Below are positions 1-64,000 of a DNA stretch of 64,000 nucleotides, in pieces. The stretch is from a virus (taxonomy: Duplodnaviria > Heunggongvirae > Uroviricota > Caudoviricetes). The position numbers were made by a program, and so were the translations under genes. Numbering within the stretch: position 1 is the stretch's first letter; the number at the start of each line of letters is the position of its first letter. The notes beneath the pieces are model-generated. The model saw nothing but the letters and a program-made list of their open reading frames with translations. It was not told the DNA's origin and ran no database searches. The stretch is from the IMG/VR virus record IMGVR_UViG_3300014204_013127; one strand, given 5' to 3'.

Positions 1-267
1 CGCAAGGGAATTACTTGCCGAGACCGTTACTCAGTAATGGCTTGTGACATGCTTTTTGTCAATCTATTGGGTGCCACAAAGGTTTCCATCGGCACTTGTA
101 TGGAAATTGCCTGGGCTGATATGTTGCGAAAACCTATTGTTCTCGTGATGGAAAAAGAGGGGAATGTTCACGAACATCCTATTATTCAAGAGTGTATTGG
201 GTTTCATGTTCATACTTTGGATGAAGGTATTCACATTGCCGAGGCTGTTCTTTGCACTGGAATTTAA
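1..267 (+). CDS. nucleoside 2-deoxyribosyltransferase-like protein (5' partial; frame open from position 1)
   Basis: No stop codon upstream in this frame within the window. The GTCMEIAWA...KPIVLV segment resembles the NDT/Rcl-family active-site region. This is a weak motif-level call. Confidence 0.35.
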   Translation, partial: RKGITCRDRYSVMACDMLFVNLLGATKVSIGTCMEIAWADMLRKPIVLVMEKEGNVHEHPIIQECIGFHVHTLDEGIHIAEAVLCTGI

Positions 268-417
268 TATGCAACAAAAACGTATTTTTTACATTGACAT
301 TGGTTATATGCCACCAAAGAAAGCCAAGCTTTTGATGCGGCGACTCAAGAAAATTTTGGCCGCTCGTAAAAATCGGTGTGTGCCTTAGAATTTTTTATGA
401 TGAAACTCTTTTAATGC

Positions 418-1821
418 ATGGAAGCATTAAAAACACTAATTAGAAGGGTCAATAAATATCGACCAACAATTGTTGTCATAGGTGATTGTCTCCTTGACGA
501 ATACTACAACGTCGTTGCAGATAAACTCTCTCCCGAGTTTCCTATTGTAAGGATGCTGGGCACTAATGAAAGACCAGATGTAGTTGTTCCTGGTGGTGCT
601 GGAAATCTAGCAAATCAATTTAAATATTTTAACACGGATGTTAAACTCTTTGGATTTTTGGATATAGAAAGTCGTCCACTTTATCAATCCATTGGTGTTG
701 ATATTAGTGGATGTGAGACTTTATCTTCGCCTTCTTTTATTCCACGTAAAAGAAGATTCTATCAAGATAATTTCCCCCTTAGTCGTTGGGATATCGAGGT
801 GCCAAATTATGGATTGCAAGATATTGTGGAATATCAAAAGGATTTACTTGCAGCCTATGATGAAGTATCCGATGTTGCTGTGACAATATATGCTGATTAC
901 AACAAGGGAGTCTTATCAGGGGCTAATAAAACTCAATGGTTCAAAAAAGAACGAGACACAATTAGCATAATTGATCCGAAAAAAGGACCGCTTTGCCTTT
1001 GGAATGGTTGCACAATATTTAAGCCCAATGCTAAAGAAGCAGAAGAATTAAGTCATATTCCTTCTGTGCATTGGCAAAATCAATGCGATTTCTTTCAGCG
1101 GCAATTGGGTTGTATGGCGGTTGTTATTACTCATGGTGGTGATGGCGTTTATGGCAAAGTAATGGAAAAATATTTTGATTATCATTCTCCATATAGCTCG
1201 GACTGTGCATCTGTTATTGGGGCTGGTGATTGTTTTATTTCTGTTCTTGGATTAGCGATGGCCCATGCTTTAGATATTGTGGATGCTGTGCAAATAGCTT
1301 ACGAGGCAGGAGCAGTCTATGTTGGCAAGAAATATAATGAACCCATTTGTTTACAAGAGGTATATGCACGTATTGATCCTGTAGGCAGCAAAATGATCGA
1401 TATACAGTGTTTAAACAATAGGCCATACAAACTGGCGGTTACTAATGGGTGTTTTGATATTTTGCATTTTGGACATATGGAAATTCTTAAATTTGCCAAA
1501 TCGAAAGGAGATAAATTGCTTGTGCTTGTGGATACGGATGAGCAAGTAAAGAGATTTAAGGGCGAAGGCAGACCTGTAAATGATTTGCAAGCCAGGATGC
1601 GAATGCTGGCAGCATTGGAATGCGTAGATTTTGTGATGCCTTTTAATAGTAATGATGAGCTACATGATATTTATGCTCAAATTAAACCCGATGTTTTGGT
1701 AAAGGACAATACTTGGCCCTATATTGTGGGATCGGATGTGGCTAAAGAAGTGGTTGTTTTTCCAAGAGTGGAAGGTTATGCAACAACAAATATAGTGGAA
1801 AAAATTAAAAAATCTACATAG
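418..1821 (+). CDS. hldE: bifunctional D-beta-D-heptose 7-phosphate kinase / heptose 1-phosphate adenylyltransferase (HldE/RfaE)
   Basis: 467 aa. The N-terminal ribokinase/pfkB-like domain has GGAGNLAN and GAGDCF motifs. The C-terminal cytidylyltransferase-like domain has TNGCFDILHFGHMEIL, as in HldE domain II. Confidence 0.8.
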   Translation: MEALKTLIRRVNKYRPTIVVIGDCLLDEYYNVVADKLSPEFPIVRMLGTNERPDVVVPGGAGNLANQFKYFNTDVKLFGFLDIESRPLYQSIGVDISGCETLSSPSFIPRKRRFYQDNFPLSRWDIEVPNYGLQDIVEYQKDLLAAYDEVSDVAVTIYADYNKGVLSGANKTQWFKKERDTISIIDPKKGPLCLWNGCTIFKPNAKEAEELSHIPSVHWQNQCDFFQRQLGCMAVVITHGGDGVYGKVMEKYFDYHSPYSSDCASVIGAGDCFISVLGLAMAHALDIVDAVQIAYEAGAVYVGKKYNEPICLQEVYARIDPVGSKMIDIQCLNNRPYKLAVTNGCFDILHFGHMEILKFAKSKGDKLLVLVDTDEQVKRFKGEGRPVNDLQARMRMLAALECVDFVMPFNSNDELHDIYAQIKPDVLVKDNTWPYIVGSDVAKEVVVFPRVEGYATTNIVEKIKKST

Positions 1822-1828
1822 ATAAGAT

Positions 1829-2071
1829 ATGAAAACATATAAACAATGGTGTGAACAGACTGGAAAAGATGATTTAGCCAATGATTTGGCATTAGCTACG
1901 CAGAATGCTCTTAAGCAAGGCACAAATCCAGAGGCAGACGCAAAGAAAATATTAGCTCAAAAATCTATAGCTGCCCAATCCACAGGTGATTCTGATGCGG
2001 CGGCTAAGGTGGCAAATGCAGCTACTAAATTTAATCAAAATGCCAATGGCAAAAAGATGAAAAAGAAATGA
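1829..2071 (+). CDS. hypothetical Lys/Ala-rich small protein
   Basis: 80-aa ORF packed tightly after hldE; low-complexity basic C-terminus. Confidence 0.35.
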   Translation: MKTYKQWCEQTGKDDLANDLALATQNALKQGTNPEADAKKILAQKSIAAQSTGDSDAAAKVANAATKFNQNANGKKMKKK

Positions 2072-2376
2072 GCTTCAGGTCTTGGTTAGAAGCTGATATG
2101 GCATTGCCACAAGGAGTAGCAGCCGATGTGGCTCAGGTAAAACAAGATGCTGGTGTCAAAGGCACTAAAAATAAAGTGCCGACAAGCCCCATGTCTCCCC
2201 GTGGTCTCGGTGTTCCATTAGAGCCCCCCAAACCCGGTTTCTCCGGTGGTGGAAAATGGAAACTTCCAGATTCTAGTCCTTTATCTTTAGGCACCAAATA
2301 TAAACAGCCCGATCATAGTCCATTTTCTGCAAATAATAAATGGAAATTACGTGGTGCTGGCATAATGGGCAAATAA
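2068..2376 (+). CDS. hypothetical Pro/Gly-rich protein
   Basis: 102-aa ORF whose start overlaps the stop of the previous gene (ATGA); no recognisable domain. Confidence 0.3.
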   Translation: MSFRSWLEADMALPQGVAADVAQVKQDAGVKGTKNKVPTSPMSPRGLGVPLEPPKPGFSGGGKWKLPDSSPLSLGTKYKQPDHSPFSANNKWKLRGAGIMGK

Positions 2377-2584
2377 ATACTCTCTTAGTGTATATGTTTT
2401 ACGCATTATTTAACAAAGGAAACAACAGGTGTCTTATTCATCCTGTAGTGGGATTGTGGGCAACTAACGATCTACAGGAGGCGAAAGACATGTTAGAGGA
2501 CTGTAAAAAATATCTAACATATCAAGGATTACAGAATATAGTTAATGATTTTGTTATTGTCGATGCGGAGACCAAAGCAGAAAT

Positions 2585-3109
2585 ATGACAGATATTACCG
2601 GGAATGATTTGTGCGTTGTAATAGAATGTGAAAATAAACCCATTTATAGCTGGATGGGTTTTGTTTCTTGGTATTCTGTTGTAAAAAATTTGCCAAATGC
2701 AGAGGTAATTGTTGTTTGCAAAAGAAGTAAAGATGAACCATCTAAAGAGTGTTTTACATGGGCAAGACGAGCAAATATTCAATTCTTTTTTTATGAAAAT
2801 TCATACAATTTGAAAACTGACAAGAAGATTGTTATTAAAATCAATTCACATGTTGTAGTGTTGCGGGAATATGATCCGCAGTTACTAGGGCCAGTGGATG
2901 CAAAGAGTGATGTTTTGGCAACATTTATAGATTATTCGGGTGGTTGTGGCAAGTTTGTTATGTCGGAGTGGATAAATAGAGAAGTGGGACTAATTCAAGA
3001 TGTGTCAAAATTTGCGTCCTCTGAAATGTCAATCAATGAGATGAAATTATTGAACCTTTGGGAAAAGTCCTATCAGCTATATGCAAACTTGGAAGGGGGT
3101 ATCAAATGA
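2585..3109 (+). CDS. hypothetical protein
   Basis: 174-aa ORF with no recognisable motif. Confidence 0.4.
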   Translation: MTDITGNDLCVVIECENKPIYSWMGFVSWYSVVKNLPNAEVIVVCKRSKDEPSKECFTWARRANIQFFFYENSYNLKTDKKIVIKINSHVVVLREYDPQLLGPVDAKSDVLATFIDYSGGCGKFVMSEWINREVGLIQDVSKFASSEMSINEMKLLNLWEKSYQLYANLEGGIK

Positions 3110-3375
3110 TGGATTTTGGACACGAGTTTGAAGACGAAAGAGATTTAGAAGGTTATTTTGATATGGAACAAGATCAAAGTGCTGGCGAGTATATTGGTAT
3201 GGCTCATGTGGATTTGATAAACACTAATTTACATCACCAATTGCTCAATACAGCGATTACACTGGCCGCCAGAGATTTTTGGTGGCGATTCCGTTCGCAA
3301 GAATATAGATTAAAAAAAATTACCACTGTTTATCGACATTTAAACAAGCTGGTTGTAGAAGCAAAAGATGATTAA
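3106..3375 (+). CDS. hypothetical acidic protein
   Basis: ATG at 3106 overlaps the upstream stop (ATGATGG). The ORF track proposes an earlier alternative start at 3058. Confidence 0.35.
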   Translation: MMDFGHEFEDERDLEGYFDMEQDQSAGEYIGMAHVDLINTNLHHQLLNTAITLAARDFWWRFRSQEYRLKKITTVYRHLNKLVVEAKDD

Positions 3376-3404
3376 AATCATTAATTCAAAATAGAAAGAA
3401 AAAA

Positions 3405-3752
3405 ATGCCCCTTTATGATTTTCATTGTATAGATTGTGATTGTGATTATGAGGAATTCGCTCCTTGGAATAAAAGTAACGAATATCCAGATGTAGTTTGT
3501 CCCACATGTGGTTCACATAAAAAAGAAAAATTATTCACGGGAGTGAGAGCAGAGGCTATTTTTGTGAATCCCGAAGGCACCAGGAAATGGAACGATGGTC
3601 AAATGGGACATGATTATCGTTTTAAGCACATGCAGCCTAAAGTAAAACAAGAGCGGGAAAATGCAGAGAAAATGTCGCATATGGGCAAAGATGTTTACAT
3701 ACATCATGATGACATTTCTTCTGGGAAAAATTTCAATCCTAATAATTGGTAA
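3405..3752 (+). CDS. FmdB-family zinc-ribbon protein
   Basis: Begins MPLYDFHCIDCDCDYEEF and continues to CPTCGS, the typical FmdB CxxC...CxxC N-terminal zinc ribbon. Confidence 0.55.
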   Translation: MPLYDFHCIDCDCDYEEFAPWNKSNEYPDVVCPTCGSHKKEKLFTGVRAEAIFVNPEGTRKWNDGQMGHDYRFKHMQPKVKQERENAEKMSHMGKDVYIHHDDISSGKNFNPNNW

Positions 3753-3755
3753 AAT

Positions 3756-4769
3756 ATGGACAGAACAATACTTAGCATTATGATTTTGATGTTGGTCTTG
3801 GCTACTGTCTATGCTTTTTATCACACTCGGCACACAACAGTTGTTCCTTTACCACCACCAGTGCCAACTACACCTGTGGATGTTGCTTTGCAAACAATCA
3901 CAGTAGGTCAAATTAAAGAATATGTTGAAACATTGTCTGATTTAAACAAATTTGATGGCAGAGGTGCTGGAACACCTGGGAACGATGCAGCATGTAAGTA
4001 TATTTCTGATATATTTACATCTTGGGGGTATGAGGTTGAATTGCAACAATTTACTTTTGGTGATCGTCAAACCAACAATATTATGGCATCGATCAAAGGC
4101 AAAAATGACGATGAAGTGGTAGTTGTTGGTGCCCATTACGATGGGCAAGGACCAAACCACCCCAGTGCTGATGATAACGCCTCAGGTACGTCGGTAGTTT
4201 TGGCTGTTGCCAAAGCATTCACTCTTTTAAACAGCGAATTAAATCGCACTGTTGTTTTTCAATTATATTCTGCCGAAGAGTATGGGCTAATTGGATCGAA
4301 TTATTATTGCCAACATCCTCTTTTCCCCAAAGGAAATCCCGACATAAAGAAGCATGTTTTTATGTTGAATATGGATATGGTTGGTTATTGGCAAAGAATG
4401 GTGCGTTTTAATTTGCTGATGCCAAATGACCCAACTCCCGATGTAAAAACATTGATTGAGAATTTATCTAAAAAATATCCATTTGCCAGCACAATTACTC
4501 ATCGAGATAATGCCCCCACTGACAATGCCTCTTTTTGCAATGCAGGGGTGCCAGTGGCATATTTGCACACAGGCATACATAAAAATTATCACCAACCTAC
4601 AGATACTCCAGAGAAATTAAATTATGAGGGGTTGGAAAACATAGCAAAATATGTTGTAGAATTTCTTTTGGCAGTAGATCAAGCTGAGAAGCCAATGCAA
4701 CTTAGGAGCGATTTTGTGCCTCTTGAAATTGAAAAAGATCACGGCGAAGCACCATTTTTTCAGCTTTAA
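3756..4769 (+). CDS. M28-family zinc aminopeptidase with N-terminal TM/signal segment
   Basis: Contains VVVVGAHYDGQG, DDNASGTSVVL and EEYGLIGS, which are conserved M28 metal-binding blocks. N-terminus is hydrophobic. Confidence 0.7.
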   Translation: MDRTILSIMILMLVLATVYAFYHTRHTTVVPLPPPVPTTPVDVALQTITVGQIKEYVETLSDLNKFDGRGAGTPGNDAACKYISDIFTSWGYEVELQQFTFGDRQTNNIMASIKGKNDDEVVVVGAHYDGQGPNHPSADDNASGTSVVLAVAKAFTLLNSELNRTVVFQLYSAEEYGLIGSNYYCQHPLFPKGNPDIKKHVFMLNMDMVGYWQRMVRFNLLMPNDPTPDVKTLIENLSKKYPFASTITHRDNAPTDNASFCNAGVPVAYLHTGIHKNYHQPTDTPEKLNYEGLENIAKYVVEFLLAVDQAEKPMQLRSDFVPLEIEKDHGEAPFFQL

Positions 4770-4781
4770 TGTTTTTTCTTC

Positions 4782-4810
4782 TTGACATATTGTTCTGAAT
4801 GGTTTATGTT
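4782..4810 (+). promoter_or_regulatory. sigma70-like promoter (TTGACA-17-TATGTT) upstream of prkA
   Basis: TTGACA at 4782-4787, a 17-nt spacer, then TATGTT at 4805-4810. About 100 nt of leader precede the ATG at 4915. Confidence 0.4.
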
Positions 4811-4914
4811 ATCTTTATGCAAATAAAAAATATTTGCAAGCAGGGCTTGTTTTGAGTGAAGAAATACAATATACTAACATAAACAACCTATTTAAAGGGA
4901 AGTGAAAGCAAAGC

Positions 4915-6990
4915 ATGGACACCAAATTAGAACAACTCGCCAATTTGTTTGATCGGAAGCAATTCAAAGTGCTTCATGAGGAAATTAGTTTTGCCGAATA
5001 TCTGGAAAGGTGCTATAAGACCCCCAGACTTATTCGTACCGCTTATCAACGATTGTATGATATGATAATGAGCGAAGGCACAAAGACTTTCAAGCGGTAC
5101 AGAAAAACTCACACTCATTATTGTTTCTTCGACAATACTGAAATTCCTATTTTCGGATTGGATGAAACTCTTGAGAGTTTGGTCAAATTCATCCGTGGTG
5201 CTGCTGGCGGATATGGTACAGAAAAGCGTGTGTTGCTTTTGCATGGTCCTGTGGGTTCTTCCAAATCCACTATTTGCCGATGCATCAAACGTGGTATGGA
5301 ATATTACAGCAATACCGAAGATGGCATTTGGTATACCTTCAAATGGGTGAATTTGCCCACGGGGAAAGATGGTATTTATACGCATCCCGAAGATGATTGC
5401 CCAATGCATGAAGAGCCACTTAAGTTGCTTCCCCTAGAATTGCGAAAGCGAGTGGTGGATGATTTGAATGAAGTGTTGAAAAACAACACTCCAGAAAATG
5501 AACGCACGCAGCTTTATACACTTCGCTGCGACAATGAATTAGACCCTCGTTGCAAAAAGTTTATGAATGAGTTGTTGCAAAAATATGAGGGTGATTGGGG
5601 CAAAGTCATCAAGGAGCACATTCGTGTTGTTCGCAAGGTTTATTCTGAGCCCGACCGTATGGGCATTGCTACCTTCCAGCCCAAAGATGAAAAAAATCAA
5701 GATTCGACGGAATTGACCGGCGACATTAATTATGCCAAACTCCCGCATTTTGGTTCAGATTCTGATCCTCGGGCGTTCAATTTCGATGGCGAATTTTGCA
5801 TCGGCAACAGGGGCGTAGTGGAATTCATCGAAGTTCTCAAGTTGGCCAAAGAATTCCTCTACGACCTGTTGGGTGCCTCTCAAGAACAACAAATCAAGCC
5901 CAAGAAGTTTGCTCAAATTTCTGTTGATACGGTTTTGATTGGACATACTAATAATCCTGAATTTGAAAAACTTCGATCTGATAATACGATGGAAGCGTTG
6001 AGAGATCGTACTGTTCGCATCGATGTTCCTTATTTGCTTCGATGGGGTGAAGAGTTGGCAATCTTGGAGCATTATTATGGGACGGGAAAAGTCAAGCAAC
6101 ACGTTGCTCCTCACACTTTGGAAATCGCTGCATTGTGGACAATTCTAACCCGCTTGCAGGATGATAAAGAGGGTAAACTATCGCTGGTTGATAAAGCAAA
6201 ATTGCTTGATGGCCGCAGCTTGCCTGGATATACGGAAGATACCGTCAAGGAATTGCGGGACAAATATCCTACAGAAGGAATGTCTGGTGTGTCCTGCCGT
6301 TATACCCAAGATAAGATTTCCAACTGCCTAGCTGCCCGACACGATTATATCAACCAATTTATGGTTTTGAATGAAATCAAGGAAGGGCTAGATCAATCCT
6401 CTCTTATCACGAACAAAGAGGATGTGGCAAAATATATTAAATGTGTGGATGCCGTCAGAAAGGAATTGGATGATATCTTGAAAAATGAAGTCCAAAAAGC
6501 CCTTGTTGGCGACGAAGATGCCATTATCCGTCTTTGCACAAATTATATTGATAATGTGCGAGCTTATATCAATAAGGTCAAAGTTATCAATCAAATTACC
6601 GGCGAAGATATGGAGCCCAACGAACGGCTCATGAGAAGCATCGAAGAAAAGATTGACATTCCCGAAGCGGGAGTGGATGAATTCCGCCGTGGTATTGCTG
6701 CTTTCATCGGCAGTCTTTCCATTGAAGGAAAAGTTTTCCGATGGGACTCTAATGCCAAGCTGAAAAAGGCGTTGGAAATGAAGCTCTTTGAAGACACCAA
6801 GGACCATATTAAATTGAGTGCCTTGGACATTCGGGGCAGTTCGGTAGTAGACCCCGACATTCAACAAAAAATTGACGCTATCAAACAGCGTCTTATCAAA
6901 CAGTATGGATATAATGAACAATCTGCAACGGATGTTCTGGCTCACGTCGGCAGCATCTTCAGTCGTGGAGATGTGAGCGATGACGAGTAA
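4915..6990 (+). CDS. prkA: PrkA/YeaG-family serine protein kinase (AAA+ N-domain plus kinase domain)
   Basis: 691 aa. Walker A LLLHGPVGSSKST matches the YeaG ILYLLGPVGGGKSS region. Overall length and architecture fit PrkA/YeaG. Confidence 0.8.
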   Translation: MDTKLEQLANLFDRKQFKVLHEEISFAEYLERCYKTPRLIRTAYQRLYDMIMSEGTKTFKRYRKTHTHYCFFDNTEIPIFGLDETLESLVKFIRGAAGGYGTEKRVLLLHGPVGSSKSTICRCIKRGMEYYSNTEDGIWYTFKWVNLPTGKDGIYTHPEDDCPMHEEPLKLLPLELRKRVVDDLNEVLKNNTPENERTQLYTLRCDNELDPRCKKFMNELLQKYEGDWGKVIKEHIRVVRKVYSEPDRMGIATFQPKDEKNQDSTELTGDINYAKLPHFGSDSDPRAFNFDGEFCIGNRGVVEFIEVLKLAKEFLYDLLGASQEQQIKPKKFAQISVDTVLIGHTNNPEFEKLRSDNTMEALRDRTVRIDVPYLLRWGEELAILEHYYGTGKVKQHVAPHTLEIAALWTILTRLQDDKEGKLSLVDKAKLLDGRSLPGYTEDTVKELRDKYPTEGMSGVSCRYTQDKISNCLAARHDYINQFMVLNEIKEGLDQSSLITNKEDVAKYIKCVDAVRKELDDILKNEVQKALVGDEDAIIRLCTNYIDNVRAYINKVKVINQITGEDMEPNERLMRSIEEKIDIPEAGVDEFRRGIAAFIGSLSIEGKVFRWDSNAKLKKALEMKLFEDTKDHIKLSALDIRGSSVVDPDIQQKIDAIKQRLIKQYGYNEQSATDVLAHVGSIFSRGDVSDDE

Positions 6991-7208
6991 AAAGCTAACC
7001 ATCAATCAGGATAGATGGTTGAAGGCAGAGTTTTCCACTTTGGTGAAATATGTGGCGTGGAAAACTGGCATATTACAACAAGTTTTGATAAAATATGTTG
7101 TTGCTGCTGGCCAGTATTACAAAGATAAATATGGTTTTTACAAAGATAAAATTGTTGTTTTTGTAAAGAGAGTTTTGTGGAATATTTTTAAAAAAAGACT
7201 ACAAAATA

Positions 7209-7712
7209 ATGGACAATGAAAATATAGAAGTTAAACGCCCCTCCGAGTTTGCTTTGGAAATAGCGGCTACTGCGTGGTGTAAGCCCGCAACTGAAATGAA
7301 AGCGATGGACCCTACTCTGGCAACAGCTTTTGCGGAGATTGTTGATGAAATAATATCTGTGGAACGGTGTGTGTCGAAAGATACTGTGAAACATCAAAAG
7401 CGTTTGATTTTGATGTTGGAAGACAAAGTAAAAACCCTTCGGCAGCAGACATGGATAGATGAAGCCACGATATGTGGTTTGCTCCAAGAACTTGCCGATG
7501 AACGTGCCCAGAATCAAATGGAGTATATAGTGAATAAGATTGATGAGTATTTGGATGAATATAGGGAAATTTACGGCAAGTCTATCAGTGGCAAAGAAGT
7601 GATGAATCATGTGGCACACGAGATAGTTGGTTTTGAATATTTGCACCGGCTCACGTCGCTAATGAGTATGGATGAAATGCCGCATTTTTCATATACAACG
7701 GAAGACGAATAA
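7209..7712 (+). CDS. hypothetical acidic protein
   Basis: 167-aa ORF with no recognisable motif. Confidence 0.4.
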   Translation: MDNENIEVKRPSEFALEIAATAWCKPATEMKAMDPTLATAFAEIVDEIISVERCVSKDTVKHQKRLILMLEDKVKTLRQQTWIDEATICGLLQELADERAQNQMEYIVNKIDEYLDEYREIYGKSISGKEVMNHVAHEIVGFEYLHRLTSLMSMDEMPHFSYTTEDE

Positions 7713-7894
7713 TGCTGTTTATATTGCTTATGATGTTTTTTGTGTGGTGTTGGTGGCTATGGGTGCCTTCTACAATTTTGTTTATTGTTTTGGCCGCTGT
7801 TAGCAAACATGCAGAGTGGTTGTGGGGCATACCTGTTGCCATTATTATTGAGGAAATTTGGTGGATTGCATACTTTAGTGAACACGTAAAATAA
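7712..7894 (+). CDS. small two-TM membrane protein (Trp-rich)
   Basis: 60-aa ORF with two hydrophobic helices; start overlaps the upstream stop. Confidence 0.3.
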   Translation: MLFILLMMFFVWCWWLWVPSTILFIVLAAVSKHAEWLWGIPVAIIIEEIWWIAYFSEHVK

Positions 7895-8610
7895 TGACAA
7901 CAAGATTTAGTCCAACCCCCAGTGGTAGACTTCACTTGGGGCATTTATATTTAGCATTGATAAACTATCATACCGCTGCCAGAGAGGGCGGCAGATTCAT
8001 AGTTAGGTTTGATGATCTGGATTTTCCAGAGTTGCAATCCTTGGGCAGAGATAAAGTCAATGAATTTTGTGAGACCATAAAGGAAGAGTTTTCTTGGATG
8101 GGTATGAAAGTTGATTTGTATTCTCATACTGCTAAAGAGCATGAAACAAATCTGCAATATTTGTCTGGTGTTCCTGGGTTGGAAAAGGATGATGGAATTA
8201 AATGGTCTCGCCCCTTTGTCAGAAATGAGGATAGGCCCTACCCATTTATTCCCCTAATCACAGCCATCAAGGTTGTGCAAGATCATCGTGAGGGATGTAA
8301 TATAATTATTCGTGGAGAGGACTTAGTATCGGAATCCAGTCTTTATTATTACTTCTGTCGATTGTTGGGGTTTGTTCCTCCAAAGCTATGTTATATACCT
8401 AAATTAATTCAACGAGATGGTCAAGACCTTTCCGATATGTCGAAGACCAGGGGCAATTTCAAGATTAAGGATTATCGTGAAAGAGGCTATGCCCCCCAGG
8501 ATGTTTTGAATTTATTGGCTGAGGCTTGTTTGGAGAAGTCTGACGGGGGTTGGTATGTGGAAAACACAAAGAAAAACCCTGTCTTAGACAAGCCTTACTG
8601 GGAACAATAA
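7894..8610 (+). CDS. truncated class-I GluRS catalytic-core protein (glutamyl-Q tRNA(Asp) synthetase-like)
   Basis: FSPTPSGRLHLGHL is a HIGH-type motif. RFIVRFDDLD, IIIRGEDL and the KMSKS-like DMSKTRG parallel the E. coli GluQ-RS (YadB) blocks. Only 238 aa. Confidence 0.5.
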   Translation: MTTRFSPTPSGRLHLGHLYLALINYHTAAREGGRFIVRFDDLDFPELQSLGRDKVNEFCETIKEEFSWMGMKVDLYSHTAKEHETNLQYLSGVPGLEKDDGIKWSRPFVRNEDRPYPFIPLITAIKVVQDHREGCNIIIRGEDLVSESSLYYYFCRLLGFVPPKLCYIPKLIQRDGQDLSDMSKTRGNFKIKDYRERGYAPQDVLNLLAEACLEKSDGGWYVENTKKNPVLDKPYWEQ

Positions 8611-9644
8611 TGAGCGTCATAGTTTTAGGATACAATAGCACAGATTATGGCAAGGATGATTTTGCAAGGTTTGCCGAATGTGAAATCGAAGCAGTGTGGT
8701 ATTATAATTATTGGTGGGAAACAGAGCCATTTCCTGGCAAATATAATTTTGACAGATTGTTAGAAGCAGAAGACTTAGCCAGGGCTAATGGTGTTAAAAT
8801 GTATGTCCACACTCCGGTGGGCACACCTCTATGGGCAGACCCTTCTTGGTATTTGCTCAATCAATATGGACAGGGCAATGATTTCTCGAAAGCGTTGGCA
8901 AGTTATAACCCTGCATTAAAAGATTTAAATGAGCAATTTTTCCCTTGGGGGAATGAATTGGGGCTGAGATTAGTCAATAGGTTTTTTAGTTATTGGCATG
9001 CCCAGGCTGAGAGCTATACGCAAAATTATATTGGGGTAGTAAAGAATACTTTTAAACATGCTATTACTGTTGGCAGCTTGGGTTGTTGGGGGGAATATTT
9101 TTTTCCATCGCCTCATTTTTATCAATTTATGGGCATAAAAGATTCCCCTTGGTGGTATGATATAAATGCCACATATAATTGGGTAACATCAGGATTGACC
9201 AGAGAAGATTGGTGCCGAAAAGAATTGTTGCGAGTATTAAAAGAACGCATGTTGTTAGGTGGTGAGAATTGGGTTCTTTTAGTTCCATATTGGAAGGATT
9301 GGGACAATTTTCAATTTGGCAATGATGGGTTTCAAGATATATACAAGGACAAGTCTCTCAACTTGAAATCTATTCTTTTGAGTGTGTTTCCCAATTATGT
9401 GAATTTGGTTTCTCCTCACGCAAAATTAAGTCCTACATATGGTGGTGCGGGCGGTGCAGAAGGAGTTGCAGTCAACGCTCTTGCCGCACAAAAACTTGGT
9501 TTGGCAGGACTGTTTTGTGGATTGCTGGGAGGATCGTCAACTGGTAGTGGTTCTGGTTTAATCAAGAAAACAGAGCCCTGGATGTTTGAAAATGTCAAAA
9601 AGGCCGTGTGGATTTTTAAGCATTTAAAAATTTTGATGTATTGA
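8610..9644 (+). CDS. putative TIM-barrel glycoside hydrolase-like protein (GH42/GH35/GH14-like signature) with Gly-rich C-terminus
   Basis: YWWETEPFPGKYNFDRLLEAEDLARANGVKMYV resembles the W..EP.EG.YDF block of clan GH-A glycosidases. ATG at 8610 overlaps the upstream stop (TAATG). Confidence 0.3.
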   Translation: MSVIVLGYNSTDYGKDDFARFAECEIEAVWYYNYWWETEPFPGKYNFDRLLEAEDLARANGVKMYVHTPVGTPLWADPSWYLLNQYGQGNDFSKALASYNPALKDLNEQFFPWGNELGLRLVNRFFSYWHAQAESYTQNYIGVVKNTFKHAITVGSLGCWGEYFFPSPHFYQFMGIKDSPWWYDINATYNWVTSGLTREDWCRKELLRVLKERMLLGGENWVLLVPYWKDWDNFQFGNDGFQDIYKDKSLNLKSILLSVFPNYVNLVSPHAKLSPTYGGAGGAEGVAVNALAAQKLGLAGLFCGLLGGSSTGSGSGLIKKTEPWMFENVKKAVWIFKHLKILMY

Positions 9645-9690
9645 TTAGGTGCAGGGATTTTGATACAATAGCATCATCAAGGAACTAATT

Positions 9691-10959
9691 ATGTTAGATG
9701 ATTTGTTGACTACAAGACGCATTGATGAAGATTATCAAGATTTTATTGATGTATATTCAGGTAAAATTCGCAAAGAATTGAGCAAATACATCAAAAATAG
9801 AAATGTTTGGCGATTGCGTGGAAAAAATGGTCGTCTTCGCATTACTGTGCCTCGCATTGATATACCACATATTGTTCGTGGTCAAGAAGAGGAAGGCATC
9901 GGCAGAGGTCCAGGTAAAAAGGGTGATGTTATTGGCAAAGACCCAGAGCCAGGGCAAGGCAATGATGCTGGGCAGGAAGAATCAGAAGGCGTCACCGTCG
10001 AGATATCGATGGAAGAAGTTTTGAAGCTTATGAAAGATGAGTTGGCTCTTCCAAATATGAAGCCCAAGCCGCAGGAAATTTATGAAGAAAAGAAAATAAA
10101 ATATAATGACATAGCTCTTCAAGGTCCAGAATCTTTGCGACATAATCGCCGCACTTGGTTACAGGCACTGAAGAGAATGTGTGCTTCTGGAGAGATTTTT
10201 AATCTACACGAAGTGCCGGGTTGTCCTGATCCCATACAACTGATTACGCCCATTAACAGTGATAAGCGATATCGGCAGTACAAGGAATTTAATGTTCCTT
10301 CTTCTAATGCCGTAATCTTTTTTGCCCGTGACGGTTCTGGCAGCATGGATCAATATAAATGTGATATTGTATCCGATATGGCTTGGTGGATTGATGTTTG
10401 GATTCGACATTTCTACAAACGTACTGAGCGTGTTTATATTTGGCATGATACTATTGCTCAAGAAGTAGATGAGCATAAATTTTATCGTTATCGTTATGGT
10501 GGCGGAACAACTTGTTCATCAGCTTTAAAACTAATTTCCAAGCAGTTTGAGGCTCGTTATCCTCCTGAGAAATGGAATATTTATGTGTTTTATTTCACGG
10601 ATGGCGAAAACTGGGGCGAGGATAATCAGGTTTTTTGTGATACTATTAAAAATGAATTTCCAGGGCACATCGTTAATTTAATTGGTATTACTCAAATTTT
10701 GCCTTGGAGTAGTCAAAATAGCCTAAAGGAATATGTTGATACCAATCTTCCTGATTGTCCTAATTTAAAAACTACGGGAATTGGTATGAACGAAGCCTCT
10801 GCCAGAACGAAAATATCTGCTGGTTATTATAGTACGCCTCAATTGACGGAAGAAGAAAGAAATAATCAAATTACCAAAGCTATTTTGGATTTGTTGGGTG
10901 CTGCCAAAACAAAAGATGGCTATCCAGCAGATGATACGATGACAATGCACCAACATTAA
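9691..10959 (+). CDS. yeaH: YeaH/YhbH-family protein (DUF444, vWA-like)
   Basis: Block-by-block match to E. coli YeaH: DGSGSMD (DVSGSMD), HDTIAQEVDEHKF (HHTQAKEVDEHEF), GGGTTCSSALKL (GGTIVSSALKL), WNIYVFYFTDGENW (WNIYAAQASDGDNW). Confidence 0.8.
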   Translation: MLDDLLTTRRIDEDYQDFIDVYSGKIRKELSKYIKNRNVWRLRGKNGRLRITVPRIDIPHIVRGQEEEGIGRGPGKKGDVIGKDPEPGQGNDAGQEESEGVTVEISMEEVLKLMKDELALPNMKPKPQEIYEEKKIKYNDIALQGPESLRHNRRTWLQALKRMCASGEIFNLHEVPGCPDPIQLITPINSDKRYRQYKEFNVPSSNAVIFFARDGSGSMDQYKCDIVSDMAWWIDVWIRHFYKRTERVYIWHDTIAQEVDEHKFYRYRYGGGTTCSSALKLISKQFEARYPPEKWNIYVFYFTDGENWGEDNQVFCDTIKNEFPGHIVNLIGITQILPWSSQNSLKEYVDTNLPDCPNLKTTGIGMNEASARTKISAGYYSTPQLTEEERNNQITKAILDLLGAAKTKDGYPADDTMTMHQH

Positions 10960-10971
10960 AGGAAATAAATA

Positions 10972-12570
10972 GTGGCAAGCAAAATGATGCGTGGTTCTCC
11001 GATCTTGATGGGTGATAGCACAATCCCTGGCGTAGTGTTGCCTAAGGAATTGCAAAATGTCATTCCCAATATTATGAAAGCAGCAACCGACTTTGGATTG
11101 GTGTATTATCCAACAGTCGTGCAGATGCTGACTTATGATGAAATTAGCGAAGTAGCATCCTATGGTGGATTCCCTGTTCGTTATCCGCATTGGCGTTGGG
11201 GAATGGAATACAATGAATTGCAACAAGGTTATGAACATGGGCTGCATCGCATTTACGAAATGGTTGTAAATAGCAATCCTTGTTATATTTACTGTCTCGA
11301 TTCCAATACGTTGGTGGATAATGTTACGGTTGTTGCTCATGCTTTAGGACATAATGACTTTTTCAAAAATAATGTTTACTTTTCGCCAACTAGTCAAAAT
11401 ATGATGAATGAATTGGCGAATCATGGTACTCGAATTCGCAAATACATGCAACGATGGGGCAAAGAAAAAGTCACAGAATTTTTAGATCATGTGCTAAGAA
11501 TTACCACGTTGGTCGATCCAGCTAGTGCTTGGGAGCAGAGAAAATTTAAAGACCCGATCAAACAGGACGTGAGGCATTATCATCATCCAAAACATTTGCC
11601 GGTTCAAGAGGGGCATGATTATATGGAACCTTGGCTCAATCCAGAAGAATGGATGAAGGAGCAAAGGAAGAGGTTGGAAAAAAGGGAGGTGGCCGAAGAA
11701 TTAAACATTTTCAAAGAGCCAACAAAAGACATTTTGCGGTACATTCGAGATTATGCACCTTTGCAGCCTTGGCAGTCTGATATTGTTGCTATGATTTATG
11801 AGGAAGAAATATATTTCAGTCCTCAACGACCGACCAAAATGCTCAACGAAGGCTGGGCTAGTTTTGTTGATTTTAACTTAATGGCAGTACAGGGTTTCGT
11901 TAGTCTGGGCCAGTCAGAACACGATAATGGCATTGTTGAGTATGCTATTCACAAAATGGGGGTATTGGGCGGCAAGTATTCGATGAATCCCTATAAATTA
12001 GGATTCTGTATTTTTCAAGATATTGAAGAACGTTGGAATAAGGGCCAGTTTGGACCCCTGTATGATGAGTGCCGAGATATCAAGCAGCGGGAAGATTGGG
12101 ATGAAAAATTGGGCTTGGGGCACGATAAAGTATTAGAGGTTAGAAAATTCTATAATGATTTCACCGCTATTTCAGAATTCTTCACAGAAGATTTTTGCAA
12201 TAAATATGAATTCTTTGAGTGGGAACATCGACCTAATGGAGAGTATGTAATCAAGAGTCGTGACTATAAGAAAATTAAAAAGAAATTAATTGGCGATTAT
12301 TTGAACGGCGGATTGCCAGATGTTCGGCTGGCTGATCCCAACCATTTAAATAGAGGGCACATGTTGTTACAGCATCAGTGGGATGGATATCCGCTATATC
12401 CTTCCTATGCAAAGGATACCATCCTTTCTCTGCGAAGATTGTGGGGGTTGAACAGAGAAGTCATATTGGCTACCAGGGACAAAGATGGCGAGGAATTGAT
12501 CTATGTCACCAGATCACCAGATACTGTTGTTGCGGTCAACAGACAGGAATATGACAAAATCATTGGATAA
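10972..12570 (+). CDS. spoVR: SpoVR/YcgB-family protein
   Basis: YPHWRWGMEY, EMVVNSNPCYIYCL and AHALGHNDFFKNN match the conserved YcgB/SpoVR core. 532 aa. An in-frame ATG at 10981 is an alternative start. Confidence 0.8.
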   Translation: MASKMMRGSPILMGDSTIPGVVLPKELQNVIPNIMKAATDFGLVYYPTVVQMLTYDEISEVASYGGFPVRYPHWRWGMEYNELQQGYEHGLHRIYEMVVNSNPCYIYCLDSNTLVDNVTVVAHALGHNDFFKNNVYFSPTSQNMMNELANHGTRIRKYMQRWGKEKVTEFLDHVLRITTLVDPASAWEQRKFKDPIKQDVRHYHHPKHLPVQEGHDYMEPWLNPEEWMKEQRKRLEKREVAEELNIFKEPTKDILRYIRDYAPLQPWQSDIVAMIYEEEIYFSPQRPTKMLNEGWASFVDFNLMAVQGFVSLGQSEHDNGIVEYAIHKMGVLGGKYSMNPYKLGFCIFQDIEERWNKGQFGPLYDECRDIKQREDWDEKLGLGHDKVLEVRKFYNDFTAISEFFTEDFCNKYEFFEWEHRPNGEYVIKSRDYKKIKKKLIGDYLNGGLPDVRLADPNHLNRGHMLLQHQWDGYPLYPSYAKDTILSLRRLWGLNREVILATRDKDGEELIYVTRSPDTVVAVNRQEYDKIIG

Positions 12571-12582
12571 AGGAATCTGCTA

Positions 12583-13005
12583 ATGAAAACTTCAGACTTG
12601 TATTACATGTTGGGCGACCATGACGAAGAGGGTGGGATTTGGCTGGTGGAAAAGGATTTTTGGAAAAAAAATCTACACATTAATGATGTGAGCTTTGGCA
12701 AGGAAATTTGGAAAATCTTGCCAGAATGGGACGGTGAAAACGATGGGTTTTCACAGGATATGGAATCTCATTTTGAATATCGTGAGGGCAAAAGACAAAA
12801 AACCCGTAAGGGGATAGAATTTTTGCAATCCCTTGGTATTCAACAAGTTGTATGGGGGCAAAAGCAGCCATTGGAAGCCCCCGAAGCGTTACGGGACACT
12901 GCCGAAGAATTGTTGGGCGAATGTTTGGAGTCACTTTATAGTGGGATGCCCAATCAGCCTTTGATAGACAGAATTGAAAAATATTTAGAAGAAAATTGTT
13001 TATGA
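12583..13005 (+). CDS. hypothetical protein
   Basis: 140-aa ORF with no recognisable motif. Confidence 0.35.
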   Translation: MKTSDLYYMLGDHDEEGGIWLVEKDFWKKNLHINDVSFGKEIWKILPEWDGENDGFSQDMESHFEYREGKRQKTRKGIEFLQSLGIQQVVWGQKQPLEAPEALRDTAEELLGECLESLYSGMPNQPLIDRIEKYLEENCL

Positions 13006-13758
13006 AAGCTTGGGTTAAAAATAGTTATTTAGATGGCGGAACCGTGTTGGTTTTAGCAGAGAATAACGAAGTGTATTATATTGACCATCGCATTGGTTCA
13101 ACCACGGATGGATTGGTTTTCGACCACTATCCTGACGATGGCGTTGAGCCACTTGATATAACACTGGAAGTTGTTGGAAAGTGGGAAATGGACTACCCTG
13201 TGCGGGTTACATAGAAAGGTTAAAAAAAATGGAAAATGTAGAATTATTATTGAGTGATGAATTTGTGAAGTTTTCTGCAAAAATTGCAGAACTACATGCA
13301 GAAAAAAAGGAAAAGACAGCATCGTTCAAATCTGTTCATGAAGCGTGGAAGAACGAAATGGCTGAGTTGGACAAAGAAGCCAAGGAAGCTCAAGATGAAT
13401 GGGAAGAATGGAAACAATCCCACGGAGCAAAGAAATAATGGAGCCTTACTGGCCTAAAATAAATGAGCTAAGGGAAAAGATAGCAAGAAATATTAGGCAT
13501 GTAAGAAATGAAGAGTTGTCACCAAGGGCCGCCATAGAGCACATTCTTGAAGCAATAGAGCTTGTGCAGGAAGAAATAGGCATGTTGGAAAGCGAATGGC
13601 CAAGTGAACATGAATTTAATTATGATGATGGATAGGAACGATTATGCTTAAATGTCAAGATTGCGACTTACGGTATGAAGTGATTTGGGACAATGATGGA
13701 CAAGAGTCGCCCTGTGAATATTGCCCTCGTTGTGGATCACAAGAATTAATAGCAGAGG

Positions 13759-13944
13759 ATGAAGATGGGCTATGTCAATAAACGAACATGTTGGTGTGAT
13801 AAGTGCCAACTGCCCACACTGCATAAGCAATCAGAAGGATTAGACGATGGGGAGTTGTATGCAATACTCCACTGCTCTAAATGCAACAATCGTAAAATGA
13901 ATGCATTAGAGCACGAAGATGATGATGGAGGTGAATATGAATAG
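13759..13944 (+). CDS. small zinc-ribbon protein (CxxC...CxxC)
   Basis: CWCDKC...CSKC pairs. It is one of a run of small overlapping ORFs (12996-14119) typical of a phage early region. Confidence 0.3.
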   Translation: MKMGYVNKRTCWCDKCQLPTLHKQSEGLDDGELYAILHCSKCNNRKMNALEHEDDDGGEYE

Positions 13945-14115
13945 ACGTGATTTAATTTTGGTAAATGTTAGTGACTTAATTGCCAATTTCCTGTATTATG
14001 ACAGGAAGGGTGATGAAGAGTTGGTTTTGGGCGATATTGAGAAAGCCATAGAAGCTGGCGAGGTTTCTGTTGATGAAATCATTGCTCGTTTTACTGAAGA
14101 GTTGAAAAAACACAT

Positions 14116-15453
14116 ATGAATGACATAGTTGGTTTCGAGCATTTGCATCGCCATTCTCATTATTCTTTGTTGGATGGATACGGCACAGTTGAAGAGTATG
14201 CGATTTATTCCAAAGAAATAAATCAACAATATCTTTGCATTACCGATCACGGCATGATGAGTGCTGTTCCTAACCAAATCGCTTGCTGCGATAAACACGG
14301 TTTGCAGCCAATTTTTGGCGTAGAAATCTATTATCAACCAAAACAGCCCTGTGTGCAAAAGGGCGAGACTATGCAGCAGTATCTTAAAGAGATGCCACCA
14401 GAAGCCCGCAAGGCGATGCAGAAGTCATATCACATGACCTTGTGGGCCAAAAACGAGACAGGATATAAAAATCTTGTTCGTTTAACTTCTTTTGGATGGC
14501 TACACGGCTTCTACTATAAGCCTCGCATTAATTGGGATCAATTAGTGCAGCATAAAGAGGGGTTGATGGTTGGCAGCGGTTGTTTTAATAGTCCAGTGGG
14601 ACAAGCATTTAAAAACTTCGGTCCCGAAATGGCTATAGAGACCATCAAGAAATATCACAACTTGTTTGGTGAAAATTATTATTTGGAAATCATGTTGTTG
14701 GATTTTGTTAAACAAAAGCCCTACAACCAATTCATTGTTCAAGCACATGCAAAATTAGGCATTCCGTTAGTGCTCACACAAGACTGTCATTATTGCAAAA
14801 AAGAAGACAGCAAAATGCAACGGTTAATGCTTATGACTGGCTCTAAGAGAACGGTAGCCGATATGGAGCAAGCCGTTGCCGAAGGTAAAGCTGAAGAATA
14901 TTTTGAGTTGCAAGACACTAATCTCTGGATGAAATCCGAAGAGGAGATCAATGAGAAATGGGCATCTGACCCTTATCTCGATAAGGATTTGTTTAATGCT
15001 GCCAAGGCAAATACTGTGCGTATATGCGAACAATGCAAGGGAGTGCAACTGGATCGCTCGGTAAAATTGCCAAAAATTCCCAATGATGATGAAGTGTTGA
15101 AAAAACTTATCCAAGAGGGTGCGACTAAAAGAGGCATACCAAAGACTAGAGAATACTTGTCCAGAATGCAGGAAGAATACACCTTGGTGAAAGAGAAGGA
15201 GTTTTCTTCGTATTTTATTATTCAAAAAATGATGGTTGACGCTGCCCGTCAGAAATGCATCGAGTTATACGGCGGCACGGGAAGCACGGCAAGAGGGCCG
15301 GGCAGAGGCTCTGGTGCCGGGTTTATGATAAATTATCTTTTGGGAATAACTGATGTTGACCCGGTGAAGTATGATCTGTTATCATCAAGGTTCCTGAGCC
15401 CTGCTCGTGGTGGCAAGCAAATGAAAATCAGGTTTGATGACAAGCCATTATGA
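14116..15453 (+). CDS. dnaE: DNA polymerase III alpha subunit, N-terminal fragment (PHP domain to the thumb/palm boundary)
   Basis: The PHP motif [15 protein letters not shown] is present. The fragment ends ...[40 protein letters not shown], which parallels E. coli DnaE ~340-400 ([38 protein letters not shown]), followed by a stop codon. Confidence 0.8.
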   Translation: [445 protein letters not shown]

Positions 15454-15469
15454 TAAAGAGCGTGTTTGA

Positions 15470-15805
15470 GTGAAAAAAAAGCAACCTAAACCACCTGCCG
15501 AACCTTTTAAGTATAGCCCTAAGGTCACGCTACATCCAGGGGATGTATTTCGTTGCTCTGGTGGTCCATATTATGTTACTCAAACTGGGGAAAAGCTGGC
15601 GATGGGGCAGCGGGGCTTGTTTTCTTATGTCAATATAGCACAAGATGGTATCTTGGCTGTGCCATATAAGCCAAGACCATCAGCGGTGCTAACAGGATCA
15701 GCCATAGTTTTTATTTATATGGGGGAAGAAAAAGTATCGGAAACAACGGGTACTAATTTTTGTCCGCATAAGATTAGGAAAGTTCGCAAAAAGGCATCAA
15801 AATGA
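15470..15805 (+). CDS. hypothetical protein (GTG start)
   Basis: 111-aa ORF. It begins a run of nine small + strand ORFs (15470-18478) with overlapping stop/start codons. Confidence 0.3.
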   Translation: MKKKQPKPPAEPFKYSPKVTLHPGDVFRCSGGPYYVTQTGEKLAMGQRGLFSYVNIAQDGILAVPYKPRPSAVLTGSAIVFIYMGEEKVSETTGTNFCPHKIRKVRKKASK

Positions 15806-16689
15806 ACGAAGAAAAGCCAGCCAAAGGTGTGCGTGGATTTTTGTTGTATAGCCCTTTTGTGAAGAAATATTTTTTTAGGATTTATAACGAAGATAAAACA
15901 TTCGAAGATTACGACTTATGTGCAGCAGACATAGAAGTTGAAATTATTGATAATTCAATTGCTTTGTATTCTGGAAGTCGTAATAAAGTCGATTATACTA
16001 GTAAAGTTTTAGGCATAAAGGATAAAAATGACAAGCAGATATGAGTACGAGACTTCTCTTCCAAATTATGAACATCCAGTAGAGGAGAGAATAATGAATG
16101 TGTATGAAATTGACGATGGAGAACAATGGTGGTTCGCTGCCGAATCTAAAGATGAGGCTTTGCGATTATATTTAGAACCATTGGTTCCAGAAGGCACTGA
16201 CTTAAGTGATTTATCTAAAGTGTTGGTAGATCATTTACTTGATTGTCCTGTGGACGAAATAGAAGTCAACGAAGTTCCTCTTGAAACAGAATTGTCTGTG
16301 ACACAAGATGATGGGGTTACAGTAATTAAAAAGACTGCCTTTGAGTGGGCGGCAGACGGTGCAGGTCTAATAGCAGCAACAGTTTGGTGATTTATGAAGT
16401 TTCCAAAAAGAATCTCTTACACAACTGTCCCAGAGACAAAAAGCAACACTCCGATAGAAATATTGGATGAATATCTCCATAAAATCCTATTGTTAAATGT
16501 GTCACAAAAAAGTAAAATAGTGGCAAGTAGAGCTATACATGAACTGGGCGGATATAAACCATCCAAACAATTGTTTAGTAATGCCAGTAAAATAATTTGG
16601 GATTATGAAAATTCTGGTGAAATAGCTGATAATGTTCCATGCGAGTTATGGGACTTAATTTACAACATAATGAACGAAAGGAATAAAAA

Positions 16690-17193
16690 ATGACAACAAC
16701 TTACAAAGACGCTCCAGAAGTTAAAAAAATTGCTGATGAGTTGATTCCCAAATATCATCAACACATTGTGGATTTCAATGTGCGGGTGGATTATTTATTC
16801 ATAGATAAGGTTCCTATGAAGGGCGATTCGGAAGTTTGGGGCACATGTCGAAAAATAACCAATCTCAATGCCTACTTGGCTGCTGACAAACAAAGTGGTG
16901 GTGATCCATTCTTTGTTATTACAATTTCTGAGCCAATTTGGGATGTTCTTCCAGAAGATAAGCGTATTGCTTTGGTTGACCACGAATTGTGTCATACGGC
17001 GGCAGAATATCAAGAAAAGGATGATGAAGAGCCGGTGCTCAAATTATCTTGTAAGCCGCACGATATGGAAGAGTTTGCTTGTATCGTCAAACGACATGGC
17101 ATGTGGAGAGACAGCATTCAAGATTTTGTAGACAATGCAAGGAAAGACAAAGAAGATACCACCGAGGAAATTGAAGAAGAAGATTTAGAATGA
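16690..17193 (+). CDS. hypothetical HExxH-motif protein with acidic tail
   Basis: A VDHELCHTAAE zinc-metallopeptidase-like motif in a 167-aa protein. Confidence 0.3.
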   Translation: MTTTYKDAPEVKKIADELIPKYHQHIVDFNVRVDYLFIDKVPMKGDSEVWGTCRKITNLNAYLAADKQSGGDPFFVITISEPIWDVLPEDKRIALVDHELCHTAAEYQEKDDEEPVLKLSCKPHDMEEFACIVKRHGMWRDSIQDFVDNARKDKEDTTEEIEEEDLE

Positions 17194-17729
17194 TAGTTTA
17201 TGAGCATAGAGAATGGTTAATACAGGTGCCCGATGGATTGCAGGAATTAGATGTTGTTGGTAAGTTAAAACAACTCGGCTGGGAATGGTGTGATGCCTAC
17301 GATAGCGATAATCATCATCCATTTCGATATGGTCATTATCATACGTTCGACCATAGTGTAGTCGAAGCTACCGAGAAAGAATTTGGCAATAAAACAACCA
17401 CAGATATAGTAGGGTGGATAAGAGATGAAGTGTTCGATTGAATTAGAGCCTGATGATATTGTTGATATCCATGACATGATTGCGGATTGTTTGAGCATTG
17501 ATCTTACAGAGAGTGAAATCCGTGGTTTGATGGATGGTGAGTGGGATATATTGATGGATATGGCAAAATATGGTGCAGACGATACTCCTACCAGAGAGAA
17601 ATTGATGGCAGATATAGGACGGCGATTGACTTGTAAGCCATATCCATCGCATTGTTCGCAAGAAATTAAAGACGCTTACCATAAAGAAGTATTGGTAAAA
17701 GCCAAAGAATGGGGCTATAAGGTAATTGA

Positions 17730-18314
17730 ATGAGATACAGAATAGAAAGCCGACTACAGGATGAAGGATGGAAATACGATGGACAGGAATTTGATTATTT
17801 AAATCAAGCTGTCCAGTTTTGCAAAAATGAGGATGGCTTCTTTTGGGGTATGATGCGGGTTATTGATATGGTAGAAAAGACAGTTGTGGTGGAGTTTCCC
17901 GCTGTTAGTGCCAAAGAGAAGCAGGCAATGCAAATTACTACTAACATGCCAAAAAATGAACAGAAGTTAGATTACACCAAGAAAGGTGACAGCATGGTGC
18001 GAAAAGAATTTGTTTTTGCAATGCTCGGTGCTCCAATTGTTTCATTGGAAATTACAGACGAGCAATACACAGAGATTGCCAATAGAATTAAAAGGGTGAT
18101 GGATGTGTATAAATCGAAAATGCCAGAGGAGATGTTATCAATTCTGGAAGAGGAAGGCGTATTAGCACACGTCAAGTATGCCATTGGTAGAATCAGGGCA
18201 AAATATACTGTTATGCCCGGCCAAGATAACCATTTAGCTCTGGACGGCAGAGATTTAGCTGCCGAGGGACTTGAAAGCATCAGATGGTGGTACGAAATGT
18301 TGGAGAGCTACTAA
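17730..18314 (+). CDS. hypothetical protein
   Basis: 194-aa ORF with no recognisable motif. Confidence 0.35.
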   Translation: MRYRIESRLQDEGWKYDGQEFDYLNQAVQFCKNEDGFFWGMMRVIDMVEKTVVVEFPAVSAKEKQAMQITTNMPKNEQKLDYTKKGDSMVRKEFVFAMLGAPIVSLEITDEQYTEIANRIKRVMDVYKSKMPEEMLSILEEEGVLAHVKYAIGRIRAKYTVMPGQDNHLALDGRDLAAEGLESIRWWYEMLESY

Positions 18315-18474
18315 TGGACAAGGCGATGGATGAGGCATTCTTCAAAAAGCTCAAAGAGACAGTGTTTACATGCGAGCCCACAAGGGATTTTCCAGGGGAT
18401 TACGCAAGTTTCAGAAATTTGGGCTATGATGATGATACAATCGAATGGTTGTATCATCATCTAGATAAGGATGA

Positions 18475-18933
18475 TTAGAAGGATGTGAATTTACGCACAG
18501 TAGCAGGTTTTTTACGGTGGTAGATTCCTTCTATGTGTTTTCTGGCTAATGTCCTCAGTAGATGTTTTTCTTCTGGGGTGGCGACACCTTTTTCTAATTT
18601 GTTTCTTAGCCTGTAATATTCTGCCCCAAGGTATTGTTTAGCATTTTGTAGCTCTTCTTTATCAGGGTCTACTATGTGCATTCCACGGGGAAGTCGAGAA
18701 TCTTTTCCCAAGGCTCTTCCTTGAGTGGTTCCCAAATCACTTACTGGTGTTCGAACTCCAGTTAATGCGTGCCCTCTTCGCATTCGTCGCTCTTCATCCT
18801 CCCAGTCCTCATCGTCGCCCCAATCTTCCCAGGGATCGTCGTCTTCATCTGTGTCTTTAGGAACGGGAGTGTTTGGGCCTATGATATCCCACTTTTCATG
18901 AAGTTTCAGCCATTCATTGAATGATGTGTTCAT
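18475..18933 (-). CDS. hypothetical protein with acidic DDEDDDPWEDWGDDEDWEDEE stretch
   Basis: 152-aa minus-strand ORF, co-oriented with the next gene. Confidence 0.4.
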   Translation of the reverse strand: MNTSFNEWLKLHEKWDIIGPNTPVPKDTDEDDDPWEDWGDDEDWEDEERRMRRGHALTGVRTPVSDLGTTQGRALGKDSRLPRGMHIVDPDKEELQNAKQYLGAEYYRLRNKLEKGVATPEEKHLLRTLARKHIEGIYHRKKPATVRKFTSF

Positions 18934-20160
18934 TTAATCTCTTTTCATATATTGATTTAATGCATGAATAAGATGGTCCATTGCAAACTTTCCTCGATGC
19001 ATTCCCATATGTTTGCCCATCATGCCCATTATGTGTTTCCCCATTCCAGGCATTTCGCCGCCTAATTCATCTTCACCACCTAGTTCATCGCCTAACTCAT
19101 CTTCGTCACCTAGCTCATCCTCATCGCCTAATTCATCTTCGTCACCTAGTTCATCCTCATCGCCTAATTCATCTTCGTCACCTAGTTCATCCTCATCTTC
19201 AAAATCATCATCATCCTCTGGATAATCTTCGTCATCGTCTTCAAAATCTTCTGGTTCGCCATCATCACCAATGCGACGGGTGACTTCTTCATCGTCTCCT
19301 ATATTGTCTATTCCAATAGGAGGACCAACGATTTCATTCATGGCTCGTACTAATGCATTGCAACGCATAGAGCCTTTTTGTTCTTCTCCCAAAAGATTAG
19401 TAAGGGATCGATAAGACTCAGGATATTCCATCAACATTTCCATCAGGCTGCCGATTAATTTTTTTTGTCTCAACGCCACAACCAAATCTCGCAAAATGTT
19501 TTCATTGTTGGCTACTGAAGCAATGTATTTAATAGCTTGTGGCACTTCTGCTTGATGAACGCCCTCAACAGATCGCTCTTCTTTAATCATGTATTGGGTG
19601 AATTCGCTCAGGGGCATGCCTTTTGTTTTCTTTAAGAAGGTCTCTGTTTTTGTAGTGTAATCCCCAACACTTTTTCCGCCCGGTATATGTGGTGAATCGC
19701 CTGCCTTGAGTTTAATTTCTTCTCGGGGAATACTCCCTAAGTTACCCAGTCCTTCATCACTATTTTTGGGCTTAGCATCTGTGCCTTGCTTATAGGCAGC
19801 GGGTTTGCTGGCTTTGGGAGCCTTAGTATCCCAATTTTTTCCCTTGGTCTTGGCTTCGGGAGGAGCAACGGGTGGCTTGAAGGGATAGTCAGCAATAATT
19901 TCCGTGGCTGGTTTTTCTACCACAGAGCTTGCCTGCTTTTTTTCCAAAAACTTAGCCCATAATCCTTCTTTGACCTGAGGTTGCTCATCGGCTACTTTTT
20001 TTATATTTTTGTGTGTCTTGGCTTCTTTGGGTGGCTTATTGGGTTCGCCGCAAAGATCATCGGCTCCAGTTAGCTTGTCGCCTGTTTTGATAATTTTGGG
20101 TTTGCGAACCAACTCTGGGTCTTTTCTTTCGAGAAACTTGTTGAATTTGGGATATTTCAT
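18934..20160 (-). CDS. hypothetical protein with C-terminal (DEDELG)n acidic tandem repeat and His/Met/Gly-rich tail
   Basis: 408 aa. The basic Lys/Pro-rich N-terminal half and the strongly acidic repeat are encoded by an 18/36-bp tandem DNA repeat. Confidence 0.5.
   Translation of the reverse strand: MKYPKFNKFLERKDPELVRKPKIIKTGDKLTGADDLCGEPNKPPKEAKTHKNIKKVADEQPQVKEGLWAKFLEKKQASSVVEKPATEIIADYPFKPPVAPPEAKTKGKNWDTKAPKASKPAAYKQGTDAKPKNSDEGLGNLGSIPREEIKLKAGDSPHIPGGKSVGDYTTKTETFLKKTKGMPLSEFTQYMIKEERSVEGVHQAEVPQAIKYIASVANNENILRDLVVALRQKKLIGSLMEMLMEYPESYRSLTNLLGEEQKGSMRCNALVRAMNEIVGPPIGIDNIGDDEEVTRRIGDDGEPEDFEDDDEDYPEDDDDFEDEDELGDEDELGDEDELGDEDELGDEDELGDEDELGDELGGEDELGGEMPGMGKHIMGMMGKHMGMHRGKFAMDHLIHALNQYMKRD
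19055..19200 (-). repeat. coding tandem repeat (18-bp units alternating in a 36-bp period, about 6-8 copies) encoding DEDELG
   Basis: Direct reading of ...cacctagttcatcctcatcgcctaattcatcttcgt... repeated. The + strand Ser-rich ORF 19013-19225 is an artefact of this repeat. Confidence 0.6.
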
Positions 20161-20161
20161 A

Positions 20162-20350
20162 TTATTTTCCTTGTGTATTTAACGCCATTAGAAGCCAAAG
20201 GATGAGGTAAAGGAGTATTCCGCTACCGCCAGCTAAAAAGAATATTATAAATAATATCCTGATAATAAATGGGTCACAGCTAAAATCCTTGGCAAGTCCA
20301 CTGCATACGCCTGCAATCATCGCATTCTCTTTGTCTAATTGAAAGGCCAT
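20162..20350 (-). CDS. PspC-domain small membrane protein
   Basis: MIAGVCSGLAKDFSCDPFIIRILFIIFFLAGGSGILLYLILWLL matches the PspC N-terminal domain consensus (GVCgGlA..f.iDp..vRl) and is followed by a TM helix. Confidence 0.5.
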   Translation of the reverse strand: MAFQLDKENAMIAGVCSGLAKDFSCDPFIIRILFIIFFLAGGSGILLYLILWLLMALNTQGK

Positions 20351-20361
20351 AATTTTACCTC

Positions 20362-20398
20362 TTGTCTGTATTTAGTGTAGAAACTATAATTTTCTACA
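20362..20398 (+). promoter_or_regulatory. sigma70-like promoter (TTGTCT-17-TATAAT) overlapped by an 8-7-8 inverted repeat TGTAGAAA-ctataat-TTTCTACA (operator-like)
   Basis: -35 at 20362-20367 and -10 at 20385-20390. A perfect 8-bp inverted repeat at 20376-20398 straddles the -10. It lies in the divergent region between the PspC-domain gene (-) and the HD-domain gene (+). Confidence 0.4.
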
Positions 20399-20404
20399 AT
20401 AGAT

Positions 20405-21232
20405 ATGTTAATGGAATTCAAAAATTGGTTAGAAATGAGCAGCTTACGGGATATTTTGAAAAATGTGCCACAGTCCGCACAATGGCACCCAGAGGGGTCT
20501 GTGTTTTTACACACAAGGCTTGTTAGAAAAGCTCTGCCTGTAGCTGTGAAAATGTTTGAGAAAGCTAGGGGAGAAGAGGCTTTTTCAAACTTGCCATCGG
20601 TCAGCGATGGGGATATAATGCTTTTGAGGATACTTGCTTGGCTGCATGATGTGGGCAAAGCCTCCACCGCAGGCTACAAATATCCCGATAATACCATCAA
20701 ACCGTTGTCTGATTTTCCTGGGCACACTGTAAAACAGATGATGTCACCTGACTTCGGACCAGGGAAATGGACAGCCCATGCTCACGAAGACCCAGAGCAT
20801 TATGAGCCGCAAATAAAAAAATTAGGCAATAAGTGGCAGTCTATTCTGGACAACCTATCACCAGAAGATAAGGAAATTGTGTGGTTTGTAGTTCCAAAAC
20901 ATATGGAGTTTAGTGAGAAGGGACTTAGTAGACACATTAAGGCATCAATTGGAATTGATGGCAAATTCGCCCCAGATCGCAAGATTAAAATATGGATTGT
21001 TTTCAAATTGATGGACCTAATGGGTCGAGGATCGGGGTTGGATATAGAATCAGGGAAGAGTTTTTTGGAGATTCTTATGAACGTGGCAGAAGAGAAGATG
21101 CGTAAAAGTTTACGTACTAAACCAGTAGAGCCAAACACCCCAGAGGAGTTTGCAAAGTATTTGCTGGCTAAGGGGGTGAAACCCGATGTGGTTCAGGCAG
21201 CAGTTCGAGGGAAATTTGCAGCATATATTTAA
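20405..21232 (+). CDS. HD-domain phosphohydrolase-like protein
   Basis: H...LRILAWLHDVGK resembles the HD metal-binding motif; 275 aa. Confidence 0.4.
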   Translation: MLMEFKNWLEMSSLRDILKNVPQSAQWHPEGSVFLHTRLVRKALPVAVKMFEKARGEEAFSNLPSVSDGDIMLLRILAWLHDVGKASTAGYKYPDNTIKPLSDFPGHTVKQMMSPDFGPGKWTAHAHEDPEHYEPQIKKLGNKWQSILDNLSPEDKEIVWFVVPKHMEFSEKGLSRHIKASIGIDGKFAPDRKIKIWIVFKLMDLMGRGSGLDIESGKSFLEILMNVAEEKMRKSLRTKPVEPNTPEEFAKYLLAKGVKPDVVQAAVRGKFAAYI

Positions 21233-21241
21233 GGAGGCTAC

Positions 21242-21445
21242 ATGTTCTGGGTTTATGTTTTAATCGGATTTTTTTTGGCCCTTGTGGGTGGTGTTGGAAT
21301 GTTGTTTGCCCTGATTATGGGAGCCAAACCAGACCCGAGTATTTGGAAAATGATTGCAGTTTTTCTACTTCCTGCTTTGGGGTATTGGATGGGATTGATT
21401 GGTGCATTTCTCTACGGCTTGGGGGAAGCCTTTAAGGGTGGCTAG
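21242..21445 (+). CDS. small two-TM membrane protein
   Basis: 67 aa, highly hydrophobic and Gly-rich. Confidence 0.3.
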   Translation: MFWVYVLIGFFLALVGGVGMLFALIMGAKPDPSIWKMIAVFLLPALGYWMGLIGAFLYGLGEAFKGG

Positions 21446-21789
21446 ATTTCTCTAAACTGTTCTTTTGCACCCTCTATAAAATGTACCAAGTATCGACCAT
21501 TTGTGCAGAATCTTTTTCCTAATATGGAAATTTCTTTTGCATGAATTCTTCTATGACACTTGCAGCAGCAAGTGATGGTGTTAGATTCTGTGTATTTTCC
21601 ACCATCGCTGCCGGGGAGGATGCGGTGGACATCTAATGTAGAATAATCAGTTTCCCCACAGAAACAGCATTTTTTATCCAGGTGTTTTTTACTCTTTTTA
21701 TTCATGATGTTCGTATAGCAATATAGGAGTAAATAACATGTGGTTTGATAAACAATCTGGTTGTGCTCGAATGACTGTTCAAGAAGCAT
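21442..21789 (-). mobile_element. free-standing HNH homing-endonuclease-like gene
   Basis: CCFCGETDY...VHRILPGSDGGKYTESNTITCCCKCHRRIH carries the HNH zinc-finger and catalytic His/Asn pattern; 115 aa. Confidence 0.6.
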
Positions 21790-22121
21790 TTGATTTGGGG
21801 CTCATTCCATATTCTAAATGTGTTTATGGCCCTGCCTCCCCTCAAAAGGGTGCGAGGGATGCCATGCTTACTTGTTCAGCCGAATTTTTGCACGATAGTT
21901 CTTTGATAAAAAAAACCTTGTATGCGGTGCGTGGTGGTCCAATCTCTCCAGAGGATGCCAGAGAGTGGAAAAAGTGGTGGGAGATATTGAAGAATTTGGA
22001 CTTTGACGCCGTTGTTCGTAAATACAATGTGAAATTCGAAAAAACAGAGCATGATTTGATGTGGGAGCCAAAGCCTTATTATGATCCCCCCGGATGGAGT
22101 GAAGAGAATGGTTGGAGCTAA
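21738..22121 (+). CDS. hypothetical protein
   Basis: 127-aa ORF overlapping the HNH gene 5' end on the opposite strand. Confidence 0.3.
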   Translation: MWFDKQSGCARMTVQEAFDLGLIPYSKCVYGPASPQKGARDAMLTCSAEFLHDSSLIKKTLYAVRGGPISPEDAREWKKWWEILKNLDFDAVVRKYNVKFEKTEHDLMWEPKPYYDPPGWSEENGWS

Positions 22122-22271
22122 TGGGGTTTACAAACTAAGTTTCTGAAGTATAATGGCGTTACCTGACCGAAGCGAAAGCTTAGCGTACAGGCCCCATTCA
22201 TGCGTTTGAAAGACAGTGAGGGAGTTTTCGGCTTCTTCGTAAACTGTGTGTGGATGGCAAAAAGCCGAAAC

Positions 22272-22618
22272 GGGGGTGAATAGAATCGAACGACGGTTTT
22301 AGCCCTTGAGTTGCATGTCATGGCTGACCAACAGGCCATGTAAAAAAGTTGGTCAAAAATTTAGTTGCTAACGATTACGTTGCACTGGCTGCGTGAGTGG
22401 CCACGGGTTGAGGAAGCTCGCCAAGGCGTCCAAAAACCCGTCAAAAATTTGGCTGCGTTCAATGTAGATGGCGTAAATTGAACTAAGATAACGCCGATAG
22501 GTCGTATGAGCCTTTGCTTGCTGTGGCTTATACAGACGACATAAACGGCAAGATACACATGTAGAAACTCATTGGCGTGCCGTGCGTGACCTGGGTGCGA
22601 TTCCCAGCACCTCCACTA
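22272..22618 (+). ncRNA. ssrA: tmRNA (SsrA), standard one-piece form; tag reading frame GCT AAC GAT TAC GTT GCA CTG GCT GCG TGA = ANDYVALAA
   Basis: The 5' GGGGGTGAATAGAATCGAACGACGG parallels E. coli GGGGCTGATTCTGGATTCGACGGG. The 3' end has T-stem CTGGG/CCCAG, loop TGCGATT and acceptor strand CACCTCC-A (22608-22615). That strand pairs with GGGGGTG (22272-22278) and includes the G3:U70 wobble that is the Ala identity element. The tag ORF at 22367-22396 ends in ALAA plus a stop. Confidence 0.8.
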
Positions 22619-22721
22619 ATATTCAATTTGTGTCATTGATGGCACAATATGCGAAAAACGGATGGTCTGGCGAAGATGTGTTTAAGTTTTGCCAAGCTGT
22701 TGTAGAACACAGGAAATAAAA

Positions 22722-23222
22722 ATGCCAAGATTTTTTGCCCCTATTGAAGCTGTTGAATTGGCTGGGAAAATCGGTGCATCCCAACGTAATGTGTATGATT
22801 ACAATTTTGTGCGAAGTGATTTCAAGGTCGAATTCGATTTTGAAAATGTAACCACAGATACCAGCAATTGTTGTTATGAATTAGAGGGATTGCTTGGTTA
22901 CAACACATTAGACAACGGCATGACTTTTTTTGGTGTCAGTGCTGGCGGCGATTGGGAAATACCAGTCTTCTTTGTGGTCTACTGGGATGGCAAAAAATTA
23001 CGAGCCTATATTCCTACAGATGGCAATCCGTGGAATACAGACACAAAGCAAGCATACGGCAATGCAGATCAAGATTGGGATAATCCAGATGCCGAAGATG
23101 ATGACGTAAAGAACCTGAATAAATTATACGGTCCAGGTCACACATCCCACGAAGATGCCCCTGATTATGACAAAGAAAAAATCATCGCAGACATCAAGGC
23201 AAGAATTTTGCCGAAAGTTTAA
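22722..23222 (+). CDS. hypothetical protein
   Basis: ATG at 22722. The ORF track offers an upstream non-ATG start at 22689, which would abut the tmRNA. Confidence 0.35.
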   Translation: MPRFFAPIEAVELAGKIGASQRNVYDYNFVRSDFKVEFDFENVTTDTSNCCYELEGLLGYNTLDNGMTFFGVSAGGDWEIPVFFVVYWDGKKLRAYIPTDGNPWNTDTKQAYGNADQDWDNPDAEDDDVKNLNKLYGPGHTSHEDAPDYDKEKIIADIKARILPKV

Positions 23223-23224
23223 CC

Positions 23225-23653
23225 ATGTTTGATGAAAAATGCGTTTGGGAATATTTTGACGGCGGTATGCCTGGAGTAAAAAAAAGAATCTGCGAAGGTG
23301 TTGCAGAGTCTTTTCGCAAGCGAGCCAAAGAAGATGTTGAATTGGCGACACTAGAAGAACATATTGGGTTGCCAAAAGGAATTCTATCCAAAATAATTCA
23401 TCAAGTTGAATTTGAGGATGGGGAATTTAACTCAAGGCTTTTGCAAACTCTGTGTGCATGTTGCAGACTTGATATGCATGATGTTTTTTGCGTGAGAAAA
23501 CTATCAGAAGAGGAAAAAGCAGATATTATTGCCGCTGCAACTGCCGAGCAATTTGTTTGCGTATGTGGTGCGGGCGATGCTGGTTGGTCTCAGGATGACA
23601 GAATAGATTTGTTCCTTCTTACTACAGCATTGCGTTCTTTAGATGAAAAATAA
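23225..23653 (+). CDS. hypothetical protein, possible HTH DNA-binding
   Basis: LATLEEHIGLPKGILSKIIHQ is helix-turn-helix-like; a strong terminator follows. Confidence 0.3.
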   Translation: MFDEKCVWEYFDGGMPGVKKRICEGVAESFRKRAKEDVELATLEEHIGLPKGILSKIIHQVEFEDGEFNSRLLQTLCACCRLDMHDVFCVRKLSEEEKADIIAAATAEQFVCVCGAGDAGWSQDDRIDLFLLTTALRSLDEK

Positions 23654-23670
23654 CGGCGTCTCCTTTCGAG

Positions 23671-23701
23671 CCCGGTTGCACGCAAGTGCAGCCGGGTTTT
23701 T
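23671..23701 (+). terminator. rho-independent terminator
   Basis: An 11-bp stem cccggttgcac/gtgcagccggg with GNRA tetraloop gcaa, followed by TTTTT. Confidence 0.6.
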
Positions 23702-23704
23702 ATC

Positions 23705-23733
23705 TTGCAAAGAAATCCTAAATTGGTTATAAT
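23705..23733 (+). promoter_or_regulatory. near-consensus sigma70 promoter TTGCAA-17-TATAAT
   Basis: TTGCAA at 23705-23710, a 17-nt spacer, TATAAT at 23728-23733. A GGAGGG ribosome-binding site precedes the ATG at 23759. Confidence 0.55.
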
Positions 23734-23758
23734 CTTTGGAATCAATGGAGGGTAATAT

Positions 23759-23998
23759 ATGGTCTTTTTAGAAGCTGTCCAGTTTATTATTGTGGTGTTG
23801 ATAGTTGGGTTTACCATAACCCAAGTAATCGCTCCTATTCTTTTGGGCCGACCAACTTTTCCTATTTTTAAGCGGAAAAACAAAACAGTTGATGCCGCAT
23901 TAGCATCAGCCAAAGAGGAGGTGGATTTGGCAAAAAAGAAAAGACAATTGAAAGCATTGCAAGCAGAAATAGAAATTGAAGAAAGGCAAATGAAATGA
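23759..23998 (+). CDS. small membrane protein (TM plus coiled coil), possible partner of the downstream SPFH protein
   Basis: 79 aa with an N-terminal TM; its stop overlaps the next gene's start. Confidence 0.35.
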   Translation: MVFLEAVQFIIVVLIVGFTITQVIAPILLGRPTFPIFKRKNKTVDAALASAKEEVDLAKKKRQLKALQAEIEIEERQMK

Positions 23999-25338
23999 AG
24001 CGTAGTAGTGTTTATTCTGAACCCTCGTATCAAGGAGAGAACTCAATGGACCCGAGAAAAGTGTTGTTGTTGTTGGTTTCTGTGATTTTGTGTGTTGTTG
24101 TGTGTTTTAGTTTGTTTGGATTTTTTGAGAACTTGGACGCCAAACAACTTATGGTAATTCAGAGCCCGGTCAAAGGCCAACTAGATTGGTACACATCACA
24201 GGGCGTGAAGTATCAAGGATTCGGCAAAGTAACTTGCTATGATAGACGGTCACAGTTTTGGTTCTCTGCCAAGAATGACCAAGGGGCTGCTGCCGCAGAC
24301 AACTCTATCAAAATCCGATTCAATGACGGTGGGCATGCCCAACTGTCAGGCGGTATTAGTTGGGAGATGCCATTGGATGAAGAGCATCTAACACGTATTC
24401 ATCAGCAATATGGAAGCCATTTGGCGGTCGAACAGCAATTGATTCGCACAATCATCGAGAAGTCAATTTATATGACTGGCCCGACCATGAGTTCAAAGGA
24501 ATCTTATGCCGAACGCCGGAATGAATTGCTTAATTTGATTGAGGATCAAATCCAGAATGGTGTTTATCTTACCAAGACTACTCAAGAGCAGGCAACTGAC
24601 CCTCTTACAGGTGCTATTAAGACAATTGCCAAAGTTGAGTTAGTTACTGATAAGGACGGAAAGCCAAAGAGAGCAGAAGAAAGTCCTTTGAAGCAATTTG
24701 GGATTAAGGTTTTTAATCTTAGTATCAATGAAGTTGCATACGATCCGCAGGTTGAAGAACAAATTAGCCAGCAGCAAAAACTGACTATGCAAGTTCAGAT
24801 CGCTATGGCTACTGCGAAACAAGCCGAGCAGGAATGTATTACAACCAAGAAGCAAGGTGAAGCTAATGCTGCCAAGGCTGAGTGGGAGCAAAAGACAGTT
24901 GCCGCTAAGGAAGTTGCCAAGGCTGACCAGGACAAGACTGTGGCTGAAACTAAGGCGAAGCAGGAAAAGTCCGTGGCCGAAACCAAGGCTGCCCAGGAAT
25001 TGAAGGTGGCCGAGTTGGCAGCACAAGCAGCCGAAATGACAAAGAAAGAGCAAATTGCCTTGGGTGAAGGTGAAGCCAAACGTCGCACATTGGTGATGGA
25101 GGCTGACGGTGCTTTGGAAAAGAAATTGGCCGCTTGGGTTGAAATCAACAAGGCTTATGCCGAAGCTATTGCGAAGCATGAGGGAAGTTGGGTGCCGTCG
25201 ATTGTTATGGGAAATGGAGCAACTGGCACCGCAGGAGCACAAAATGGAGCTTCTGATTTGATCGCCCTGTTGACAGCGAAGACCGCTAAGGATTTGTCGT
25301 TGGACCCGAATATGGTTCAGCCTACTAAAAAGAAATAG
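23995..25338 (+). CDS. SPFH/band-7 (flotillin-like) membrane protein with long Ala/Lys/Glu coiled-coil repeats
   Basis: N-terminal TM, then MVIQSPVKGQLDWYTSQGVKYQGFGKVTCYDRRSQ (SPFH-like), then repeated VAETKAKQE/KSVAETKAAQE units. Confidence 0.4.
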   Translation: MKRSSVYSEPSYQGENSMDPRKVLLLLVSVILCVVVCFSLFGFFENLDAKQLMVIQSPVKGQLDWYTSQGVKYQGFGKVTCYDRRSQFWFSAKNDQGAAAADNSIKIRFNDGGHAQLSGGISWEMPLDEEHLTRIHQQYGSHLAVEQQLIRTIIEKSIYMTGPTMSSKESYAERRNELLNLIEDQIQNGVYLTKTTQEQATDPLTGAIKTIAKVELVTDKDGKPKRAEESPLKQFGIKVFNLSINEVAYDPQVEEQISQQQKLTMQVQIAMATAKQAEQECITTKKQGEANAAKAEWEQKTVAAKEVAKADQDKTVAETKAKQEKSVAETKAAQELKVAELAAQAAEMTKKEQIALGEGEAKRRTLVMEADGALEKKLAAWVEINKAYAEAIAKHEGSWVPSIVMGNGATGTAGAQNGASDLIALLTAKTAKDLSLDPNMVQPTKKK

Positions 25339-25361
25339 CGTCTGGGTCGGTGCCGAAGGCA

Positions 25362-25397
25362 AGCCCCGCTCATTTTCGGATGAGCGGGGCTTTTTTT
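25362..25397. terminator. bidirectional rho-independent terminator between convergent genes
   Basis: A 12-bp stem agccccgctcat/atgagcggggct with loop tttcgg, followed by TTTTTTT. Confidence 0.6.
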
Positions 25398-25398
25398 A

Positions 25399-25758
25399 TT
25401 AACTAATGTATGCAACGACTTCATATCGGCCTGATGGCATTTTACACCAGGATAGGTAGAGGGCATTGTTCATTGGGGTATTATCTTCTTTGCGAACAAT
25501 GTCAATGTTGGCCACTTGGCTTCTAGATTGTTCGCTGCCGCACTCTCCCCCGCCGACCAGCATTCCCGACCACGGGGTGCCATCTTCTTGCACGGCTTGG
25601 TAGCCCAGTTTTTCCAGAACGGCAAAGATTGGCGAGAGGGGTATTTTATCATGAAACCCTTTGGCAATTGCATTGATCTCTCGATTCATTTGCGACTTGA
25701 TAGCTGGTTTTATGGCTGCCACTCTAGCCATTTCCATAAATTGTTGAAAAGTTTTCAT
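25399..25758 (-). CDS. hypothetical protein
   Basis: 119-aa minus-strand ORF. Confidence 0.35.
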   Translation of the reverse strand: MKTFQQFMEMARVAAIKPAIKSQMNREINAIAKGFHDKIPLSPIFAVLEKLGYQAVQEDGTPWSGMLVGGGECGSEQSRSQVANIDIVRKEDNTPMNNALYLSWCKMPSGRYEVVAYIS

Positions 25759-25783
25759 TTTTAAATACCTCAGATTTTATATA

Positions 25784-25812
25784 TGGACATTATCAATCAT
25801 TTCTTTTATAAT
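25784..25812 (+). promoter_or_regulatory. sigma70-like promoter TGGACA-17-TATAAT
   Basis: TGGACA at 25784-25789, a 17-nt spacer, TATAAT at 25807-25812. A GGAGA ribosome-binding site precedes the ATG at 25851. Confidence 0.5.
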
Positions 25813-25850
25813 AACTCTGTAGAATTTTAACTTCAACAAGGAGATAAAGG

Positions 25851-26861
25851 ATGTCAGTTGAGAGTCAGCGAATATTAAATGATATTTTGGAAAAAAAAGG
25901 TAGCACCATCAATTTGGGGGCTATTATGACCAAGATGCCCAGAAATTCTCAAAACCCCTATGCTATAATGGATGAAGAAGAAGAAAAATTTGGACGTATG
26001 ACACAATGGACCACATCTGATGGTACTCGTTTCTTTCCTGCTGGAAAGACATTTCCTTTGCTATGTCCAGGTGTTTATGAAATTAAATTTTCTAACACCA
26101 AGGGATATTATTTTGAGAAGGTGCAGGTAAAAACAGAAGGGTTATTACGGTTTCCTGATAGCGAATCCGCAAAGGTTGTGGCAGAGATTCAGAACTTCTG
26201 GACAAAAGAGCAAACCTATGCCGATTTTGGGCTCACCTATCGCCGTGGATTGATTCTGTGGGGTCCAGCGGGTTCTGGCAAGAGTTGTACCATTCAGATC
26301 GTTATGGCCGATGTAATTGAACGTGGCGGCGTTGTGTTCAAGTTTAATTCTGTGCCTCATATGTTTTTGGAGGGGGTGCGATTATTCAGAGAAGTGCAGC
26401 CTGACACAAAGATTGTGGTATTGATGGAAGACATTGATTCCTTGTTGGAAGAGTACGGAGAGTCGGAGGTGCTCAATATTTTGGATGGTGTTGAGAAAAT
26501 TGAACGGGTGGTTTTTTTAGCAACCACGAACTATCCAGAGAAATTGGGGGATCGAATTATCAATCGTCCTTCCAGATTTGACAGAAGATTTATGATGCCC
26601 AATCCCAATAAGAAATGCAGACAATTGTATTTCGAGCATTTAGCGAAACAAAACCCCACCATTAAAATTGATATTGCCAAATGGACAAAGGATACGAGTG
26701 GTTTTTCTATTGCACATTTGAAAGAGTTGTTTATTGGGGTGTGCATTTTAGGAGAAGAATACAAGGATGCCGTGGAAACATTGAGAATTATGATTGAAGA
26801 GCGTCCCAAATCTGACGAGAGTGATGGATTTGGGTTTATTCCCAAGAAAAATGAGGACTGA
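25851..26861 (+). CDS. AAA+ ATPase
   Basis: Walker A GPAGSGKS, Walker B IVVLMEDIDSL and an SRFDRRF arginine-finger-like segment. Confidence 0.65.
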   Translation: MSVESQRILNDILEKKGSTINLGAIMTKMPRNSQNPYAIMDEEEEKFGRMTQWTTSDGTRFFPAGKTFPLLCPGVYEIKFSNTKGYYFEKVQVKTEGLLRFPDSESAKVVAEIQNFWTKEQTYADFGLTYRRGLILWGPAGSGKSCTIQIVMADVIERGGVVFKFNSVPHMFLEGVRLFREVQPDTKIVVLMEDIDSLLEEYGESEVLNILDGVEKIERVVFLATTNYPEKLGDRIINRPSRFDRRFMMPNPNKKCRQLYFEHLAKQNPTIKIDIAKWTKDTSGFSIAHLKELFIGVCILGEEYKDAVETLRIMIEERPKSDESDGFGFIPKKNED

Positions 26862-27388
26862 TGATGGAAATCATAGCCAAGCCAGGATATTTTGGCAAGG
26901 ATCGGACAAAGTGGGAGAAAATGTTTGATGCTTATTGTGGCGAGGGAAACTGGCAAGAATGTTGGGAGTTTTATGATGAAATTCTTACATTTAATGAGGC
27001 TGTTCTTTTGTATGATGTTTCTTATTTGCTGTATATAAAGGAAGATAAATATAGTATTTTTCATGGCATGGCCAGCCAATACAGAGACTGTTATGACAAT
27101 GATCCATCGAATGTAGTTTCTGGATGCAATCATGACACAAAGGCTGTGCCGAGGCATATTCAGGACGTATCTGTACGCCGGGCATTTCGGGCACTGGGGA
27201 TGCACTTCAATCCCAATGCTGAAAAATTATTGGAAATTAGAGGGCTTACCAGTTCTGGTTATGAGTTAAGTCCCATGAAGGTGCCATTTGTGTATCCAAA
27301 TGCTATTACAGGTGGCCCAGCGAGGGAATGGGCTGGAAAGGGCACAGTAGAAGAGTTTTGGCAAAGGAATAAGGTAATTGTATGTTAA
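26861..27388 (+). CDS. hypothetical protein
   Basis: 175-aa ORF whose start overlaps the upstream stop. Confidence 0.35.
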   Translation: MMEIIAKPGYFGKDRTKWEKMFDAYCGEGNWQECWEFYDEILTFNEAVLLYDVSYLLYIKEDKYSIFHGMASQYRDCYDNDPSNVVSGCNHDTKAVPRHIQDVSVRRAFRALGMHFNPNAEKLLEIRGLTSSGYELSPMKVPFVYPNAITGGPAREWAGKGTVEEFWQRNKVIVC

Positions 27389-27855
27389 AAATGGTTTGTA
27401 GTGGTGCCCAGACGGGGGCGGATTTAGGTGGGCTTATAGCCGCCGAGAAATTTGGGATAAAGACTGGTGGTTGGTGTCCCAAAGGGTGTAAAACAGAAGC
27501 TGGGACAAAACCAGAGTTGATTGAACGTTTTGGGCTTTGGGAAACCAATACGGATAGTTATGTGCCCAGAACTCACGCCAATGCCAAGATGGGCGATGGC
27601 ACAATACGATTCGCATTTGATTTTGACTCGGCGGGTGAAATATTGACTTCTCAATCTTGCAGCAGGTTTGAAAAACCAATCATTGATGTGGATGTGGAGA
27701 ATCCACGACCTGTGCAAGAGGTTGTGGATTGGATAAAGGAACACAACATAGAAACACTAAATATAGCCGGGAACAGAGAGAGTAAATATCCAGGGATGGA
27801 GAAGTTTGTTGTGAATTACCTTGGACAGGTTTTCACAACATTGGGTCATACATGA
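27382..27855 (+). CDS. SLOG-superfamily protein (molybdenum-cofactor-carrier/YpsA/LOG-like nucleotide-binding fold)
   Basis: CSGAQTGADLGGLIAAEKFGIKTGGWCPKG matches the GG.TGvD...l..A...gi..gGwcPkG signature of the MoCo-carrier-like SLOG family. Confidence 0.5.
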   Translation: MLKMVCSGAQTGADLGGLIAAEKFGIKTGGWCPKGCKTEAGTKPELIERFGLWETNTDSYVPRTHANAKMGDGTIRFAFDFDSAGEILTSQSCSRFEKPIIDVDVENPRPVQEVVDWIKEHNIETLNIAGNRESKYPGMEKFVVNYLGQVFTTLGHT

Positions 27856-28580
27856 AGATAATAATAGTAATTCGCCAGGATCAAGTATGGTCTCGTCAAT
27901 ATTTTCCATCTAGTTTTTACACAAAAGTATTTAGAGCAGAATTAGTCATTGACACATGGAATTCTTTGTTCAATATACCATATCACGAATTTAGAATTGC
28001 ACTACACGAAATACAGAAAGTTAATTTAGCGGACATTCAGGCCGATCTTGTCGTTTATGAAAATGATCCAAAAATGCAGGGTTTATTGAGAGATGAAAAT
28101 AATCTAATCTTACCGATTGATGATGATGATTGGTTTGATCCAAATATTTGTTGTGTTTTAAAATCTGCACAATTTGGAAGATTTATTAGGTGGCATTATT
28201 TGCGTTATTTTTACGGCAATTCCGTGCAATTGGCTAAACATCCATTTCCGACTTATCTTTTTGACTATCAAAGCAATAATTACGCATTCAGAACTCCTGC
28301 TAATTGGGATATGTATGGGCATGATGGCTCGGCAAATGACAATATCCCACGAGCAGAAGAGACATATCTTGAGCAAATATTATCAGTGCATAATTTCAAC
28401 CCATCCTCTTTGTCTGGTTATTTTAATCAACCAGATGTAAGAGATGTTATGGTTAAATCATATCGTTATTTTGATTGTGAACAATCGGAGCAAATGCAGC
28501 AAATGCCCAGTTGTTTTCATAAATATTCATTATTAATGTTTGATTTGTGGAAGCGATTAAAATTATTGAAAATGTTATAA
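27852..28580 (+). CDS. hypothetical protein with DXD-like motif (possible GT-A glycosyltransferase)
   Basis: LILPIDDDDWFDPN; otherwise uncharacterised. Confidence 0.3.
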   Translation: MKIIIVIRQDQVWSRQYFPSSFYTKVFRAELVIDTWNSLFNIPYHEFRIALHEIQKVNLADIQADLVVYENDPKMQGLLRDENNLILPIDDDDWFDPNICCVLKSAQFGRFIRWHYLRYFYGNSVQLAKHPFPTYLFDYQSNNYAFRTPANWDMYGHDGSANDNIPRAEETYLEQILSVHNFNPSSLSGYFNQPDVRDVMVKSYRYFDCEQSEQMQQMPSCFHKYSLLMFDLWKRLKLLKML

Positions 28581-29617
28581 TGCTTAAAATTGAACAAAGT
28601 AAATTCACAAAAAGAGCCGTTTTATACATTGGGTTTAAATGTAATTTAAGATGTAGATTTTGCTACTATGCAGATAATGTAACCGTGCCTAAAGAGTGGT
28701 ATTCTTTAGATTGTTGCAAAAGGGATGCTCATACTTTTAGGTCTGTATACAAAAATAAATTTGTAGACATTACTGGTGGAGAGCCAACCATCTATCCAGA
28801 CATTTTGCAATTGGTATCATATTGTAGAGAGATTGGACTAAGGCCAACCATTATAACAAACATGCAAGCTCTTGCCGATCTGGATGTTGCCAAACAATTT
28901 AAGGATGCTGGAATAGAGGATTTTTTGTGTTCTGTTCATAATTTGGGGGTTGCTTATGATGATGTCGTTGGTGTGAATGGCAGTTTTTCCAGGGTTGAGA
29001 AGGCGTTAGATAATTTGGTTCATTTGAGCATACCATTTCGCACAAATGTCACTATCAATAAAACTAATTTTAAAGCTTTAAAAAACATAGCAGAATTTGT
29101 ATACACAAAGGGGTGTCGCACAATCAATTATATTTCCTGTAATTTATTCAGAGATCATGATGAAACATTTGATTTAATAGCTCGTTTTTCTGAAATGAAA
29201 GATTGTTTACATGAGGCATTAAATTATTGCGATATACACAGCATGCATACTGCCGTAAGGTATATGCCATTTTGTTTTCTATATGGGCATGAAAACAAAT
29301 GTTATAATTATCGACAATTACCATATGACAACTACGAGTGGGATTATAAATCTTGGTCGGATGTAAACTCTTCCGCACCTGCACCAAAGGTGTCAAGAGG
29401 TTTGTATAATTTCATGGAAGACTCAGGTGCGTATGAACATTTGGCCAAAGTTTTTACGGGAGAAAGCTACACATATTCCCCCAAGTGCATGGATTGTAGA
29501 TTGTCTTTAATTTGTGACGGATTAAACAAGAATTATGCAAGAAAATTCGGAACAGAAGAGGTTTGTCCATGTCCTGGCGACAAAATAACAAAACCTGATG
29601 AATTTCTTGCTAAATAA
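28547..29617 (+). CDS. radical SAM enzyme with C-terminal SPASM/twitch-like Cys cluster (rSAM-1)
   Basis: The CNLRCRFCYY CxxxCxxC motif and the ITGGEPT glycine-rich SAM motif are present. The C-terminus reads CMDCRLSLICDG...CPCPG. Confidence 0.7.
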   Translation: MEAIKIIENVIMLKIEQSKFTKRAVLYIGFKCNLRCRFCYYADNVTVPKEWYSLDCCKRDAHTFRSVYKNKFVDITGGEPTIYPDILQLVSYCREIGLRPTIITNMQALADLDVAKQFKDAGIEDFLCSVHNLGVAYDDVVGVNGSFSRVEKALDNLVHLSIPFRTNVTINKTNFKALKNIAEFVYTKGCRTINYISCNLFRDHDETFDLIARFSEMKDCLHEALNYCDIHSMHTAVRYMPFCFLYGHENKCYNYRQLPYDNYEWDYKSWSDVNSSAPAPKVSRGLYNFMEDSGAYEHLAKVFTGESYTYSPKCMDCRLSLICDGLNKNYARKFGTEEVCPCPGDKITKPDEFLAK

Positions 29618-29620
29618 AGT

Positions 29621-30433
29621 ATGCTCAGTATTGTTGTTTTATACTCTACAGATCGTCACAGACAGCTTATTAATACGATTGATTGTCTGAATGATATGGA
29701 TTATGTTGCCACATGTGAAAAAATTTTATGTGTGGATGGACAAACAGACATACATCCAGAGGGGTGGAGAGTTTTAGAGATAGAGAGAAGAGGAAAGTTT
29801 TATCGGCTTGGCGAAGCCCTTAATGCAGCCATTGAGGCCAGTAGTGGCAATCACATATGGTACTTGGACAGCGATAGAATTCTTCCTACAAACTTTTTAA
29901 ACAATGCATCATTGATAGAAGATGGATTGTTTATCTTTCCCAAATATCTGTTTTCTTTTAAAGAAGATGTAGATATTTCTTCTATACGAATGGTGAGAGA
30001 TAATCCATATAAGCATGAGTCTTTATTGGTGCCGGATCATAGGGTAGAAAATGTAGATATTGTGGGGCATAAAAACCCGTTTGCTGGATGCGTATTGTTT
30101 GCAAAAAAAACTTATTGGGAATATGGGGGATTTAGTGCTGATTTTGAGGCATGGGGGTATAAGGACTATGATTTTTGGAGAAAAGCTATTGTTTGTGGCG
30201 GAAGATTTTTACCTATTGATTGTGTGGAGTTGCATCAAAAACACAATCTTTCCGACCAAAGACTTTATGACTTAAGCAATGTGTGGAGTTACTATTATTA
30301 TTGTAGCAAGTGGAAACTGCCCATTGATCCAAAAATCAGGGTATATGCCGGTCATTTACACCCTGAAAAACACAAAACATTGGATGATTTTTTATCTAAT
30401 GTGGTAGATAAAAATGAAGTGAAATTTAACTGA
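29621..30433 (+). CDS. GT2/GT-A-like glycosyltransferase
   Basis: N-terminal SIVVLYSTDR, then DXD-type WYLDSDRILP. Confidence 0.45.
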   Translation: MLSIVVLYSTDRHRQLINTIDCLNDMDYVATCEKILCVDGQTDIHPEGWRVLEIERRGKFYRLGEALNAAIEASSGNHIWYLDSDRILPTNFLNNASLIEDGLFIFPKYLFSFKEDVDISSIRMVRDNPYKHESLLVPDHRVENVDIVGHKNPFAGCVLFAKKTYWEYGGFSADFEAWGYKDYDFWRKAIVCGGRFLPIDCVELHQKHNLSDQRLYDLSNVWSYYYYCSKWKLPIDPKIRVYAGHLHPEKHKTLDDFLSNVVDKNEVKFN

Positions 30434-30434
30434 T

Positions 30435-31229
30435 ATGATTTTAAAGCCGATATTTCGATGGACAATTGGAAGGCCCTCAAGGGTTGGGTTTCATATTTTT
30501 GAGGAATCGGTCATTCAAACAATAAACGCATTGGGCAGAGATAATTTTGATTGGTTTGTGTGTTACAATAATTTGACTGAAGCACAGCTTGATAGGCTTA
30601 GAGAAGTTGCCAAAATTCATTTACTCACATTATATGAGCAGAAGATTTGTGATTGCCCTCTCTCACAGGAAAATCTCGGAACGCTATGGAAACTTTGCCC
30701 AGCTAGAATAAGGATAGAGTCATATGAAATTATAATGGATAATGATGTTGTAATTTGCAAACATTTGCCAGAAATAGACGATTTTCTTGGCGGCAAAAGG
30801 TGTTTGTGTTTGGATGAGCCAACTCGATATTTTGGACGATATAGTTGTTATCTACCAAAGACAAAAAAATACAACTCTGGTTTGATTGGATTGGTTCCTG
30901 GTCATGATTTTCAAAAAGATATATGTAGAGTGTGGCGTAAGTATGGCGAGCTTGAAAATTTAAACTCTGCGGACGAGCAAGGATTATTAGCATTGGTTTT
31001 TTTGCATAAGGATCAAATTACCATATCGAAAGACAAAATTCTTGAGCTACATCCCAATGAAATACACTTAGATAGTAAGGTGTGTTGTAGTTACAAAAAT
31101 TTTAACATGAATAATTTTGATGGATATCATTTTGTAGAATCTAATCGTAATCAATTTCACAGAGGGTGGAATTATTACAATTTGATAAAAAGTAACAGAA
31201 TTAGTAGATATAATAAGCCGCTTTTTTAA
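30435..31229 (+). CDS. hypothetical protein (possible nucleotide-sugar transferase)
   Basis: 264-aa ORF co-linear with the GT genes; it has DND/LDE acidic motifs only. Confidence 0.3.
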   Translation: MILKPIFRWTIGRPSRVGFHIFEESVIQTINALGRDNFDWFVCYNNLTEAQLDRLREVAKIHLLTLYEQKICDCPLSQENLGTLWKLCPARIRIESYEIIMDNDVVICKHLPEIDDFLGGKRCLCLDEPTRYFGRYSCYLPKTKKYNSGLIGLVPGHDFQKDICRVWRKYGELENLNSADEQGLLALVFLHKDQITISKDKILELHPNEIHLDSKVCCSYKNFNMNNFDGYHFVESNRNQFHRGWNYYNLIKSNRISRYNKPLF

Positions 31230-31239
31230 TGGTGTAATT

Positions 31240-32307
31240 ATGATAGAAACAGTAGAGCAAGTGCTGCAATCTTTGGATGAAATCAGAACATTTTTGACAA
31301 AATGTAAAGTTTGGGATGCCCAGTTTAAAATTCTACAATTAAAAGATTTGTTACATAGTGAAAGTTGGCCTGTTGCGGTGCCCCAAGAACTAATATGCAT
31401 GGAATCTGAAGATGATTTATTTGAACGTGCCGATTCAATCATTAATTTCTCTAATTGGGAGGTTGATGGCAAAAAGTTCTTAGATTTTGGTTGTGGCTTA
31501 GGACATGTTGCTGTTGTGGCTTCTCAGTTGGGATCACAAGCAGCAGGGTACGACATTGTGGAGAGTTCTTCTTTTGAGTGGGAAAAAGAGGGTAAGTATT
31601 TATTGACCACTAATTTTGATAAAATTAAAGCAATGTCGCCATTTGATTTTATCATGCTTTATGATGTTCTAGATCATTCAACTGATCCTGTAGGCATCCT
31701 AACCAAAGTAAGAGAGGTAGCAAATAAAAATACAGATATTTTTGTTCGTTGTCATCCGTTTTTATCAAGACATGGTGGACACTTATACAAACATATCAAT
31801 AAGGCTTATGTGCATTTAGTCTTTACAGAAGATGAGTTGCAAGAAATGGGATATGGTTTCGAAGGAAATTTTCAGAAAACAAATCAGCCACTAGTGACTT
31901 ATAGAGATTGGTTTAAACAGGCAAATTTATCGATAGTTGTGGAAGATGTTGTGCAAGATGTTTTGGAGCCATTTTTTAAAAAAGGCGTGGTTAAAGAGCG
32001 AATGCCCAAGTTTTCTTTTGATGGAGTTTGGGAACACTATGTTAATGGTCGAAAACACAGACGATTTGTGGCTTATCCAAATGGAACATTAAACACTCCA
32101 CAAGGTCCAGAAACTTGGTCCATTGATGGTTTAAATCTCAGTCTTAGATGGCCAACAGACAAAGGTATTTGGCGGGACGAATTAAAATTAAATGAAGATA
32201 TGACTCATTATGAGGGAACCAATCAAATAGGATATAAAATAAAAGGCGATAGAATAGAAAACATTAACAGTAGTTTTATTGATTTCACACTAAGGGCATA
32301 TGATTAA
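31240..32307 (+). CDS. class I SAM-dependent methyltransferase
   Basis: LDFGCGLGHVAVV is motif I (hh[DE]hGxGxG); an acidic motif II follows about 20 aa downstream. Confidence 0.6.
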   Translation: MIETVEQVLQSLDEIRTFLTKCKVWDAQFKILQLKDLLHSESWPVAVPQELICMESEDDLFERADSIINFSNWEVDGKKFLDFGCGLGHVAVVASQLGSQAAGYDIVESSSFEWEKEGKYLLTTNFDKIKAMSPFDFIMLYDVLDHSTDPVGILTKVREVANKNTDIFVRCHPFLSRHGGHLYKHINKAYVHLVFTEDELQEMGYGFEGNFQKTNQPLVTYRDWFKQANLSIVVEDVVQDVLEPFFKKGVVKERMPKFSFDGVWEHYVNGRKHRRFVAYPNGTLNTPQGPETWSIDGLNLSLRWPTDKGIWRDELKLNEDMTHYEGTNQIGYKIKGDRIENINSSFIDFTLRAYD

Positions 32308-32968
32308 TTATTTGGAAGTTTTTACAGTATGTGTGAATTATGGTGATTTCTTAAACATTTGCATAAGTGCAAATAAAAAGCACTTTGACAGATGGGTTGT
32401 TGTCACAAGCTCAGAAGATGAAAACACAAAAAACATATGCAAGAAAAGTGGTGTTGAGTGTGTGGAGTCTCGAAGATTTTATAATAATGGAGATAAATTT
32501 AATAAAGGAAAAGCACTAAACGATGTTATAAATCATTTGTTTAAGAAAGATTGGGTTCTTGCCTTAGATGCTGATATTATTCTTCCTGCTGATTTTAGGG
32601 AAATGATTGGTGCTAAAAAACTGAATAATGATTTTTTATATGGAGTTCCAAGGAAAAGTTTGGATACATGCCAATGTTGGACTGATGTGACTCCTGTAAT
32701 TTCGCCCTGGGGTTATTTTCAATTGTTTAATGGACATTCTGATGTTATGCAAAGGGCCAAGGTCTATCCAGAATCTTATCCCCATGCTGGAAATTATGAT
32801 TTGGAATTTGTGTCTTATTGGAACGGAAGACATAGAATGTTGGAAGATGTAGTAGTCGAACATATGCCACATGGGATTGTTGCAACAAATTGGTGTGGCA
32901 GAAGATCAAAAATATTATCCAAAAACGATGTTAGCACTTTCAGCAAATCGGTAATTAAATTCGCCTAA
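32300..32968 (+). CDS. DXD-motif glycosyltransferase-like protein (paralog A of a tandem duplicate)
   Basis: LEVFTVCVNYGDFL...KKHFDRWVVVTS...LALDADIILPADFRE. About 55-60% identical by eye to the next gene over its full length. Confidence 0.4.
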   Translation: MINYLEVFTVCVNYGDFLNICISANKKHFDRWVVVTSSEDENTKNICKKSGVECVESRRFYNNGDKFNKGKALNDVINHLFKKDWVLALDADIILPADFREMIGAKKLNNDFLYGVPRKSLDTCQCWTDVTPVISPWGYFQLFNGHSDVMQRAKVYPESYPHAGNYDLEFVSYWNGRHRMLEDVVVEHMPHGIVATNWCGRRSKILSKNDVSTFSKSVIKFA

Positions 32969-32970
32969 TT

Positions 32971-33618
32971 ATGTATTTAGAAGTTTTTACATCTTGCGTG
33001 GGTTATAGTGATTTTTTGGATGTGTGTTTATATTCAAACAAAAAGCATTTTGACAGATGGGTAATCATTACTTCGACAGAAGATGTGGCAACCAAGAGTG
33101 TGTGTAAAAAGCATCAAATAGAATGTGTTGAATCAAGTCGATTTTATGAAGGCGGTGCAGCATTTAACAAAGGTAAGGGACTAAATGATGCCATAAGTTA
33201 TTTGGATAAAAAAGATTGGATGCTTGCTTTAGACGCAGATATCATTCTTCCAGATAACTTTAGGGAAATAATCGAAGGATTGACTTTAGATAAAGAGTTT
33301 TTATATGGGGCGGTAAGGTATGAAATTGACAATATTTCTGGCAAACAAATGTATATTGATGGTGACAACATGCGTATACTTGGGTTTTTTCAGTTGTTTC
33401 ATGCTACGAGGCTAAAATACTATCCAGAAGATTGGGACACTGCTGGATGGTATGATGATGTGTTTGCAGATTACTGGGATTCTAAAAAAACATTACAAAA
33501 GTTGGTGATACAGCATATTGAGCATGGTGTGAGAACAACCAATTGGGAGGGCAGGAAATCCAAGCCTTTGTCGAAGACGGAAATAGGATCATTAAAGAAG
33601 TTGATTATAAAATTGTGA
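32971..33618 (+). CDS. DXD-motif glycosyltransferase-like protein (paralog B)
   Basis: LEVFTSCVGYSDFL...KKHFDRWVIITS...LALDADIILPDNFRE; tandem duplicate of 32300-32968. Confidence 0.4.
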   Translation: MYLEVFTSCVGYSDFLDVCLYSNKKHFDRWVIITSTEDVATKSVCKKHQIECVESSRFYEGGAAFNKGKGLNDAISYLDKKDWMLALDADIILPDNFREIIEGLTLDKEFLYGAVRYEIDNISGKQMYIDGDNMRILGFFQLFHATRLKYYPEDWDTAGWYDDVFADYWDSKKTLQKLVIQHIEHGVRTTNWEGRKSKPLSKTEIGSLKKLIIKL

Positions 33619-34729
33619 TGCCAGAATATGATTGGTAAGGAATGTTATTGGAATTGCGGTAAAAGCAAATTAGTTTTCTTCCAATTACGAGATATTTGTT
33701 TCTTACAAAATTAGTTCTACCTTCAAACAATGTGTTGATGGCATCTTTGTCATGTTGTGATATATTTCCAATATATAATATATCAATAGTTTCTTGCCCT
33801 GTTTGAACAAACTGAAGGTTTAAATAGCAAGAATCTAATTTTTCTATAAAACTTGGTTCGTATATTATTTTATTGTTTATTTTTATTGCATTGTTGACAT
33901 GCGGTATAAATTTGAAGTTTAAATATGACTTTCCACAATTACACACTCTGACTTGCGGATTGATTTCAAATAAATCATCAGATTCAATTTGATTATTTGC
34001 AAGATTGATTAAGCTTGTGTTTCCAGAAAAAGTTGGAAAAAAATGCAATGTGCGAAATGGGCAGGTGTAAAAGTTAGATGTGATTGACCAATCAACCATG
34101 TTGTTATTAAGGTGGATCGAGGATGGTATTTTGCTGGATTTGAAAAAAGGCTCCCAATCTAAAGTACGGATAGCAAGTATTTTGTCTTGTTTTAAGAACT
34201 CTAAGAAACTTTTTTGTTCTAATAGAAAAAGTAGTGTATTAGAGACGGTGCTGATAGTGATTGGCTCTTTTACGCTATGAAGGAAATTTATCAAAAAAGA
34301 TAGGGCATTGTTTTGGTCCCAATAAAAAATGCCAGCATAATCCATAAGAGAATTATCTTTAACACGCATAATAGCATTTTTTTTATCTCCGCAAGGAAAC
34401 ATTGATTGAATGTATATTGTTTTCCCTATGCTTGGCTTGATTGCAGACTCCATGCTATTGATCCAAAAATCGAAAAACGGACCAAATTTATATTCCCGAG
34501 GTATATTTGTGGAGCCATTTGTCCTTAGAGAAATTGAACTAAAATTTTTACAATCCTCACGGGCAGCTTTTACATCTGAAGCAAAATCGACATAATCGCA
34601 AAAGTTATAGGACTGAATTTCTTGCCATAAAAGTTTGGCACTTTCAAGGGTTGGGTTTTTGTAATATTGATTATAACATTGCAAAAGATTCATTAGGTTA
34701 TTGAAATTGTATATACGGGGCAAGCACAA
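33605..34729 (-). CDS. hypothetical protein (Asn/Ser-rich, TTG start per the ORF track)
   Basis: 374 aa, minus strand, downstream of rSAM-2 and the small peptide. No recognisable motif. Confidence 0.35.
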   Translation of the reverse strand: MCLPRIYNFNNLMNLLQCYNQYYKNPTLESAKLLWQEIQSYNFCDYVDFASDVKAAREDCKNFSSISLRTNGSTNIPREYKFGPFFDFWINSMESAIKPSIGKTIYIQSMFPCGDKKNAIMRVKDNSLMDYAGIFYWDQNNALSFLINFLHSVKEPITISTVSNTLLFLLEQKSFLEFLKQDKILAIRTLDWEPFFKSSKIPSSIHLNNNMVDWSITSNFYTCPFRTLHFFPTFSGNTSLINLANNQIESDDLFEINPQVRVCNCGKSYLNFKFIPHVNNAIKINNKIIYEPSFIEKLDSCYLNLQFVQTGQETIDILYIGNISQHDKDAINTLFEGRTNFVRNKYLVIGRKLICFYRNSNNIPYQSYSGITIL

Positions 34730-34863
34730 ACATAGCCAGCAGTAGAATTTGAATTGGTGCCCGCATTAATTTCCATACACAAGCACTCGTCCAGCAATTG
34801 TTGTAGTTTTTCTGCATCTGGACACTCAAAAGTGATTTTTTCTGCATCTGTTAGTGTTGTCAT
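34696..34863 (-). CDS. small Cys-containing peptide (56 aa) immediately downstream of rSAM-2; candidate precursor peptide
   Basis: Hand translation of the minus strand gives MTTLTDAEKITFECPDAEKLQQLLDECLCMEINAGTNSNSTAGYVCACPVYTISIT. The ATG (34861-34863) lies 12 nt after the rSAM-2 stop and is preceded by AAGGA. It is not in the ORF track because it is under 60 aa. Confidence 0.4.
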
Positions 34864-34875
34864 CATTTTTTTTCC

Positions 34876-36018
34876 TTAGCATAGTTTGTTGTCATTGGCC
34901 ATTTTTTGTATTTGGTGTTGAAGAGCTACTGGATCGCAAAAATTGCTTTTTCCCCCAACAAAATCCAACATCGCACAGCTTCCCCAGCAATACCCTGCTG
35001 CTTGACACTTCATGCATTTTGTGTCATTTAGCAAGGGCATGGTTTTTAAAATTAGGTCATTTCTTCTCTCTATGATTGTACTCAAACTATCTGATAAATT
35101 TCCTATCTTTGTATATGTATAATAATCGCTAAATATATTTTCTGTATAGTCGGTTAATAATACTTCATGTCTGTATTTACAACACCATGTAGGCGTGAAT
35201 ATAGGTTTTAACAATATATCAGCAAAAGATTTGGTGGTTTTCCTGCACTCGGAATGTGGTCCGATAAGCCCTATGTTTATTTGTTCAGGTTTAAATCCAA
35301 ACTGAAGAGCAAAGAGATAATATTCTTTTCGTAGTTCTGGTGTATTGGATGCATCGCCAAAAGAAGCTTTCAAATTGATTTTGTGCCTCAGTCCTTTGGT
35401 TATTAATATTTTCAAATTATTGGTTGTTTTTTCAAATGGACTCCAATTACCTGTGAGTGGTATTCTTTGTGCATCGTTCAACAAATCATTACCACCATCT
35501 AAACTAATGCTTAGTTGGCTTAATTTTTCAATTAAAGATAATCTTCTTTCATTTAGATCAATCGTTAGATTAGAGACCATGCCTATGTGTAAAATGTTTG
35601 CATGAGATTTGATCTTGTCTATAACTTCATGGCATTTTTCTTCTTCCAGTAGGTTTTCTCCACCATAAAAAAATATGCAGATATCTTTGACATTAGATCG
35701 TATTATAAAATCACAAATTTTATCAACATTTAATGGTTTTTGTTGCTTTGCTTCTAAAAGATGCGAGAAGTTGCAGTGTGTGCATCGTAAGTTACATTCC
35801 AATGTTGGTGCTATGTTAAAGTTTAGAAACTTTGGGGGGTCATGAATTATCAACAATTTCAACAAGGACTCTCTTTCTTGTCCCGATAAAAACAAATTGG
35901 ACTCCAACTCGTCAAAGGTCGCAGAAATGGGCAGTTGTTGCCTTGTGAGGGTGTTAAAATAGACTTTTTCCCCACTCTCATTGACAGTTTGGCAGACATA
36001 AAAAGATAGGTTTTTCAT
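34876..36018 (-). CDS. radical SAM/SPASM enzyme (rSAM-2) with ~80-aa N-terminal extension
   Basis: The CNLRCTHCNF CxxxCxxC motif is present. C-terminal CMKCQAAGYCWGSCAM...FCDP fits a SPASM Cys cluster. Confidence 0.7.
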   Translation of the reverse strand: MKNLSFYVCQTVNESGEKVYFNTLTRQQLPISATFDELESNLFLSGQERESLLKLLIIHDPPKFLNFNIAPTLECNLRCTHCNFSHLLEAKQQKPLNVDKICDFIIRSNVKDICIFFYGGENLLEEEKCHEVIDKIKSHANILHIGMVSNLTIDLNERRLSLIEKLSQLSISLDGGNDLLNDAQRIPLTGNWSPFEKTTNNLKILITKGLRHKINLKASFGDASNTPELRKEYYLFALQFGFKPEQINIGLIGPHSECRKTTKSFADILLKPIFTPTWCCKYRHEVLLTDYTENIFSDYYTYTKIGNLSDSLSTIIERRNDLILKTMPLLNDTKCMKCQAAGYCWGSCAMLDFVGGKSNFCDPVALQHQIQKMANDNKLC

Positions 36019-36040
36019 AATTTAAATTAGTGATTATCTG

Positions 36041-36069
36041 TTGATTTGATGCAAGCAAACTGATATAGT
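36041..36069 (+). promoter_or_regulatory. sigma70-like promoter TTGATT-17-TATAGT for the dnaE C-fragment (very short leader)
   Basis: -35 at 36041-36046 and -10 at 36064-36069. The ATG at 36082 is only ~6 nt past the predicted start site and has no SD. Confidence 0.35.
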
Positions 36070-36081
36070 GATAGTAGAATT

Positions 36082-38700
36082 ATGAGAGATTATAAAAAAG
36101 AGCTACAGTTGTTGTGCCAGCAAAAAATAGAGAGCTTAGGACTATGTTCAAACGCTCAATATGCAGATCGTCTGAAATTGGAGTTTAGACATATCGACTG
36201 GCAAGATGAGCACTATTATTTAGTGGATTTGTACGAAAGAAAATGTAAGTTTGCCAAAAATGAAAACAATATGTTGGTGGTCCATCTTTTAGGACTAGCC
36301 GATGAATTTGATATCAGCCAACCGCCAAAGTTTACGTTTATTGCCGAGTTCCCCGACATAGATTCAGATTTCTTGCCTGAAATTCAACAGTGGTTAAAAA
36401 ATGTCTGGGCTCCCCAAACCTTTGGGGCGGAATATGTTTGTAATATTGGTAATTATGCCACTTATGGCATCAAATCTGCTTTACAGGATATGGCCAGAGT
36501 TTATGGCTTGAGTCATGATGAAGTCAACACGGTTACCACCCAGATTGAAGATAAAGATGATGAAAATAAACCCATTACGTGGGAAAAAGCTTTGGAGCTA
36601 AACAAGGAATTGGCTGCTTATTGCGAGCAATATCCAGAGGTATATGATGCTGCCAAGCGATTGTATGGCAGGGTAAGGGGAATGGGCAAACATGCTGGTG
36701 GTTTGATTATTTCTAGCATGCCCTTGGCTGATTTTGTTCCATTGGTTGTGGACAAGCAAGGCAATCCGCTTTCAGCATGGACTGAAGGACTGCATGCTCA
36801 AGACTTGGCCCCTGTAGGATTGGTGAAAGTCGATGTATTGGTTATTACAAACTTAGTGCAAATAGCTAAGTGCTTGAAATTGATTCGTGAGCGATACGGT
36901 ATCGACAGGATGTGTAATTTAGAGGCACAGGATGATTGGTCGGACACAGAGAAGTACCAAAATGATCCTGATGCTATTGCTTTGGCAAACGAAGCAAAAT
37001 TAAAGTGCATTTTCCAATTTGATTCTCCCGGCATTAGGGATTTGGCAAAAAAGGGTGGTGTGACTTCATTTGATGATCTAGTGGCATTCACTAGTTTATA
37101 TCGTCCTGGTCCTATGGGCTCTCAACTCCACACCACCTATTGTAAGCGAAAAAAGGGCGAGCCATACGAGTTGCATCCATTGTTAAAGCCTATTTTGGAA
37201 AAAACATATGGGGTGATGTGTTACCAAGAACAGATCATGAAAATCTTCAATGTTATTGGGGGTTTTCCATTGCCTCAATGTTATAAAATTGTGAAGGCTA
37301 TTTCCAAGAAAAAAGGCGAGGTTTTCCAAAAAGCCAAAGTTCAATTTTTGGAACAATGCCAACAAAGATTGGATTATTCTGAGCAAGAAGCTAATGAATT
37401 TTTTGAGAGTATAGCAAAGTTTTCGGGATATGCTTTCAATTTAAGTCATGCTACTTCATATTCGTTTGTTTCTGCAATGCTGTTGTATTTGAAAGCTCAT
37501 TATCCTTTAGAGTTCTTTGCAGCTATTTTGAGTTGTGAAAAAAATGCTGACAAGATTAAAGAATACAGATTAGAAGCCCAAAGATTTGGGGTGCCGATCA
37601 ATCGTATTGATATCAATAAGTCGAAGGTTCATTTTGAAATTATAGACAATGAAATATATTTAGGGTTTGCGGACATTAAGGGTGTTGGTGATGAGGTTGC
37701 TGAAAAAATCGTGGCAGGACAGCCCTATAGTTCTTTTGTAGATTTTATGGAACGATTTGGCACTTATGCTGATGTTTTGAAGCCACTGATTGCTTTACGG
37801 GTTTTTTCTGATGAACCGATGGTTTTGTATGAATTTGCTGAATTCTATCGTTGCAAAAGCAAATCACGCAAAGATCGAGATAAGAGATATATTACTTCTC
37901 AACAAGATCGTCTAGATGAAATTATATCCTTAGTACAATCAGAATATGAGAAAATAATAGATGGCGATTGGTGTGCTCAGTTTAAAGACCTGAAGAAAAA
38001 GGAATTTATTGAAAAGCATAGTGCTATGTGTTTGGACGGCATGGCCGAAGATGTTTTTACAGCCATCAATCAATATAACAAATCTAAAGCCAACAATGAG
38101 AAAAAGGTAGCACTCGATACCGTTATCACAATGGATAATTGGAATCCATCGGGAAAAATAGATCACGAAATGCAGGTTTTATTATCACATCACTTGTCTA
38201 TTGCCGAAAACAAATATTATGGTTTTCCTTGGGATTATGTGTTGACGCAATCTCCTGATTATAAAGGAAGAACCTTTGAGGAGTTCGATATAGCAATTGC
38301 ACAGGGCGATCATGCCATTAAGCCGGTGGAGGTGCAGATAATAGAGAAGCCTCGAATTATGAAGTCTAAGAAAGGATACAAGGTCAAAGTTGTGGACGGC
38401 AATGGAAGAGCAGAAACTGTTACTATTTGGAAAGATGATTTTGAAAGATTTGAGGAAGAAATTGCTTGGTGGGAGCCGACATGCGAGTGGGGCAATTTAT
38501 TACAAATGAGGCTTAAAAAGCCTATGGGGGATTGGAAAGATTACACATTTGAAAGTTTCCCCAGAGAGCTTAGGAAAGAAATGGTGCCTAAGGAAAAAAG
38601 CCAAGATGGTCGTTTGAATGTTTTGCGTTGGCCGGAAAGTGCCATAGTCAAACAAGATGTAATAGATAAAATCAAGGAAGATTTTACTATTATAGACTAG
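36082..38700 (+). CDS. dnaE: DNA polymerase III alpha subunit, C-terminal fragment (palm catalytic aspartates onward, fingers, OB-like)
   Basis: FPDIDSDF is the PDFDVDF catalytic motif. GKHAGGLIIS matches GxHAxGvvI. YCKRKKGEPYELHPLLKPILEKTYGVMCYQEQIMKI matches the conserved fingers region. 872 aa, including an ~85-aa N-terminal extension with no DnaE counterpart. Confidence 0.8.
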   Translation: MRDYKKELQLLCQQKIESLGLCSNAQYADRLKLEFRHIDWQDEHYYLVDLYERKCKFAKNENNMLVVHLLGLADEFDISQPPKFTFIAEFPDIDSDFLPEIQQWLKNVWAPQTFGAEYVCNIGNYATYGIKSALQDMARVYGLSHDEVNTVTTQIEDKDDENKPITWEKALELNKELAAYCEQYPEVYDAAKRLYGRVRGMGKHAGGLIISSMPLADFVPLVVDKQGNPLSAWTEGLHAQDLAPVGLVKVDVLVITNLVQIAKCLKLIRERYGIDRMCNLEAQDDWSDTEKYQNDPDAIALANEAKLKCIFQFDSPGIRDLAKKGGVTSFDDLVAFTSLYRPGPMGSQLHTTYCKRKKGEPYELHPLLKPILEKTYGVMCYQEQIMKIFNVIGGFPLPQCYKIVKAISKKKGEVFQKAKVQFLEQCQQRLDYSEQEANEFFESIAKFSGYAFNLSHATSYSFVSAMLLYLKAHYPLEFFAAILSCEKNADKIKEYRLEAQRFGVPINRIDINKSKVHFEIIDNEIYLGFADIKGVGDEVAEKIVAGQPYSSFVDFMERFGTYADVLKPLIALRVFSDEPMVLYEFAEFYRCKSKSRKDRDKRYITSQQDRLDEIISLVQSEYEKIIDGDWCAQFKDLKKKEFIEKHSAMCLDGMAEDVFTAINQYNKSKANNEKKVALDTVITMDNWNPSGKIDHEMQVLLSHHLSIAENKYYGFPWDYVLTQSPDYKGRTFEEFDIAIAQGDHAIKPVEVQIIEKPRIMKSKKGYKVKVVDGNGRAETVTIWKDDFERFEEEIAWWEPTCEWGNLLQMRLKKPMGDWKDYTFESFPRELRKEMVPKEKSQDGRLNVLRWPESAIVKQDVIDKIKEDFTIID

Positions 38701-38729
38701 CTATATATGCTTGTCCTAAAGGAGGTACA

Positions 38730-38933
38730 ATGTTAGCAACAAGTGAAAAATCCTGCACTCAACAACGAAAATGGTATCCCAAGTTGTTTCGTATTTTGTT
38801 TAATGGATTGTTTTCCTTTGATGAGTGTGAAGTATTTGTTCGAACAGATGCTCCCCACGCTTGTCAGACTGTATTAGCAGATTTTAGTAGCGTTTGTGGT
38901 TGTAGTGGTTGTTGTAGCAATATGGTAGCTTGA
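38730..38933 (+). CDS. small Cys-rich peptide (67 aa) with C-terminal CGCSGCC cluster; candidate RiPP precursor
   Basis: A perfect AAAGGAGGT ribosome-binding site lies 5 nt upstream of the ATG. The peptide ends ...ADFSSVCGCSGCCSNMVA, and the rSAM/SPASM gene follows 12 nt downstream. Confidence 0.55.
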   Translation: MLATSEKSCTQQRKWYPKLFRILFNGLFSFDECEVFVRTDAPHACQTVLADFSSVCGCSGCCSNMVA

Positions 38934-38945
38934 TAAAGGGATAAG

Positions 38946-40277
38946 ATGTTTAAAAGGTATAAACTTTCTAAATACAACATATTGGTGCAGCATGAAGATG
39001 TTTGGTTATTGTACAACCAAGTGTCTGGCACATTGATAAAATTGAATGATCGATTAAAGGATTTTCAAAAAATAGCCGACAGCACATTATGTTTAAGTAA
39101 GTTCAAAAGAAAGCTTCGCAAACACAAATTTTTAGTGCCTGTTGATGAGGATGAGTTTGCAACTTTTCGACAAACTGATGTAGATCATCTTAACAACAAT
39201 CAAGAGAAGAAATTTGTCATTGTTGTGACTAGTCGCTGCAATGCAGCTTGTTTTTATTGTTATGAAAAAGAGTGCAAAGAATATTGCATGGCTACCGACA
39301 TGTCATCCGATGTACAAGATCAGCTTGTGCGATTTATTGACCATTGTATTTCTTCCACCCCTACAATAAATTTTTCTATAACTTGGTATGGCGGCGAGCC
39401 GTTGTTGTGCCCAAATATAGTATGTGATCTTGCCAAAAAAATTAAAGATGTTTGCAAAAATAGAGGGGTGAAATTCTCAAACAATATTATTACTAACGGC
39501 ACATTATTAGACAACGAAATGATAGATCGATTGCTGTCAATCAATTGTCGTAGTGTTCAAATTACTATTGATGGGATGCGTGAAATACATGACGCAAGAA
39601 GACCTTTAATTGGTGCCAACCCATCTTCTTATGACATTATTATGGAGAACTTAATTGCTGGATATTCTAAGGGATTGGAAATAGATGTGCGAAGTAATCT
39701 TGATTACTCAAACTCTGAACAATACAAGCAATTTTTAGATGATATATTAAACAAAGGTCTCAATCAGAGAAATTCTGCCGGTGGTATTGTTAATCCATCG
39801 CCAGCGATGACTCGATTTCCAAATCAATTGGGCATGAAGCAAGAAGATTTTGCCATTGTGACCAATGATACTATTCAAGCATTGAAAGGAAAGACAGAAG
39901 TATATAGGTTTCTTGCTCCTACCTTACCGGGGTGCATGAAGAATATGAGATTTTATTACACAATAGCTCCAAACGGTAATGTGACCAAATGTATTGGTGG
40001 AATAAGCGACGAAGACGCCATTGGAACCATATATGACATGAAACTGGCAGAGGAAGACAGTGCTATAGCAATTAGTCCCTGTGAAGATACGGAGTGTGTT
40101 CATTGCCCCATATTACCTAGTTGTGGTGGAGGTTGTGTAGAACGACACAAGAAATACAATTGTGAAAAATGCCATTATGGTGGTTGTCAAACAATTCGAT
40201 GGACTATCAATAATGCAATTGTAGGATTGTATTATTTCTTATTGCACAGAGGAGAACTCGGAGGAGATAAAGAGTAA
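38946..40277 (+). CDS. radical SAM/SPASM enzyme (rSAM-3), candidate peptide maturase
   Basis: CNAACFYCYE CxxxCxxC; C-terminal CEDTECVHCPILPSCGGGC is a SPASM-like Cys cluster. Confidence 0.7.
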   Translation: MFKRYKLSKYNILVQHEDVWLLYNQVSGTLIKLNDRLKDFQKIADSTLCLSKFKRKLRKHKFLVPVDEDEFATFRQTDVDHLNNNQEKKFVIVVTSRCNAACFYCYEKECKEYCMATDMSSDVQDQLVRFIDHCISSTPTINFSITWYGGEPLLCPNIVCDLAKKIKDVCKNRGVKFSNNIITNGTLLDNEMIDRLLSINCRSVQITIDGMREIHDARRPLIGANPSSYDIIMENLIAGYSKGLEIDVRSNLDYSNSEQYKQFLDDILNKGLNQRNSAGGIVNPSPAMTRFPNQLGMKQEDFAIVTNDTIQALKGKTEVYRFLAPTLPGCMKNMRFYYTIAPNGNVTKCIGGISDEDAIGTIYDMKLAEEDSAIAISPCEDTECVHCPILPSCGGGCVERHKKYNCEKCHYGGCQTIRWTINNAIVGLYYFLLHRGELGGDKE

Positions 40278-41342
40278 TTTATTGTCGCTGTTTCTTGGAG
40301 CATTCTCATATTGTTCTATTTGCACTGGTTGATGCAATAATCCTTTTAACACATCTTTTGTTATCAATACAGATGTCTCATTTTGCTGATCTATAAATAA
40401 GGTGATTATTCCTTTTTTGTTTTGTCGAATCATATACGGCACAGGTGTTTGATTTTTTGATTTAAGAAATGAAGATATAAATGATGTAATTGTATGTGGG
40501 TCACAAGGCGTTTTGTTATTATCCCAAAGACATTGTATAGACTTTCCTGTAAATTCTGTAAAGACCCTGCCATAAATGCCGCATTGGCAACTCTTTGTTT
40601 GTATTACGCCCAGATCATCGGTTTTACAAGAGGCGTATGGTTGGCTGTAATTGAAAAAATCTGTGCTTGTAATTTCGTTGTAGTTATTTTGTTCAACAAG
40701 ACATAATTCGTCATCAATATGTTTTGTTCCGTACCTGCATTCTATAAAGCTTAGCCCCGTATCCCACGCTCTCATTTTATCTATAACAGATGTGTATATT
40801 TTGAGTGATTTATCACGAGTGTCGTCAAACAAGGTCTCACAGCTAAACATAACCACACAGTTAAGTGGTGTTTTGTTTTCTGTGGCAAAATAAGACGCCA
40901 TAAAAGTAGATGGTGTCGTATAGACCAAATCTGGACATATTTGGGCAGTTATGTCATACGCTTCTTCCCACTGTTGTTTATTGGCATTGTAAGGGATTGA
41001 AATTGTATAAACATTGTTGTTTAGAGATGCAATAGTGGATGGACCATCAATGCTTAAAGACTGTGAATTGGCTGTTGACACCATCCATGCAATGCGTAGC
41101 CTGGGATTTAGGTTGTTTAGGTAACAAATTTTATTAAAATGATATTTTTCAATATTTACAAATTCAGGCACAGAATATTTGTACATTTTTGCACAACCAG
41201 TGGTTGTGCCAGAGGTATGTAAAACAACATTGTTTGTTGATGTTCCGGCCTTTTTTTTTAGGTAACGGAGAGCCACTGTTTGGTAATGTGTCAAATGTTC
41301 ATAATTGCGAATATATTGCGGAGATAATGGAGCAAATATCAT
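40239..41342 (-). CDS. adenylate-forming enzyme (ANL superfamily, PaaK/F390-synthetase-like)
   Basis: HTSGTTTGCAKMY resembles the [ST]SGTTGxPK AMP-binding P-loop. 367 aa, convergent on and overlapping rSAM-3 by 39 nt. Confidence 0.4.
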   Translation of the reverse strand: MIFAPLSPQYIRNYEHLTHYQTVALRYLKKKAGTSTNNVVLHTSGTTTGCAKMYKYSVPEFVNIEKYHFNKICYLNNLNPRLRIAWMVSTANSQSLSIDGPSTIASLNNNVYTISIPYNANKQQWEEAYDITAQICPDLVYTTPSTFMASYFATENKTPLNCVVMFSCETLFDDTRDKSLKIYTSVIDKMRAWDTGLSFIECRYGTKHIDDELCLVEQNNYNEITSTDFFNYSQPYASCKTDDLGVIQTKSCQCGIYGRVFTEFTGKSIQCLWDNNKTPCDPHTITSFISSFLKSKNQTPVPYMIRQNKKGIITLFIDQQNETSVLITKDVLKGLLHQPVQIEQYENAPRNSDNKLLFISSEFSSVQ

Positions 41343-41391
41343 AATTTTTTAATTTGCTAACTTTCTTATATAGAACAAGAAAGGGTTTTTC

Positions 41392-41796
41392 ATGACCTAT
41401 CAAGATATCGATCAATCTAATTTCAACGAATATTTTTTCAACATTCGGGAGCACCAGCCCAAACCAGGGCAGGTAATGGCTTGTTTTCACGCCGTTTGTG
41501 AGCTAATAAATGGCGAAGAAAAGAAATTCCTCATTCAGACATTGCAGCGTCCCAATTCGGCTCAATCCGCTGCCAACATAATGTCTAAACTATTTTATGC
41601 TAATAAGGAGAGTTCTTGGCATACCCCTGCTGAGATAGCCCAAGACCTATTAGATGGCATGTCAGAAGACGAAGTGGCTCAGAAGCCTTATGAGTTTGTT
41701 GCCGAGTTCTATTACTACACAGATAGGGAATGTGTGCCGCCTGATGATCCACAATGGGAGGTAATAGAATTAATAAGGCCGAAAATAAATAATTAG
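41392..41796 (+). CDS. hypothetical protein
   Basis: 134-aa ORF. Confidence 0.35.
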   Translation: MTYQDIDQSNFNEYFFNIREHQPKPGQVMACFHAVCELINGEEKKFLIQTLQRPNSAQSAANIMSKLFYANKESSWHTPAEIAQDLLDGMSEDEVAQKPYEFVAEFYYYTDRECVPPDDPQWEVIELIRPKINN

Positions 41797-41837
41797 AACA
41801 TATATATCTGTGACTAATTATTCGAGAGGTCAAAAAT

Positions 41838-42464
41838 ATGGCAAATATGTATTATCAAGATAGAGAAGAGCTAGAAAAATGGGCTCAAATTATAGAAAAA
41901 GCAACAGCAGATGGTAAGTTTAAGAATGCAGCAAATGTAACTCCTTCTCCCAAAACCTCCGAGGAAAGCTTCTTTGGGCTGCAAAATACGCACCCCACCG
42001 ATAAGCCAGCCGAGCAGGATGTTAAATATTGGAATCAAGTAACCAAAAAGGCAGAAAATCCTTCTGTTTTGAATGAGGCAATAGACCCCAAATTAGTCAA
42101 AGAATGGCGTCGTATGGTTGGGCTTTCTACAAAGGACATTGTAGAAAGCACCGAAGATGTTGCTAATGTGGCGAAAAGTATTGCTCAAACACCAAATCCC
42201 ATAAGACAAAATACTGTGGGTATGGATCAGTCTTTGGAGCCCGGTTCTTTGGGGCTGACTTTCTCCGAAGAAGATATCAAGAATTTGGATGCATTAAAAA
42301 TTCAATTGCACGAAATGGAGTGCAAATTAAATGCTTTTGAGAGTCGAGGGGAAAATGCTTCTAAATTTGAGAAACAAATTCAAGTTCTTAAAGGTAAAAT
42401 AGATGCTTTAAGCACAGCTATGACGCAAAGTTTCCCCTATTCTATTAGCCCACAGGGAGATTAA
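41838..42464 (+). CDS. hypothetical coiled-coil protein
   Basis: 208 aa with a C-terminal heptad-like region; immediately upstream of the fibre-like protein. Confidence 0.35.
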   Translation: MANMYYQDREELEKWAQIIEKATADGKFKNAANVTPSPKTSEESFFGLQNTHPTDKPAEQDVKYWNQVTKKAENPSVLNEAIDPKLVKEWRRMVGLSTKDIVESTEDVANVAKSIAQTPNPIRQNTVGMDQSLEPGSLGLTFSEEDIKNLDALKIQLHEMECKLNAFESRGENASKFEKQIQVLKGKIDALSTAMTQSFPYSISPQGD

Positions 42465-42466
42465 TT

Positions 42467-43780
42467 ATGGCAACAAAAACATCCAATGGCACTGGTGGTG
42501 GAACATGGTCGGTTGGTGCAACATGGTCGGGTGGTGTTGCACCAACCATAGGCACAGATGATGTTGTTATAGCGTCTACTGATACTGTGACTTGTGATCT
42601 CAACAGCACAACACCAAGTAAAGGCATTGTAGTTAATGGGATTTTAAGTTTTTCTACGACTGCATCAACCAAGCTTACAATGGGTAATTATACTATTGCG
42701 ATTGGTGCCACTGGGGAATTGCGAATTGGTACGGTAGGTTCTGTGTTAGATAAAGCATATACAGCCGAAATATTGTGGGATACAACTACGGATGGAGCGA
42801 ACGGTATAACAATTGCCGATGGTGGAAAATTGACCTTATATGGCGATCCGTTATTGTATAGCAATATTTTATGCACAAGTATAGCGGATTTTTGTACCGT
42901 GACTGGCACATTAAGCCCCGATGTGACTGGATATTACTACCCAACCTCTGATTATCCATCTGGATGGAACGATCATACAGTTTATCAAAGAGATGGCCTT
43001 GTTGGCGGGGCTCAATATTTTATTTGGTACGATGCAGATGTGAGTCGTTGGAGATTGTCGGCTGAAGTAGGAGGTATTTTGCCATATCGATGGCTTTCAG
43101 CCAGTGCCATATTGAATTCTACGTTCAACCCTGGCGGCAATTCTACTGGAGTGGGCACTTGTATCAATGGGTGGCAACCATCATTAGGATTGACATTTAC
43201 AGTAGTGGGAGATGTGACAACAACATGGGCCAATGGGCAGGAGTTGTTAATTCATAAGAACGGGACATATTCACAAAATATTTACGATAGTTTTGCCGAC
43301 GCAGGATTGGGACCAGCTACAATTGTCTCATTGGTCGCTAATAGTTCAAATAGTGCAAATACTGACATTCAAATTGCGGAAGCCTACACAGGCAGGTATT
43401 ATAATACTGGTCGAGTATATAATTTAGATAGAAATATTAGAGTTGGCAAATTATCAGCATCTACTGATTTTGACGCAACACCAAACAATCGACCCATTAT
43501 CATTGATGATAATTCAACATCGGGCAATGTAAATGTAAGTAATGTTGTATTAACTGGGTTTTATCGACCGTTCATTAACACCGCAGGCACCAGCATATCT
43601 GCTCTATTTGCCAGAGCAATAATCAGAAATTCAGAATTGAGTGTTTGTAATGTTTCTACATCAATGGATGTGCTGGAGGTGGCTAATACTATTCAAATTG
43701 GTGCAAATAGATTAGATCAAACCGCAGTCGCCAGTTATTCTTTCCCCAACTATGGTGCGGTAGCTGGTGGCGGGGGTTAG
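42467..43780 (+). CDS. beta-helix/fibre-like structural protein (Thr/Gly/Asn-rich)
   Basis: N-terminal GTGGGTWSVGATWSGGVAPTIGTDDVVI is a W..G.TW.GG..P...D.V.I motif. The low-complexity composition is typical of parallel-beta-helix tail fibres/spikes. Confidence 0.4.
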   Translation: MATKTSNGTGGGTWSVGATWSGGVAPTIGTDDVVIASTDTVTCDLNSTTPSKGIVVNGILSFSTTASTKLTMGNYTIAIGATGELRIGTVGSVLDKAYTAEILWDTTTDGANGITIADGGKLTLYGDPLLYSNILCTSIADFCTVTGTLSPDVTGYYYPTSDYPSGWNDHTVYQRDGLVGGAQYFIWYDADVSRWRLSAEVGGILPYRWLSASAILNSTFNPGGNSTGVGTCINGWQPSLGLTFTVVGDVTTTWANGQELLIHKNGTYSQNIYDSFADAGLGPATIVSLVANSSNSANTDIQIAEAYTGRYYNTGRVYNLDRNIRVGKLSASTDFDATPNNRPIIIDDNSTSGNVNVSNVVLTGFYRPFINTAGTSISALFARAIIRNSELSVCNVSTSMDVLEVANTIQIGANRLDQTAVASYSFPNYGAVAGGGG

Positions 43781-43834
43781 AGATTTGTTTTCGTTTTAGG
43801 AATGCAATTTTTTTACAGCTTACTCTGCTAAAGC

Positions 43835-44020
43835 ATGGAAAAATGCTTCAAAATGCACTGTCGTCATTGCAAGTGGACAGAGCTATCTACTGGCATATCT
43901 GCTGATTTGGCTCATCTTGCCGAAGTAAAAAAGTGTGCTAATTGTGGCGGTCCAAGAGTTTTCAAATGCCCTAAATGCAACACGCAAGTCAAGCTTATTA
44001 GAATTCGGGGAAATACATGA
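43835..44020 (+). CDS. small zinc-ribbon protein
   Basis: CRHC...CANCGG...CPKC in 61 aa. Confidence 0.3.
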   Translation: MEKCFKMHCRHCKWTELSTGISADLAHLAEVKKCANCGGPRVFKCPKCNTQVKLIRIRGNT

Positions 44021-45162
44021 GGTTAATCAAGTCGCCCCCCAAAGCCAAAGAAGAAACAATGGAGGATATTAGTTTTAATGTCCATAAATTTAATGCTCGG
44101 CCTAAGCCCAAAGATATTCGCAAAATTCTAATTATTTCTACGCTTTTTGAGTTTGGGTGTGAAACATTATCTGTGCTTTATAGCATCCCAAAAGTATTAC
44201 AGAATTATGGCGGTTTGTATGTAATTGTCTTAGGATGGTACGGTCGTTCTTATTTGTATCGACACTTGGCAGATGAGTTTTGGGAACTAAAAGAGGAACA
44301 TCAGTGGCTTAGAGATTACTCTAATGCATTTAGCAATTCCTCAAAAAACATTGCCCTTTTGCATAAAGAAGTGGCAAAATTGGGTAATTTTTGCCCACCT
44401 GAGCATTTGGCGGCTTGTGCGATAGTCAATTCTTGTAAAAAATGCAATCATTATTGGCGTGAAGACACCGAAGAATGTCCTAATTGTAAAAACGCAACTT
44501 TTGTCAAATCTTTATTTAATGATATACATTTTTGGAAACGATTGGCAATTCCTTTGCCACCTCCTTCGCCTGATAAGATGGAGGAAGCAAAAAAATATTT
44601 AAAGCCAAAAAGTGTGGCTGTTTTCGCTAGAGGCAGAGCCACCTATGGCAGGAATTTACAGCCTGAATTTTACGTTAAATTGGTTAAATTATTGCGTGAC
44701 ATGGGTTATAATCCAATTTGGTTGGGCGAAAAACAGAGTACACAAGCCTGTCCTGTTGATGGAATCATAGACATGTCTCGCAAGATAGAAGCCAGAGATT
44801 TAGAACTAACATTTGCGATTGTGAAACAATGCGAATTCACAGTGCAGTTTTGGACAGCTTCTACACGTTTGGCTGGAATGATGGGAGTGCCTTATATTTT
44901 AGCAGAAAGTCCAGATCAAATTTGGGGAATAGGACAAGAAGGTTATAGAAGAAATTTATGTGATTTCGGACCAAGAAAACTTATAGTTTCTCATTTCTGG
45001 AATGCGTATAATGACAATGAGGCATTTATCGATTTGACTAAGAGGGCTATTTTAGAAATGAATATTGGAAACTATGAAGATATTTTTGGATTACTAGAGA
45101 CGGAACATGTGGCACAACAATGGAAAAAAGAGAATGATAAAAGAATTGGAGCTTACACATGA
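44017..45162 (+). CDS. GT9-family (ADP-heptose heptosyltransferase-like) glycosyltransferase with internal Cys cluster
   Basis: Architecture parallels GT9. The N-domain reads KILIISTLFEFGCETL. KPKSVAVFARGRATYGRNLQPEFYVKLVKLLRDMGYNPIWLGEK...DLELTFAIVKQCEFTVQFWTASTRLAGMMGVPYILAESP compares with the iavfpGas...K.WP...f..L...L...G..vvl.G.......a.li...dlfIgnDSG.mHLAaA.g.P.vaLfGpt consensus. An insert CPPEHLAACAIVNSCKKCNHYWREDTEECPNCKN carries two CxxC pairs. Confidence 0.45.
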   Translation: MRLIKSPPKAKEETMEDISFNVHKFNARPKPKDIRKILIISTLFEFGCETLSVLYSIPKVLQNYGGLYVIVLGWYGRSYLYRHLADEFWELKEEHQWLRDYSNAFSNSSKNIALLHKEVAKLGNFCPPEHLAACAIVNSCKKCNHYWREDTEECPNCKNATFVKSLFNDIHFWKRLAIPLPPPSPDKMEEAKKYLKPKSVAVFARGRATYGRNLQPEFYVKLVKLLRDMGYNPIWLGEKQSTQACPVDGIIDMSRKIEARDLELTFAIVKQCEFTVQFWTASTRLAGMMGVPYILAESPDQIWGIGQEGYRRNLCDFGPRKLIVSHFWNAYNDNEAFIDLTKRAILEMNIGNYEDIFGLLETEHVAQQWKKENDKRIGAYT

Positions 45163-46322
45163 TAGATGTTGATGTCCCATCCATACTAACCCGAGCCGCA
45201 GATAAATGTGGTTTTACTCGCACCCGATGGGTGGAGAAGGACATCCCTGGCAATTTGTCCAATATTTGTACTGTTTTATTTTTTGGGGACATACGATCCA
45301 GTTTTATACTTTCTTCTATGTTGTTAAAGCGTTATCGTGAACAAGTAAAAACTTCTAAATATTTCATTGTCTGCACTTGGCCCGGTTATGAGCATCTTTT
45401 TCCTTATGTGAATGAAGTGTGGACGATACGTGAAGAAAGTGTTTTGAAAAAGTTTGCTTTGTCTGCCAATGGTTTTGACAACGAATCTGAGTTAAGTGTG
45501 CATTTTAGAAGGGAATTGAATTATTGGTTGGAAGATGTCGCCGGGCCAGAAGTATTTTTGTCAGTTTATGACAATGGAATCAAGAAGGAATTTTGGGATA
45601 AGTTCAAACATGTTCGCAGATATTTGATGAGCGTTCCTTCATCTGGTATTTTAGGGGCCGAATTTAATAGGCAATTGATTGCAAGTGGTGCAAAAGTTTT
45701 ATTATATCCTGTAGAACAGATACGGTCCTGGCGGCAGGGGTCTTTGACTTACATAAAGAGTCCGAAGAGTTTTTGGGTAAAATTAGCAGAAAGCTTGGTT
45801 GACAGTGGTATTACTCCCATTATTTATCAAAATTTTACAACTCATGATCTTTCCACAGAACTACCCAGTTGCATGTATACAACTGAGAAGGATGTGGTAA
45901 AATTAATGGGTGTCATGAGAACAGTAGGATGTGTGTTAGATGTGTTTTCTGGTATTTCTCGTTGGTCTATGGCAGCAAGAGCCCCGTTTGTGGCATTAGA
46001 TGAGCGTTTAAGGTATAATGGGCAAAAAGAGTATGAGATAGATGATTTATTGGCGGATAAAACACTTCCAAGGCGATATATATTTTCTTTTCCTAATATT
46101 GTACCAGAAAATAGCGTAGATGTATGGAAAAATAACTTTTTTGATGTTATACTATCTACTGTGGGGTCATTTTTGAAGGAATTAGATCGAGAAAAGTGGC
46201 CATCGCCAGTAGAAAGAGAAGAGATCGTACTCTATGATAATGTACGACAAATGCGAACCAATAAAATGGGTGCAAAATTTTTAAAAGTAAATAGAGACTT
46301 GAGGAGTACAACATGGCAGTGA
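45159..46322 (+). CDS. GT9-like glycosyltransferase (second copy)
   Basis: Similar architecture: NICTVLFFGDIRSS N-terminus and a ...VGCVLDVFSGISRWSMAARAPFVALDE C-terminal block. Confidence 0.4.
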   Translation: MIDVDVPSILTRAADKCGFTRTRWVEKDIPGNLSNICTVLFFGDIRSSFILSSMLLKRYREQVKTSKYFIVCTWPGYEHLFPYVNEVWTIREESVLKKFALSANGFDNESELSVHFRRELNYWLEDVAGPEVFLSVYDNGIKKEFWDKFKHVRRYLMSVPSSGILGAEFNRQLIASGAKVLLYPVEQIRSWRQGSLTYIKSPKSFWVKLAESLVDSGITPIIYQNFTTHDLSTELPSCMYTTEKDVVKLMGVMRTVGCVLDVFSGISRWSMAARAPFVALDERLRYNGQKEYEIDDLLADKTLPRRYIFSFPNIVPENSVDVWKNNFFDVILSTVGSFLKELDREKWPSPVEREEIVLYDNVRQMRTNKMGAKFLKVNRDLRSTTWQ

Positions 46323-46537
46323 ATTGTAGAGCGATTTTGCGGGTGGAACATGGAAAGTCGCCCGAAGAAAACTTTAGGAATTTGTTGGGTAAGTTTAGAA
46401 AAAAAACAACGGATTCTGGTGTGATGACCTTGTGGAAATCAAAACAGTATTTTGAAAGCAAGGGAGAACGCCGTAGGCGAAAAGAAAAAGCGGCCCAAAT
46501 GAAACGCATAAAAGCAAATAGACCAAAAACAGTATAA
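46313..46537 (+). CDS. rpsU: ribosomal protein S21
   Basis: 74 aa. FRNLLGKFRKKTTDSGVMTLWKSKQYFESKGERRRRKEKAAQMKRIKANR matches the S21 pattern ALRRFKR...GvL.E.rrReFYEKP...RKR....A.KR. Confidence 0.6.
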   Translation: MAVNCRAILRVEHGKSPEENFRNLLGKFRKKTTDSGVMTLWKSKQYFESKGERRRRKEKAAQMKRIKANRPKTV

Positions 46538-46547
46538 GGTGTAAAAT

Positions 46548-46808
46548 ATGGCACAGAATGTAATGAGTATATCGCTTCCATTAGAGATGCAAGAATTACT
46601 AGATGTATCTGCGAAAAAAATGGGATGGAACAAATCTGAATTGCTCAGAAAACTGATTACCAAGGGATTGGACCTTGTGGTAGTGGATGGAGAAGAAATT
46701 CCTGTAATCCTGAAAATTCCTAACGAACTTAGGGGACAACCCGAGGTATTACGTAAATGGCTGTATCAAAAGAGCGATGCGATAACGACCAAACTATCCC
46801 AAAAATAA
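46548..46808 (+). CDS. ribbon-helix-helix (CopG/Arc/MetJ-like) DNA-binding protein
   Basis: MSISLPLEMQELLDVSAKKMGWNKSELLRKLI is an N-terminal beta-strand followed by helix-loop-helix, typical of RHH proteins. Confidence 0.45.
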   Translation: MAQNVMSISLPLEMQELLDVSAKKMGWNKSELLRKLITKGLDLVVVDGEEIPVILKIPNELRGQPEVLRKWLYQKSDAITTKLSQK

Positions 46809-47290
46809 TTCCAGTTGACCAAATTCCCAAAGCTGGCTCTGCTGATAAATCCCCCGTGGAATTGTATAAGATATTTGCTGCATTAGAAATTTTGTGCAAA
46901 TTACGCAAAGGAATTGGTCTTCATGCGGTACAGGTGGGGTTGCCTTGGAATATGTACGTTGTCAGAAAATCGGCAGAGATGCCATTTGGCTACTATTTAA
47001 ACTGCAAATATACGCCCATAGAAGATGAAAAGGTATCATCTTTTGAGGGGTGCTTATCTCTCACAAATCCTGATGGATCGTCTCGTTGGTTTAAGGTAGA
47101 TCGGTTTAAAAAAATCCGAGTGGAAGGCCAACAACTGTATGTGGACGGAAAAATCAGAATAGATGCGGTAGATATGGTATTGTCTGCTGAAGAGGATGGT
47201 ATTTTGTGTGTCGCCCATCAGCATGAAATTTCACACGGTGAGGGAGTGCTGATATCTGACATTGGAGAAGAACAACACATTTGGATGTAA
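46757..47290 (+). CDS. def: peptide deformylase
   Basis: Motif I GIGLHAVQ (GxGxAAxQ), motif II EGCLS and motif III QHEISH (QHExDH) are all present. The start is uncertain because the ORF overlaps the RHH gene. Confidence 0.65.
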   Translation: MAVSKERCDNDQTIPKIIPVDQIPKAGSADKSPVELYKIFAALEILCKLRKGIGLHAVQVGLPWNMYVVRKSAEMPFGYYLNCKYTPIEDEKVSSFEGCLSLTNPDGSSRWFKVDRFKKIRVEGQQLYVDGKIRIDAVDMVLSAEEDGILCVAHQHEISHGEGVLISDIGEEQHIWM

Positions 47291-47579
47291 GGAAAACATT
47301 ATGTTGAGTCAAAAACAGTTGCAAGATATTTGTTTAATGTTTGTGGGAGATCATCGACAATGCCGATATTTACAAGAAGACCCATTGGCATGGCAGTGGT
47401 ATTGCATAAAACACAAAAAAGTCGCAAAAAAACGCATGGATGAGACGGTAAACGAATTTTTAGAAAACTGCAAAATAACAGGTATTGACCCCCATGTTCA
47501 GGGAGTAGCTTTGGGGGATAATTGCCCTGGCTATCCGATATTCAAGAATATAGAGCAAGGGTACGACAAATCCCCTTGA
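47262..47579 (+). CDS. hypothetical protein
   Basis: 105-aa ORF. Confidence 0.3.
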   Translation: MEKNNTFGCKENIMLSQKQLQDICLMFVGDHRQCRYLQEDPLAWQWYCIKHKKVAKKRMDETVNEFLENCKITGIDPHVQGVALGDNCPGYPIFKNIEQGYDKSP

Positions 47580-47604
47580 CACATTTTTTTTATGATGTCA
47601 TAAT
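47576..47604 (+). promoter_or_regulatory. sigma70-like promoter TTGACA-17-CATAAT
   Basis: TTGACA at 47576-47581, a 17-nt spacer, CATAAT at 47599-47604. An AGGAG ribosome-binding site precedes the ATG at 47645. Confidence 0.45.
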
Positions 47605-48655
47605 TATTTAAATAATAGACCAGTACCCTTTACAGGAGCATAAAATGTCTGTGTCTACTCTTTTTTACGAAGAAACAGAAGAGCAAGGGGTCGAGTTCGT
47701 TGATGATTATTTTTTGGAAAATGTGGAGGAATTGGCAGTAGGATACTTGCAAGATTTTTTTGCCAATAAGCAACTTCATTGTGGCGGCAGAATTAGTCCC
47801 AATATTTTCAAATCCGCTGCCTGTATTGATCGAGCATTAAACACCTCTATTGAAGAAGGCGTGCCTTTAGCCTATGAATTGATTGAAAGGGAAGGCATAA
47901 AAGGAGGTGTTCAACTGGTGTTGGGTGTGTTGAATAGATGCAGTCAGTTAGGCATTCCCAAATGTTTCAGGGCTGGTATTTTATTGGTAAACCTGGAACT
48001 GTGTTATGGGGTAGTGATATAATGATTTTATATCACTTTGCTGAAAAAATACACCTGACATCAATTCTTGTGCAGGGATTACGAATAAATACAGGACACA
48101 AAGGACTAGGAAATGTAAGGTATTATATAGAGCGTTATGGAATGCAGCCCATTTTTTTAACTGATGATCCGCAATACATAGTTGACACAATGGATATACA
48201 TGTGCATTCGCATTGTATTTTGTTGAAGGTAAATTGTTCGGGGTTGGATATAGAGCCAGAATATGATTGGAATACTGTTTATTTGCACCCAAAATTTTAT
48301 CCAAATGGAAAACAAAAAACATTTATTTGCAGAGATGATATCTCTTCTGATAGAATACAAATATGTTAGATTCAGATGCTGAGCTAAAATTTATTGCCAA
48401 CAAAGAAGTGGCTATTCCAAAAGAAAAACTTTATTTGCTCAAGTATTTCAGAACCTCCGTTCAGCAGTGTTTTTTATCATATTATCTTCTCTATGGCGAT
48501 TATTTTCGTTTTACTGAGCACACAGGGCATAAGTGCAGTGTGCGGTGGATGTTTGCAATGCGTGTTAAAATGGAAAAAATTGAAGCCGCTCACGCTGTGG
48601 CCAAGAAAAATTTTGATTTAGATGCATTAGCTGATATAGAAAATGGCAAATATAA

Positions 48656-49132
48656 GTGGAGAAAATTATGAACTACAGTGATTTATCAGATATTGCACAT
48701 GAACAATCACTAGACAATATGACAAATGTTCCTGCTTTATTGTCGGAAAAAGACACAAGAGCCATCAAGACAAATCTGCAACTTACTCGTACTAAAGATC
48801 GTACTTTTGTAATCGTGTTGGCTTTGCATAAGGAATTGGGAAGAAATGCTTTGCAAAAAATAAGATGCGAATGTGGCTCCCCTTTGGGCGGGTATGTTTA
48901 CGATAATGTAAATGATTGCTATTATGTCAGATGTGTTGATTTTCTATCACTGTCTTATGTGCCGCTCGCTTGTTTGTTGAGAATGAAAGATAATAACTTT
49001 TGGCAAATGTATGTTCCTTTGCCGGAAGCATTGTTGATACGCAATTTAAGCCCAGATGCCAGCAACAAATTAAAAGCTTTTAAAGCTGTTTACAAAGATC
49101 ACATTTTTCAATATGTGCAATTAATAGAATGA
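48656..49132 (+). CDS. hypothetical protein
   Basis: 158-aa ORF. The region 47645-48671 holds several mutually overlapping small ORFs whose true structure is unclear. Confidence 0.3.
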   Translation: MEKIMNYSDLSDIAHEQSLDNMTNVPALLSEKDTRAIKTNLQLTRTKDRTFVIVLALHKELGRNALQKIRCECGSPLGGYVYDNVNDCYYVRCVDFLSLSYVPLACLLRMKDNNFWQMYVPLPEALLIRNLSPDASNKLKAFKAVYKDHIFQYVQLIE

Positions 49133-49647
49133 AAAAAAGAACACCACCACGAGAAGTACCTACCCGAGACGAGCGTTATATGGGGCTGGCATTTTGTATT
49201 GCTCAATTGTTTTCTAAAGACCCACACACACAAGTAGCATCAGTAATTGTGGGTGATGAAAATCGTCCTAAGGGCTGGGGATACAATGGTCCACCACAAA
49301 GCATTGCAGATGACGAAGTGGATTGGAGCCGCCCAGAAAAATACGACATGATTGTGCATTCGGAAATCAATGCTATTAACCACTCTTTTGGTTCATTAAA
49401 AGAAGCAACTATTTATATTACGGCCCCTCCCTGTCCCAGATGTATGCTGGAAATTATAGCGGCTGGAATTGACAAAATAATATATTTCAATTTCAGGGCA
49501 GATGCTGGTTCTTCTGTTAATGCTGAAGCATTAGCTAAAATAGAGGAAATTGCCAAGAAAGCCGGGATTCAGCTTACAGAATTTTCTGGAAACTTAAACT
49601 GTGTGAAAGATGCGGTTGCAGACATGGATAGAATAGGAATTTTTTAA
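49129..49647 (+). CDS. dCMP (deoxycytidylate) deaminase
   Basis: HSEINAI and APPCPRCMLEI form the zinc-binding H(A/C)E...PCxxC signature of the CDA/dCMP deaminase fold. Confidence 0.65.
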   Translation: MKKRTPPREVPTRDERYMGLAFCIAQLFSKDPHTQVASVIVGDENRPKGWGYNGPPQSIADDEVDWSRPEKYDMIVHSEINAINHSFGSLKEATIYITAPPCPRCMLEIIAAGIDKIIYFNFRADAGSSVNAEALAKIEEIAKKAGIQLTEFSGNLNCVKDAVADMDRIGIF

Positions 49648-49672
49648 TGTTTTTTGTGAACATATATAGGAT

Positions 49673-50461
49673 ATGACAGTTTGCAACACACAACTCGGCG
49701 TTCCTGGCTACAGCCAAAACAATTGCGGCACTACTTGCAGTTCTGATTTCTGCATCAAGCGTCATGATACTCGACCTGCCTTCAAAGTCTCGGTTTCTGA
49801 CTGTGATGGTCCTATGGACCTTACCAGTGAGTTACTGGTGGTAGAAGCCAGCATGTGGAGTAATGTTAAATTAAAGACCAGCATTAGCGAAACAGATGAG
49901 TATTTTAGGCTGGCTGACGATGTTGGTTTTCAACAAATTATGCAGAATGATATCATAGTGGTAGATCGCACAAGATTGCCCGAACAAATGCTGGTAACGG
50001 GATTTGATGAAGCCAACAAATTAATACGTGTGCAGAGAGGTTATCATGGTACTTTGCCAGCATCGTATAAAAAAGGACAAACTTTAAAAGCGTTTCGTAT
50101 TTTGAATTCACCCGGTGAAATAGAATTAGTTTACGATGACATTCTTAATGTAGATGGTAGCACAAGCACAGATCAACTTATAGATTCTTACTTGGTTTAT
50201 AATTTCTCCGCACTCGACACTTGTGTTCCTGGGTGTTTTTTGTTAGAATTCAGATTATTGAAAATGGCCGAGCCGGAACCTTCAGTTCAGTTGACTTTTG
50301 CACCAGAGATAATACCCAGTTTTACTCCAAGCACCTATACACCAACAGATTTTGGTTGTGTTGCTGGCGAGGGGATAGAGTGGGAAAGACGATTTCCAAC
50401 ATCTTCGGAAGGCTTTGTGATAGGCATTATTGATAGTCCAACTTCAGAAATCTTGTTGTAA
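49673..50461 (+). CDS. hypothetical protein
   Basis: 262-aa ORF. Confidence 0.35.
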   Translation: MTVCNTQLGVPGYSQNNCGTTCSSDFCIKRHDTRPAFKVSVSDCDGPMDLTSELLVVEASMWSNVKLKTSISETDEYFRLADDVGFQQIMQNDIIVVDRTRLPEQMLVTGFDEANKLIRVQRGYHGTLPASYKKGQTLKAFRILNSPGEIELVYDDILNVDGSTSTDQLIDSYLVYNFSALDTCVPGCFLLEFRLLKMAEPEPSVQLTFAPEIIPSFTPSTYTPTDFGCVAGEGIEWERRFPTSSEGFVIGIIDSPTSEILL

Positions 50462-50471
50462 GGAATATTTC

Positions 50472-52034
50472 ATGTCGAGTGTGTCAGACTTTTTAGTAGA
50501 AAGAATGGAAAATGCGGGCGTAAAACATGTGTTTGGCTTGCCTGGAGACCATATTACTAATTTTTTCAAAAAATTGTCCAAATCAGACGTTGAAGTAGTT
50601 CATACTACACAAGAAATAAATGCGGCGTTTGCCGCCGATGCTTATGCTCGTATTCGTGGTGTTGGATGTGTTTGTGTATCACAAATGTCAGCTTTGAAAA
50701 TAGCAAATGCCATAGCTTGTGCAAAAGCAGAGCATTCTCCTGTTATTGTTATTTCTGGGGCTAAATCACAGGGCCAATGCCAGGAGAGCTATCACAATAA
50801 AGTGTTTCAATATTTGACCTGTGCCTCCACCACATTGAATAATGTTAGCACTGCTGGCTATCAAATAGATTCTGTGTTGGAAAAATTAAAATATCACAAA
50901 CAACCAGTATTCATTGAATTGGCAGAAGATATTGCTGATAAGACTTTGGTATATGATGTTTACAAACAGGGCACACCCTCTGCTCCCGAAAGTAATAAAG
51001 AGATTTTAGAAGAAGCGTTGGCAGAAGTGGTAGACTGGTTGAATGAAGCTAAAAAGCCCGTTATTTTGGGCGGAATTCAATTAGATCGTCATGGCTTGGG
51101 TGCCCTTCTTTTGAAGTTTGCCGAGAAATATAACATTCCGGTAGTTACCACGCTTTTAAGCAAATCTCTAATTGATGAAAGTCATCCCTTGGCGATTGGG
51201 GTTTATGCAGGAGCAGGAAGCAATCCAAAAGTTCAGGAAACAATTGATACATCTGATTGTTTGTTGGTTTTAGGCGTATCTTCTTGCCAGAATTTGCCCG
51301 CTAATAAACACACAGTTACGTGTTCTTCAGAACTGTGTATTAAAAATCATTTCTATGCAGATAAGGTTGGTTTTGAAGATTTTATCCGGGCTTTATTTAA
51401 AGCCTCAATTCGCCGGGAGGGCTTAGCCACAGTCATTGCAGCCCCAATCAACAAAGAGTTCCGACCACGCAGTGGTGTTAAAATTACTGTGGCGAGGTTT
51501 TTTGAAAAAATAAATAGTATTTTGAATGCCAATTCTATTATTGTATCCGATGTGGGGGATTCATTATTCGGTGCAAGTGATTTAATTACCCATCAACATG
51601 GATTCTTTGCAACAGCATATTATCCAAGCATGGGTTTCGCTCTACCAGCCGCTCTAGGATTACAAACCGCCGTTCCCAAGATGCGTCCAATAGTTATTTT
51701 GGGAGATGCGGCTTTTCAAATGTCTTGTAGTGAACTAAGCACAATTGTTGCTCGTCGTTTGAACCCCATAGTATGTGTGTTAAACAATGGTGGTTATGCA
51801 AGCAATTCAATTACTGGTCCTTTTTATGATATTCATGAATGGGACTATGAAAAAATGGTGGATGTAATTTCTGGAGGTATGGGAGCTTTAGTAGAAGATG
51901 AACAAACGCTACACTCTGTTATGAGTGCAGCCCTTGTGAATGAGTCTGTGTGTGTTATCAATGTAAAAATTGATAGTGATGATGTGTCGCCTGTTTTACA
52001 AAGAATGAGAAAGGGTATAAAGACAAGCAAATAG
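50472..52034 (+). CDS. thiamine-pyrophosphate-dependent 2-keto-acid decarboxylase-family enzyme
   Basis: N-terminal Pyr domain VKHVFGLPGDHITNFF. The C-terminal TPP-binding motif is GDAAFQMSCSELSTIVARRLNPIVCVLNNGGY (GDG...NN). ATG at 50472. Confidence 0.65.
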   Translation: MSSVSDFLVERMENAGVKHVFGLPGDHITNFFKKLSKSDVEVVHTTQEINAAFAADAYARIRGVGCVCVSQMSALKIANAIACAKAEHSPVIVISGAKSQGQCQESYHNKVFQYLTCASTTLNNVSTAGYQIDSVLEKLKYHKQPVFIELAEDIADKTLVYDVYKQGTPSAPESNKEILEEALAEVVDWLNEAKKPVILGGIQLDRHGLGALLLKFAEKYNIPVVTTLLSKSLIDESHPLAIGVYAGAGSNPKVQETIDTSDCLLVLGVSSCQNLPANKHTVTCSSELCIKNHFYADKVGFEDFIRALFKASIRREGLATVIAAPINKEFRPRSGVKITVARFFEKINSILNANSIIVSDVGDSLFGASDLITHQHGFFATAYYPSMGFALPAALGLQTAVPKMRPIVILGDAAFQMSCSELSTIVARRLNPIVCVLNNGGYASNSITGPFYDIHEWDYEKMVDVISGGMGALVEDEQTLHSVMSAALVNESVCVINVKIDSDDVSPVLQRMRKGIKTSK

Positions 52035-52037
52035 TTT

Positions 52038-52559
52038 ATGCAAAAAGATCAGCAAAAGTTCTGTCGTGTTAATCGACAAATCAGATTCTCGCCAGTAATG
52101 GTTATCTTAGGCGAAGAAAAATTGGGCACAATGCCTACTTCTCAGGCATTAGAAATTGCGGTGAGAGAAGGTTTGGACCTTGTAGAAGTGGCTCCAAATG
52201 CTCGACCACCAGTTTGCAAAATAATGGATTATGGCAAATTTCGCTATGAGCAAAGCATTAAAGAAAAGAAGAGTAAGTCGCAAACAAAGGCTCAGCAACT
52301 TAAAGAAATACGTTTGCGGCCTTCTATAGCCACTCATGATCTTGATGTGAAGATAAATTCTGCACAAAGATTCCTTGAGGCTGGAAATAGGGTTCAACTT
52401 ATGGTAAGATTCAAAGGTGCAGAAAATGCTCACAAAGACCTGGGTTTTAGCCTTATGCAGAAAATGATTGATTCTTTGGTTTCTTGTGGGAAACCCCTGA
52501 GCACTCCCCGATTAGAGGGAAAAGGGGTGAGTTGTATTATTGAACCCATGAAGAAATAA
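52038..52559 (+). CDS. infC: translation initiation factor IF-3
   Basis: ALEIAVREGLDLVEVAPNARPPVCKIMDYGKFRYEQ...KEIRLRPSIATHDLDVK...VRFKGAENAHKDLGFSL parallels E. coli IF3 block for block. The true start may be a non-AUG codon, as in bacterial infC. Confidence 0.75.
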   Translation: MQKDQQKFCRVNRQIRFSPVMVILGEEKLGTMPTSQALEIAVREGLDLVEVAPNARPPVCKIMDYGKFRYEQSIKEKKSKSQTKAQQLKEIRLRPSIATHDLDVKINSAQRFLEAGNRVQLMVRFKGAENAHKDLGFSLMQKMIDSLVSCGKPLSTPRLEGKGVSCIIEPMKK

Positions 52560-52560
52560 A

Positions 52561-53499
52561 ATGAATGATATTCGAGAAGAAATAGATGCTGCTCTCGCTC
52601 AGACGGGCGAAGTTCGCAAAATTTATTCTGAATTCTTTAGATTTATTGGCGATACAGACGTAGAAGATGTAAAAGCAGTTTTGGGGCGTGACCTTGGCTC
52701 TTTTTTACACGGCTTGTGCCCCGTCTTGAATCTGTTACATCCTGATCTTCAAGATGTGCTTGGCTATTGTCATGTCGCCAAAATTACACAAGCAATAGAG
52801 GCAGCCACCTTTGCTAGGAAAAGGGGCTATGTTCTTTTGCATCAAGAGCTTTTTAGGGTTCTCAAGCCGGAAATCAAGGATATAGAGGACAAAATAAGAC
52901 TGATGAAGATGTGTGCCCGGCTTTTGCAAAGAGGAGAAAAAGAAGCTGCACGACTGGTGAAAAGCACGCAAGCCATTGATTTGACTAATGCCTATAGGAA
53001 ATGGAGCGATAATATCCCTCTTAATTTTGACCTATATGTGAGGCACAACATGGCTTACAAGGCAGAAATAGAAAAATTTGAGAAACAGGCCGAGCATTTC
53101 AAGCGTTTGGGCTGTGAGTCCATGTGTGCAGAGATTAAAAAATCATTGGATGTTTTTCAGGAATCCTTTGGTGACACACACTATGGATTTCGCAGAATTA
53201 CCATGACGCTTATTGCTTTAATTTTGGGGAAAATGCACGGGTGTTCTATATCTTCAAATTATGTGCCTGCTGCTTATCCCGCCCATCTTTTAGACTTACC
53301 AGATAGAATCAAAAATGCTATTGGCATAACAGAAAACTTCCCAGAGGCAGCCGGTAATCCTATTTTTGATTATTATATTGTCGTCTCTCCTAAGATAGAT
53401 ACGCCGGGAAAATTATCGGAATCCATTGCTGACAAATCTATTTGCCCAGTTTTATTGGGCGAAAGAGATGGAAAATGTTATTTTATTTCGATATTTTGA
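52561..53499 (+). CDS. hypothetical protein
   Basis: 312-aa ORF. Confidence 0.4.
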   Translation: MNDIREEIDAALAQTGEVRKIYSEFFRFIGDTDVEDVKAVLGRDLGSFLHGLCPVLNLLHPDLQDVLGYCHVAKITQAIEAATFARKRGYVLLHQELFRVLKPEIKDIEDKIRLMKMCARLLQRGEKEAARLVKSTQAIDLTNAYRKWSDNIPLNFDLYVRHNMAYKAEIEKFEKQAEHFKRLGCESMCAEIKKSLDVFQESFGDTHYGFRRITMTLIALILGKMHGCSISSNYVPAAYPAHLLDLPDRIKNAIGITENFPEAAGNPIFDYYIVVSPKIDTPGKLSESIADKSICPVLLGERDGKCYFISIF

Positions 53500-53801
53500 A
53501 ATTTATACTATTATAGGTAAAGTTATGGTCCAGATCACAACAGAAGAATTGAAAGAGCTTTTAGAAACAGCTTTTGACAGGGGATGGATGGGTTATTGTG
53601 ACTTGAAAGAAGCCGTGGTGCAAGAATTGTTGTCAAAATACAAAGAAAAAAAAGAACCATTGGCTTATACATCGCCTTCTTTATTTGTTAATGGACAAGG
53701 GTGGGTTGGTACAAGTAATTGGTCTACATTCGATATGTGGACGGCAAATGACATAAATATACCACCACCACCAGAAGACTCAAACTAAAAAGGAAAAACA
53801 A

Positions 53802-54122
53802 ATGGTTCCGAAAATTATTGGTTGTAGACCTGTGGGTTCGCAAGTTCTTGTAGAGCATCTTACCGACAATGAAATGTTGGGCACCACCATGATTTTGCCC
53901 GGTGGCAAAACATCTGGGCATGAAGTGCAACAATCCATAGTATTAGATTATGGGCCGTCATTTGATCCCAAAACATGGGGTTATGACAAGGGTGATCGTG
54001 TAATGGTGGTGGGAAGCTATAATCCTGTTCCAAAGGTTAGTGATGACCAAGTGCGAGAAATGGGTATTATTGAACCCCATAACGTCAGGGCTGTATTGTT
54101 ACAAGCTCCCGAAGAGGAATAA
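53802..54122 (+). CDS. GroES-like co-chaperonin (Hsp10 fold)
   Basis: RPVGSQVLVEHLTDNEMLGTTMILPGGKTSGHEVQQSIVL parallels the GroES RPLhDRVIVKr.e.E.ktaGGIvLp..a.ek...G.VvAvG block. It sits directly upstream of dnaJ. Confidence 0.4.
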   Translation: MVPKIIGCRPVGSQVLVEHLTDNEMLGTTMILPGGKTSGHEVQQSIVLDYGPSFDPKTWGYDKGDRVMVVGSYNPVPKVSDDQVREMGIIEPHNVRAVLLQAPEEE

Positions 54123-54130
54123 TCGATTGT

Positions 54131-55132
54131 ATGGATTATTATGATGTTCTTGGTGTCAATAAAGATGCTAGCGAAGAAGAGATTAACAAAGCCTTTCGAG
54201 AGAAAGCAGTAGCTTCACACCCAGATATCAACCCAAATAAGCCAGAATTGGTTGAGCAATTTAAAGAAGTTGCCAAAGCTTTTGAAACCTTGGGCGATCC
54301 TCAAAAAAGGGCTCAATATGATCGTCAAAGATCGGGTATTGGGACGCCCTTTGGTTTCAACTTTGGTGGCGACATTTTCGGCAACATGTTTCGAGGGCCA
54401 ATGGGTCGCTCCCGACAACATCCTATAGTTGTCGAGGTAGTTCTTACTTTTCAGGAATCTATATTAGGTTGTAGAAAAGATATTCCTGTAAAAGTTCGTG
54501 CTAAGTGCAAAGAATGTACTGATGGCGTCAAAGAGTGGAAAACCTGTGATGTTTGTCATGGTTCTGGTGGACAAACATCACATCAAGGGCCATTTGTTAT
54601 ACATACAACATGCACCGCTTGTGGCGGGCAAGGCAAAGTTGCCCAAACAAAATGTGACGCTTGCTCAGGAAGCGGATACAAAGGCACAGAGGAGAATATC
54701 GTATCTGTTGATATTCCTTCGGGGATTGAAGACAGAAGTGTGTTGCAAGTACCACATGCAGGAGAAGTTGATTCAAATGGCAGAAAAGGTGATTTGCACA
54801 TTAAAGTCACGGTGCAATCACATCCGTTTTATACTCGGCACGGACCCCATATTTTTTGCCATGTGCCTGTAACATATACTCAATTGGTTTTGGGTGCTGA
54901 TATAGTGGTCCCTACACTTACTGGTGAAGTCAAGATGACGATCCCTCCCAGGACTGTGGCAAACAAGAAGCTTCGTCTACGTGGAATGGGAATAGCCAGA
55001 CAACATGGTGATATGTACGCAGTTTTAGAACCAAAATTCCCAGATCAAACTGACAAAGAATATGATGAAATAGTGCAAAAATTAGCTAGTTGGGAAAAAG
55101 CACATATCAATATCGCATTCCCATCACAGTAG
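54131..55132 (+). CDS. dnaJ: DnaJ (Hsp40) chaperone
   Basis: The J-domain has YYDVLGV and the HPD motif (ASHPDINP). Four CxxCxGxG-type zinc-finger repeats follow (CKECTDG, CDVCHGSGG, CTACGGQGK, CDACSGSGY), then a C-terminal substrate-binding domain. Confidence 0.8.
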   Translation: MDYYDVLGVNKDASEEEINKAFREKAVASHPDINPNKPELVEQFKEVAKAFETLGDPQKRAQYDRQRSGIGTPFGFNFGGDIFGNMFRGPMGRSRQHPIVVEVVLTFQESILGCRKDIPVKVRAKCKECTDGVKEWKTCDVCHGSGGQTSHQGPFVIHTTCTACGGQGKVAQTKCDACSGSGYKGTEENIVSVDIPSGIEDRSVLQVPHAGEVDSNGRKGDLHIKVTVQSHPFYTRHGPHIFCHVPVTYTQLVLGADIVVPTLTGEVKMTIPPRTVANKKLRLRGMGIARQHGDMYAVLEPKFPDQTDKEYDEIVQKLASWEKAHINIAFPSQ

Positions 55133-55580
55133 CTTGGCTTTTTTGATCGTTGGGCAATCTTAGTAATGTGATTATAGCAACATCACCTTCTTTGGGTTTT
55201 TTGCCACCATTCATTATTTGCATTGTGCGGTATTGGTCTGTGTTGATTAAAATAGTTTCTGATTTGACAACATTCACCAGTTTGCCATCAGCAGTTTTTC
55301 TTTGAATTTTTTGTTCCACTCGTATTTGAACTTGGGTTTTATATGGGTCTTGGTATTCTTTTATTTGTGCTATTTTACCAGTGAATTTAGTGTGGGGAAC
55401 TACTTGAGTGGTTAACTCATAGGCTGGCAGGACGGGAGTTAAATTGCTTTGTGTTTCGCTCCCTGATTGGTCGCTTGTAATAAATGCCCCACCTGTGCCT
55501 AGATTAAATGCCCCACCAGGACCGTCGTTATGTGTTCCCGGCACGTTCTGTTCTACAAATTGTCTAAATGATATTTTCAT
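55107..55580 (-). CDS. hypothetical Gly-rich protein
   Basis: ATG at 55580 (MKISFRQ...) is preferred over the ORF-track upstream start at 55844, which would collide with the + strand gene. Confidence 0.3.
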   Translation of the reverse strand: MKISFRQFVEQNVPGTHNDGPGGAFNLGTGGAFITSDQSGSETQSNLTPVLPAYELTTQVVPHTKFTGKIAQIKEYQDPYKTQVQIRVEQKIQRKTADGKLVNVVKSETILINTDQYRTMQIMNGGKKPKEGDVAIITLLRLPNDQKSQATVMGMRY

Positions 55581-55622
55581 CACTATTATATATTGATTTG
55601 TTTTAGAAAAGGAACTATAATT

Positions 55623-56105
55623 ATGCCAGAAGCTTTTAATGCTCAGGTGGGTGCCATAGGGAGTGGAAAAGACAATAAGGGCCGAGTTAGACCACGTTTT
55701 GAAAAAAGAATTACTTTCAAGATGTTGACTGATTGGATAAATGAGCAAAATTACGACGAATACACAAAGAGAGAATTGATAAAAAAGGCGTCGGCATATC
55801 CTTACAATGCTATGAAGTATTTTGCTGACAATATCAATCAGCAAGTTATTAAAGTTCGAGAGGAAAGAGAAAAACTAAGAAAGGAAAAAGATGAACGAGA
55901 AAGAATGTCAATGTCAGTGCCAATGCAAGAATCCAACGAAGGATCAGTTGCAGCCGAGTTGCCAGGAGTCGAATGTATCGATGAAGGACCAGTGCCAGAA
56001 ATTGGTAATGCAGGAAGCGAAGGAGTTCAATACCAACCCTTGCCATATCCCGAAGGAAAAGAAACGGGTGATGGCGAGCCCCTTGCCGGTCCCCTGCCCA
56101 GCTAA
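55623..56105 (+). CDS. hypothetical acidic protein
   Basis: ATG (MPEAF) is preceded by AAAAGGAA and is divergent from the minus-strand gene. Confidence 0.35.
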   Translation: MPEAFNAQVGAIGSGKDNKGRVRPRFEKRITFKMLTDWINEQNYDEYTKRELIKKASAYPYNAMKYFADNINQQVIKVREEREKLRKEKDERERMSMSVPMQESNEGSVAAELPGVECIDEGPVPEIGNAGSEGVQYQPLPYPEGKETGDGEPLAGPLPS

Positions 56106-56568
56106 AGATTTCTATGAGCCACCATTGCATAAGGTGGTGACTAAAATTGTGGTAGATGATCCTATGTTCATTCCACAATACAAAACAGAGGGTGCAGCTT
56201 GCGTTGATTTGGTTGCCAATATCCCAGCGGGTGAAATTAGACTTAATCATCGAAACACCATTAAAATTGATTGTGGCTTCTCTATGGAGCTAAAACCAGG
56301 GTGGAAGGCCAATGTGAGAGCAAGAAGCGGTTTGGCAACGCAGGGCTTGATTGTTACTAATTCGCCGGGGTGTATAGATGCTGATTATAGGGGTCGTATA
56401 CAAGTTATTGTAACAAATGTAGGTAATGTCAACCCAATTACCTTGAAACATGGTGATCGAATTGCTCAAATGGAAATAGAGCCTGTTTATCTCTTTGACT
56501 GGCTGGTAGTTGACGCTTTGGAAGAAACCGCACGAGGAAGTGGTGGCTTTGGTAGCACCGGAGCCTAG
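56071..56568 (+). CDS. dut: dUTP diphosphatase
   Basis: GAACVDL, ARSGLATQGLIV, GCIDADYRG and RIAQMEI correspond to dUTPase motifs 1-4. ATG at 56071. The ORF-track start at 55891 adds an implausible Cys/Gln-rich extension. Confidence 0.75.
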   Translation: MASPLPVPCPAKDFYEPPLHKVVTKIVVDDPMFIPQYKTEGAACVDLVANIPAGEIRLNHRNTIKIDCGFSMELKPGWKANVRARSGLATQGLIVTNSPGCIDADYRGRIQVIVTNVGNVNPITLKHGDRIAQMEIEPVYLFDWLVVDALEETARGSGGFGSTGA

Positions 56569-56756
56569 TCGGCTAATATAATGAGTTTTTTATCTTCTGT
56601 GCTATAAGACCAACGGTGTCCATTTGGGCATTTTAATCCGTGGCCTCGTTCTAAATCTTCTACAGTATGAGGGCCAATGCAACGACAACGTTCATTGGCC
56701 CTTTCGCTGCATACAGGGCAACAATCTTTGTCTTGCCACTCTTGATATGTCTTCAT
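56565..56756 (-). CDS. small zinc-ribbon protein
   Basis: CCPVCSERANERCRC...CPNGH in 63 aa. Confidence 0.3.
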   Translation of the reverse strand: MKTYQEWQDKDCCPVCSERANERCRCIGPHTVEDLERGHGLKCPNGHRWSYSTEDKKLIILAD

Positions 56757-57033
56757 TCTTCCACCTCGATTTCAAACCCACCCGCTGTGCAGAAGCATTC
56801 TACATCACCAAATTCACTGCTGAATTTCATTGGTTTATATTTATCGCCTATTCTAAAATCAGAATTTAGCTTTTTTACAAGTTCATCAGCTTTGCTGGCT
56901 TGTTTAAAAGCTTTTTCTGTTTTGATAAAGGTCACTTCTCCCTCAATTTGTCGGGCTACTGTGATGACTGCATAAACTATCATATTTTTTTCCTTCTAAA
57001 TACTATCTTATAGTAGTTAACAGAGGAAAAAAT

Positions 57034-57771
57034 ATGAATTCTCCACACAATCCTTTAGAAGGACCACCCGCTGATCTCACCCTGGACCTGCACGATGGCA
57101 CAGACGAGCAAATATCCATCATAATTGTTCATAAGGACCGCCCAGCCCATTTAAACATTTGTTTGCAGTCTATTTCTATTTGCAGCAATAACAATAATTA
57201 TGAAATTGTAGTTGTAGACAATGCTTCTGGCAAGGAGAGTCAGGACTTTTTGGAAGAAATCAAGGATGAGGTCACCTTGGTCAAAAATGACAAAAATTTA
57301 TACTGGTCATCGGCGGCGAATAGAGGTGCCGAGGCGGCCAGTAAAGCATCTAAATATTTAATTTTCTTGCATTGTGATACTGTTGTTCTCAATCCTGGTT
57401 GGATAGATTTATTGGTGAGTGTTTCACAGGCTCGTAATTCAGGATTGGTTGGTATTGACCAAGCATCTTATTACCTACAGGGGCAGAAAATGGATTTTGT
57501 GCCTGAATGGTGCATGCTTACCACCCGAGATTGCTGGAAAGCATGTGGTGGTTTTCCCGATGAGTTGCCTATGATTGGGCATTCTTTTATTTATAGTTTT
57601 AATGCCAACCGATTGGGGTATTCACCTCAAATAATGAAAAATCCAATTGTTCACCATTATCATATCTTCTCTTTGGAGGACGTGAGCGTGTGGGAAAAAA
57701 TGTTGGAAGGGGCTAGTGGTAATATTCCCAAAATACTTCGTGGTCTTCAAAGCGAAAGTTTAGGAAAATGA
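57034..57771 (+). CDS. GT2-family glycosyltransferase
   Basis: ISIIIVHKDRPAHL...YEIVVVDNAS...LIFLHCDTVV carries canonical GT2 N-terminal motifs. Confidence 0.6.
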   Translation: MNSPHNPLEGPPADLTLDLHDGTDEQISIIIVHKDRPAHLNICLQSISICSNNNNYEIVVVDNASGKESQDFLEEIKDEVTLVKNDKNLYWSSAANRGAEAASKASKYLIFLHCDTVVLNPGWIDLLVSVSQARNSGLVGIDQASYYLQGQKMDFVPEWCMLTTRDCWKACGGFPDELPMIGHSFIYSFNANRLGYSPQIMKNPIVHHYHIFSLEDVSVWEKMLEGASGNIPKILRGLQSESLGK

Positions 57772-58282
57772 AAAGCTCTAGTTCATTAGAAAAATGCCAG
57801 TGTTCCAACCCGATTCCTGTAAATTGGAATGGGAGCGATGGACACTATGGCATATTTTGCAATCGTTGCGGCTTAGTCGCAGAATGCCCAGTTGTTGGTG
57901 GCTCATCTGGCTCGATTGGTTCTGGTGGTAGTGGAATGTCTCATGTCGATATTGCAGAACATCAGAATTTTATCAAAAAACAATATAGCTCAAGTAGTGC
58001 CAAAAATCACTAATGTCTTGTATAAATAAGGCATGAGAACATTTAAAGATTTCATGCGGGAAAATATGTCTGTTTTTGTTGGTCCGAGTGATCCCCGCAC
58101 CAGTATTGCCCAGATGTATAACTTATTGACTGGTTTAGAACCAAAAGAAGTTGCAGATTCTCAGGATTTGTTGATTCAGTTGCGTGATTTAGTTGATGAT
58201 ATTCTAAGCGGGAAAAGATATTGATGGGTTATTTTTTGACTTCCACAAAGCATTTCAAGTTCCGGGTTGGATATATAAGGGA

Positions 58283-58298
58283 TGATGTGTACACATCA
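58283..58298. promoter_or_regulatory. perfect 16-bp palindrome TGATGTGTACACATCA upstream of the HNH gene (operator-like)
   Basis: Read directly from the sequence; located ~25 nt upstream of the ORF start at 58323. Confidence 0.35.
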
Positions 58299-58322
58299 GC
58301 CTTATAGCGAAAAAAGGAGTTC

Positions 58323-59189
58323 GTGAGGGGTGAAGTTGTATTTCTTGGCGGAAATCAAATAAGCCTTTGGTGCGAATCAGTATTAGTAAACTATGGGGTA
58401 AAGGATACGCCTGTTAAGCAAAAATGGGCGTATCCATTTTTTTTTGTTATTTTTGGAAGAACTATTATATATAATAATAGAAATAGTTCTTCAAGGAGAA
58501 AATTTATGAGGTGTAATACATGTTCTAATGGTGCCGCTTTTGGCAATAAGAGTTGTTTGAAATGTTTAGCCAAGGCAAGGGAAAGATCGAATGAACGATA
58601 TAAAAAAATGAAGCAAGAGAGAAAGTGCAAAACTTGTTTCGGCTCTATGCAGGAGGAAAAAGGAATATATTGCAAAAAATGCAAACAAGAAAAAAAAGAC
58701 ACATATACAAGAAGAAAACAACAAGGATTGTGTGTGACATGCGGAAGCAACAAGGCAACTACAACACAAAAATGCGACGAGTGCCATCAGGCGTATCTTG
58801 TAAATGTTAATGCAAAAAAACAAAAAAGACTGTCGGAGGGGCGATGTGCTTATTGTGAAAACAAAAGAATAAATGGTCAAACTTGTTTAAAACATTATTT
58901 ACAAATAACATCTCAATCGCATTTTAAAAACATCAGCAAAGCAAATGATTTGTATAATCTGTTTTTGAAACAAAATGGCATATGTCCGTATACTGGCAAA
59001 AAACTAACATTAGGAGTGGATGCTTCATTGGATCATATTGTTCCAAAATCTCGGGGCGGTTCTGAAGATGTTTCCAATTTGCAATGGGTATATAATCAAG
59101 TGAATTTTATGAAAATAGATATGTTTGAAAATGAGTTTTTGAACCTTGTTGAATTGATTCACGAGAATTTGGCTAAGAAAGCTTCTTGA
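58323..59189 (+). mobile_element. HNH endonuclease fused to an N-terminal array of about five CxxC zinc ribbons
   Basis: C-terminal LDHIVPKSRGGSEDVSNLQWVYNQVNFMK is an HNH motif. The N-terminal half has repeated Cx2C...Cx2C pairs. The start may be the ATG at 58506. Confidence 0.55.
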
Positions 59190-59694
59190 TAAATTTTTCC
59201 CATTCGGGATGAGTAAACATTACATGCTTGTGTTTAGCATATTGGTTGGCAAATCCGTGGCAAAATAATTCCTCGGGGTTCTGACGATCTTTGTGTGTCA
59301 TCTTGGTTTGTTTTACCATTTTCGCCCACTCGTTTTTCAACTCTGAAGGCAATGTTTCCCATAATCGATGCCCCAATTCATGCAGGAAAGTGAATTCTCT
59401 TCCATAATTCCAGGGTGCTGCTATAGTAATTGTTTTCTTCTTTTCATCCATAACACCGATGTGATCGTTATCGCCGCTAAGAGTATTTCCAGATTGGAAC
59501 TTGAATTTATAGCCATGTATCAATTTTTGATATTTTTTAGGCAATTTGCCTAATGTTTCTTTGATGTCTTTTTCGTAATTTTCTACAAATTGCCTGAATT
59601 CCATGTTGTAATATCTATGTTTTCTATCTATAATATTTGTATGCAAGACATTGAATATATGCGTAAATGTTACAATTCTAGACCTGTGGCACAA
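59173..59694 (-). CDS. hypothetical HExxH zinc-metallopeptidase-like protein
   Basis: FLHELGHRLWE in a 173-aa protein. Confidence 0.35.
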   Translation of the reverse strand: MCHRSRIVTFTHIFNVLHTNIIDRKHRYYNMEFRQFVENYEKDIKETLGKLPKKYQKLIHGYKFKFQSGNTLSGDNDHIGVMDEKKKTITIAAPWNYGREFTFLHELGHRLWETLPSELKNEWAKMVKQTKMTHKDRQNPEELFCHGFANQYAKHKHVMFTHPEWEKFIKKLS

Positions 59695-59760
59695 GTTCCC
59701 TATCCGGTGTGGGCACTAAATCCATGCATGGTGTAATACTGGTTTCACAATTGTATATTT

Positions 59761-59789
59761 TTGCTAAAATTCAAGCTTGTGTTCATAAT
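59761..59789 (+). promoter_or_regulatory. sigma70-like promoter TTGCTA-17-CATAAT with ~190-nt leader upstream of phoH
   Basis: TTGCTA at 59761-59766, a 17-nt spacer, CATAAT at 59784-59789. The leader contains the hairpin ggccctgt/acagggct (59918-59950) followed by a T-rich tract. Confidence 0.35.
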
Positions 59790-59983
59790 TCACACTAAAC
59801 TTTGGAATTATCTGGGGTAAAAATCACTTGTGTAAGCATAGGTTCCCAGTTCTTCCCGATGCGTGGGGGTAGCGAACTGCAAACAAGCCATAATTTCGAG
59901 AGTGTGTCCTGCATTTTGGCCCTGTTGAGGATTTCTTCTTTGACAGGGCTTTCTTTATTTGCAGACGGAGTATAAATATCATT

Positions 59984-60628
59984 ATGAGTAAAATTAAGAA
60001 AAATGTGGGGAAATTCCATATTGAATTTCTCAATGCCGCACAAAAACTGGCATGGGCTGGATTTCAACAACATGATGTAATGTTTATGATAGGTCCAGCA
60101 GGTACTGGCAAAACATATCTTGCGATGGCTTTTGCCATTCATGAACTGCTACAAGGCAGTCATAAAAAAATAATTCTCACCAGACCTATTGTAGAAGCTG
60201 GTGAATCTTTGGGCTATTTGCCTGGAGATTTGCATGAAAAAACTGGGCCTTATATGCTTCCTTTGGTTGACTCCATGAAGAAGCTTGCTCCAAATCCTCT
60301 CCAACACGATACAGTAGCTGCTGCTATTGAGGTTGCTCCCCTAGCATATCTCAGAGGTCGCACATTTGATAACGCTATTGCTATTTTTGATGAAGCCCAA
60401 AATGCCAGTCGTATGCAATTAAAATTGTTTTTAACTCGTCTGGGAGAAAATAGCAAAATTATCATTACAGGTGACCCCAGTCAAAGCGATATCGGAGAAA
60501 GCTCGGGATTGATGGATGTTGTAAGTCGTTTAGATGTAGTTCCTGGTATTTGTGTCGTGCGATTCAAAGAGGACTCTATTGTGAGGCATCCATTAGTATC
60601 AGCGATGTTGGCCAAATTGGAGAGTTAA
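59984..60628 (+). CDS. phoH: PhoH-family ATPase
   Basis: Walker A FMIGPAGTGKTYLAMAFA. 214 aa. The N-terminal region and length fit phage-type PhoH. Confidence 0.75.
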   Translation: MSKIKKNVGKFHIEFLNAAQKLAWAGFQQHDVMFMIGPAGTGKTYLAMAFAIHELLQGSHKKIILTRPIVEAGESLGYLPGDLHEKTGPYMLPLVDSMKKLAPNPLQHDTVAAAIEVAPLAYLRGRTFDNAIAIFDEAQNASRMQLKLFLTRLGENSKIIITGDPSQSDIGESSGLMDVVSRLDVVPGICVVRFKEDSIVRHPLVSAMLAKLES

Positions 60629-63600
60629 TGTTCGATTCAGTTTTAAGCAAAATGATGTTTACAAGCTCAAGCTCAAGCTCAAGCTCAAGCTCAAGCTCAA
60701 GCTCAAGCTCAAGCTCAAGCTCCGAAACATCAGATTATTCCTATGTGGCAACAGGTGCAATATACATTAAAACAAACCCCTTTGATCCAACAGGATTAGA
60801 GGCTGTGTATTTTCCAACTTTGCAGGTTTATTGGGATGTGCCCGGTATTGCATCTCGATCCATAGACTTTTATTGGGATGGTTATGGAAAGAATGTTCAC
60901 AACAATGATCCAGTGCTTTTTTGGTGGCGAGTAGAAAGCGAAGTAGTTGAGAATTTAGAAACTGTTTATATAGATAATTGTGGCCCATCTGTCACATGTT
61001 GTGACGGCACAGTGCCATCCACAAGCTCTGGAGGACATTCTAGCTCTACTTCGGGCTCTTCTTCAAGCCGTAGCAGTAGTAGCTCTTCAAGTTCATCACA
61101 GTCTTATGTAAATCTATATTATTATAGACATGCATTTTCCATATCTGATTGGGTTTCGAGTGGGGGCATGTATGAAATTACATTTGTTCACAATCTTCAC
61201 TCTAATGGGGTTGTTGTCGAGATTTGGGATGAAACTACTTCGCCAGCAACATTAGTGGATGTTCAAAGTGTTGAGCATATTGATTCTGACACCATAAGGA
61301 TTAAGATTCCTCTTGCTCCTCCTGACTATAGATTTAATGGTTTTATTGTTATTTTAGGAGGGGTAGAAAGCCCACATTTATTATTTGCCGAAGAGTTGCC
61401 TCTTGATGTGGATGTATCTTTCGTAGATTCAAATATTTCTAAAGAAACAACTGATGGTGAGGTTGTGAATTTAGGATTGATACCACCAGAGGCTCTTAGA
61501 TCATTCCTTTACGGACCAGATGGACAAGAGTGTAGTGGTTTAAATCCTTACGAGCATATTAGAGTATTGGGAGCCAGTGGACATGTAAGCCCTCAGCCAA
61601 ATTGCATGGGTGATTATTATTGTTCTGGTAAGTATGGCAAGGGACTGACATACACACGAGATGATGGGGCGTTTGTATTTTGGTATGATCCCGAAATTTG
61701 TAAATGGAATCTTAGCACACAAGTTGGTATACATGCAAATCCAGAGTGGCGTGACCCAGGTTATGGCATTGGAATTTGTGATTCCACACAACCACCCTAT
61801 TTTCCGTGGATACCCTTTGGGAATTATTATGACCCTATGCCAGGGACTATAGGAAATCCACTTCCTACGATAGTGGCGGATTATCCACCAATTCCAAGTT
61901 CAAGTAGTTCAAAGTTAAGTTCAAGTAGCAGTTCAAGTAGTTCAAGTTCAAAAAATTCAAGTTCAAGTTCGAACTACTTGAGCTTGAACTTTTTACAATC
62001 AAGTTCAAGTAGCTCAAAATCAAGTTCAAGTAGCTCAACGTCAAGTTCAGGTGGTGGTGGTGGTGGTGGTTTTCCAGGGACAGTGTGGGGACCAGTTTGT
62101 ACTGGCACTTGTGGCATGTATTATATTAGGTATTTGACCGCCGCAAACATTCAGGATGTATGCACCAAATTAAAGAAAATACAGGCAGATCGTCCATTGT
62201 TGTATTGGCGTGTTAAATCTATTAAAAAATATTTAAAGCCGCTGGATTCAAAAAATGATGTAATATTGGGGCAAACTGGACCCTGGATAGTTTGCGAAGA
62301 TCAAGTCGGATGGCAAACAGTGCCCGAATGTTTAGAGTTCACACTTTCTACCGGATTAGGGGCAGGAACAGTAACCACCACTACAAGTGTCGATACTGCT
62401 GTTGCACCTATTTTTCATCGACCTGTTGGTTACACAATACCCCCAGCATCAATTACTACTACTTCAATAGCTGTTGCTCCTAATGTTAGCGGTGGTATAA
62501 AAACATTTTTCTTAACTGTCGATATTGTTGAGAGTGTTGTCAAAATTGAAATAGGCGGCACTTCACCTGCACAGTGGTGTTTGCCTCCTGGGGCTTTTTC
62601 AAATGCATTCAGTTTAGAATTTGACAGCAGTGGCGTATGTGAGCTAATTGGTGGTATTTTAATTACTGGGACTTCACCTGTGATTAGCAGCCACTATGAT
62701 TGTGTGGCTTCTGGGTCTTTAAGCATAGATGGCTTATCTCTGTTGGCGTGTAGTGCATGGGAAGCAGTGGCCAATGGAACGGTTTTGATTACAGGAATGT
62801 CGAGTGTAGTGTCACCCGTGTGGGAGTGGGAAGCCTCAGGTGGTTTAGGGCTAAGTGGCGTATCTTCTGAAAAAGCAACATATATTCATCTTGCTGAAGG
62901 AGTGGTCGCTTTAATTGGCTCTGCAAATTCCAACATTGTCACAATGGATTATTTATACACATCTTCTGGCGAGTTGGAAATAAAAGGCACTTCTCTTGCT
63001 TATCCTGTGCCGTATGTGGTTGTTCCAACACCTTTCTCCTTGGGCGGGAGTGCTATAGTAGTTTCTTCTGCTTGGGCAGCTACTGCAAGTGGAACAATAA
63101 CATTAGAGGGGGGATATTTTGGTACATTTACTCATGTGTCTGCTGGAAGTTTAGTGATTGGCGGAAATTCATTATTGGATATTAGGGCAGAAGGTGGCAT
63201 AACAATAGGTGGAACATCCCTTGTGATAAGTTCAGCATATACATGGCATGCTTTGGGGGAGATAGATGTTGAAGGTTTGTCCGAAACAGATTGTAGCTAC
63301 AAGGGTGAGTTTGATACTTTCGGCGGTGCAGACGTTGCAATTGTAGAAGCTCCAAAGTACCCTGATTCAGATTTGTACAATTCACAGCCAATTATTTGGT
63401 TGCCGCAAGAGAATGTATCCACTTCTTGTGAGTGCCAGCCAATTCCACAGATTTTGTATATGCAGCACGATTTTAATAGATTGTCTAAATTAAAGTTTTT
63501 CTTGCTTAAAAATAATTTAGTGTTTCCTAATGTTGTCAATTTATTGTATGGTGGGAATTTTGATCCCTATTGGCGGGGAACAAGTCATTTTGCTGGCGTA

Positions 63601-64000
63601 GGATTGGAAGAACACACCACTGAAAAATGGACATTGCAATATGAGTGGAATTGCACAAGTGTCATAGGAGATGTCAGCATAGCTGATTGGACTTGGCAAT
63701 ATGTGCTAACAGCACACAGGTTGCAGAATTTGCTTGGTACAACCAAGAACACATCAGCGAAATTGAGAGTAAATTTTGCGATCAATCCGTATTGCAACAA
63801 AACATTACAATTTGGAATAAAGTTTGAATTCTTCTATTATGGTGGTGGAACAGCCATCAATCCTATTACCGGAGAAGCAGCAGTAGACGCACAACTAGTA
63901 GATAATATAGGCTTGTTTGATGCTTCTGCTTGGGAGGGTAATACCGCCCTTAGGATTTATATTGGTAGCCAAATAGTCAATCTATCGATTCCGTCAATTC
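60628..64000 (+). CDS. giant Ser-rich fibre/adhesin-like structural protein (3' partial; continues beyond the window)
   Basis: Hand translation from the ATG at 60628 (overlapping the phoH stop, TAATG) runs with no stop to position 64000 (over 1120 aa). It contains a poly-Ser tract from (caagct)10, a second Ser-rich linker (61897-62047), a (GGT)7 Gly tract and Thr/Gly/Ser-rich beta-rich repeats. It is absent from the ORF track only because it has no stop codon in the window. Confidence 0.55.
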   Translation, partial: MFDSVLSKMMFTSSSSSSSSSSSSSSSSSSSSETSDYSYVATGAIYIKTNPFDPTGLEAVYFPTLQVYWDVPGIASRSIDFYWDGYGKNVHNNDPVLFWWRVESEVVENLETVYIDNCGPSVTCCDGTVPSTSSGGHSSSTSGSSSSRSSSSSSSSSQSYVNLYYYRHAFSISDWVSSGGMYEITFVHNLHSNGVVVEIWDETTSPATLVDVQSVEHIDSDTIRIKIPLAPPDYRFNGFIVILGGVESPHLLFAEELPLDVDVSFVDSNISKETTDGEVVNLGLIPPEALRSFLYGPDGQECSGLNPYEHIRVLGASGHVSPQPNCMGDYYCSGKYGKGLTYTRDDGAFVFWYDPEICKWNLSTQVGIHANPEWRDPGYGIGICDSTQPPYFPWIPFGNYYDPMPGTIGNPLPTIVADYPPIPSSSSSKLSSSSSSSSSSSKNSSSSSNYLSLNFLQSSSSSSKSSSSSSTSSSGGGGGGGFPGTVWGPVCTGTCGMYYIRYLTAANIQDVCTKLKKIQADRPLLYWRVKSIKKYLKPLDSKNDVILGQTGPWIVCEDQVGWQTVPECLEFTLSTGLGAGTVTTTTSVDTAVAPIFHRPVGYTIPPASITTTSIAVAPNVSGGIKTFFLTVDIVESVVKIEIGGTSPAQWCLPPGAFSNAFSLEFDSSGVCELIGGILITGTSPVISSHYDCVASGSLSIDGLSLLACSAWEAVANGTVLITGMSSVVSPVWEWEASGGLGLSGVSSEKATYIHLAEGVVALIGSANSNIVTMDYLYTSSGELEIKGTSLAYPVPYVVVPTPFSLGGSAIVVSSAWAATASGTITLEGGYFGTFTHVSAGSLVIGGNSLLDIRAEGGITIGGTSLVISSAYTWHALGEIDVEGLSETDCSYKGEFDTFGGADVAIVEAPKYPDSDLYNSQPIIWLPQENVSTSCECQPIPQILYMQHDFNRLSKLKFFLLKNNLVFPNVVNLLYGGNFDPYWRGTSHFAGVGLEEHTTEKWTLQYEWNCTSVIGDVSIADWTWQYVLTAHRLQNLLGTTKNTSAKLRVNFAINPYCNKTLQFGIKFEFFYYGGGTAINPITGEAAVDAQLVDNIGLFDASAWEGNTALRIYIGSQIVNLSIPSI
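60662..60721 (+). repeat. hexanucleotide microsatellite (caagct)x10 inside the fibre gene, encoding about 20 consecutive Ser
   Basis: Direct reading of the sequence. The unit is a multiple of 3, so copy-number changes keep the frame. Confidence 0.7.
61897..62070 (+). repeat. imperfect agttca/agtagc Ser-codon repeats ending in (ggt)7
   Basis: Encodes SSSSKLSSSSSSSSSSKNSSSSSNYLSLNFLQSSSSSSKSSSSSSTSSSGGGGGGG. Confidence 0.6.

What the first reader, a model, noticed from the sequence alone, without database searches (positions are those of the whole stretch)
38730..41342. RiPP-like operon: Cys-rich precursor peptide + radical-SAM/SPASM maturase (+ convergent adenylating enzyme) in a phage-like genome
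Directly after the dnaE C-fragment there is a 67-aa ORF with a perfect Shine-Dalgarno (AAAGGAGGT). Its C-terminal 15 residues carry five Cys (SSVCGCSGCCSNMVA). Twelve nt downstream begins a 443-aa radical-SAM enzyme (CNAACFYC) with a SPASM-type C-terminal Cys cluster. Small leader/core peptide plus rSAM-SPASM is the canonical arrangement for thioether or C-C cross-linked RiPPs (sactipeptide, ranthipeptide, SCIFF-like). A convergent PaaK-like adenylate-forming enzyme overlaps the 3' end. Phage-encoded rSAM RiPP machinery is essentially undescribed. The product could be a host-manipulating, superinfection-exclusion or antimicrobial peptide.
Basis: partly seen in the sequence, partly recalled or inferred. 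Interest (0 to 1): 0.8.

Follow-up and report, generated by a model that had tools for sequence, protein, structure and literature searches.

The report
Huge-phage peptide-modification gene trio
A giant bacteriophage genome carries a conserved three-gene set (a small peptide, a radical-SAM enzyme predicted to cross-link it, and an ATP-dependent carboxylate-activating enzyme) that recurs in other giant phages and looks like a new family of enzyme-modified peptides made by viruses.

Summary
The features are at the stated coordinates. A 67-aa ORF (38730-38933) follows an AAAGGAGGT ribosome-binding site. A 443-aa radical-SAM/SPASM enzyme starts 12 nt later. A convergent 367-aa PaaK-fold adenylating enzyme overlaps its 3' end by 39 nt. 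One correction: the last 15 residues hold four Cys, not five.

Cys density alone is not unusual in this window. Conservation is the real evidence. The peptide sits directly upstream of every close rSAM homologue, and most identical residues use different codons.

The trio also recurs at 27-32% identity on viral contigs of 158-381 kb and on short metagenome contigs. Those peptides share a leader motif (E/K-V-x-V...P), a (L/V)(A/V)D...C core and usually a C-terminal Ala.

The rSAM has an RRE-like N-domain and seven invariant SPASM Cys. Its best matches are RiPP maturases (CteB, TIGR04463, CefB), but it scores below every curated family cutoff.

The adenylating enzyme, this rSAM group and this peptide type occur only together in the loci I fetched. 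A pattern-based scan of 185,579 species genomes found no relative of the adenylating enzyme.

The RiPP reading is supported. Chemistry and biological role are untested.

The parts
38718..38726 (+). Shine-Dalgarno sequence AAAGGAGGT, 3 nt before the ATG of the precursor gene
   Evidence: Read directly from the sequence.
38730..38933 (+). Precursor peptide gene, 67 aa, 7 Cys, ending ...TVLADFSSVCGCSGCCSNMVA
   Evidence: ORF. Homologues lie upstream of related rSAMs. Synonymous-codon pattern. Not annotated in the NCBI record.
38823..38855 (+). Conserved leader motif ECEVFVRTDAP (residues 32-42). It corresponds to GIEVVVEP / DIELVVDP / GVKVVTRP in distant relatives and is the proposed RRE-binding strand.
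   Evidence: Alignments. The RRE-binding role is inferred by analogy.
38868..38930 (+). Predicted core region TVLADFSSVCGCSGCCSNMVA (residues 47-67), with conserved (L/V)(A/V)D, Cys and C-terminal Ala
   Evidence: Alignments. The core assignment is inferred.
38946..40277 (+). Radical-SAM/SPASM peptide-maturase-like enzyme, 443 aa
   Evidence: Pfam PF04055 at 1.5e-13. Full-length NCBIfam hits to RiPP maturases. AF2 pLDDT 88.5. Foldseek top hit CteB.
38946..39191 (+). N-terminal RRE-like domain (residues 1-82; strand-strand-strand-helix-helix-strand-helix)
   Evidence: AF2 secondary structure. Alignment to CteB spans 447-477 columns. The N-terminal 90 aa hit only the N-termini of RiPP-maturase models. 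No Pfam PqqD hit.
39237..39260 (+). CX3CX2C radical-SAM cluster motif (C98, C102, C105)
   Evidence: Sequence. Invariant in 43 homologues.
39933..40187 (+). SPASM region with seven invariant Cys (C330, C349, C384, C387, C393, C397, C414)
   Evidence: TIGR04085 at 37.3 bits against a cutoff of 27. Invariance.
40239..41342 (-). PaaK-family adenylate-forming (ANL) enzyme, 367 aa, convergent with the rSAM gene and overlapping it by 39 nt
   Evidence: AF2 pLDDT 86. Foldseek hits BT_0428, PaaK1, NatL2, AjiA1 and ClxA at E about 1e-12 to 1e-9. Profile against PDB hits ClxA at 3e-4. TSGTT P-loop and invariant C-terminal Lys355.
34876..36018 (-). Second radical-SAM enzyme with a C-terminal CX2CX5CX3C cluster (380 aa), on the other side of dnaE-C. 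Possibly a second, related module with no precursor of its own.
   Evidence: Pfam and NCBIfam. 22% identity to the 443-aa rSAM. No second precursor found in the window.
33605..34729 (-). Divergent paralogue of the adenylating enzyme (374 aa), directly downstream of the second rSAM
   Evidence: hhalign against the ANL family profile: probability 83%, E 8.5e-6, over the C-terminal half including the C.CG motif.

Best explanation
This is a RiPP-type peptide-modification module carried as accessory cargo by a huge phage.

Shown:
- A 67-aa peptide gene, an RRE-rSAM-SPASM enzyme and a PaaK-fold adenylating enzyme form a conserved, co-inherited trio.
- So far the trio is found only on huge-phage-like contigs.

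Inferred mechanism:
1. The peptide is translated from its strong ribosome-binding site just after dnaE-C.
2. Its leader strand (ECEVFVRTDAP) docks on the N-terminal RRE-like domain of the rSAM.
3. The rSAM cleaves SAM to a 5'-deoxyadenosyl radical and abstracts an H atom in the C-terminal core.
4. The rSAM joins a Cys sulfur, probably held on an auxiliary Fe-S cluster, to a carbon of an acceptor residue. This gives one or more thioether rings of sacti- or ranthipeptide type. Candidate acceptors are the conserved Asp51 or the conserved C-terminal residues.
5. The PaaK-like enzyme uses ATP to adenylate a carboxylate and passes it to a thiol or amine. The carboxylate could be the conserved C-terminal Ala, the Asp side chain, or a small acid that is then attached to the peptide.

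In other loci a methyltransferase and a sulfotransferase follow in the same operon and may tailor the product further. No exporter, leader protease or immunity gene is present. The product therefore probably acts inside the infected cell or is released at lysis. Its biological role is unknown.
For: Anatomy.

rSAM:
- Full-length hits to RiPP maturases: TIGR04463 2e-57, CefB 4e-53, geopeptide 4e-50, Clo7bot 1e-48.
- SPASM model passed.
- CX3CX2C and seven SPASM Cys invariant in 43 homologues.
- Best solved relative is CteB, by sequence (1.9e-19) and by fold (3e-17, TM 0.64-0.68).
- RRE-like N-domain in the model.
- Non-ANL relatives at 25-32% identity commonly have Cys-rich small ORFs upstream.

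Peptide:
- Conserved in six close members.
- 21 of 25 identical core residues use different codons.
- Distant members lie upstream of related rSAMs in L005, L091, L092, L099 and L100, sharing the leader and core motifs.

Adenylating enzyme: PaaK fold.

Linkage:
- The ANL lies next to or near the rSAM in every locus where enough DNA is available.
- L100/L101 read peptide-rSAM-ANL-methyltransferase-sulfotransferase, co-directional, with gaps of 1-3 nt after the peptide gene.
- ANL hits occur only in loci with this peptide type.
- The ANL-linked rSAMs are each other's best hits among 124 sequences.

Phage context:
- 42-68% protein identity and gene order shared with the 595-kb uncultured phage LR756511.1, which lacks the 38.7-44.0 kb block.
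- Related modules sit on IMG/VR contigs of 158, 239 and 381 kb.
- No ANL relative was found in 185,579 species genomes by pattern scan.
Against: - No modification has been observed. The thioether chemistry rests only on analogy to CteB, PapB and QhpD.
- The rSAM scores far below every curated family cutoff (195 bits against 525 for the best).
- The Asp is missing in one member (L099).
- In PapB the acceptor must lie C-terminal to the Cys (PMC12373016), which is the opposite of the D...C order here.
- In L090 and L098 the motif lies near the N-terminus of a roughly 200-aa protein, not a short peptide.
- No protease, transporter or immunity gene lies nearby.
- The role of the adenylating enzyme rests on gene linkage alone.
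- No capsid or terminase gene lies in this window, and the 340-kb source contig is deposited as a Proteobacteria MAG.
Confidence: 0.65

Rival explanations
1. The peptide is a precursor of a small molecule or cofactor, in the manner of PQQ or mycofactocin. The rSAM-SPASM enzyme would modify the conserved C-terminal residues, which are then excised and tailored by the adenylating enzyme, methyltransferase, glycosyltransferases and sulfotransferase nearby. The result would be a redox cofactor or metabolite rather than a macrocyclic peptide.
For: - The most widely conserved peptide features are at the extreme C-terminus (usually ...VA, LA or PA) plus one Cys.
- Methyltransferase, sulfotransferase and glycosyltransferase-like genes recur beside the module.
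- From established knowledge, MftC and PqqE are RRE-dependent SPASM enzymes acting on small peptides.
Against: - MftC and PqqE are not among the 25 best NCBIfam hits; those are dominated by cross-linking RiPP maturases.
- The peptide hits no known precursor model.
- No peptidase that could excise a product is seen.
Confidence: 0.12
2. The rSAM installs a structural cross-link in a small functional protein or subunit, as QhpD does in the QhpC subunit of quinohemoprotein amine dehydrogenase. The modified polypeptide would work as part of a phage protein complex rather than as a free natural product.
For: - In L090 and L098 the motif-bearing ORF is about 200 aa, with the VVL(A/V)DTG motif near the N-terminus and a long conserved tail.
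- QhpD-type Cys-to-Asp/Glu chemistry fits the conserved Asp and Cys.
- The QhpD model is hit at 4.6e-20.
- The absence of an exporter or protease fits an intracellular protein.
Against: - Most members are 48-81 aa, with low-complexity acidic or basic leaders typical of RiPP precursors.
- No partner structural or enzymatic gene is conserved next to the trio.
Confidence: 0.12
3. The small ORF is not the substrate. The rSAM and the adenylating enzyme would act on a non-peptide substrate, such as a sugar, nucleotide or DNA base, together with the neighbouring glycosyl- and methyltransferases. The small protein would have an unrelated role such as regulation or metal binding.
For: - The window carries three rSAMs plus glycosyltransferases and methyltransferases in a low-GC block at 28-36 kb.
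- The second rSAM/ANL pair has no precursor of its own.
- From established knowledge, PaaK-family enzymes normally activate small acids.
Against: - The small ORF is immediately upstream of the rSAM in every locus with sequence, even at 27-32% rSAM identity.
- Distant members have only 1-3 Cys, which argues against a metal-binding protein.
- The rSAM has an RRE-like domain and matches peptide maturases far better than BtrN- or anSME-type enzymes.
Confidence: 0.07
4. The contig is a piece of a bacterial genome or other large element, not a phage. This would then be an ordinary bacterial RiPP cluster.
For: - The exact proteins sit on a 340,072-bp contig deposited as 'MAG: Proteobacteria bacterium'.
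- No capsid, portal or terminase gene lies in the 64-kb window.
Against: - About 25 kb of shared gene order at 23-68% protein identity with the 595-kb uncultured phage LR756511.1.
- Many strong hits to phage-only PHROG families.
- Strong plus-strand gene bias and GC skew.
- Related modules lie on IMG/VR viral contigs.
- No ANL relative in 185,579 species genomes by pattern scan.
Confidence: 0.1

Closest known systems
CteB / SCIFF system (thioether-forming ranthipeptide maturase; PDB 5WGG, 5WHY)
   Same: The architecture matches: N-terminal RRE-like domain, rSAM barrel, and a SPASM domain with seven conserved Cys. It is the best solved match by sequence and by fold. A Cys-containing small precursor is encoded directly upstream.
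   Different: Identity is only about 16-17% in the structural alignment. The SCIFF maturase model scores 72 bits against a cutoff of 425. The precursor is unrelated to SCIFF peptides, with no NCBIfam hit. SCIFF loci are not known to me to have a PaaK-like partner (my own knowledge).
Haft-type bioinformatic RiPP maturase families: TIGR04463 (rSAM_vs_C_rich), CefB (NF038107, Cys-every-fifth), geopeptide (TIGR04280), Clo7bot (TIGR04334)
   Same: Alignments are full-length (residues 10-425 against model positions 1-424 of 438) at E 1e-48 to 2e-57. Each of these families pairs with a small Cys-containing precursor.
   Different: Scores are 166-195 bits against cutoffs of 400-600, so this enzyme is a member of none of them. 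It also has a different precursor family and an obligatory ANL partner.
PapB/freyrasin and QhpD/QhpC (Cys-to-Asp/Glu thioether formation)
   Same: Both are SPASM rSAMs that link Cys sulfur to the carbon next to a carboxylate. The family here usually conserves an Asp, at least one Cys and a free C-terminal residue. PapB can also use the C-terminal residue as acceptor (PMC12373016).
   Different: In PapB the acceptor must be C-terminal to the Cys; here the Asp precedes the Cys. The PapB model gives 98 bits against 340 and the QhpD model 72 against 453. One member lacks the Asp.
PaaK-family AMP-ligases (PaaK1, BT_0428, NatL2, AjiA1, ClxA)
   Same: The two-domain ANL fold matches (Foldseek E 1e-12 to 1e-9). 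The enzyme has a TSGTT P-loop, a C.CG motif and an invariant C-terminal Lys.
   Different: Identity is 11-14%. The protein is shorter (367 aa against about 430). There is no Pfam hit, and the closest NCBIfam model gives 34.6 bits against 251.9. It is linked to a peptide/rSAM pair rather than to aromatic-acid pathways. Its substrate is unknown.
Phage-borne biosynthetic gene clusters (for example sublancin on SPbeta; Dragos et al., bioRxiv 10.1101/2020.10.01.322628)
   Same: A peptide natural-product cluster is carried as accessory cargo by a phage.
   Different: Those clusters are reported as rare, mostly in temperate phages and mostly bacteriocins. This module sits in a huge-phage backbone next to replication genes, has no immunity or export genes, and its family has so far been found only in huge-phage-like contigs.

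Membership tests
Radical SAM superfamily | CX3CX2C motif and a Radical_SAM domain above the Pfam gathering score | tested here: met
   C98, C102 and C105. PF04055 at 51.7 bits against 29.5. The motif is invariant in 43 homologues.
SPASM-domain rSAM enzymes | C-terminal seven-Cys motif (C..G....C, then CX2CX5CX3C, then C) and TIGR04085 above its cutoff | tested here: met
   TIGR04085 at 37.3 bits against 27 on residues 320-443. C330, G344, C349, C384, C387, C393, C397 and C414 are invariant. No Pfam SPASM hit was reported.
Leader-dependent RiPP maturases | RiPP recognition element (PqqD-like winged helix) in the enzyme or a partner | tested here: inconclusive
   The AF2 model shows a strand-strand-strand-helix-helix-strand-helix domain at residues 1-82 with pLDDT above 90. 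The alignment to RRE-bearing CteB spans 447-477 columns. There is no Pfam PqqD hit. RRE-Finder was not available and leader binding was not tested.
RiPP precursor/maturase pair | Small precursor gene conserved next to the maturase, with a conserved leader and core | tested here: met
   Six close and at least six distant precursors lie directly upstream of the related rSAMs. Synonymous-codon pattern.
TIGR04463 / CefB / geopeptide / Clo7bot equivalogs | Score at or above the curated NCBIfam cutoff | tested here: not met
   194.7 against 525; 180.9 against 600; 171.2 against 400; 166.1 against 600.
SCIFF (six-Cys-in-forty-five) system | SCIFF precursor model and ScfB maturase model above cutoff | tested here: not met
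   The precursor hits no NCBIfam family. TIGR03974 gives 72 bits against 425.
Sactipeptide / ranthipeptide | Thioether between Cys sulfur and an alpha carbon (sacti) or beta/gamma carbon (ranthi) shown by MS or NMR | not testable with these tools
   Only the prerequisites are present: Cys in the core, an Asp or C-terminal acceptor, and a SPASM rSAM with seven conserved Cys.
Canonical exported RiPP gene cluster | Leader protease, transporter and/or immunity gene in the cluster | tested here: not met
   No such domains in the ORFs from 28.5 to 46.3 kb, nor in the gene calls of related loci.
PaaK / ANL adenylate-forming superfamily | Two-domain ANL fold, (T/S)SGTTG P-loop and a catalytic Lys in the C-terminal domain | tested here: met
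   Foldseek hits to PaaK-family structures at E about 1e-12. The profile hits ClxA at 3e-4. TSGTT and invariant K355. Not a member of TIGR02304 (34.6 bits against 251.9).
Huge (jumbo/mega) phage genome | Synteny with a recognised huge-phage genome, and virion hallmark genes | tested here: inconclusive
   Synteny at 23-68% protein identity with the 595-kb phage LR756511.1, and hits to phage-only PHROGs. No capsid or terminase gene lies in this window, and the source contig is labelled a bacterial MAG.
PQQ / mycofactocin-type peptide-derived cofactors | PqqA (E-x3-Y) or MftA (C-terminal VY) precursor, with PqqE or MftC as the best rSAM match | tested here: not met
   The peptide ends in ...NMVA and hits no precursor model. 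PqqE and MftC are not among the 25 best rSAM hits.

The most novel reading that the evidence does not exclude
This would be a new RiPP class restricted to huge phages. A SPASM radical-SAM enzyme and a PaaK-type thioester-forming ligase would act together on the conserved Cys and the C-terminal Ala of a leader-guided peptide. One possible product is a thioether ring plus a C-terminal thiolactone, or an S- or N-acyl cap. The product would be further methylated or sulfated in some lineages. The phage would use it during infection to manipulate or poison cells, without any export or immunity genes.
Probability: 0.3. Interest if true: 0.85.

Novelty: new variant of a known kind. Interest (0 to 1): 0.66.

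Why it matters
RiPP biosynthesis is treated as a cellular trait. Phage-borne clusters are reported as rare, mostly bacteriocins, and mostly on temperate phages. This module differs in four ways:
- It is a coherent, co-inherited family of peptide, RRE-rSAM-SPASM enzyme and PaaK-like ligase.
- In the collections I searched it appears only on huge-phage-like contigs.
- It sits beside the replication genes.
- It lacks export and immunity functions.

If the peptide is really modified, huge phages would make their own modified peptides. That would also reveal an enzyme pairing (SPASM rSAM plus PaaK-type ligase) that I could not find described for RiPPs, and give a handle on what such peptides do during infection. 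The system is small, just three genes, and can be tested directly by heterologous co-expression.

Tried and rejected
- **Near-identical phage DNA:** none.
- **Single-sequence scans of viral contigs** with the rSAM or the peptide: nothing. Alignment-based scans were needed.
- **Exhaustive profile search for the peptide** in 1.84 billion representatives: only its own cluster. The family is very rare or rarely gene-called.
- **Genome scan for the ANL** in 185,579 species: no relative. The scan is pattern-based, so sensitivity is limited.
- **DNA for two further loci** (the P0125 and P0126 contigs) was unavailable. Only their gene layout could be used.
- **Cys density as evidence:** rejected.
- **BLASTP between the two ANL-like ORFs of the window:** not significant. 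The profile comparison was.
- **Enterococcus phage IME_EF3 record:** it carries a Cys-rich peptide plus an rSAM, but it is an unverified 2.8-kb fragment with an IS200-like transposase. I did not use it as evidence for phage RiPPs.
- **Promoter and terminator scans:** uninformative.
- **Literature searches** for TIGR04463, OhkG/FlmE, PaaK with RiPP, and bacteriophage with SPASM: nothing relevant. The huge-phage survey paper mentions neither radical SAM nor RiPPs.
- **Asp-to-Cys thioether as the single conserved cross-link:** downgraded. One member lacks the Asp, and PapB needs the acceptor C-terminal to the Cys.


Full report
**1. The observation**

- The dnaE C-fragment ORF ends at 38700.
- AAAGGAGGT lies at 38718-38726, 3 nt before the ATG of a 67-aa ORF (38730-38933).
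- A 443-aa ORF (38946-40277) begins 12 nt after that stop and carries CNAACFYC.
- A 367-aa ORF on the minus strand (40239-41342) converges on it and overlaps it by 39 nt.

One detail is wrong. The last 15 residues (SSVCGCSGCCSNMVA) contain four Cys, not five. The peptide has seven in all.

Cys richness alone is weak evidence. In the six-frame ORF set of the window, 8 of 326 small ORFs have at least 4 Cys in 15 residues.

**2. The peptide gene is real and conserved**

The five closest homologues of the rSAM (47-65% identity for four of them; the fifth, P0003, is a 100%-identical partial copy of the window's own enzyme, so it is not an independent relative) come from metagenome contigs. Wherever upstream DNA exists, a homologous small ORF sits directly in front of the rSAM:
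- L001 and L002: 65 aa
- L004: truncated by the contig end
- L003: 48 aa, not gene-called

A profile search added two more peptides on short contigs, P0132 and P0133.

The six sequences share F-x-E-C-(E/K)-(V/I/L)-(F/V), a Cys about 12 residues later, (V/T)(L/F)AD(F/Y)(S/T), a Cys cluster C(G/L)C..CC, and a 4-5 residue tail that usually ends in Ala.

Between the window and L001, 25 of 32 core codons encode the same residue. Of those 25, 21 use a different codon. That is the signature of selection on the protein.

An exhaustive profile search of 1.84 billion representative proteins returned only this cluster. The NCBI record annotates the two enzymes but not the peptide.

**3. The 443-aa enzyme**

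- Pfam finds Radical_SAM.
- The C-terminal 124 residues pass the curated SPASM model TIGR04085, 37.3 bits against 27.
- In an alignment of 43 homologues, the CX3CX2C Cys and seven SPASM Cys (C330, C349, C384, C387, C393, C397, C414) are invariant.
- NCBIfam gives full-length alignments to bioinformatically defined RiPP maturase families: TIGR04463 at 2e-57, CefB at 4e-53, geopeptide at 4e-50, Clo7bot at 1e-48. All are far below the curated cutoffs. anSME scores only 6e-18.
- The best solved relative is the SCIFF thioether synthase CteB, by sequence (1.9e-19) and by fold (Foldseek 3e-17, TM 0.64-0.68, 447-477 aligned columns). Next come TigE, anSME and SuiB.
- The AF2 model (pLDDT 88.5) has an N-terminal strand-strand-strand-helix-helix-strand-helix domain at residues 1-82. 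This is the RRE-type topology seen in CteB. No PqqD Pfam hit supports it.
- Among about 70 metagenome loci with rSAMs 25-32% identical, many have classic Cys-rich precursors upstream, such as MKYLVEP... leaders and GG motifs. The wider clade is therefore a RiPP-maturase clade.

**4. The convergent gene**

It has no Pfam hit and only a weak match to an 'F390 synthetase-related' model. A nine-sequence profile hits the PaaK-family ligase ClxA (3e-4). The AF2 model (pLDDT 86) matches PaaK-family structures BT_0428, PaaK1, NatL2, AjiA1 and ClxA at E 1e-12 to 1e-9. The TSGTT P-loop, a C.CG motif and a C-terminal Lys (K355) are conserved.

**5. The three genes form one co-inherited module**

The ligase is convergent with, or adjacent to, the rSAM in:
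- L001 and L003
- two contigs without DNA, which carry 64-aa (two copies) and 70-aa small ORFs
- L090 and L092, two copies on one 381-kb IMG/VR contig
- L091, on a 239-kb contig, and L005, on a 158-kb contig
- L098 and L099
- L100 and L101

In L100 and L101 the order is peptide, rSAM, ligase, methyltransferase, sulfotransferase. All are co-directional, with gaps of 1-3 nt after the peptide gene. This is the strongest sign that the ligase belongs to the same pathway.

The small ORFs upstream of these distant rSAMs (27-32% identity) are recognisably related to the window peptide:
- L005: ...DDGIEVVVEP...FKIVDAGGCPPFNVA
- L092: ...EEDIELVVDP...TKLVDSGGCPFLA
- L091: ...DEGVEIVHEP...LKLADCTFQAPCTGLT
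- L100: ...DGVKIICKSSDP...TKLADCPSQGCSGLA
- L099...GVKVVTRP...TKLVLQPCSSQLPVA

The shared features are a leader strand (E/K)(V/I)x(V/I)...P, a core (L/V)(A/V)D followed by Cys, and usually a C-terminal Ala. The Cys-rich tail is specific to the window's subfamily. L099 lacks the Asp. In L090 and L098 the motif sits near the N-terminus of a roughly 200-aa protein.

Three further results tie the components together:
- An HMM of these peptides finds no second precursor in the window, and none in the roughly 79 loci whose rSAMs lack a ligase partner.
- Ligase homologues occur only in loci with this peptide type.
- The ligase-linked rSAMs are each other's best hits among 124 sequences. The single 'outsider', P0006, turned out to be ligase-linked too.

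**6. Genomic context**

- The exact proteins lie on a 340,072-bp contig deposited as a Proteobacteria MAG.
- The window has no near-identical phage relative.
- It shares about 25 kb of gene order, at 23-68% protein identity, with the 595-kb uncultured phage LR756511.1.
- It hits many phage-only PHROG families.
- It shows strong plus-strand bias and GC skew.
- In LR756511.1 the next shared gene follows dnaE after 1.1 kb. In the window a 5.3-kb block lies there (38.7-44.0 kb: peptide, rSAM, ligase, and ORFs of 134, 208, 437 and 61 aa). The module is therefore accessory cargo.
- A pattern-based scan of 185,579 species genomes found no relative of the ligase.
- No capsid or terminase gene lies in this window. 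Phage origin is well supported but not proven here.

**7. Mechanism (inferred)**

By analogy with CteB, PapB and QhpD, I propose the following.
1. The leader strand binds the RRE-like domain.
2. SAM cleavage gives a 5'-deoxyadenosyl radical.
3. The radical abstracts an H atom from an acceptor residue in the core.
4. A Cys sulfur, probably held on an auxiliary cluster, closes a thioether ring.

Only seven SPASM Cys are conserved. From my own knowledge of the CteB structure, that pattern leaves an open iron site that can bind a substrate Cys.

Candidate acceptors are Asp51 and the C-terminal residues. PapB needs its acceptor C-terminal to the Cys and can use the terminal residue itself (PMC12373016). 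That makes the conserved C-terminal Ala an attractive site.

The PaaK-type ligase makes acyl-adenylates and, typically, thioesters. It could activate the peptide's C-terminus or Asp, or a small acid that is then attached to the peptide. A distant homologue sits next to a carrier protein.

No exporter, protease or immunity gene is present. An intracellular role, or release at lysis, is therefore the simplest reading.

**8. Comparison with known systems, and novelty**

The module works like a SPASM-rSAM RiPP system of the sacti-, ranthi- or SCIFF type. It fails the curated membership thresholds of every named maturase family, and its precursor matches no known model.

I found no paper describing phage SPASM RiPP modules or a PaaK-RiPP pairing. 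Phage-borne gene clusters are reported as rare, mostly bacteriocins, and mostly on temperate phages. The huge-phage survey paper mentions neither radical SAM nor RiPPs.

I class this as a new variant of a known kind. The enzymology type is familiar. The precursor family, the obligatory PaaK-like partner and the apparent restriction to huge phages are new.

**9. Verdict**

- The RiPP interpretation is supported at the comparative-genomic and structural-prediction level.
- Chemistry and biological role are open.
- Confidence in the module-level explanation is about 0.65. Confidence in thioether chemistry specifically is about 0.4.
- Interest is 0.66.

Noticed in passing
window 14116-15453 (+) and 36082-38700 (+); L089 10786-14325; L098 7414-9921 (-): dnaE is split into an N-fragment and a C-fragment 20.6 kb apart. 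In the related 595-kb phage LR756511.1 it is one 1179-aa ORF. Another huge-phage contig (L098) has its dnaE N-fragment ending at the same point (...SRFLSPARGGKQMK(I/L)RF). That fragment also contains an intein and is followed directly by a substrate-rSAM-ligase module. The dnaE split site looks like a hotspot for these modules.
   Followed up: partly
window 33605-36018 (-): A second rSAM (380 aa, with a C-terminal CX2CX5CX3C cluster) is followed by a divergent paralogue of the PaaK-like ligase (374 aa; hhalign 83%, E 8.5e-6). The pair lies on the other side of dnaE-C. No precursor gene of its own was found.
   Followed up: partly
window about 28000-36000: This is a low-GC block (0.34-0.35 against 0.38-0.44 elsewhere). 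It holds a third rSAM (28547-29617), glycosyltransferase-like genes (29621-30433, 32300-32968, 32971-33618), a 264-aa ORF (30435-31229) and a methyltransferase (31240-32307). Homologues of three of these genes (29621-30433, 30435-31229, 31240-32307) lie near the rSAM/ligase modules in L001, L091 and L092.
   Followed up: partly
window 32300-32968 and 32971-33618 (+): Two adjacent ORFs are clear tandem paralogues; both begin ...LEVFT.CV.Y.DFL..C..(A/S)NKKHFDRWV. Only the first gives weak glycosyltransferase family 2 hits in Pfam; the second has no Pfam hit.
   Followed up: no
L001 3276-4136; L100 5558-6923; L092 5195-5866 and 10961-11530; L005 5008-5712: Sulfotransferase and class-I methyltransferase genes recur immediately beside the peptide/rSAM/ligase trio in other loci. 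This suggests further tailoring of the product.
   Followed up: partly
window 4915-12570 (+): A PrkA-like 'serine kinase' (691 aa) is 68% identical to one in LR756511.1 and about 30% identical to those of Thermus phages. It is followed by ORFs matching phrog_19072 / 'sporulation protein' and phrog_35217. This may be a PrkA/YeaH/SpoVR-like set in a phage.
   Followed up: no
window 42467-43780 (+) and 43835-44020 (+): A 437-aa protein with an N-terminal G8 domain and a 61-aa four-Cys zinc-ribbon-like ORF belong to the same 5.3-kb block that LR756511.1 lacks. They are not conserved with the module in other loci.
   Followed up: partly
window 58323-59189 (+); L089 14997-15266 (-): An HNH / endonuclease VII-like gene lies here. 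In LR756511.1 its homologue sits right after dnaE, at the position occupied in the window by the peptide/rSAM/ligase block.
   Followed up: no
L001 1644-3283 and 11506-12678; L001 8796-9422; L003 354-725: Related contigs that carry the module also encode IS605-type transposases (Y1_Tnp, OrfB), a release-factor-like protein (PCRF/RF-1) and a peptidyl-tRNA hydrolase (PTH2).
   Followed up: no
L097 (PQ520162.1) 1038-2491: An 'UNVERIFIED' 2.8-kb record labelled Enterococcus phage IME_EF3 carries a 46-aa Cys-rich peptide and a 425-aa rSAM/SPASM gene next to an IS200-like transposase. It may be bacterial DNA rather than phage.
   Followed up: partly
window 62292-62483 (+), 56565-56756 (-), 41871-42038 (-): Three other small ORFs have at least 5 Cys within 15 residues. 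I did not examine them. At least the minus-strand ones overlap longer plus-strand ORFs and are probably spurious.
   Followed up: no

Follow-up and report, generated by a model that had tools for sequence, protein, structure and literature searches.

Divergent S21, peptide deformylase and initiation factor IF3 genes within a conserved auxiliary-gene block of a probable huge phage

Three genes for translation components are encoded on the + strand of the window, i.e., the whole 64,000-nt stretch of viral DNA (IMGVR_UViG_3300014204_013127) that was analysed: a homologue of ribosomal protein bS21 (46313..46537; 74 aa), a peptide deformylase, Def (46757..47290; 177 aa), and translation initiation factor IF3 (52038..52559; 173 aa). 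The preliminary description had placed and named S21, Def and a full-length IF3 correctly, as profile scores confirm. The small, basic S21 product matches PF01165 (39 bits, cut-off 27), TIGR00030 (40.2, cut-off 28.95) and phrog_21469 ('ribosomal protein S21'), and it possesses the conserved core of the family, F-(K/R)-(K/R)...G-(I/V/L)...(F/Y)-E-(S/K), followed by a basic tail. When it was aligned with the E. coli and B. subtilis proteins and 27 relatives, F28 was invariant and E48 and K57 were at least 90% conserved; its identity to the S21 of E. coli and of B. subtilis is 16–20%, and only 42 relatives were found at E ≤ 1e-3 among 1.84e9 representative proteins. Judged from its sequence, this S21 is of the phage type and very divergent. 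Its N-terminus is extended by about 8 residues, and its C-terminus (...KANRPKTV) has neither the RLY/KLY motif of the gamma/betaproteobacterial type of bS21 (described by Watson, 2020; PMC7550191) nor an aromatic residue of the Tyr54 type in the tail. A strong Shine-Dalgarno (SD) sequence, GAGGAG, is located 6 nt upstream of the S21 ATG, and this start overlaps the stop of the preceding gene by 10 nt.

The deformylase scores 49.9 bits against PF01327 (cut-off 22.8) and is assigned to phrog_2890; it stays under the NCBIfam equivalog and subfamily cut-offs (best 44.9 vs. 125). Motif 1 (G52-x-G54-L55-x-A57-x-Q59), motif 2 (E97-G-C-L-S101) and motif 3 (Q155-H-E157-x-x-H160) are invariant in the alignment with clade orthologues and the E. 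coli peptide deformylase (PDF), and the metal ligands and catalytic residues are all present. Motif 1 of the window reads GIGLHAVQ as compared with the canonical GxGLAAxQ, His replacing the first Ala. The chain continues for 17 residues after H160, vs. 33 in E. coli, and likewise in all clade orthologues, which implies that Def is devoid of the C-terminal ribosome-binding helix of the E. coli-type PDF. The enzyme of a cyanophage is also said to lack this helix. An SD precedes the def gene. The AF2 model of Def has a pLDDT of 63, and the 50 listed Foldseek PDB matches are all PDFs, with TM-scores of only 0.38–0.51; chains of the cyanophage S-SSM7 PDF appear among these listed fold matches as well as among the sequence matches. 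The S-SSM7 enzyme (PDB 3UWA/3UWB; Frank et al., 2013, as cited in PMC7162821) resembles Def in being type-1B-like, in its three motifs and in its shortness (a 154-aa PDB chain). The two differ in that identity is only about 28%, Def has the His in motif 1 and an N-terminal extension of about 9 residues, and the host of the window phage is, as far as can be told, not a cyanobacterium.

IF3 is full length, with an N domain, a Lys-rich linker and a C domain, as reflected in its scores for IF3_N (PF05198; 97 bits), IF3_C (PF00707; 88 bits) and TIGR00168 (170.6, cut-off 60), the last match spanning model positions 3–170 of 170. Against the Geobacillus IF3 in PDB an E-value of 1.7e-39 was obtained, and identity to bacterial IF3s is 40–49%, those of Planctomycetota being nearest. 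A lack of conserved C-domain residues would have refuted the preliminary description; D106, K110, F117, G121, H137 and G141 (E. coli numbering, as below) are all kept, and its reading survives. The basic residues 99, 116, 129, 131, 147 and 168 show no change or a conservative one, with K at 131, 147 and 168. There are also three substitutions, R25 to M, Q33 to K and R133 to A. Position 133 is Arg in 79 of 79 bacterial IF3 sampled; the loss of Arg25 is common to many of the nearest IF3 homologues. Since Arg25, which contacts the tRNA elbow, and the otherwise invariant Arg133 are both lost, the protein may not behave as a canonical IF3.

The gene also departs from bacterial infC in its start and its surroundings. 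Like infC of the thrS-infC-rpmI-rplT arrangement it encodes two domains, a linker and most of the conserved C-domain residues; unlike infC it has an AUG instead of an AUU-type start and no L35/L20 downstream, and Arg25 and Arg133 are replaced. The ATG directly follows an in-frame TAG-TTT. Among non-redundant viral IF3 genes, 21 of 30 have a candidate ATG start, as compared with 16 of 79 bacterial genes, and in 38 of the 79 there is no ATG, GTG or TTG at all (Fisher P = 2e-6); the bacterial genes without any of the three would fit the AUU-type starts that are expected of infC. Of 80 bacterial loci, at least 41 have L20 or L35 downstream of infC. No viral IF3 locus is followed by L20 and a single one, on the short contig L006, by L35, and neither an L35 nor an L20 gene follows IF3 in the window. 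The AUG start and the position outside an infC-rpmI-rplT operon suggest that the phage IF3 probably escapes IF3 autoregulation.

The three genes are embedded among many others, all those described here being on the + strand. S21 is preceded by, and translationally coupled to, two distantly paralogous genes (44017–45162 and 45159–46322; BLASTP E=0.002 between the proteins), possibly glycosyltransferase-like, for which the TIGR04372 match is weak (29.9 bits, below cut-off) and which are both kept in all clade members. A ribbon-helix-helix (RHH, CopG-like) gene (46548..46808; PF01402, 23.3 bits; phrog_7325) is located between S21 and Def, a position identical in every clade member. Further on, the interval contains an unrelated dCMP/cytidine deaminase (49129..49647; PF00383, 60.6 bits), conserved in contigs L001, L038, L119 and L120, and a thiamine-diphosphate (TPP) enzyme similar to indolepyruvate/phenylpyruvate decarboxylases (50430..52034), which has the TPP_enzyme_N, M and C domains and scores 219.8 bits, below cut-off, for TIGR03394. 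Its stop is 3 nt upstream of the IF3 ATG, and it lies directly 5′ of IF3 in L001, L015, L038, L119 and L120. Only 1 nt past the IF3 stop begins a conserved 312-aa protein (52561..53499) with no Pfam, PHROG or NCBIfam match, whose orthologues are found downstream of IF3 in L003, L015 and L038, and the same conserved block continues to DnaJ (54131..55132; J domain, CXXCXGXG domain and C-terminal domain). More distant are a tmRNA (22272..22618; found by ARAGORN; Rfam RF00023, 119.6 bits), with the tag peptide ANDYVALAA, and a truncated class I Glu/Gln-tRNA synthetase catalytic domain (7894..8610; PF00749, 83.4 bits), best matched in NCBIfam by GluQRS (89.7 bits, below cut-off). Both of these had been named in the preliminary description and are real, and with S21, Def and IF3 they make up the large investment in translation genes that had been claimed for this phage.

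The idea of a coherent toolkit of about 6 kb did not hold, since eight unrelated genes, including the dCMP deaminase and the TPP enzyme, part S21 and Def from IF3. When five translation-related loci were placed at random in 64 kb, about 20% of simulations brought three of the five into a span of 6.25 kb (P about 0.2), and the proximity of S21, Def and IF3 within the window alone is not beyond chance. The best sigma70-like site of the region, and the only strong one (47576..47604, + strand; TTGACA-17-CATAAT with extended TG; 11/12 matches), is located in the only gap of any size between S21/Def and the run of genes ending in IF3, and Def and IF3 probably belong to different transcription units. 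Promoter-like sites numbered 34 vs. 38.4 ± 6.8 in shuffled sequences (terminator-like sites, 9 vs. 9.3), and as this set does not rise above the shuffled expectation, the site is to be taken as a lead only. For the same reason, and because S21 has a strong SD, the very short leaders after predicted promoters that had been proposed for several genes were not upheld. Stops and starts which overlap or nearly abut point to polycistronic translation rather than to leaderless mRNAs.

What the window belongs to is indicated by its synteny, gene for gene, with LR756511.1, the curated circular genome of the vernal-pool phage SR-VP_PHAGE_COMPLETE_CIR-CU-CL_42_23 (595,163 bp), the terminase and major capsid protein of which were included in the trees of Al-Shayeb (2020; PMC7162821). 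Twenty-four window proteins find matches there in the same order at 23–65% identity, and the order agrees from DUF444/SpoVR through IF3 to a glycosyltransferase. Such low identity argues that the window phage is a different species or genus; another difference is DnaE, a single 1179-aa ORF in LR756511.1 that is split by 20.6 kb in the window. Identical IF3 and S21 proteins are encoded on a 340,072-bp contig, and the two marks by which a huge phage was recognised, a length of >200 kb and kinship to a curated huge phage with capsid and terminase, were both found; the huge-phage origin suspected in the preliminary description is borne out by this synteny. No capsid or terminase gene was found within the 64-kb window, which carries genes for a phage metallopeptidase, PhoH, HNH and dUTPase besides the tmRNA, and no bacterial operon contexts were found in it. 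The block S21-RHH-Def...TPP enzyme-IF3...DnaJ appears again in no fewer than five further large phage contigs, with 25–55% protein identity: L001/L119 (374 kb), L003 (189 kb), L015 (136 kb), L038 (595 kb) and L120 (62 kb). That LR756511.1 and contigs from IMG/VR and JGI keep this gene order despite protein identities of only 25–55% is beyond chance. The best explanation, to which we assign a probability of roughly 0.7 as a whole, is that the window derives from the genome of a huge (jumbo) phage in the clade of the 595-kb LR756511.1, that this lineage has long conserved S21, Def and IF3 as phage copies of host translation components and passed them on vertically, and that these copies belong to a long, densely packed stretch of auxiliary genes read in one direction, with no dedicated operon.

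It might instead be argued, in a stronger form of the idea in the preliminary description and although we consider it unlikely, that S21 and IF3, with Def, are a co-adapted initiation module by which the 30S subunit is re-specified to prefer weak-SD, non-canonical or leaderless phage mRNAs over host mRNAs. The 30S platform is the site of action of both S21 and IF3. Genes of the window make weak use of SDs, with GGAG upstream of 13% of them and AGGA of 22%, yet S21 and Def themselves have SDs, and nothing points to leaderless genes: the number of promoter-like sites is at or below shuffled expectation, and genes abut or overlap. The window IF3 is without the initiator-tRNA elbow contact Arg25 and has Lys for Gln33, and in E. 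coli IF3 the R25A/Q33A/R66A changes reduce initiation fidelity (PMC9723500); the loss of Arg25 is, however, not universal in the clade, as L003, L015 and L038 keep Arg. In unrelated phage contigs IF3 adjoins Def or S21 (IF3 then Def with a 24-nt gap, and S21 7.5 kb upstream, in L017; IF3 then Def in L021; IF3 then S21 in L029), whereas in the window eight unrelated genes and a probable promoter stand between S21/Def and IF3. Moreover, the features of phage S21 were reported to be unrelated to phage ribosome-binding sites (Watson, 2020; PMC7550191).

Quite unlikely, in our estimate, is that the genes serve as replacement parts or as anti-defence, the phage copies keeping translation going when the host or its defence shuts down or damages S21, IF3 or PDF, with no redirection to phage mRNAs. 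We know of no defence system that targets S21, IF3 or PDF, and S21 and Def have diverged from their cellular counterparts so strongly as to suggest a change of function rather than simple duplication; in favour of this reading are the maintenance-type tmRNA, GluQRS-like gene and DnaJ of the same window, an IF3 freed from the host autoregulatory circuit, and the maintenance of translation efficiency proposed for PDF and elongation factors by Al-Shayeb (2020; PMC7162821). That the window is a fragment of a bacterial chromosome or megaplasmid with ordinary housekeeping copies is highly improbable, for despite the NCBI labels 'Proteobacteria bacterium' and 'Thorarchaeota archaeon' on the identical IF3/S21 proteins and on a 54%-identical relative, and despite similar gene suites on some large plasmid-like elements (Al-Shayeb, 2020; PMC7162821), it shares its gene order with a curated circular phage genome bearing capsid and terminase genes, has five related contigs in IMG/VR, shows no L35/L20 after IF3 and no formyltransferase match in the genes flanking Def (46548–46808 and 47262–47579), yielded no tRNA or rRNA genes, and consists mostly of ORFs without a family match.

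The gene set and its proposed role have published precedent. IF3, S21, PDF and tmRNA in huge phages, and the hypothesis of ribosome takeover, were described by Al-Shayeb (2020; Nature 578:425; PMC7162821), whose phages resemble the window in having IF3, an S21 with N-terminal extension, PDF and tmRNA with the same proposed role, and the gene set and the hypothesis recur in Watson (2020; PMC7550191) and Chen (2022; PMC9723584); viral ribosomal proteins were described by Mizuno et al. (2019, as cited in PMC7162821). As both gene set and takeover idea were published in 2020, the window adds one more case to a kind already known; the S21-RHH-Def/TPP-IF3 arrangement and the AUG start of a phage IF3 are not described in main-text passages of PMC7162821. 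The Bacteroidetes-infecting lake phages of Chen (2022; ISME Commun; PMC9723584) are likewise large and encode a small basic S21, which has been proposed to take the place of host bS21 and to give phage mRNAs an advantage. In those phages the S21 gene has structural genes (prohead protease, MCP) around it and late expression, and PDF and IF3 are absent from its 20 commonest neighbours (PMC9723584); the window S21, in contrast, sits between glycosyltransferase-like genes and RHH-PDF, and has no Tyr54-type tail aromatic and no RLY/KLY.

From the known roles of these protein families, we infer expression and ribosome association of the products and any selectivity for phage mRNAs, and the following steps are likely. 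Phage bS21, made from its strong SD, would replace host bS21 on the 30S platform beside the anti-SD, and would there bias or sustain initiation on phage mRNAs. Phage PDF, a putative minimal enzyme without the ribosome-docking helix, like that of the cyanophage, would sustain N-terminal deformylation in the burst of phage protein synthesis. Phage IF3 would be translated from AUG through coupling to the upstream TPP-enzyme gene and, being outside an infC-rpmI-rplT operon, would avoid the AUU-based autorepression of cellular infC, so that the IF3 pool would rise; a larger pool is expected to leave more 30S subunits free and to alter start-site proofreading, and the phage IF3 would also repress the AUU-initiated infC of the host. 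The downstream DnaJ and the tmRNA elsewhere in the window may carry the theme to folding and ribosome rescue.

A bolder proposal, which we regard as doubtful, is that the unregulated, AUG-initiated IF3 variant (Arg25 to Met, Gln33 to Lys; Arg133 lost in this lineage) and the divergent, N-terminally extended S21 form a co-evolved 30S pair that shifts start-site proofreading to phage mRNAs and shuts off the AUU-dependent infC of the host. If this were true, IF3 genes of viruses would generally be marked by loss of the AUU start, and this loss would be a testable route to translational takeover.

The gene content reported by the preliminary description for 46313-52559 was borne out by profile matches, which place genes for ribosomal protein S21, peptide deformylase (Def, PDF) and the initiation factor IF3 there, all on the + strand. 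The bS21 homologue (46313-46537, +; 74 aa) scores 39 bits against PF01165 (cut-off 27) and 40.2 against TIGR00030 (cut-off 28.95), and it also matches a PHROG annotated as ribosomal protein S21. The core of the protein is alignable to S21 of E. coli and B. subtilis at an identity of merely 16-20%, and is preceded by about 8 additional N-terminal residues; a 4-residue insertion in helix 1, suggested by a small alignment, was gone in a larger one, and an N-terminal extension is the better description. When 1.84 billion representative proteins were searched in full with HMMER, only 42 relatives reached E<=1e-3, most of them 70-97 aa long with a common MAxNxRVE N-terminus, so far as sequence defines it a small, divergent, extended S21 subfamily. 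The C-terminal tail had been proposed as the place to look for features associated with SD-independent initiation; the RLY/KLY C-terminal motif described by Watson et al. (2020; PMC7550191), who examined phage S21 C-termini, is absent from the window S21, and the tail has no aromatic residue.

The Def gene (46757-47290, +) encodes 177 aa and scores 49.9 bits against the Pfam peptide-deformylase profile (cut-off 22.8) and far under the NCBIfam equivalog cut-offs, which indicates a divergent PDF. All three catalytic motifs, as claimed earlier, are present, and their residues are invariant when E. coli PDF is aligned with the window protein and six orthologues from phages: G52, G54, L55, A57 and Q59 in motif 1, E97-G-C-L-S101 in motif 2 and Q155-H-E157-x-x-H160 in motif 3, with a His at the place of the usual first Ala of motif 1 in the window protein. 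In the clade of large phages that share this gene block, all PDFs terminate 11-13 residues past a conserved LISDIG, itself C-terminal to HExxH, so that the C-terminal helix of E. coli PDF is missing. That helix is the ribosome-docking element of the E. coli enzyme, and a cyanophage PDF studied by Frank and colleagues (2013) reportedly lacks it likewise; the cyanophage PDF chain in the PDB is 154 aa long. An AF2 model of Def, built from nine sequences, is only moderate (pLDDT 63), and all 50 of the 50 PDB matches listed for it by Foldseek are peptide deformylases, including the PDF of cyanophage S-SSM7.

The third gene (52038-52559, +; 173 aa) encodes what is, by its sequence, unambiguously a full-length IF3: TIGR00168 is matched with 170.6 bits over model positions 3-170 of 170, in agreement with the earlier assignment, and Geobacillus IF3 in the PDB is matched with an E-value of 1.7e-39. 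The N domain, the Lys-rich linker and the C domain can each be aligned to E. coli and Geobacillus IF3, and the conserved C-domain residues, the loss of which would have spoken against the assignment, are kept; D106, K110, F117, L118, G121, H137 and G141 (E. coli numbering, also below) are invariant. Surveyed column by column among 30 viral and 79 bacterial sequences, the protein shows nothing unusual at most of the basic positions of the C domain. Two arginines are replaced. R133, which is Arg in 79/79 bacterial and 28/30 viral proteins, is Ala in the window, and this change occurs in only 2 of the 120 nearest homologues, those of the window and L001 (a 374-kb clade contig) lineages. R25, residue 21 of the window protein, is Met; Arg is found there in 74/79 bacterial proteins. 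Of the 120 nearest homologues, 63 have Met, Leu, Val or Ile at this position, against 4 of the 79 bacterial proteins. The elbow of the initiator tRNA is touched by R25, Q33 and R66, and in E. coli fidelity drops when all three are mutated together (PMC9723500). A search of the literature turned up no usable functional data for Arg133.

The start ATG of the IF3 gene directly follows an in-frame TAG-TTT and lies 3 nt past the stop of a TPP-enzyme gene, which suggests coupled translation; no SD precedes it. In cells, infC classically has an AUU start, is subject to repression by its own product IF3 and is followed by rpmI-rplT; excess IF3 represses AUU-initiated infC and tightens or shifts start-codon discrimination. 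An ATG 3-30 codons 5' of the conserved N-terminal motif, which marks a start candidate and is no proof of its use, was found in 21 of 30 non-redundant viral IF3 genes vs 16 of 79 bacterial ones (Fisher P = 2e-6), the bacterial sample being picked by peptide patterns and unlike the viral set in GC content. The same stretch holds no ATG, GTG or TTG in 38/79 bacterial vs 3/30 viral genes. Of 80 bacterial loci, at least 41 have L20 or L35 after infC; of the viral loci none has L20 after IF3 and a single one has L35, namely L006, a probably bacterial contig of 6.6 kb. On the simplest reading, the autoregulatory start has been lost from phage IF3 genes. Since they mostly offer an AUG start and stand outside the infC operon, the phage could raise IF3 beyond host feedback control. 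A literature search, judged by titles and abstracts, brought up no paper that describes a phage IF3 lacking the autoregulatory AUU start.

Do the three genes then make up a toolkit, as the preliminary description had it? The stretch is no dedicated translation module: eight genes, unrelated or without known function, separate Def from IF3, and a gap with a sigma70-like site lies between two blocks. The first (44017-47579, +) is packed, with stops and starts overlapping or nearly abutting, and comprises two glycosyltransferase-like paralogues, S21, a ribbon-helix-helix (RHH) protein, Def and a small protein; it is followed by a 65-nt gap with the region's sole strong sigma70-like site (47576-47604), past which a second packed block, with the TPP enzyme, IF3 and a 312-aa protein in succession, runs to 53499. 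Three of the five translation-related loci would fall within 6.25 kb in about 20% of random placements in the window, which is not significant. The paralogues (44017-46322; 381 and 387 aa) match each other with a BLASTP E=0.002, carry a weak TIGR04372 glycosyltransferase signal under the cut-off and are conserved in each clade member; one has a zinc-ribbon insert, and between the second and the S21 start there is a 10-nt overlap. The TPP enzyme (50430-52034), closest to indolepyruvate/phenylpyruvate decarboxylases, is always just 5' of IF3 in the clade, and the block of the 62-kb clade contig L120 (2493-3719 and 10459-12036) also holds an indoleamine-2,3-dioxygenase and an aldehyde dehydrogenase; together these hint at phage-encoded aromatic or indole metabolism. 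The 312-aa protein (52561-53499), which has no family match, begins 1 nt after the IF3 stop and is found 3' of IF3 in the clade contigs L003, L015 and L038, not in L001/L119. The gene before DnaJ (53802-54122) was considered as GroES-like, and this was dropped, as Pfam, PHROG, NCBIfam and the PDB gave no match and a single-sequence AF2 model reached pLDDT 41.

The order S21-RHH-Def ... dCMP deaminase ... TPP enzyme-IF3 ... DnaJ is kept in L001/L119 (374 kb), L003 (189 kb), L015/L027 (136 kb), L038 (595 kb) and L120 (62 kb) at protein identities of 25-55%, thus the arrangement is old and stable, and its persistence over deep divergence argues that the genes are functional rather than recent accidental captures. 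Outside the clade, in phage contigs otherwise not syntenic with the window, Def follows IF3 in L017 (10001-11046; 24-nt gap), which also has S21 7.5 kb 5' of IF3 (2140-2460), and in L021 (449-2038), and an S21 homologue follows it in L029 (10001-10856). Def or S21 lies within 10 kb of IF3 in 3 and 2, respectively, of about 25 loci from unrelated phage contigs, numbers too small for a claim of enrichment, and such a recurrent association is suggestive only. It is unlikely that S21 and IF3 are co-adapted as a selectivity module, for which one might cite the altered IF3 residues and the neighbours of IF3 in those unrelated contigs, and against which stand the intervening genes and the SDs of S21 and Def.

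The claim that several genes here have very short leaders after predicted promoters did not hold. Promoter-like sites in 43-56 kb number 34 vs 38.4 +/- 6.8 in dinucleotide shuffles, and terminator-like sites 9 vs 9.3 +/- 2.9. The greedy ORF set leaves about 3.2 kb of the 64 kb intergenic, and the only intergenic word enriched in the window is the AAGGA/AGGAAAAA ribosome-binding motif; leaderless or short-leader genes were therefore rejected. SD use is weak yet present, GGAG being found 5' of 13% and AGGA 5' of 22% of genes, about 4x background. The SD of S21 (GAGGAG, 6 nt before the ATG) is among the best of the window, and Def is preceded by GAGG. Thus none of the promoter, terminator, intergenic-motif and SD analyses points to leaderless mRNAs.

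How might these proteins act during infection? From the known roles of the families, from which each step is drawn, the phage S21 would take the place of host bS21 at the 30S platform, the minimal PDF would sustain deformylation in the burst of phage protein synthesis, an unregulated IF3 would enlarge the initiation-competent 30S pool and may alter start-site proofreading, and DnaJ and tmRNA would support folding and ribosome rescue. The same mechanism was already proposed for huge phages generally by Al-Shayeb et al. (2020; PMC7162821), who name IF1, IF3, N-terminally extended S21, PDF and tmRNA in such phages. The takeover interpretation offered earlier finds partial support: it is right in kind, was already published, was overstated as a module and went wrong on the leaders. 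Phage bS21 was reported to be late-expressed and mostly to adjoin structural genes, with PDF and IF3 outside its 20 commonest neighbours (Chen et al., 2022; PMC9723584); the S21 neighbourhood of the window differs from that in its Bacteroidetes phages. That the genes are instead replacement parts against a host shut-off is likewise unlikely, slightly less probable than the co-adapted module.

A cellular origin of the sequence, to which some database names could lead, is very improbable. Proteins identical to the window IF3 and S21 (P0001, P0121) lie on a 340,072-bp contig named 'Proteobacteria bacterium' MAG at NCBI, and the phage gene block recurs in a relative at 54% identity (P0016), entered as 'Candidatus Thorarchaeota archaeon'; in both cases huge-phage contigs have probably been mis-binned into cellular MAGs. 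A megablast of 20 kb found no nucleotide-level match to INPHARED phages. The window phage is a relative of LR756511.1 (L038; SR-VP_PHAGE_COMPLETE_CIR-CU-CL_42_23), a curated circular phage of 595,163 bp from vernal-pool mud, in which 24 window proteins have collinear counterparts at 23-65% identity; the synteny covers DUF444/SpoVR, DnaE, the two paralogues, RHH, Def, dCMP deaminase, TPP enzyme, IF3, DnaJ, dUTPase and glycosyltransferase, with an S21 ORF at the expected position. Its terminase and major capsid protein stand in the trees of Al-Shayeb et al. (2020; PMC7162821), and its profile there is 82% unknown. The window also encodes a phage metallopeptidase, PhoH, HNH, dUTPase, several radical-SAM enzymes and glycosyltransferases, and many of its ORFs have no family match. 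The window IF3 is 40-49% identical to those of many phyla, and in a neighbour-joining tree, with a bacterial sample biased by the search patterns, it falls with L001 inside a Planctomycetota-dominated cluster; a host assignment from this tree was rejected, since the IF3s of the syntenic L003, L015 and L038 do not group with these two.

Further features of the window deserve mention. The tmRNA (22272-22618) and the GluQRS-like gene (7894-8610) of the preliminary description are real, the latter lying, with a glycosyl-hydrolase-like ORF, inside a set of PrkA kinase, DUF444 (YeaH-like) and SpoVR genes (4915-12570), found here in a phage; DUF444 and SpoVR are 56% identical to the LR756511.1 copies. 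DnaE (Pol III alpha) is interrupted within the palm domain, leaving a 445-aa PHP+N part (14116-15453) and an 872-aa C part (36082-38700), 20.6 kb apart, while L038 has a single 1179-aa ORF (7126-10665). The C part starts with about 88 additional residues including a degenerate copy of the junction motif; this duplicate and the lack of any intein-sized extra sequence led to rejection of a split intein. Between the halves (15.5-36 kb) lie the tmRNA, an SPFH protein, an AAA ATPase, radical-SAM enzymes, glycosyltransferases and a methyltransferase, and GC content at 28-36 kb is 0.34-0.35 vs about 0.40 elsewhere; this DNA looks like an inserted island. A frame of more than 1100 aa, from about 60.6 kb to 64000 and past the window end, has long poly-Ser tracts and repeated beta-rich segments and is possibly a virion or fibre protein.

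The locus is a further instance of the published huge-phage translation genes, not the first of its kind, and its interest is modest. It adds one genome to a clade of 340-595-kb phages with S21, PDF, IF3 and tmRNA, in which the S21, PDF and IF3 genes are kept in a fixed arrangement across deep divergence. The sole lead worth an experiment is the AUG-start IF3 with altered tRNA-contact residues, and the regulatory difference of phage IF3 offers a concrete experimental handle on the long-standing proposal of a reprogramming of initiation by huge phages.
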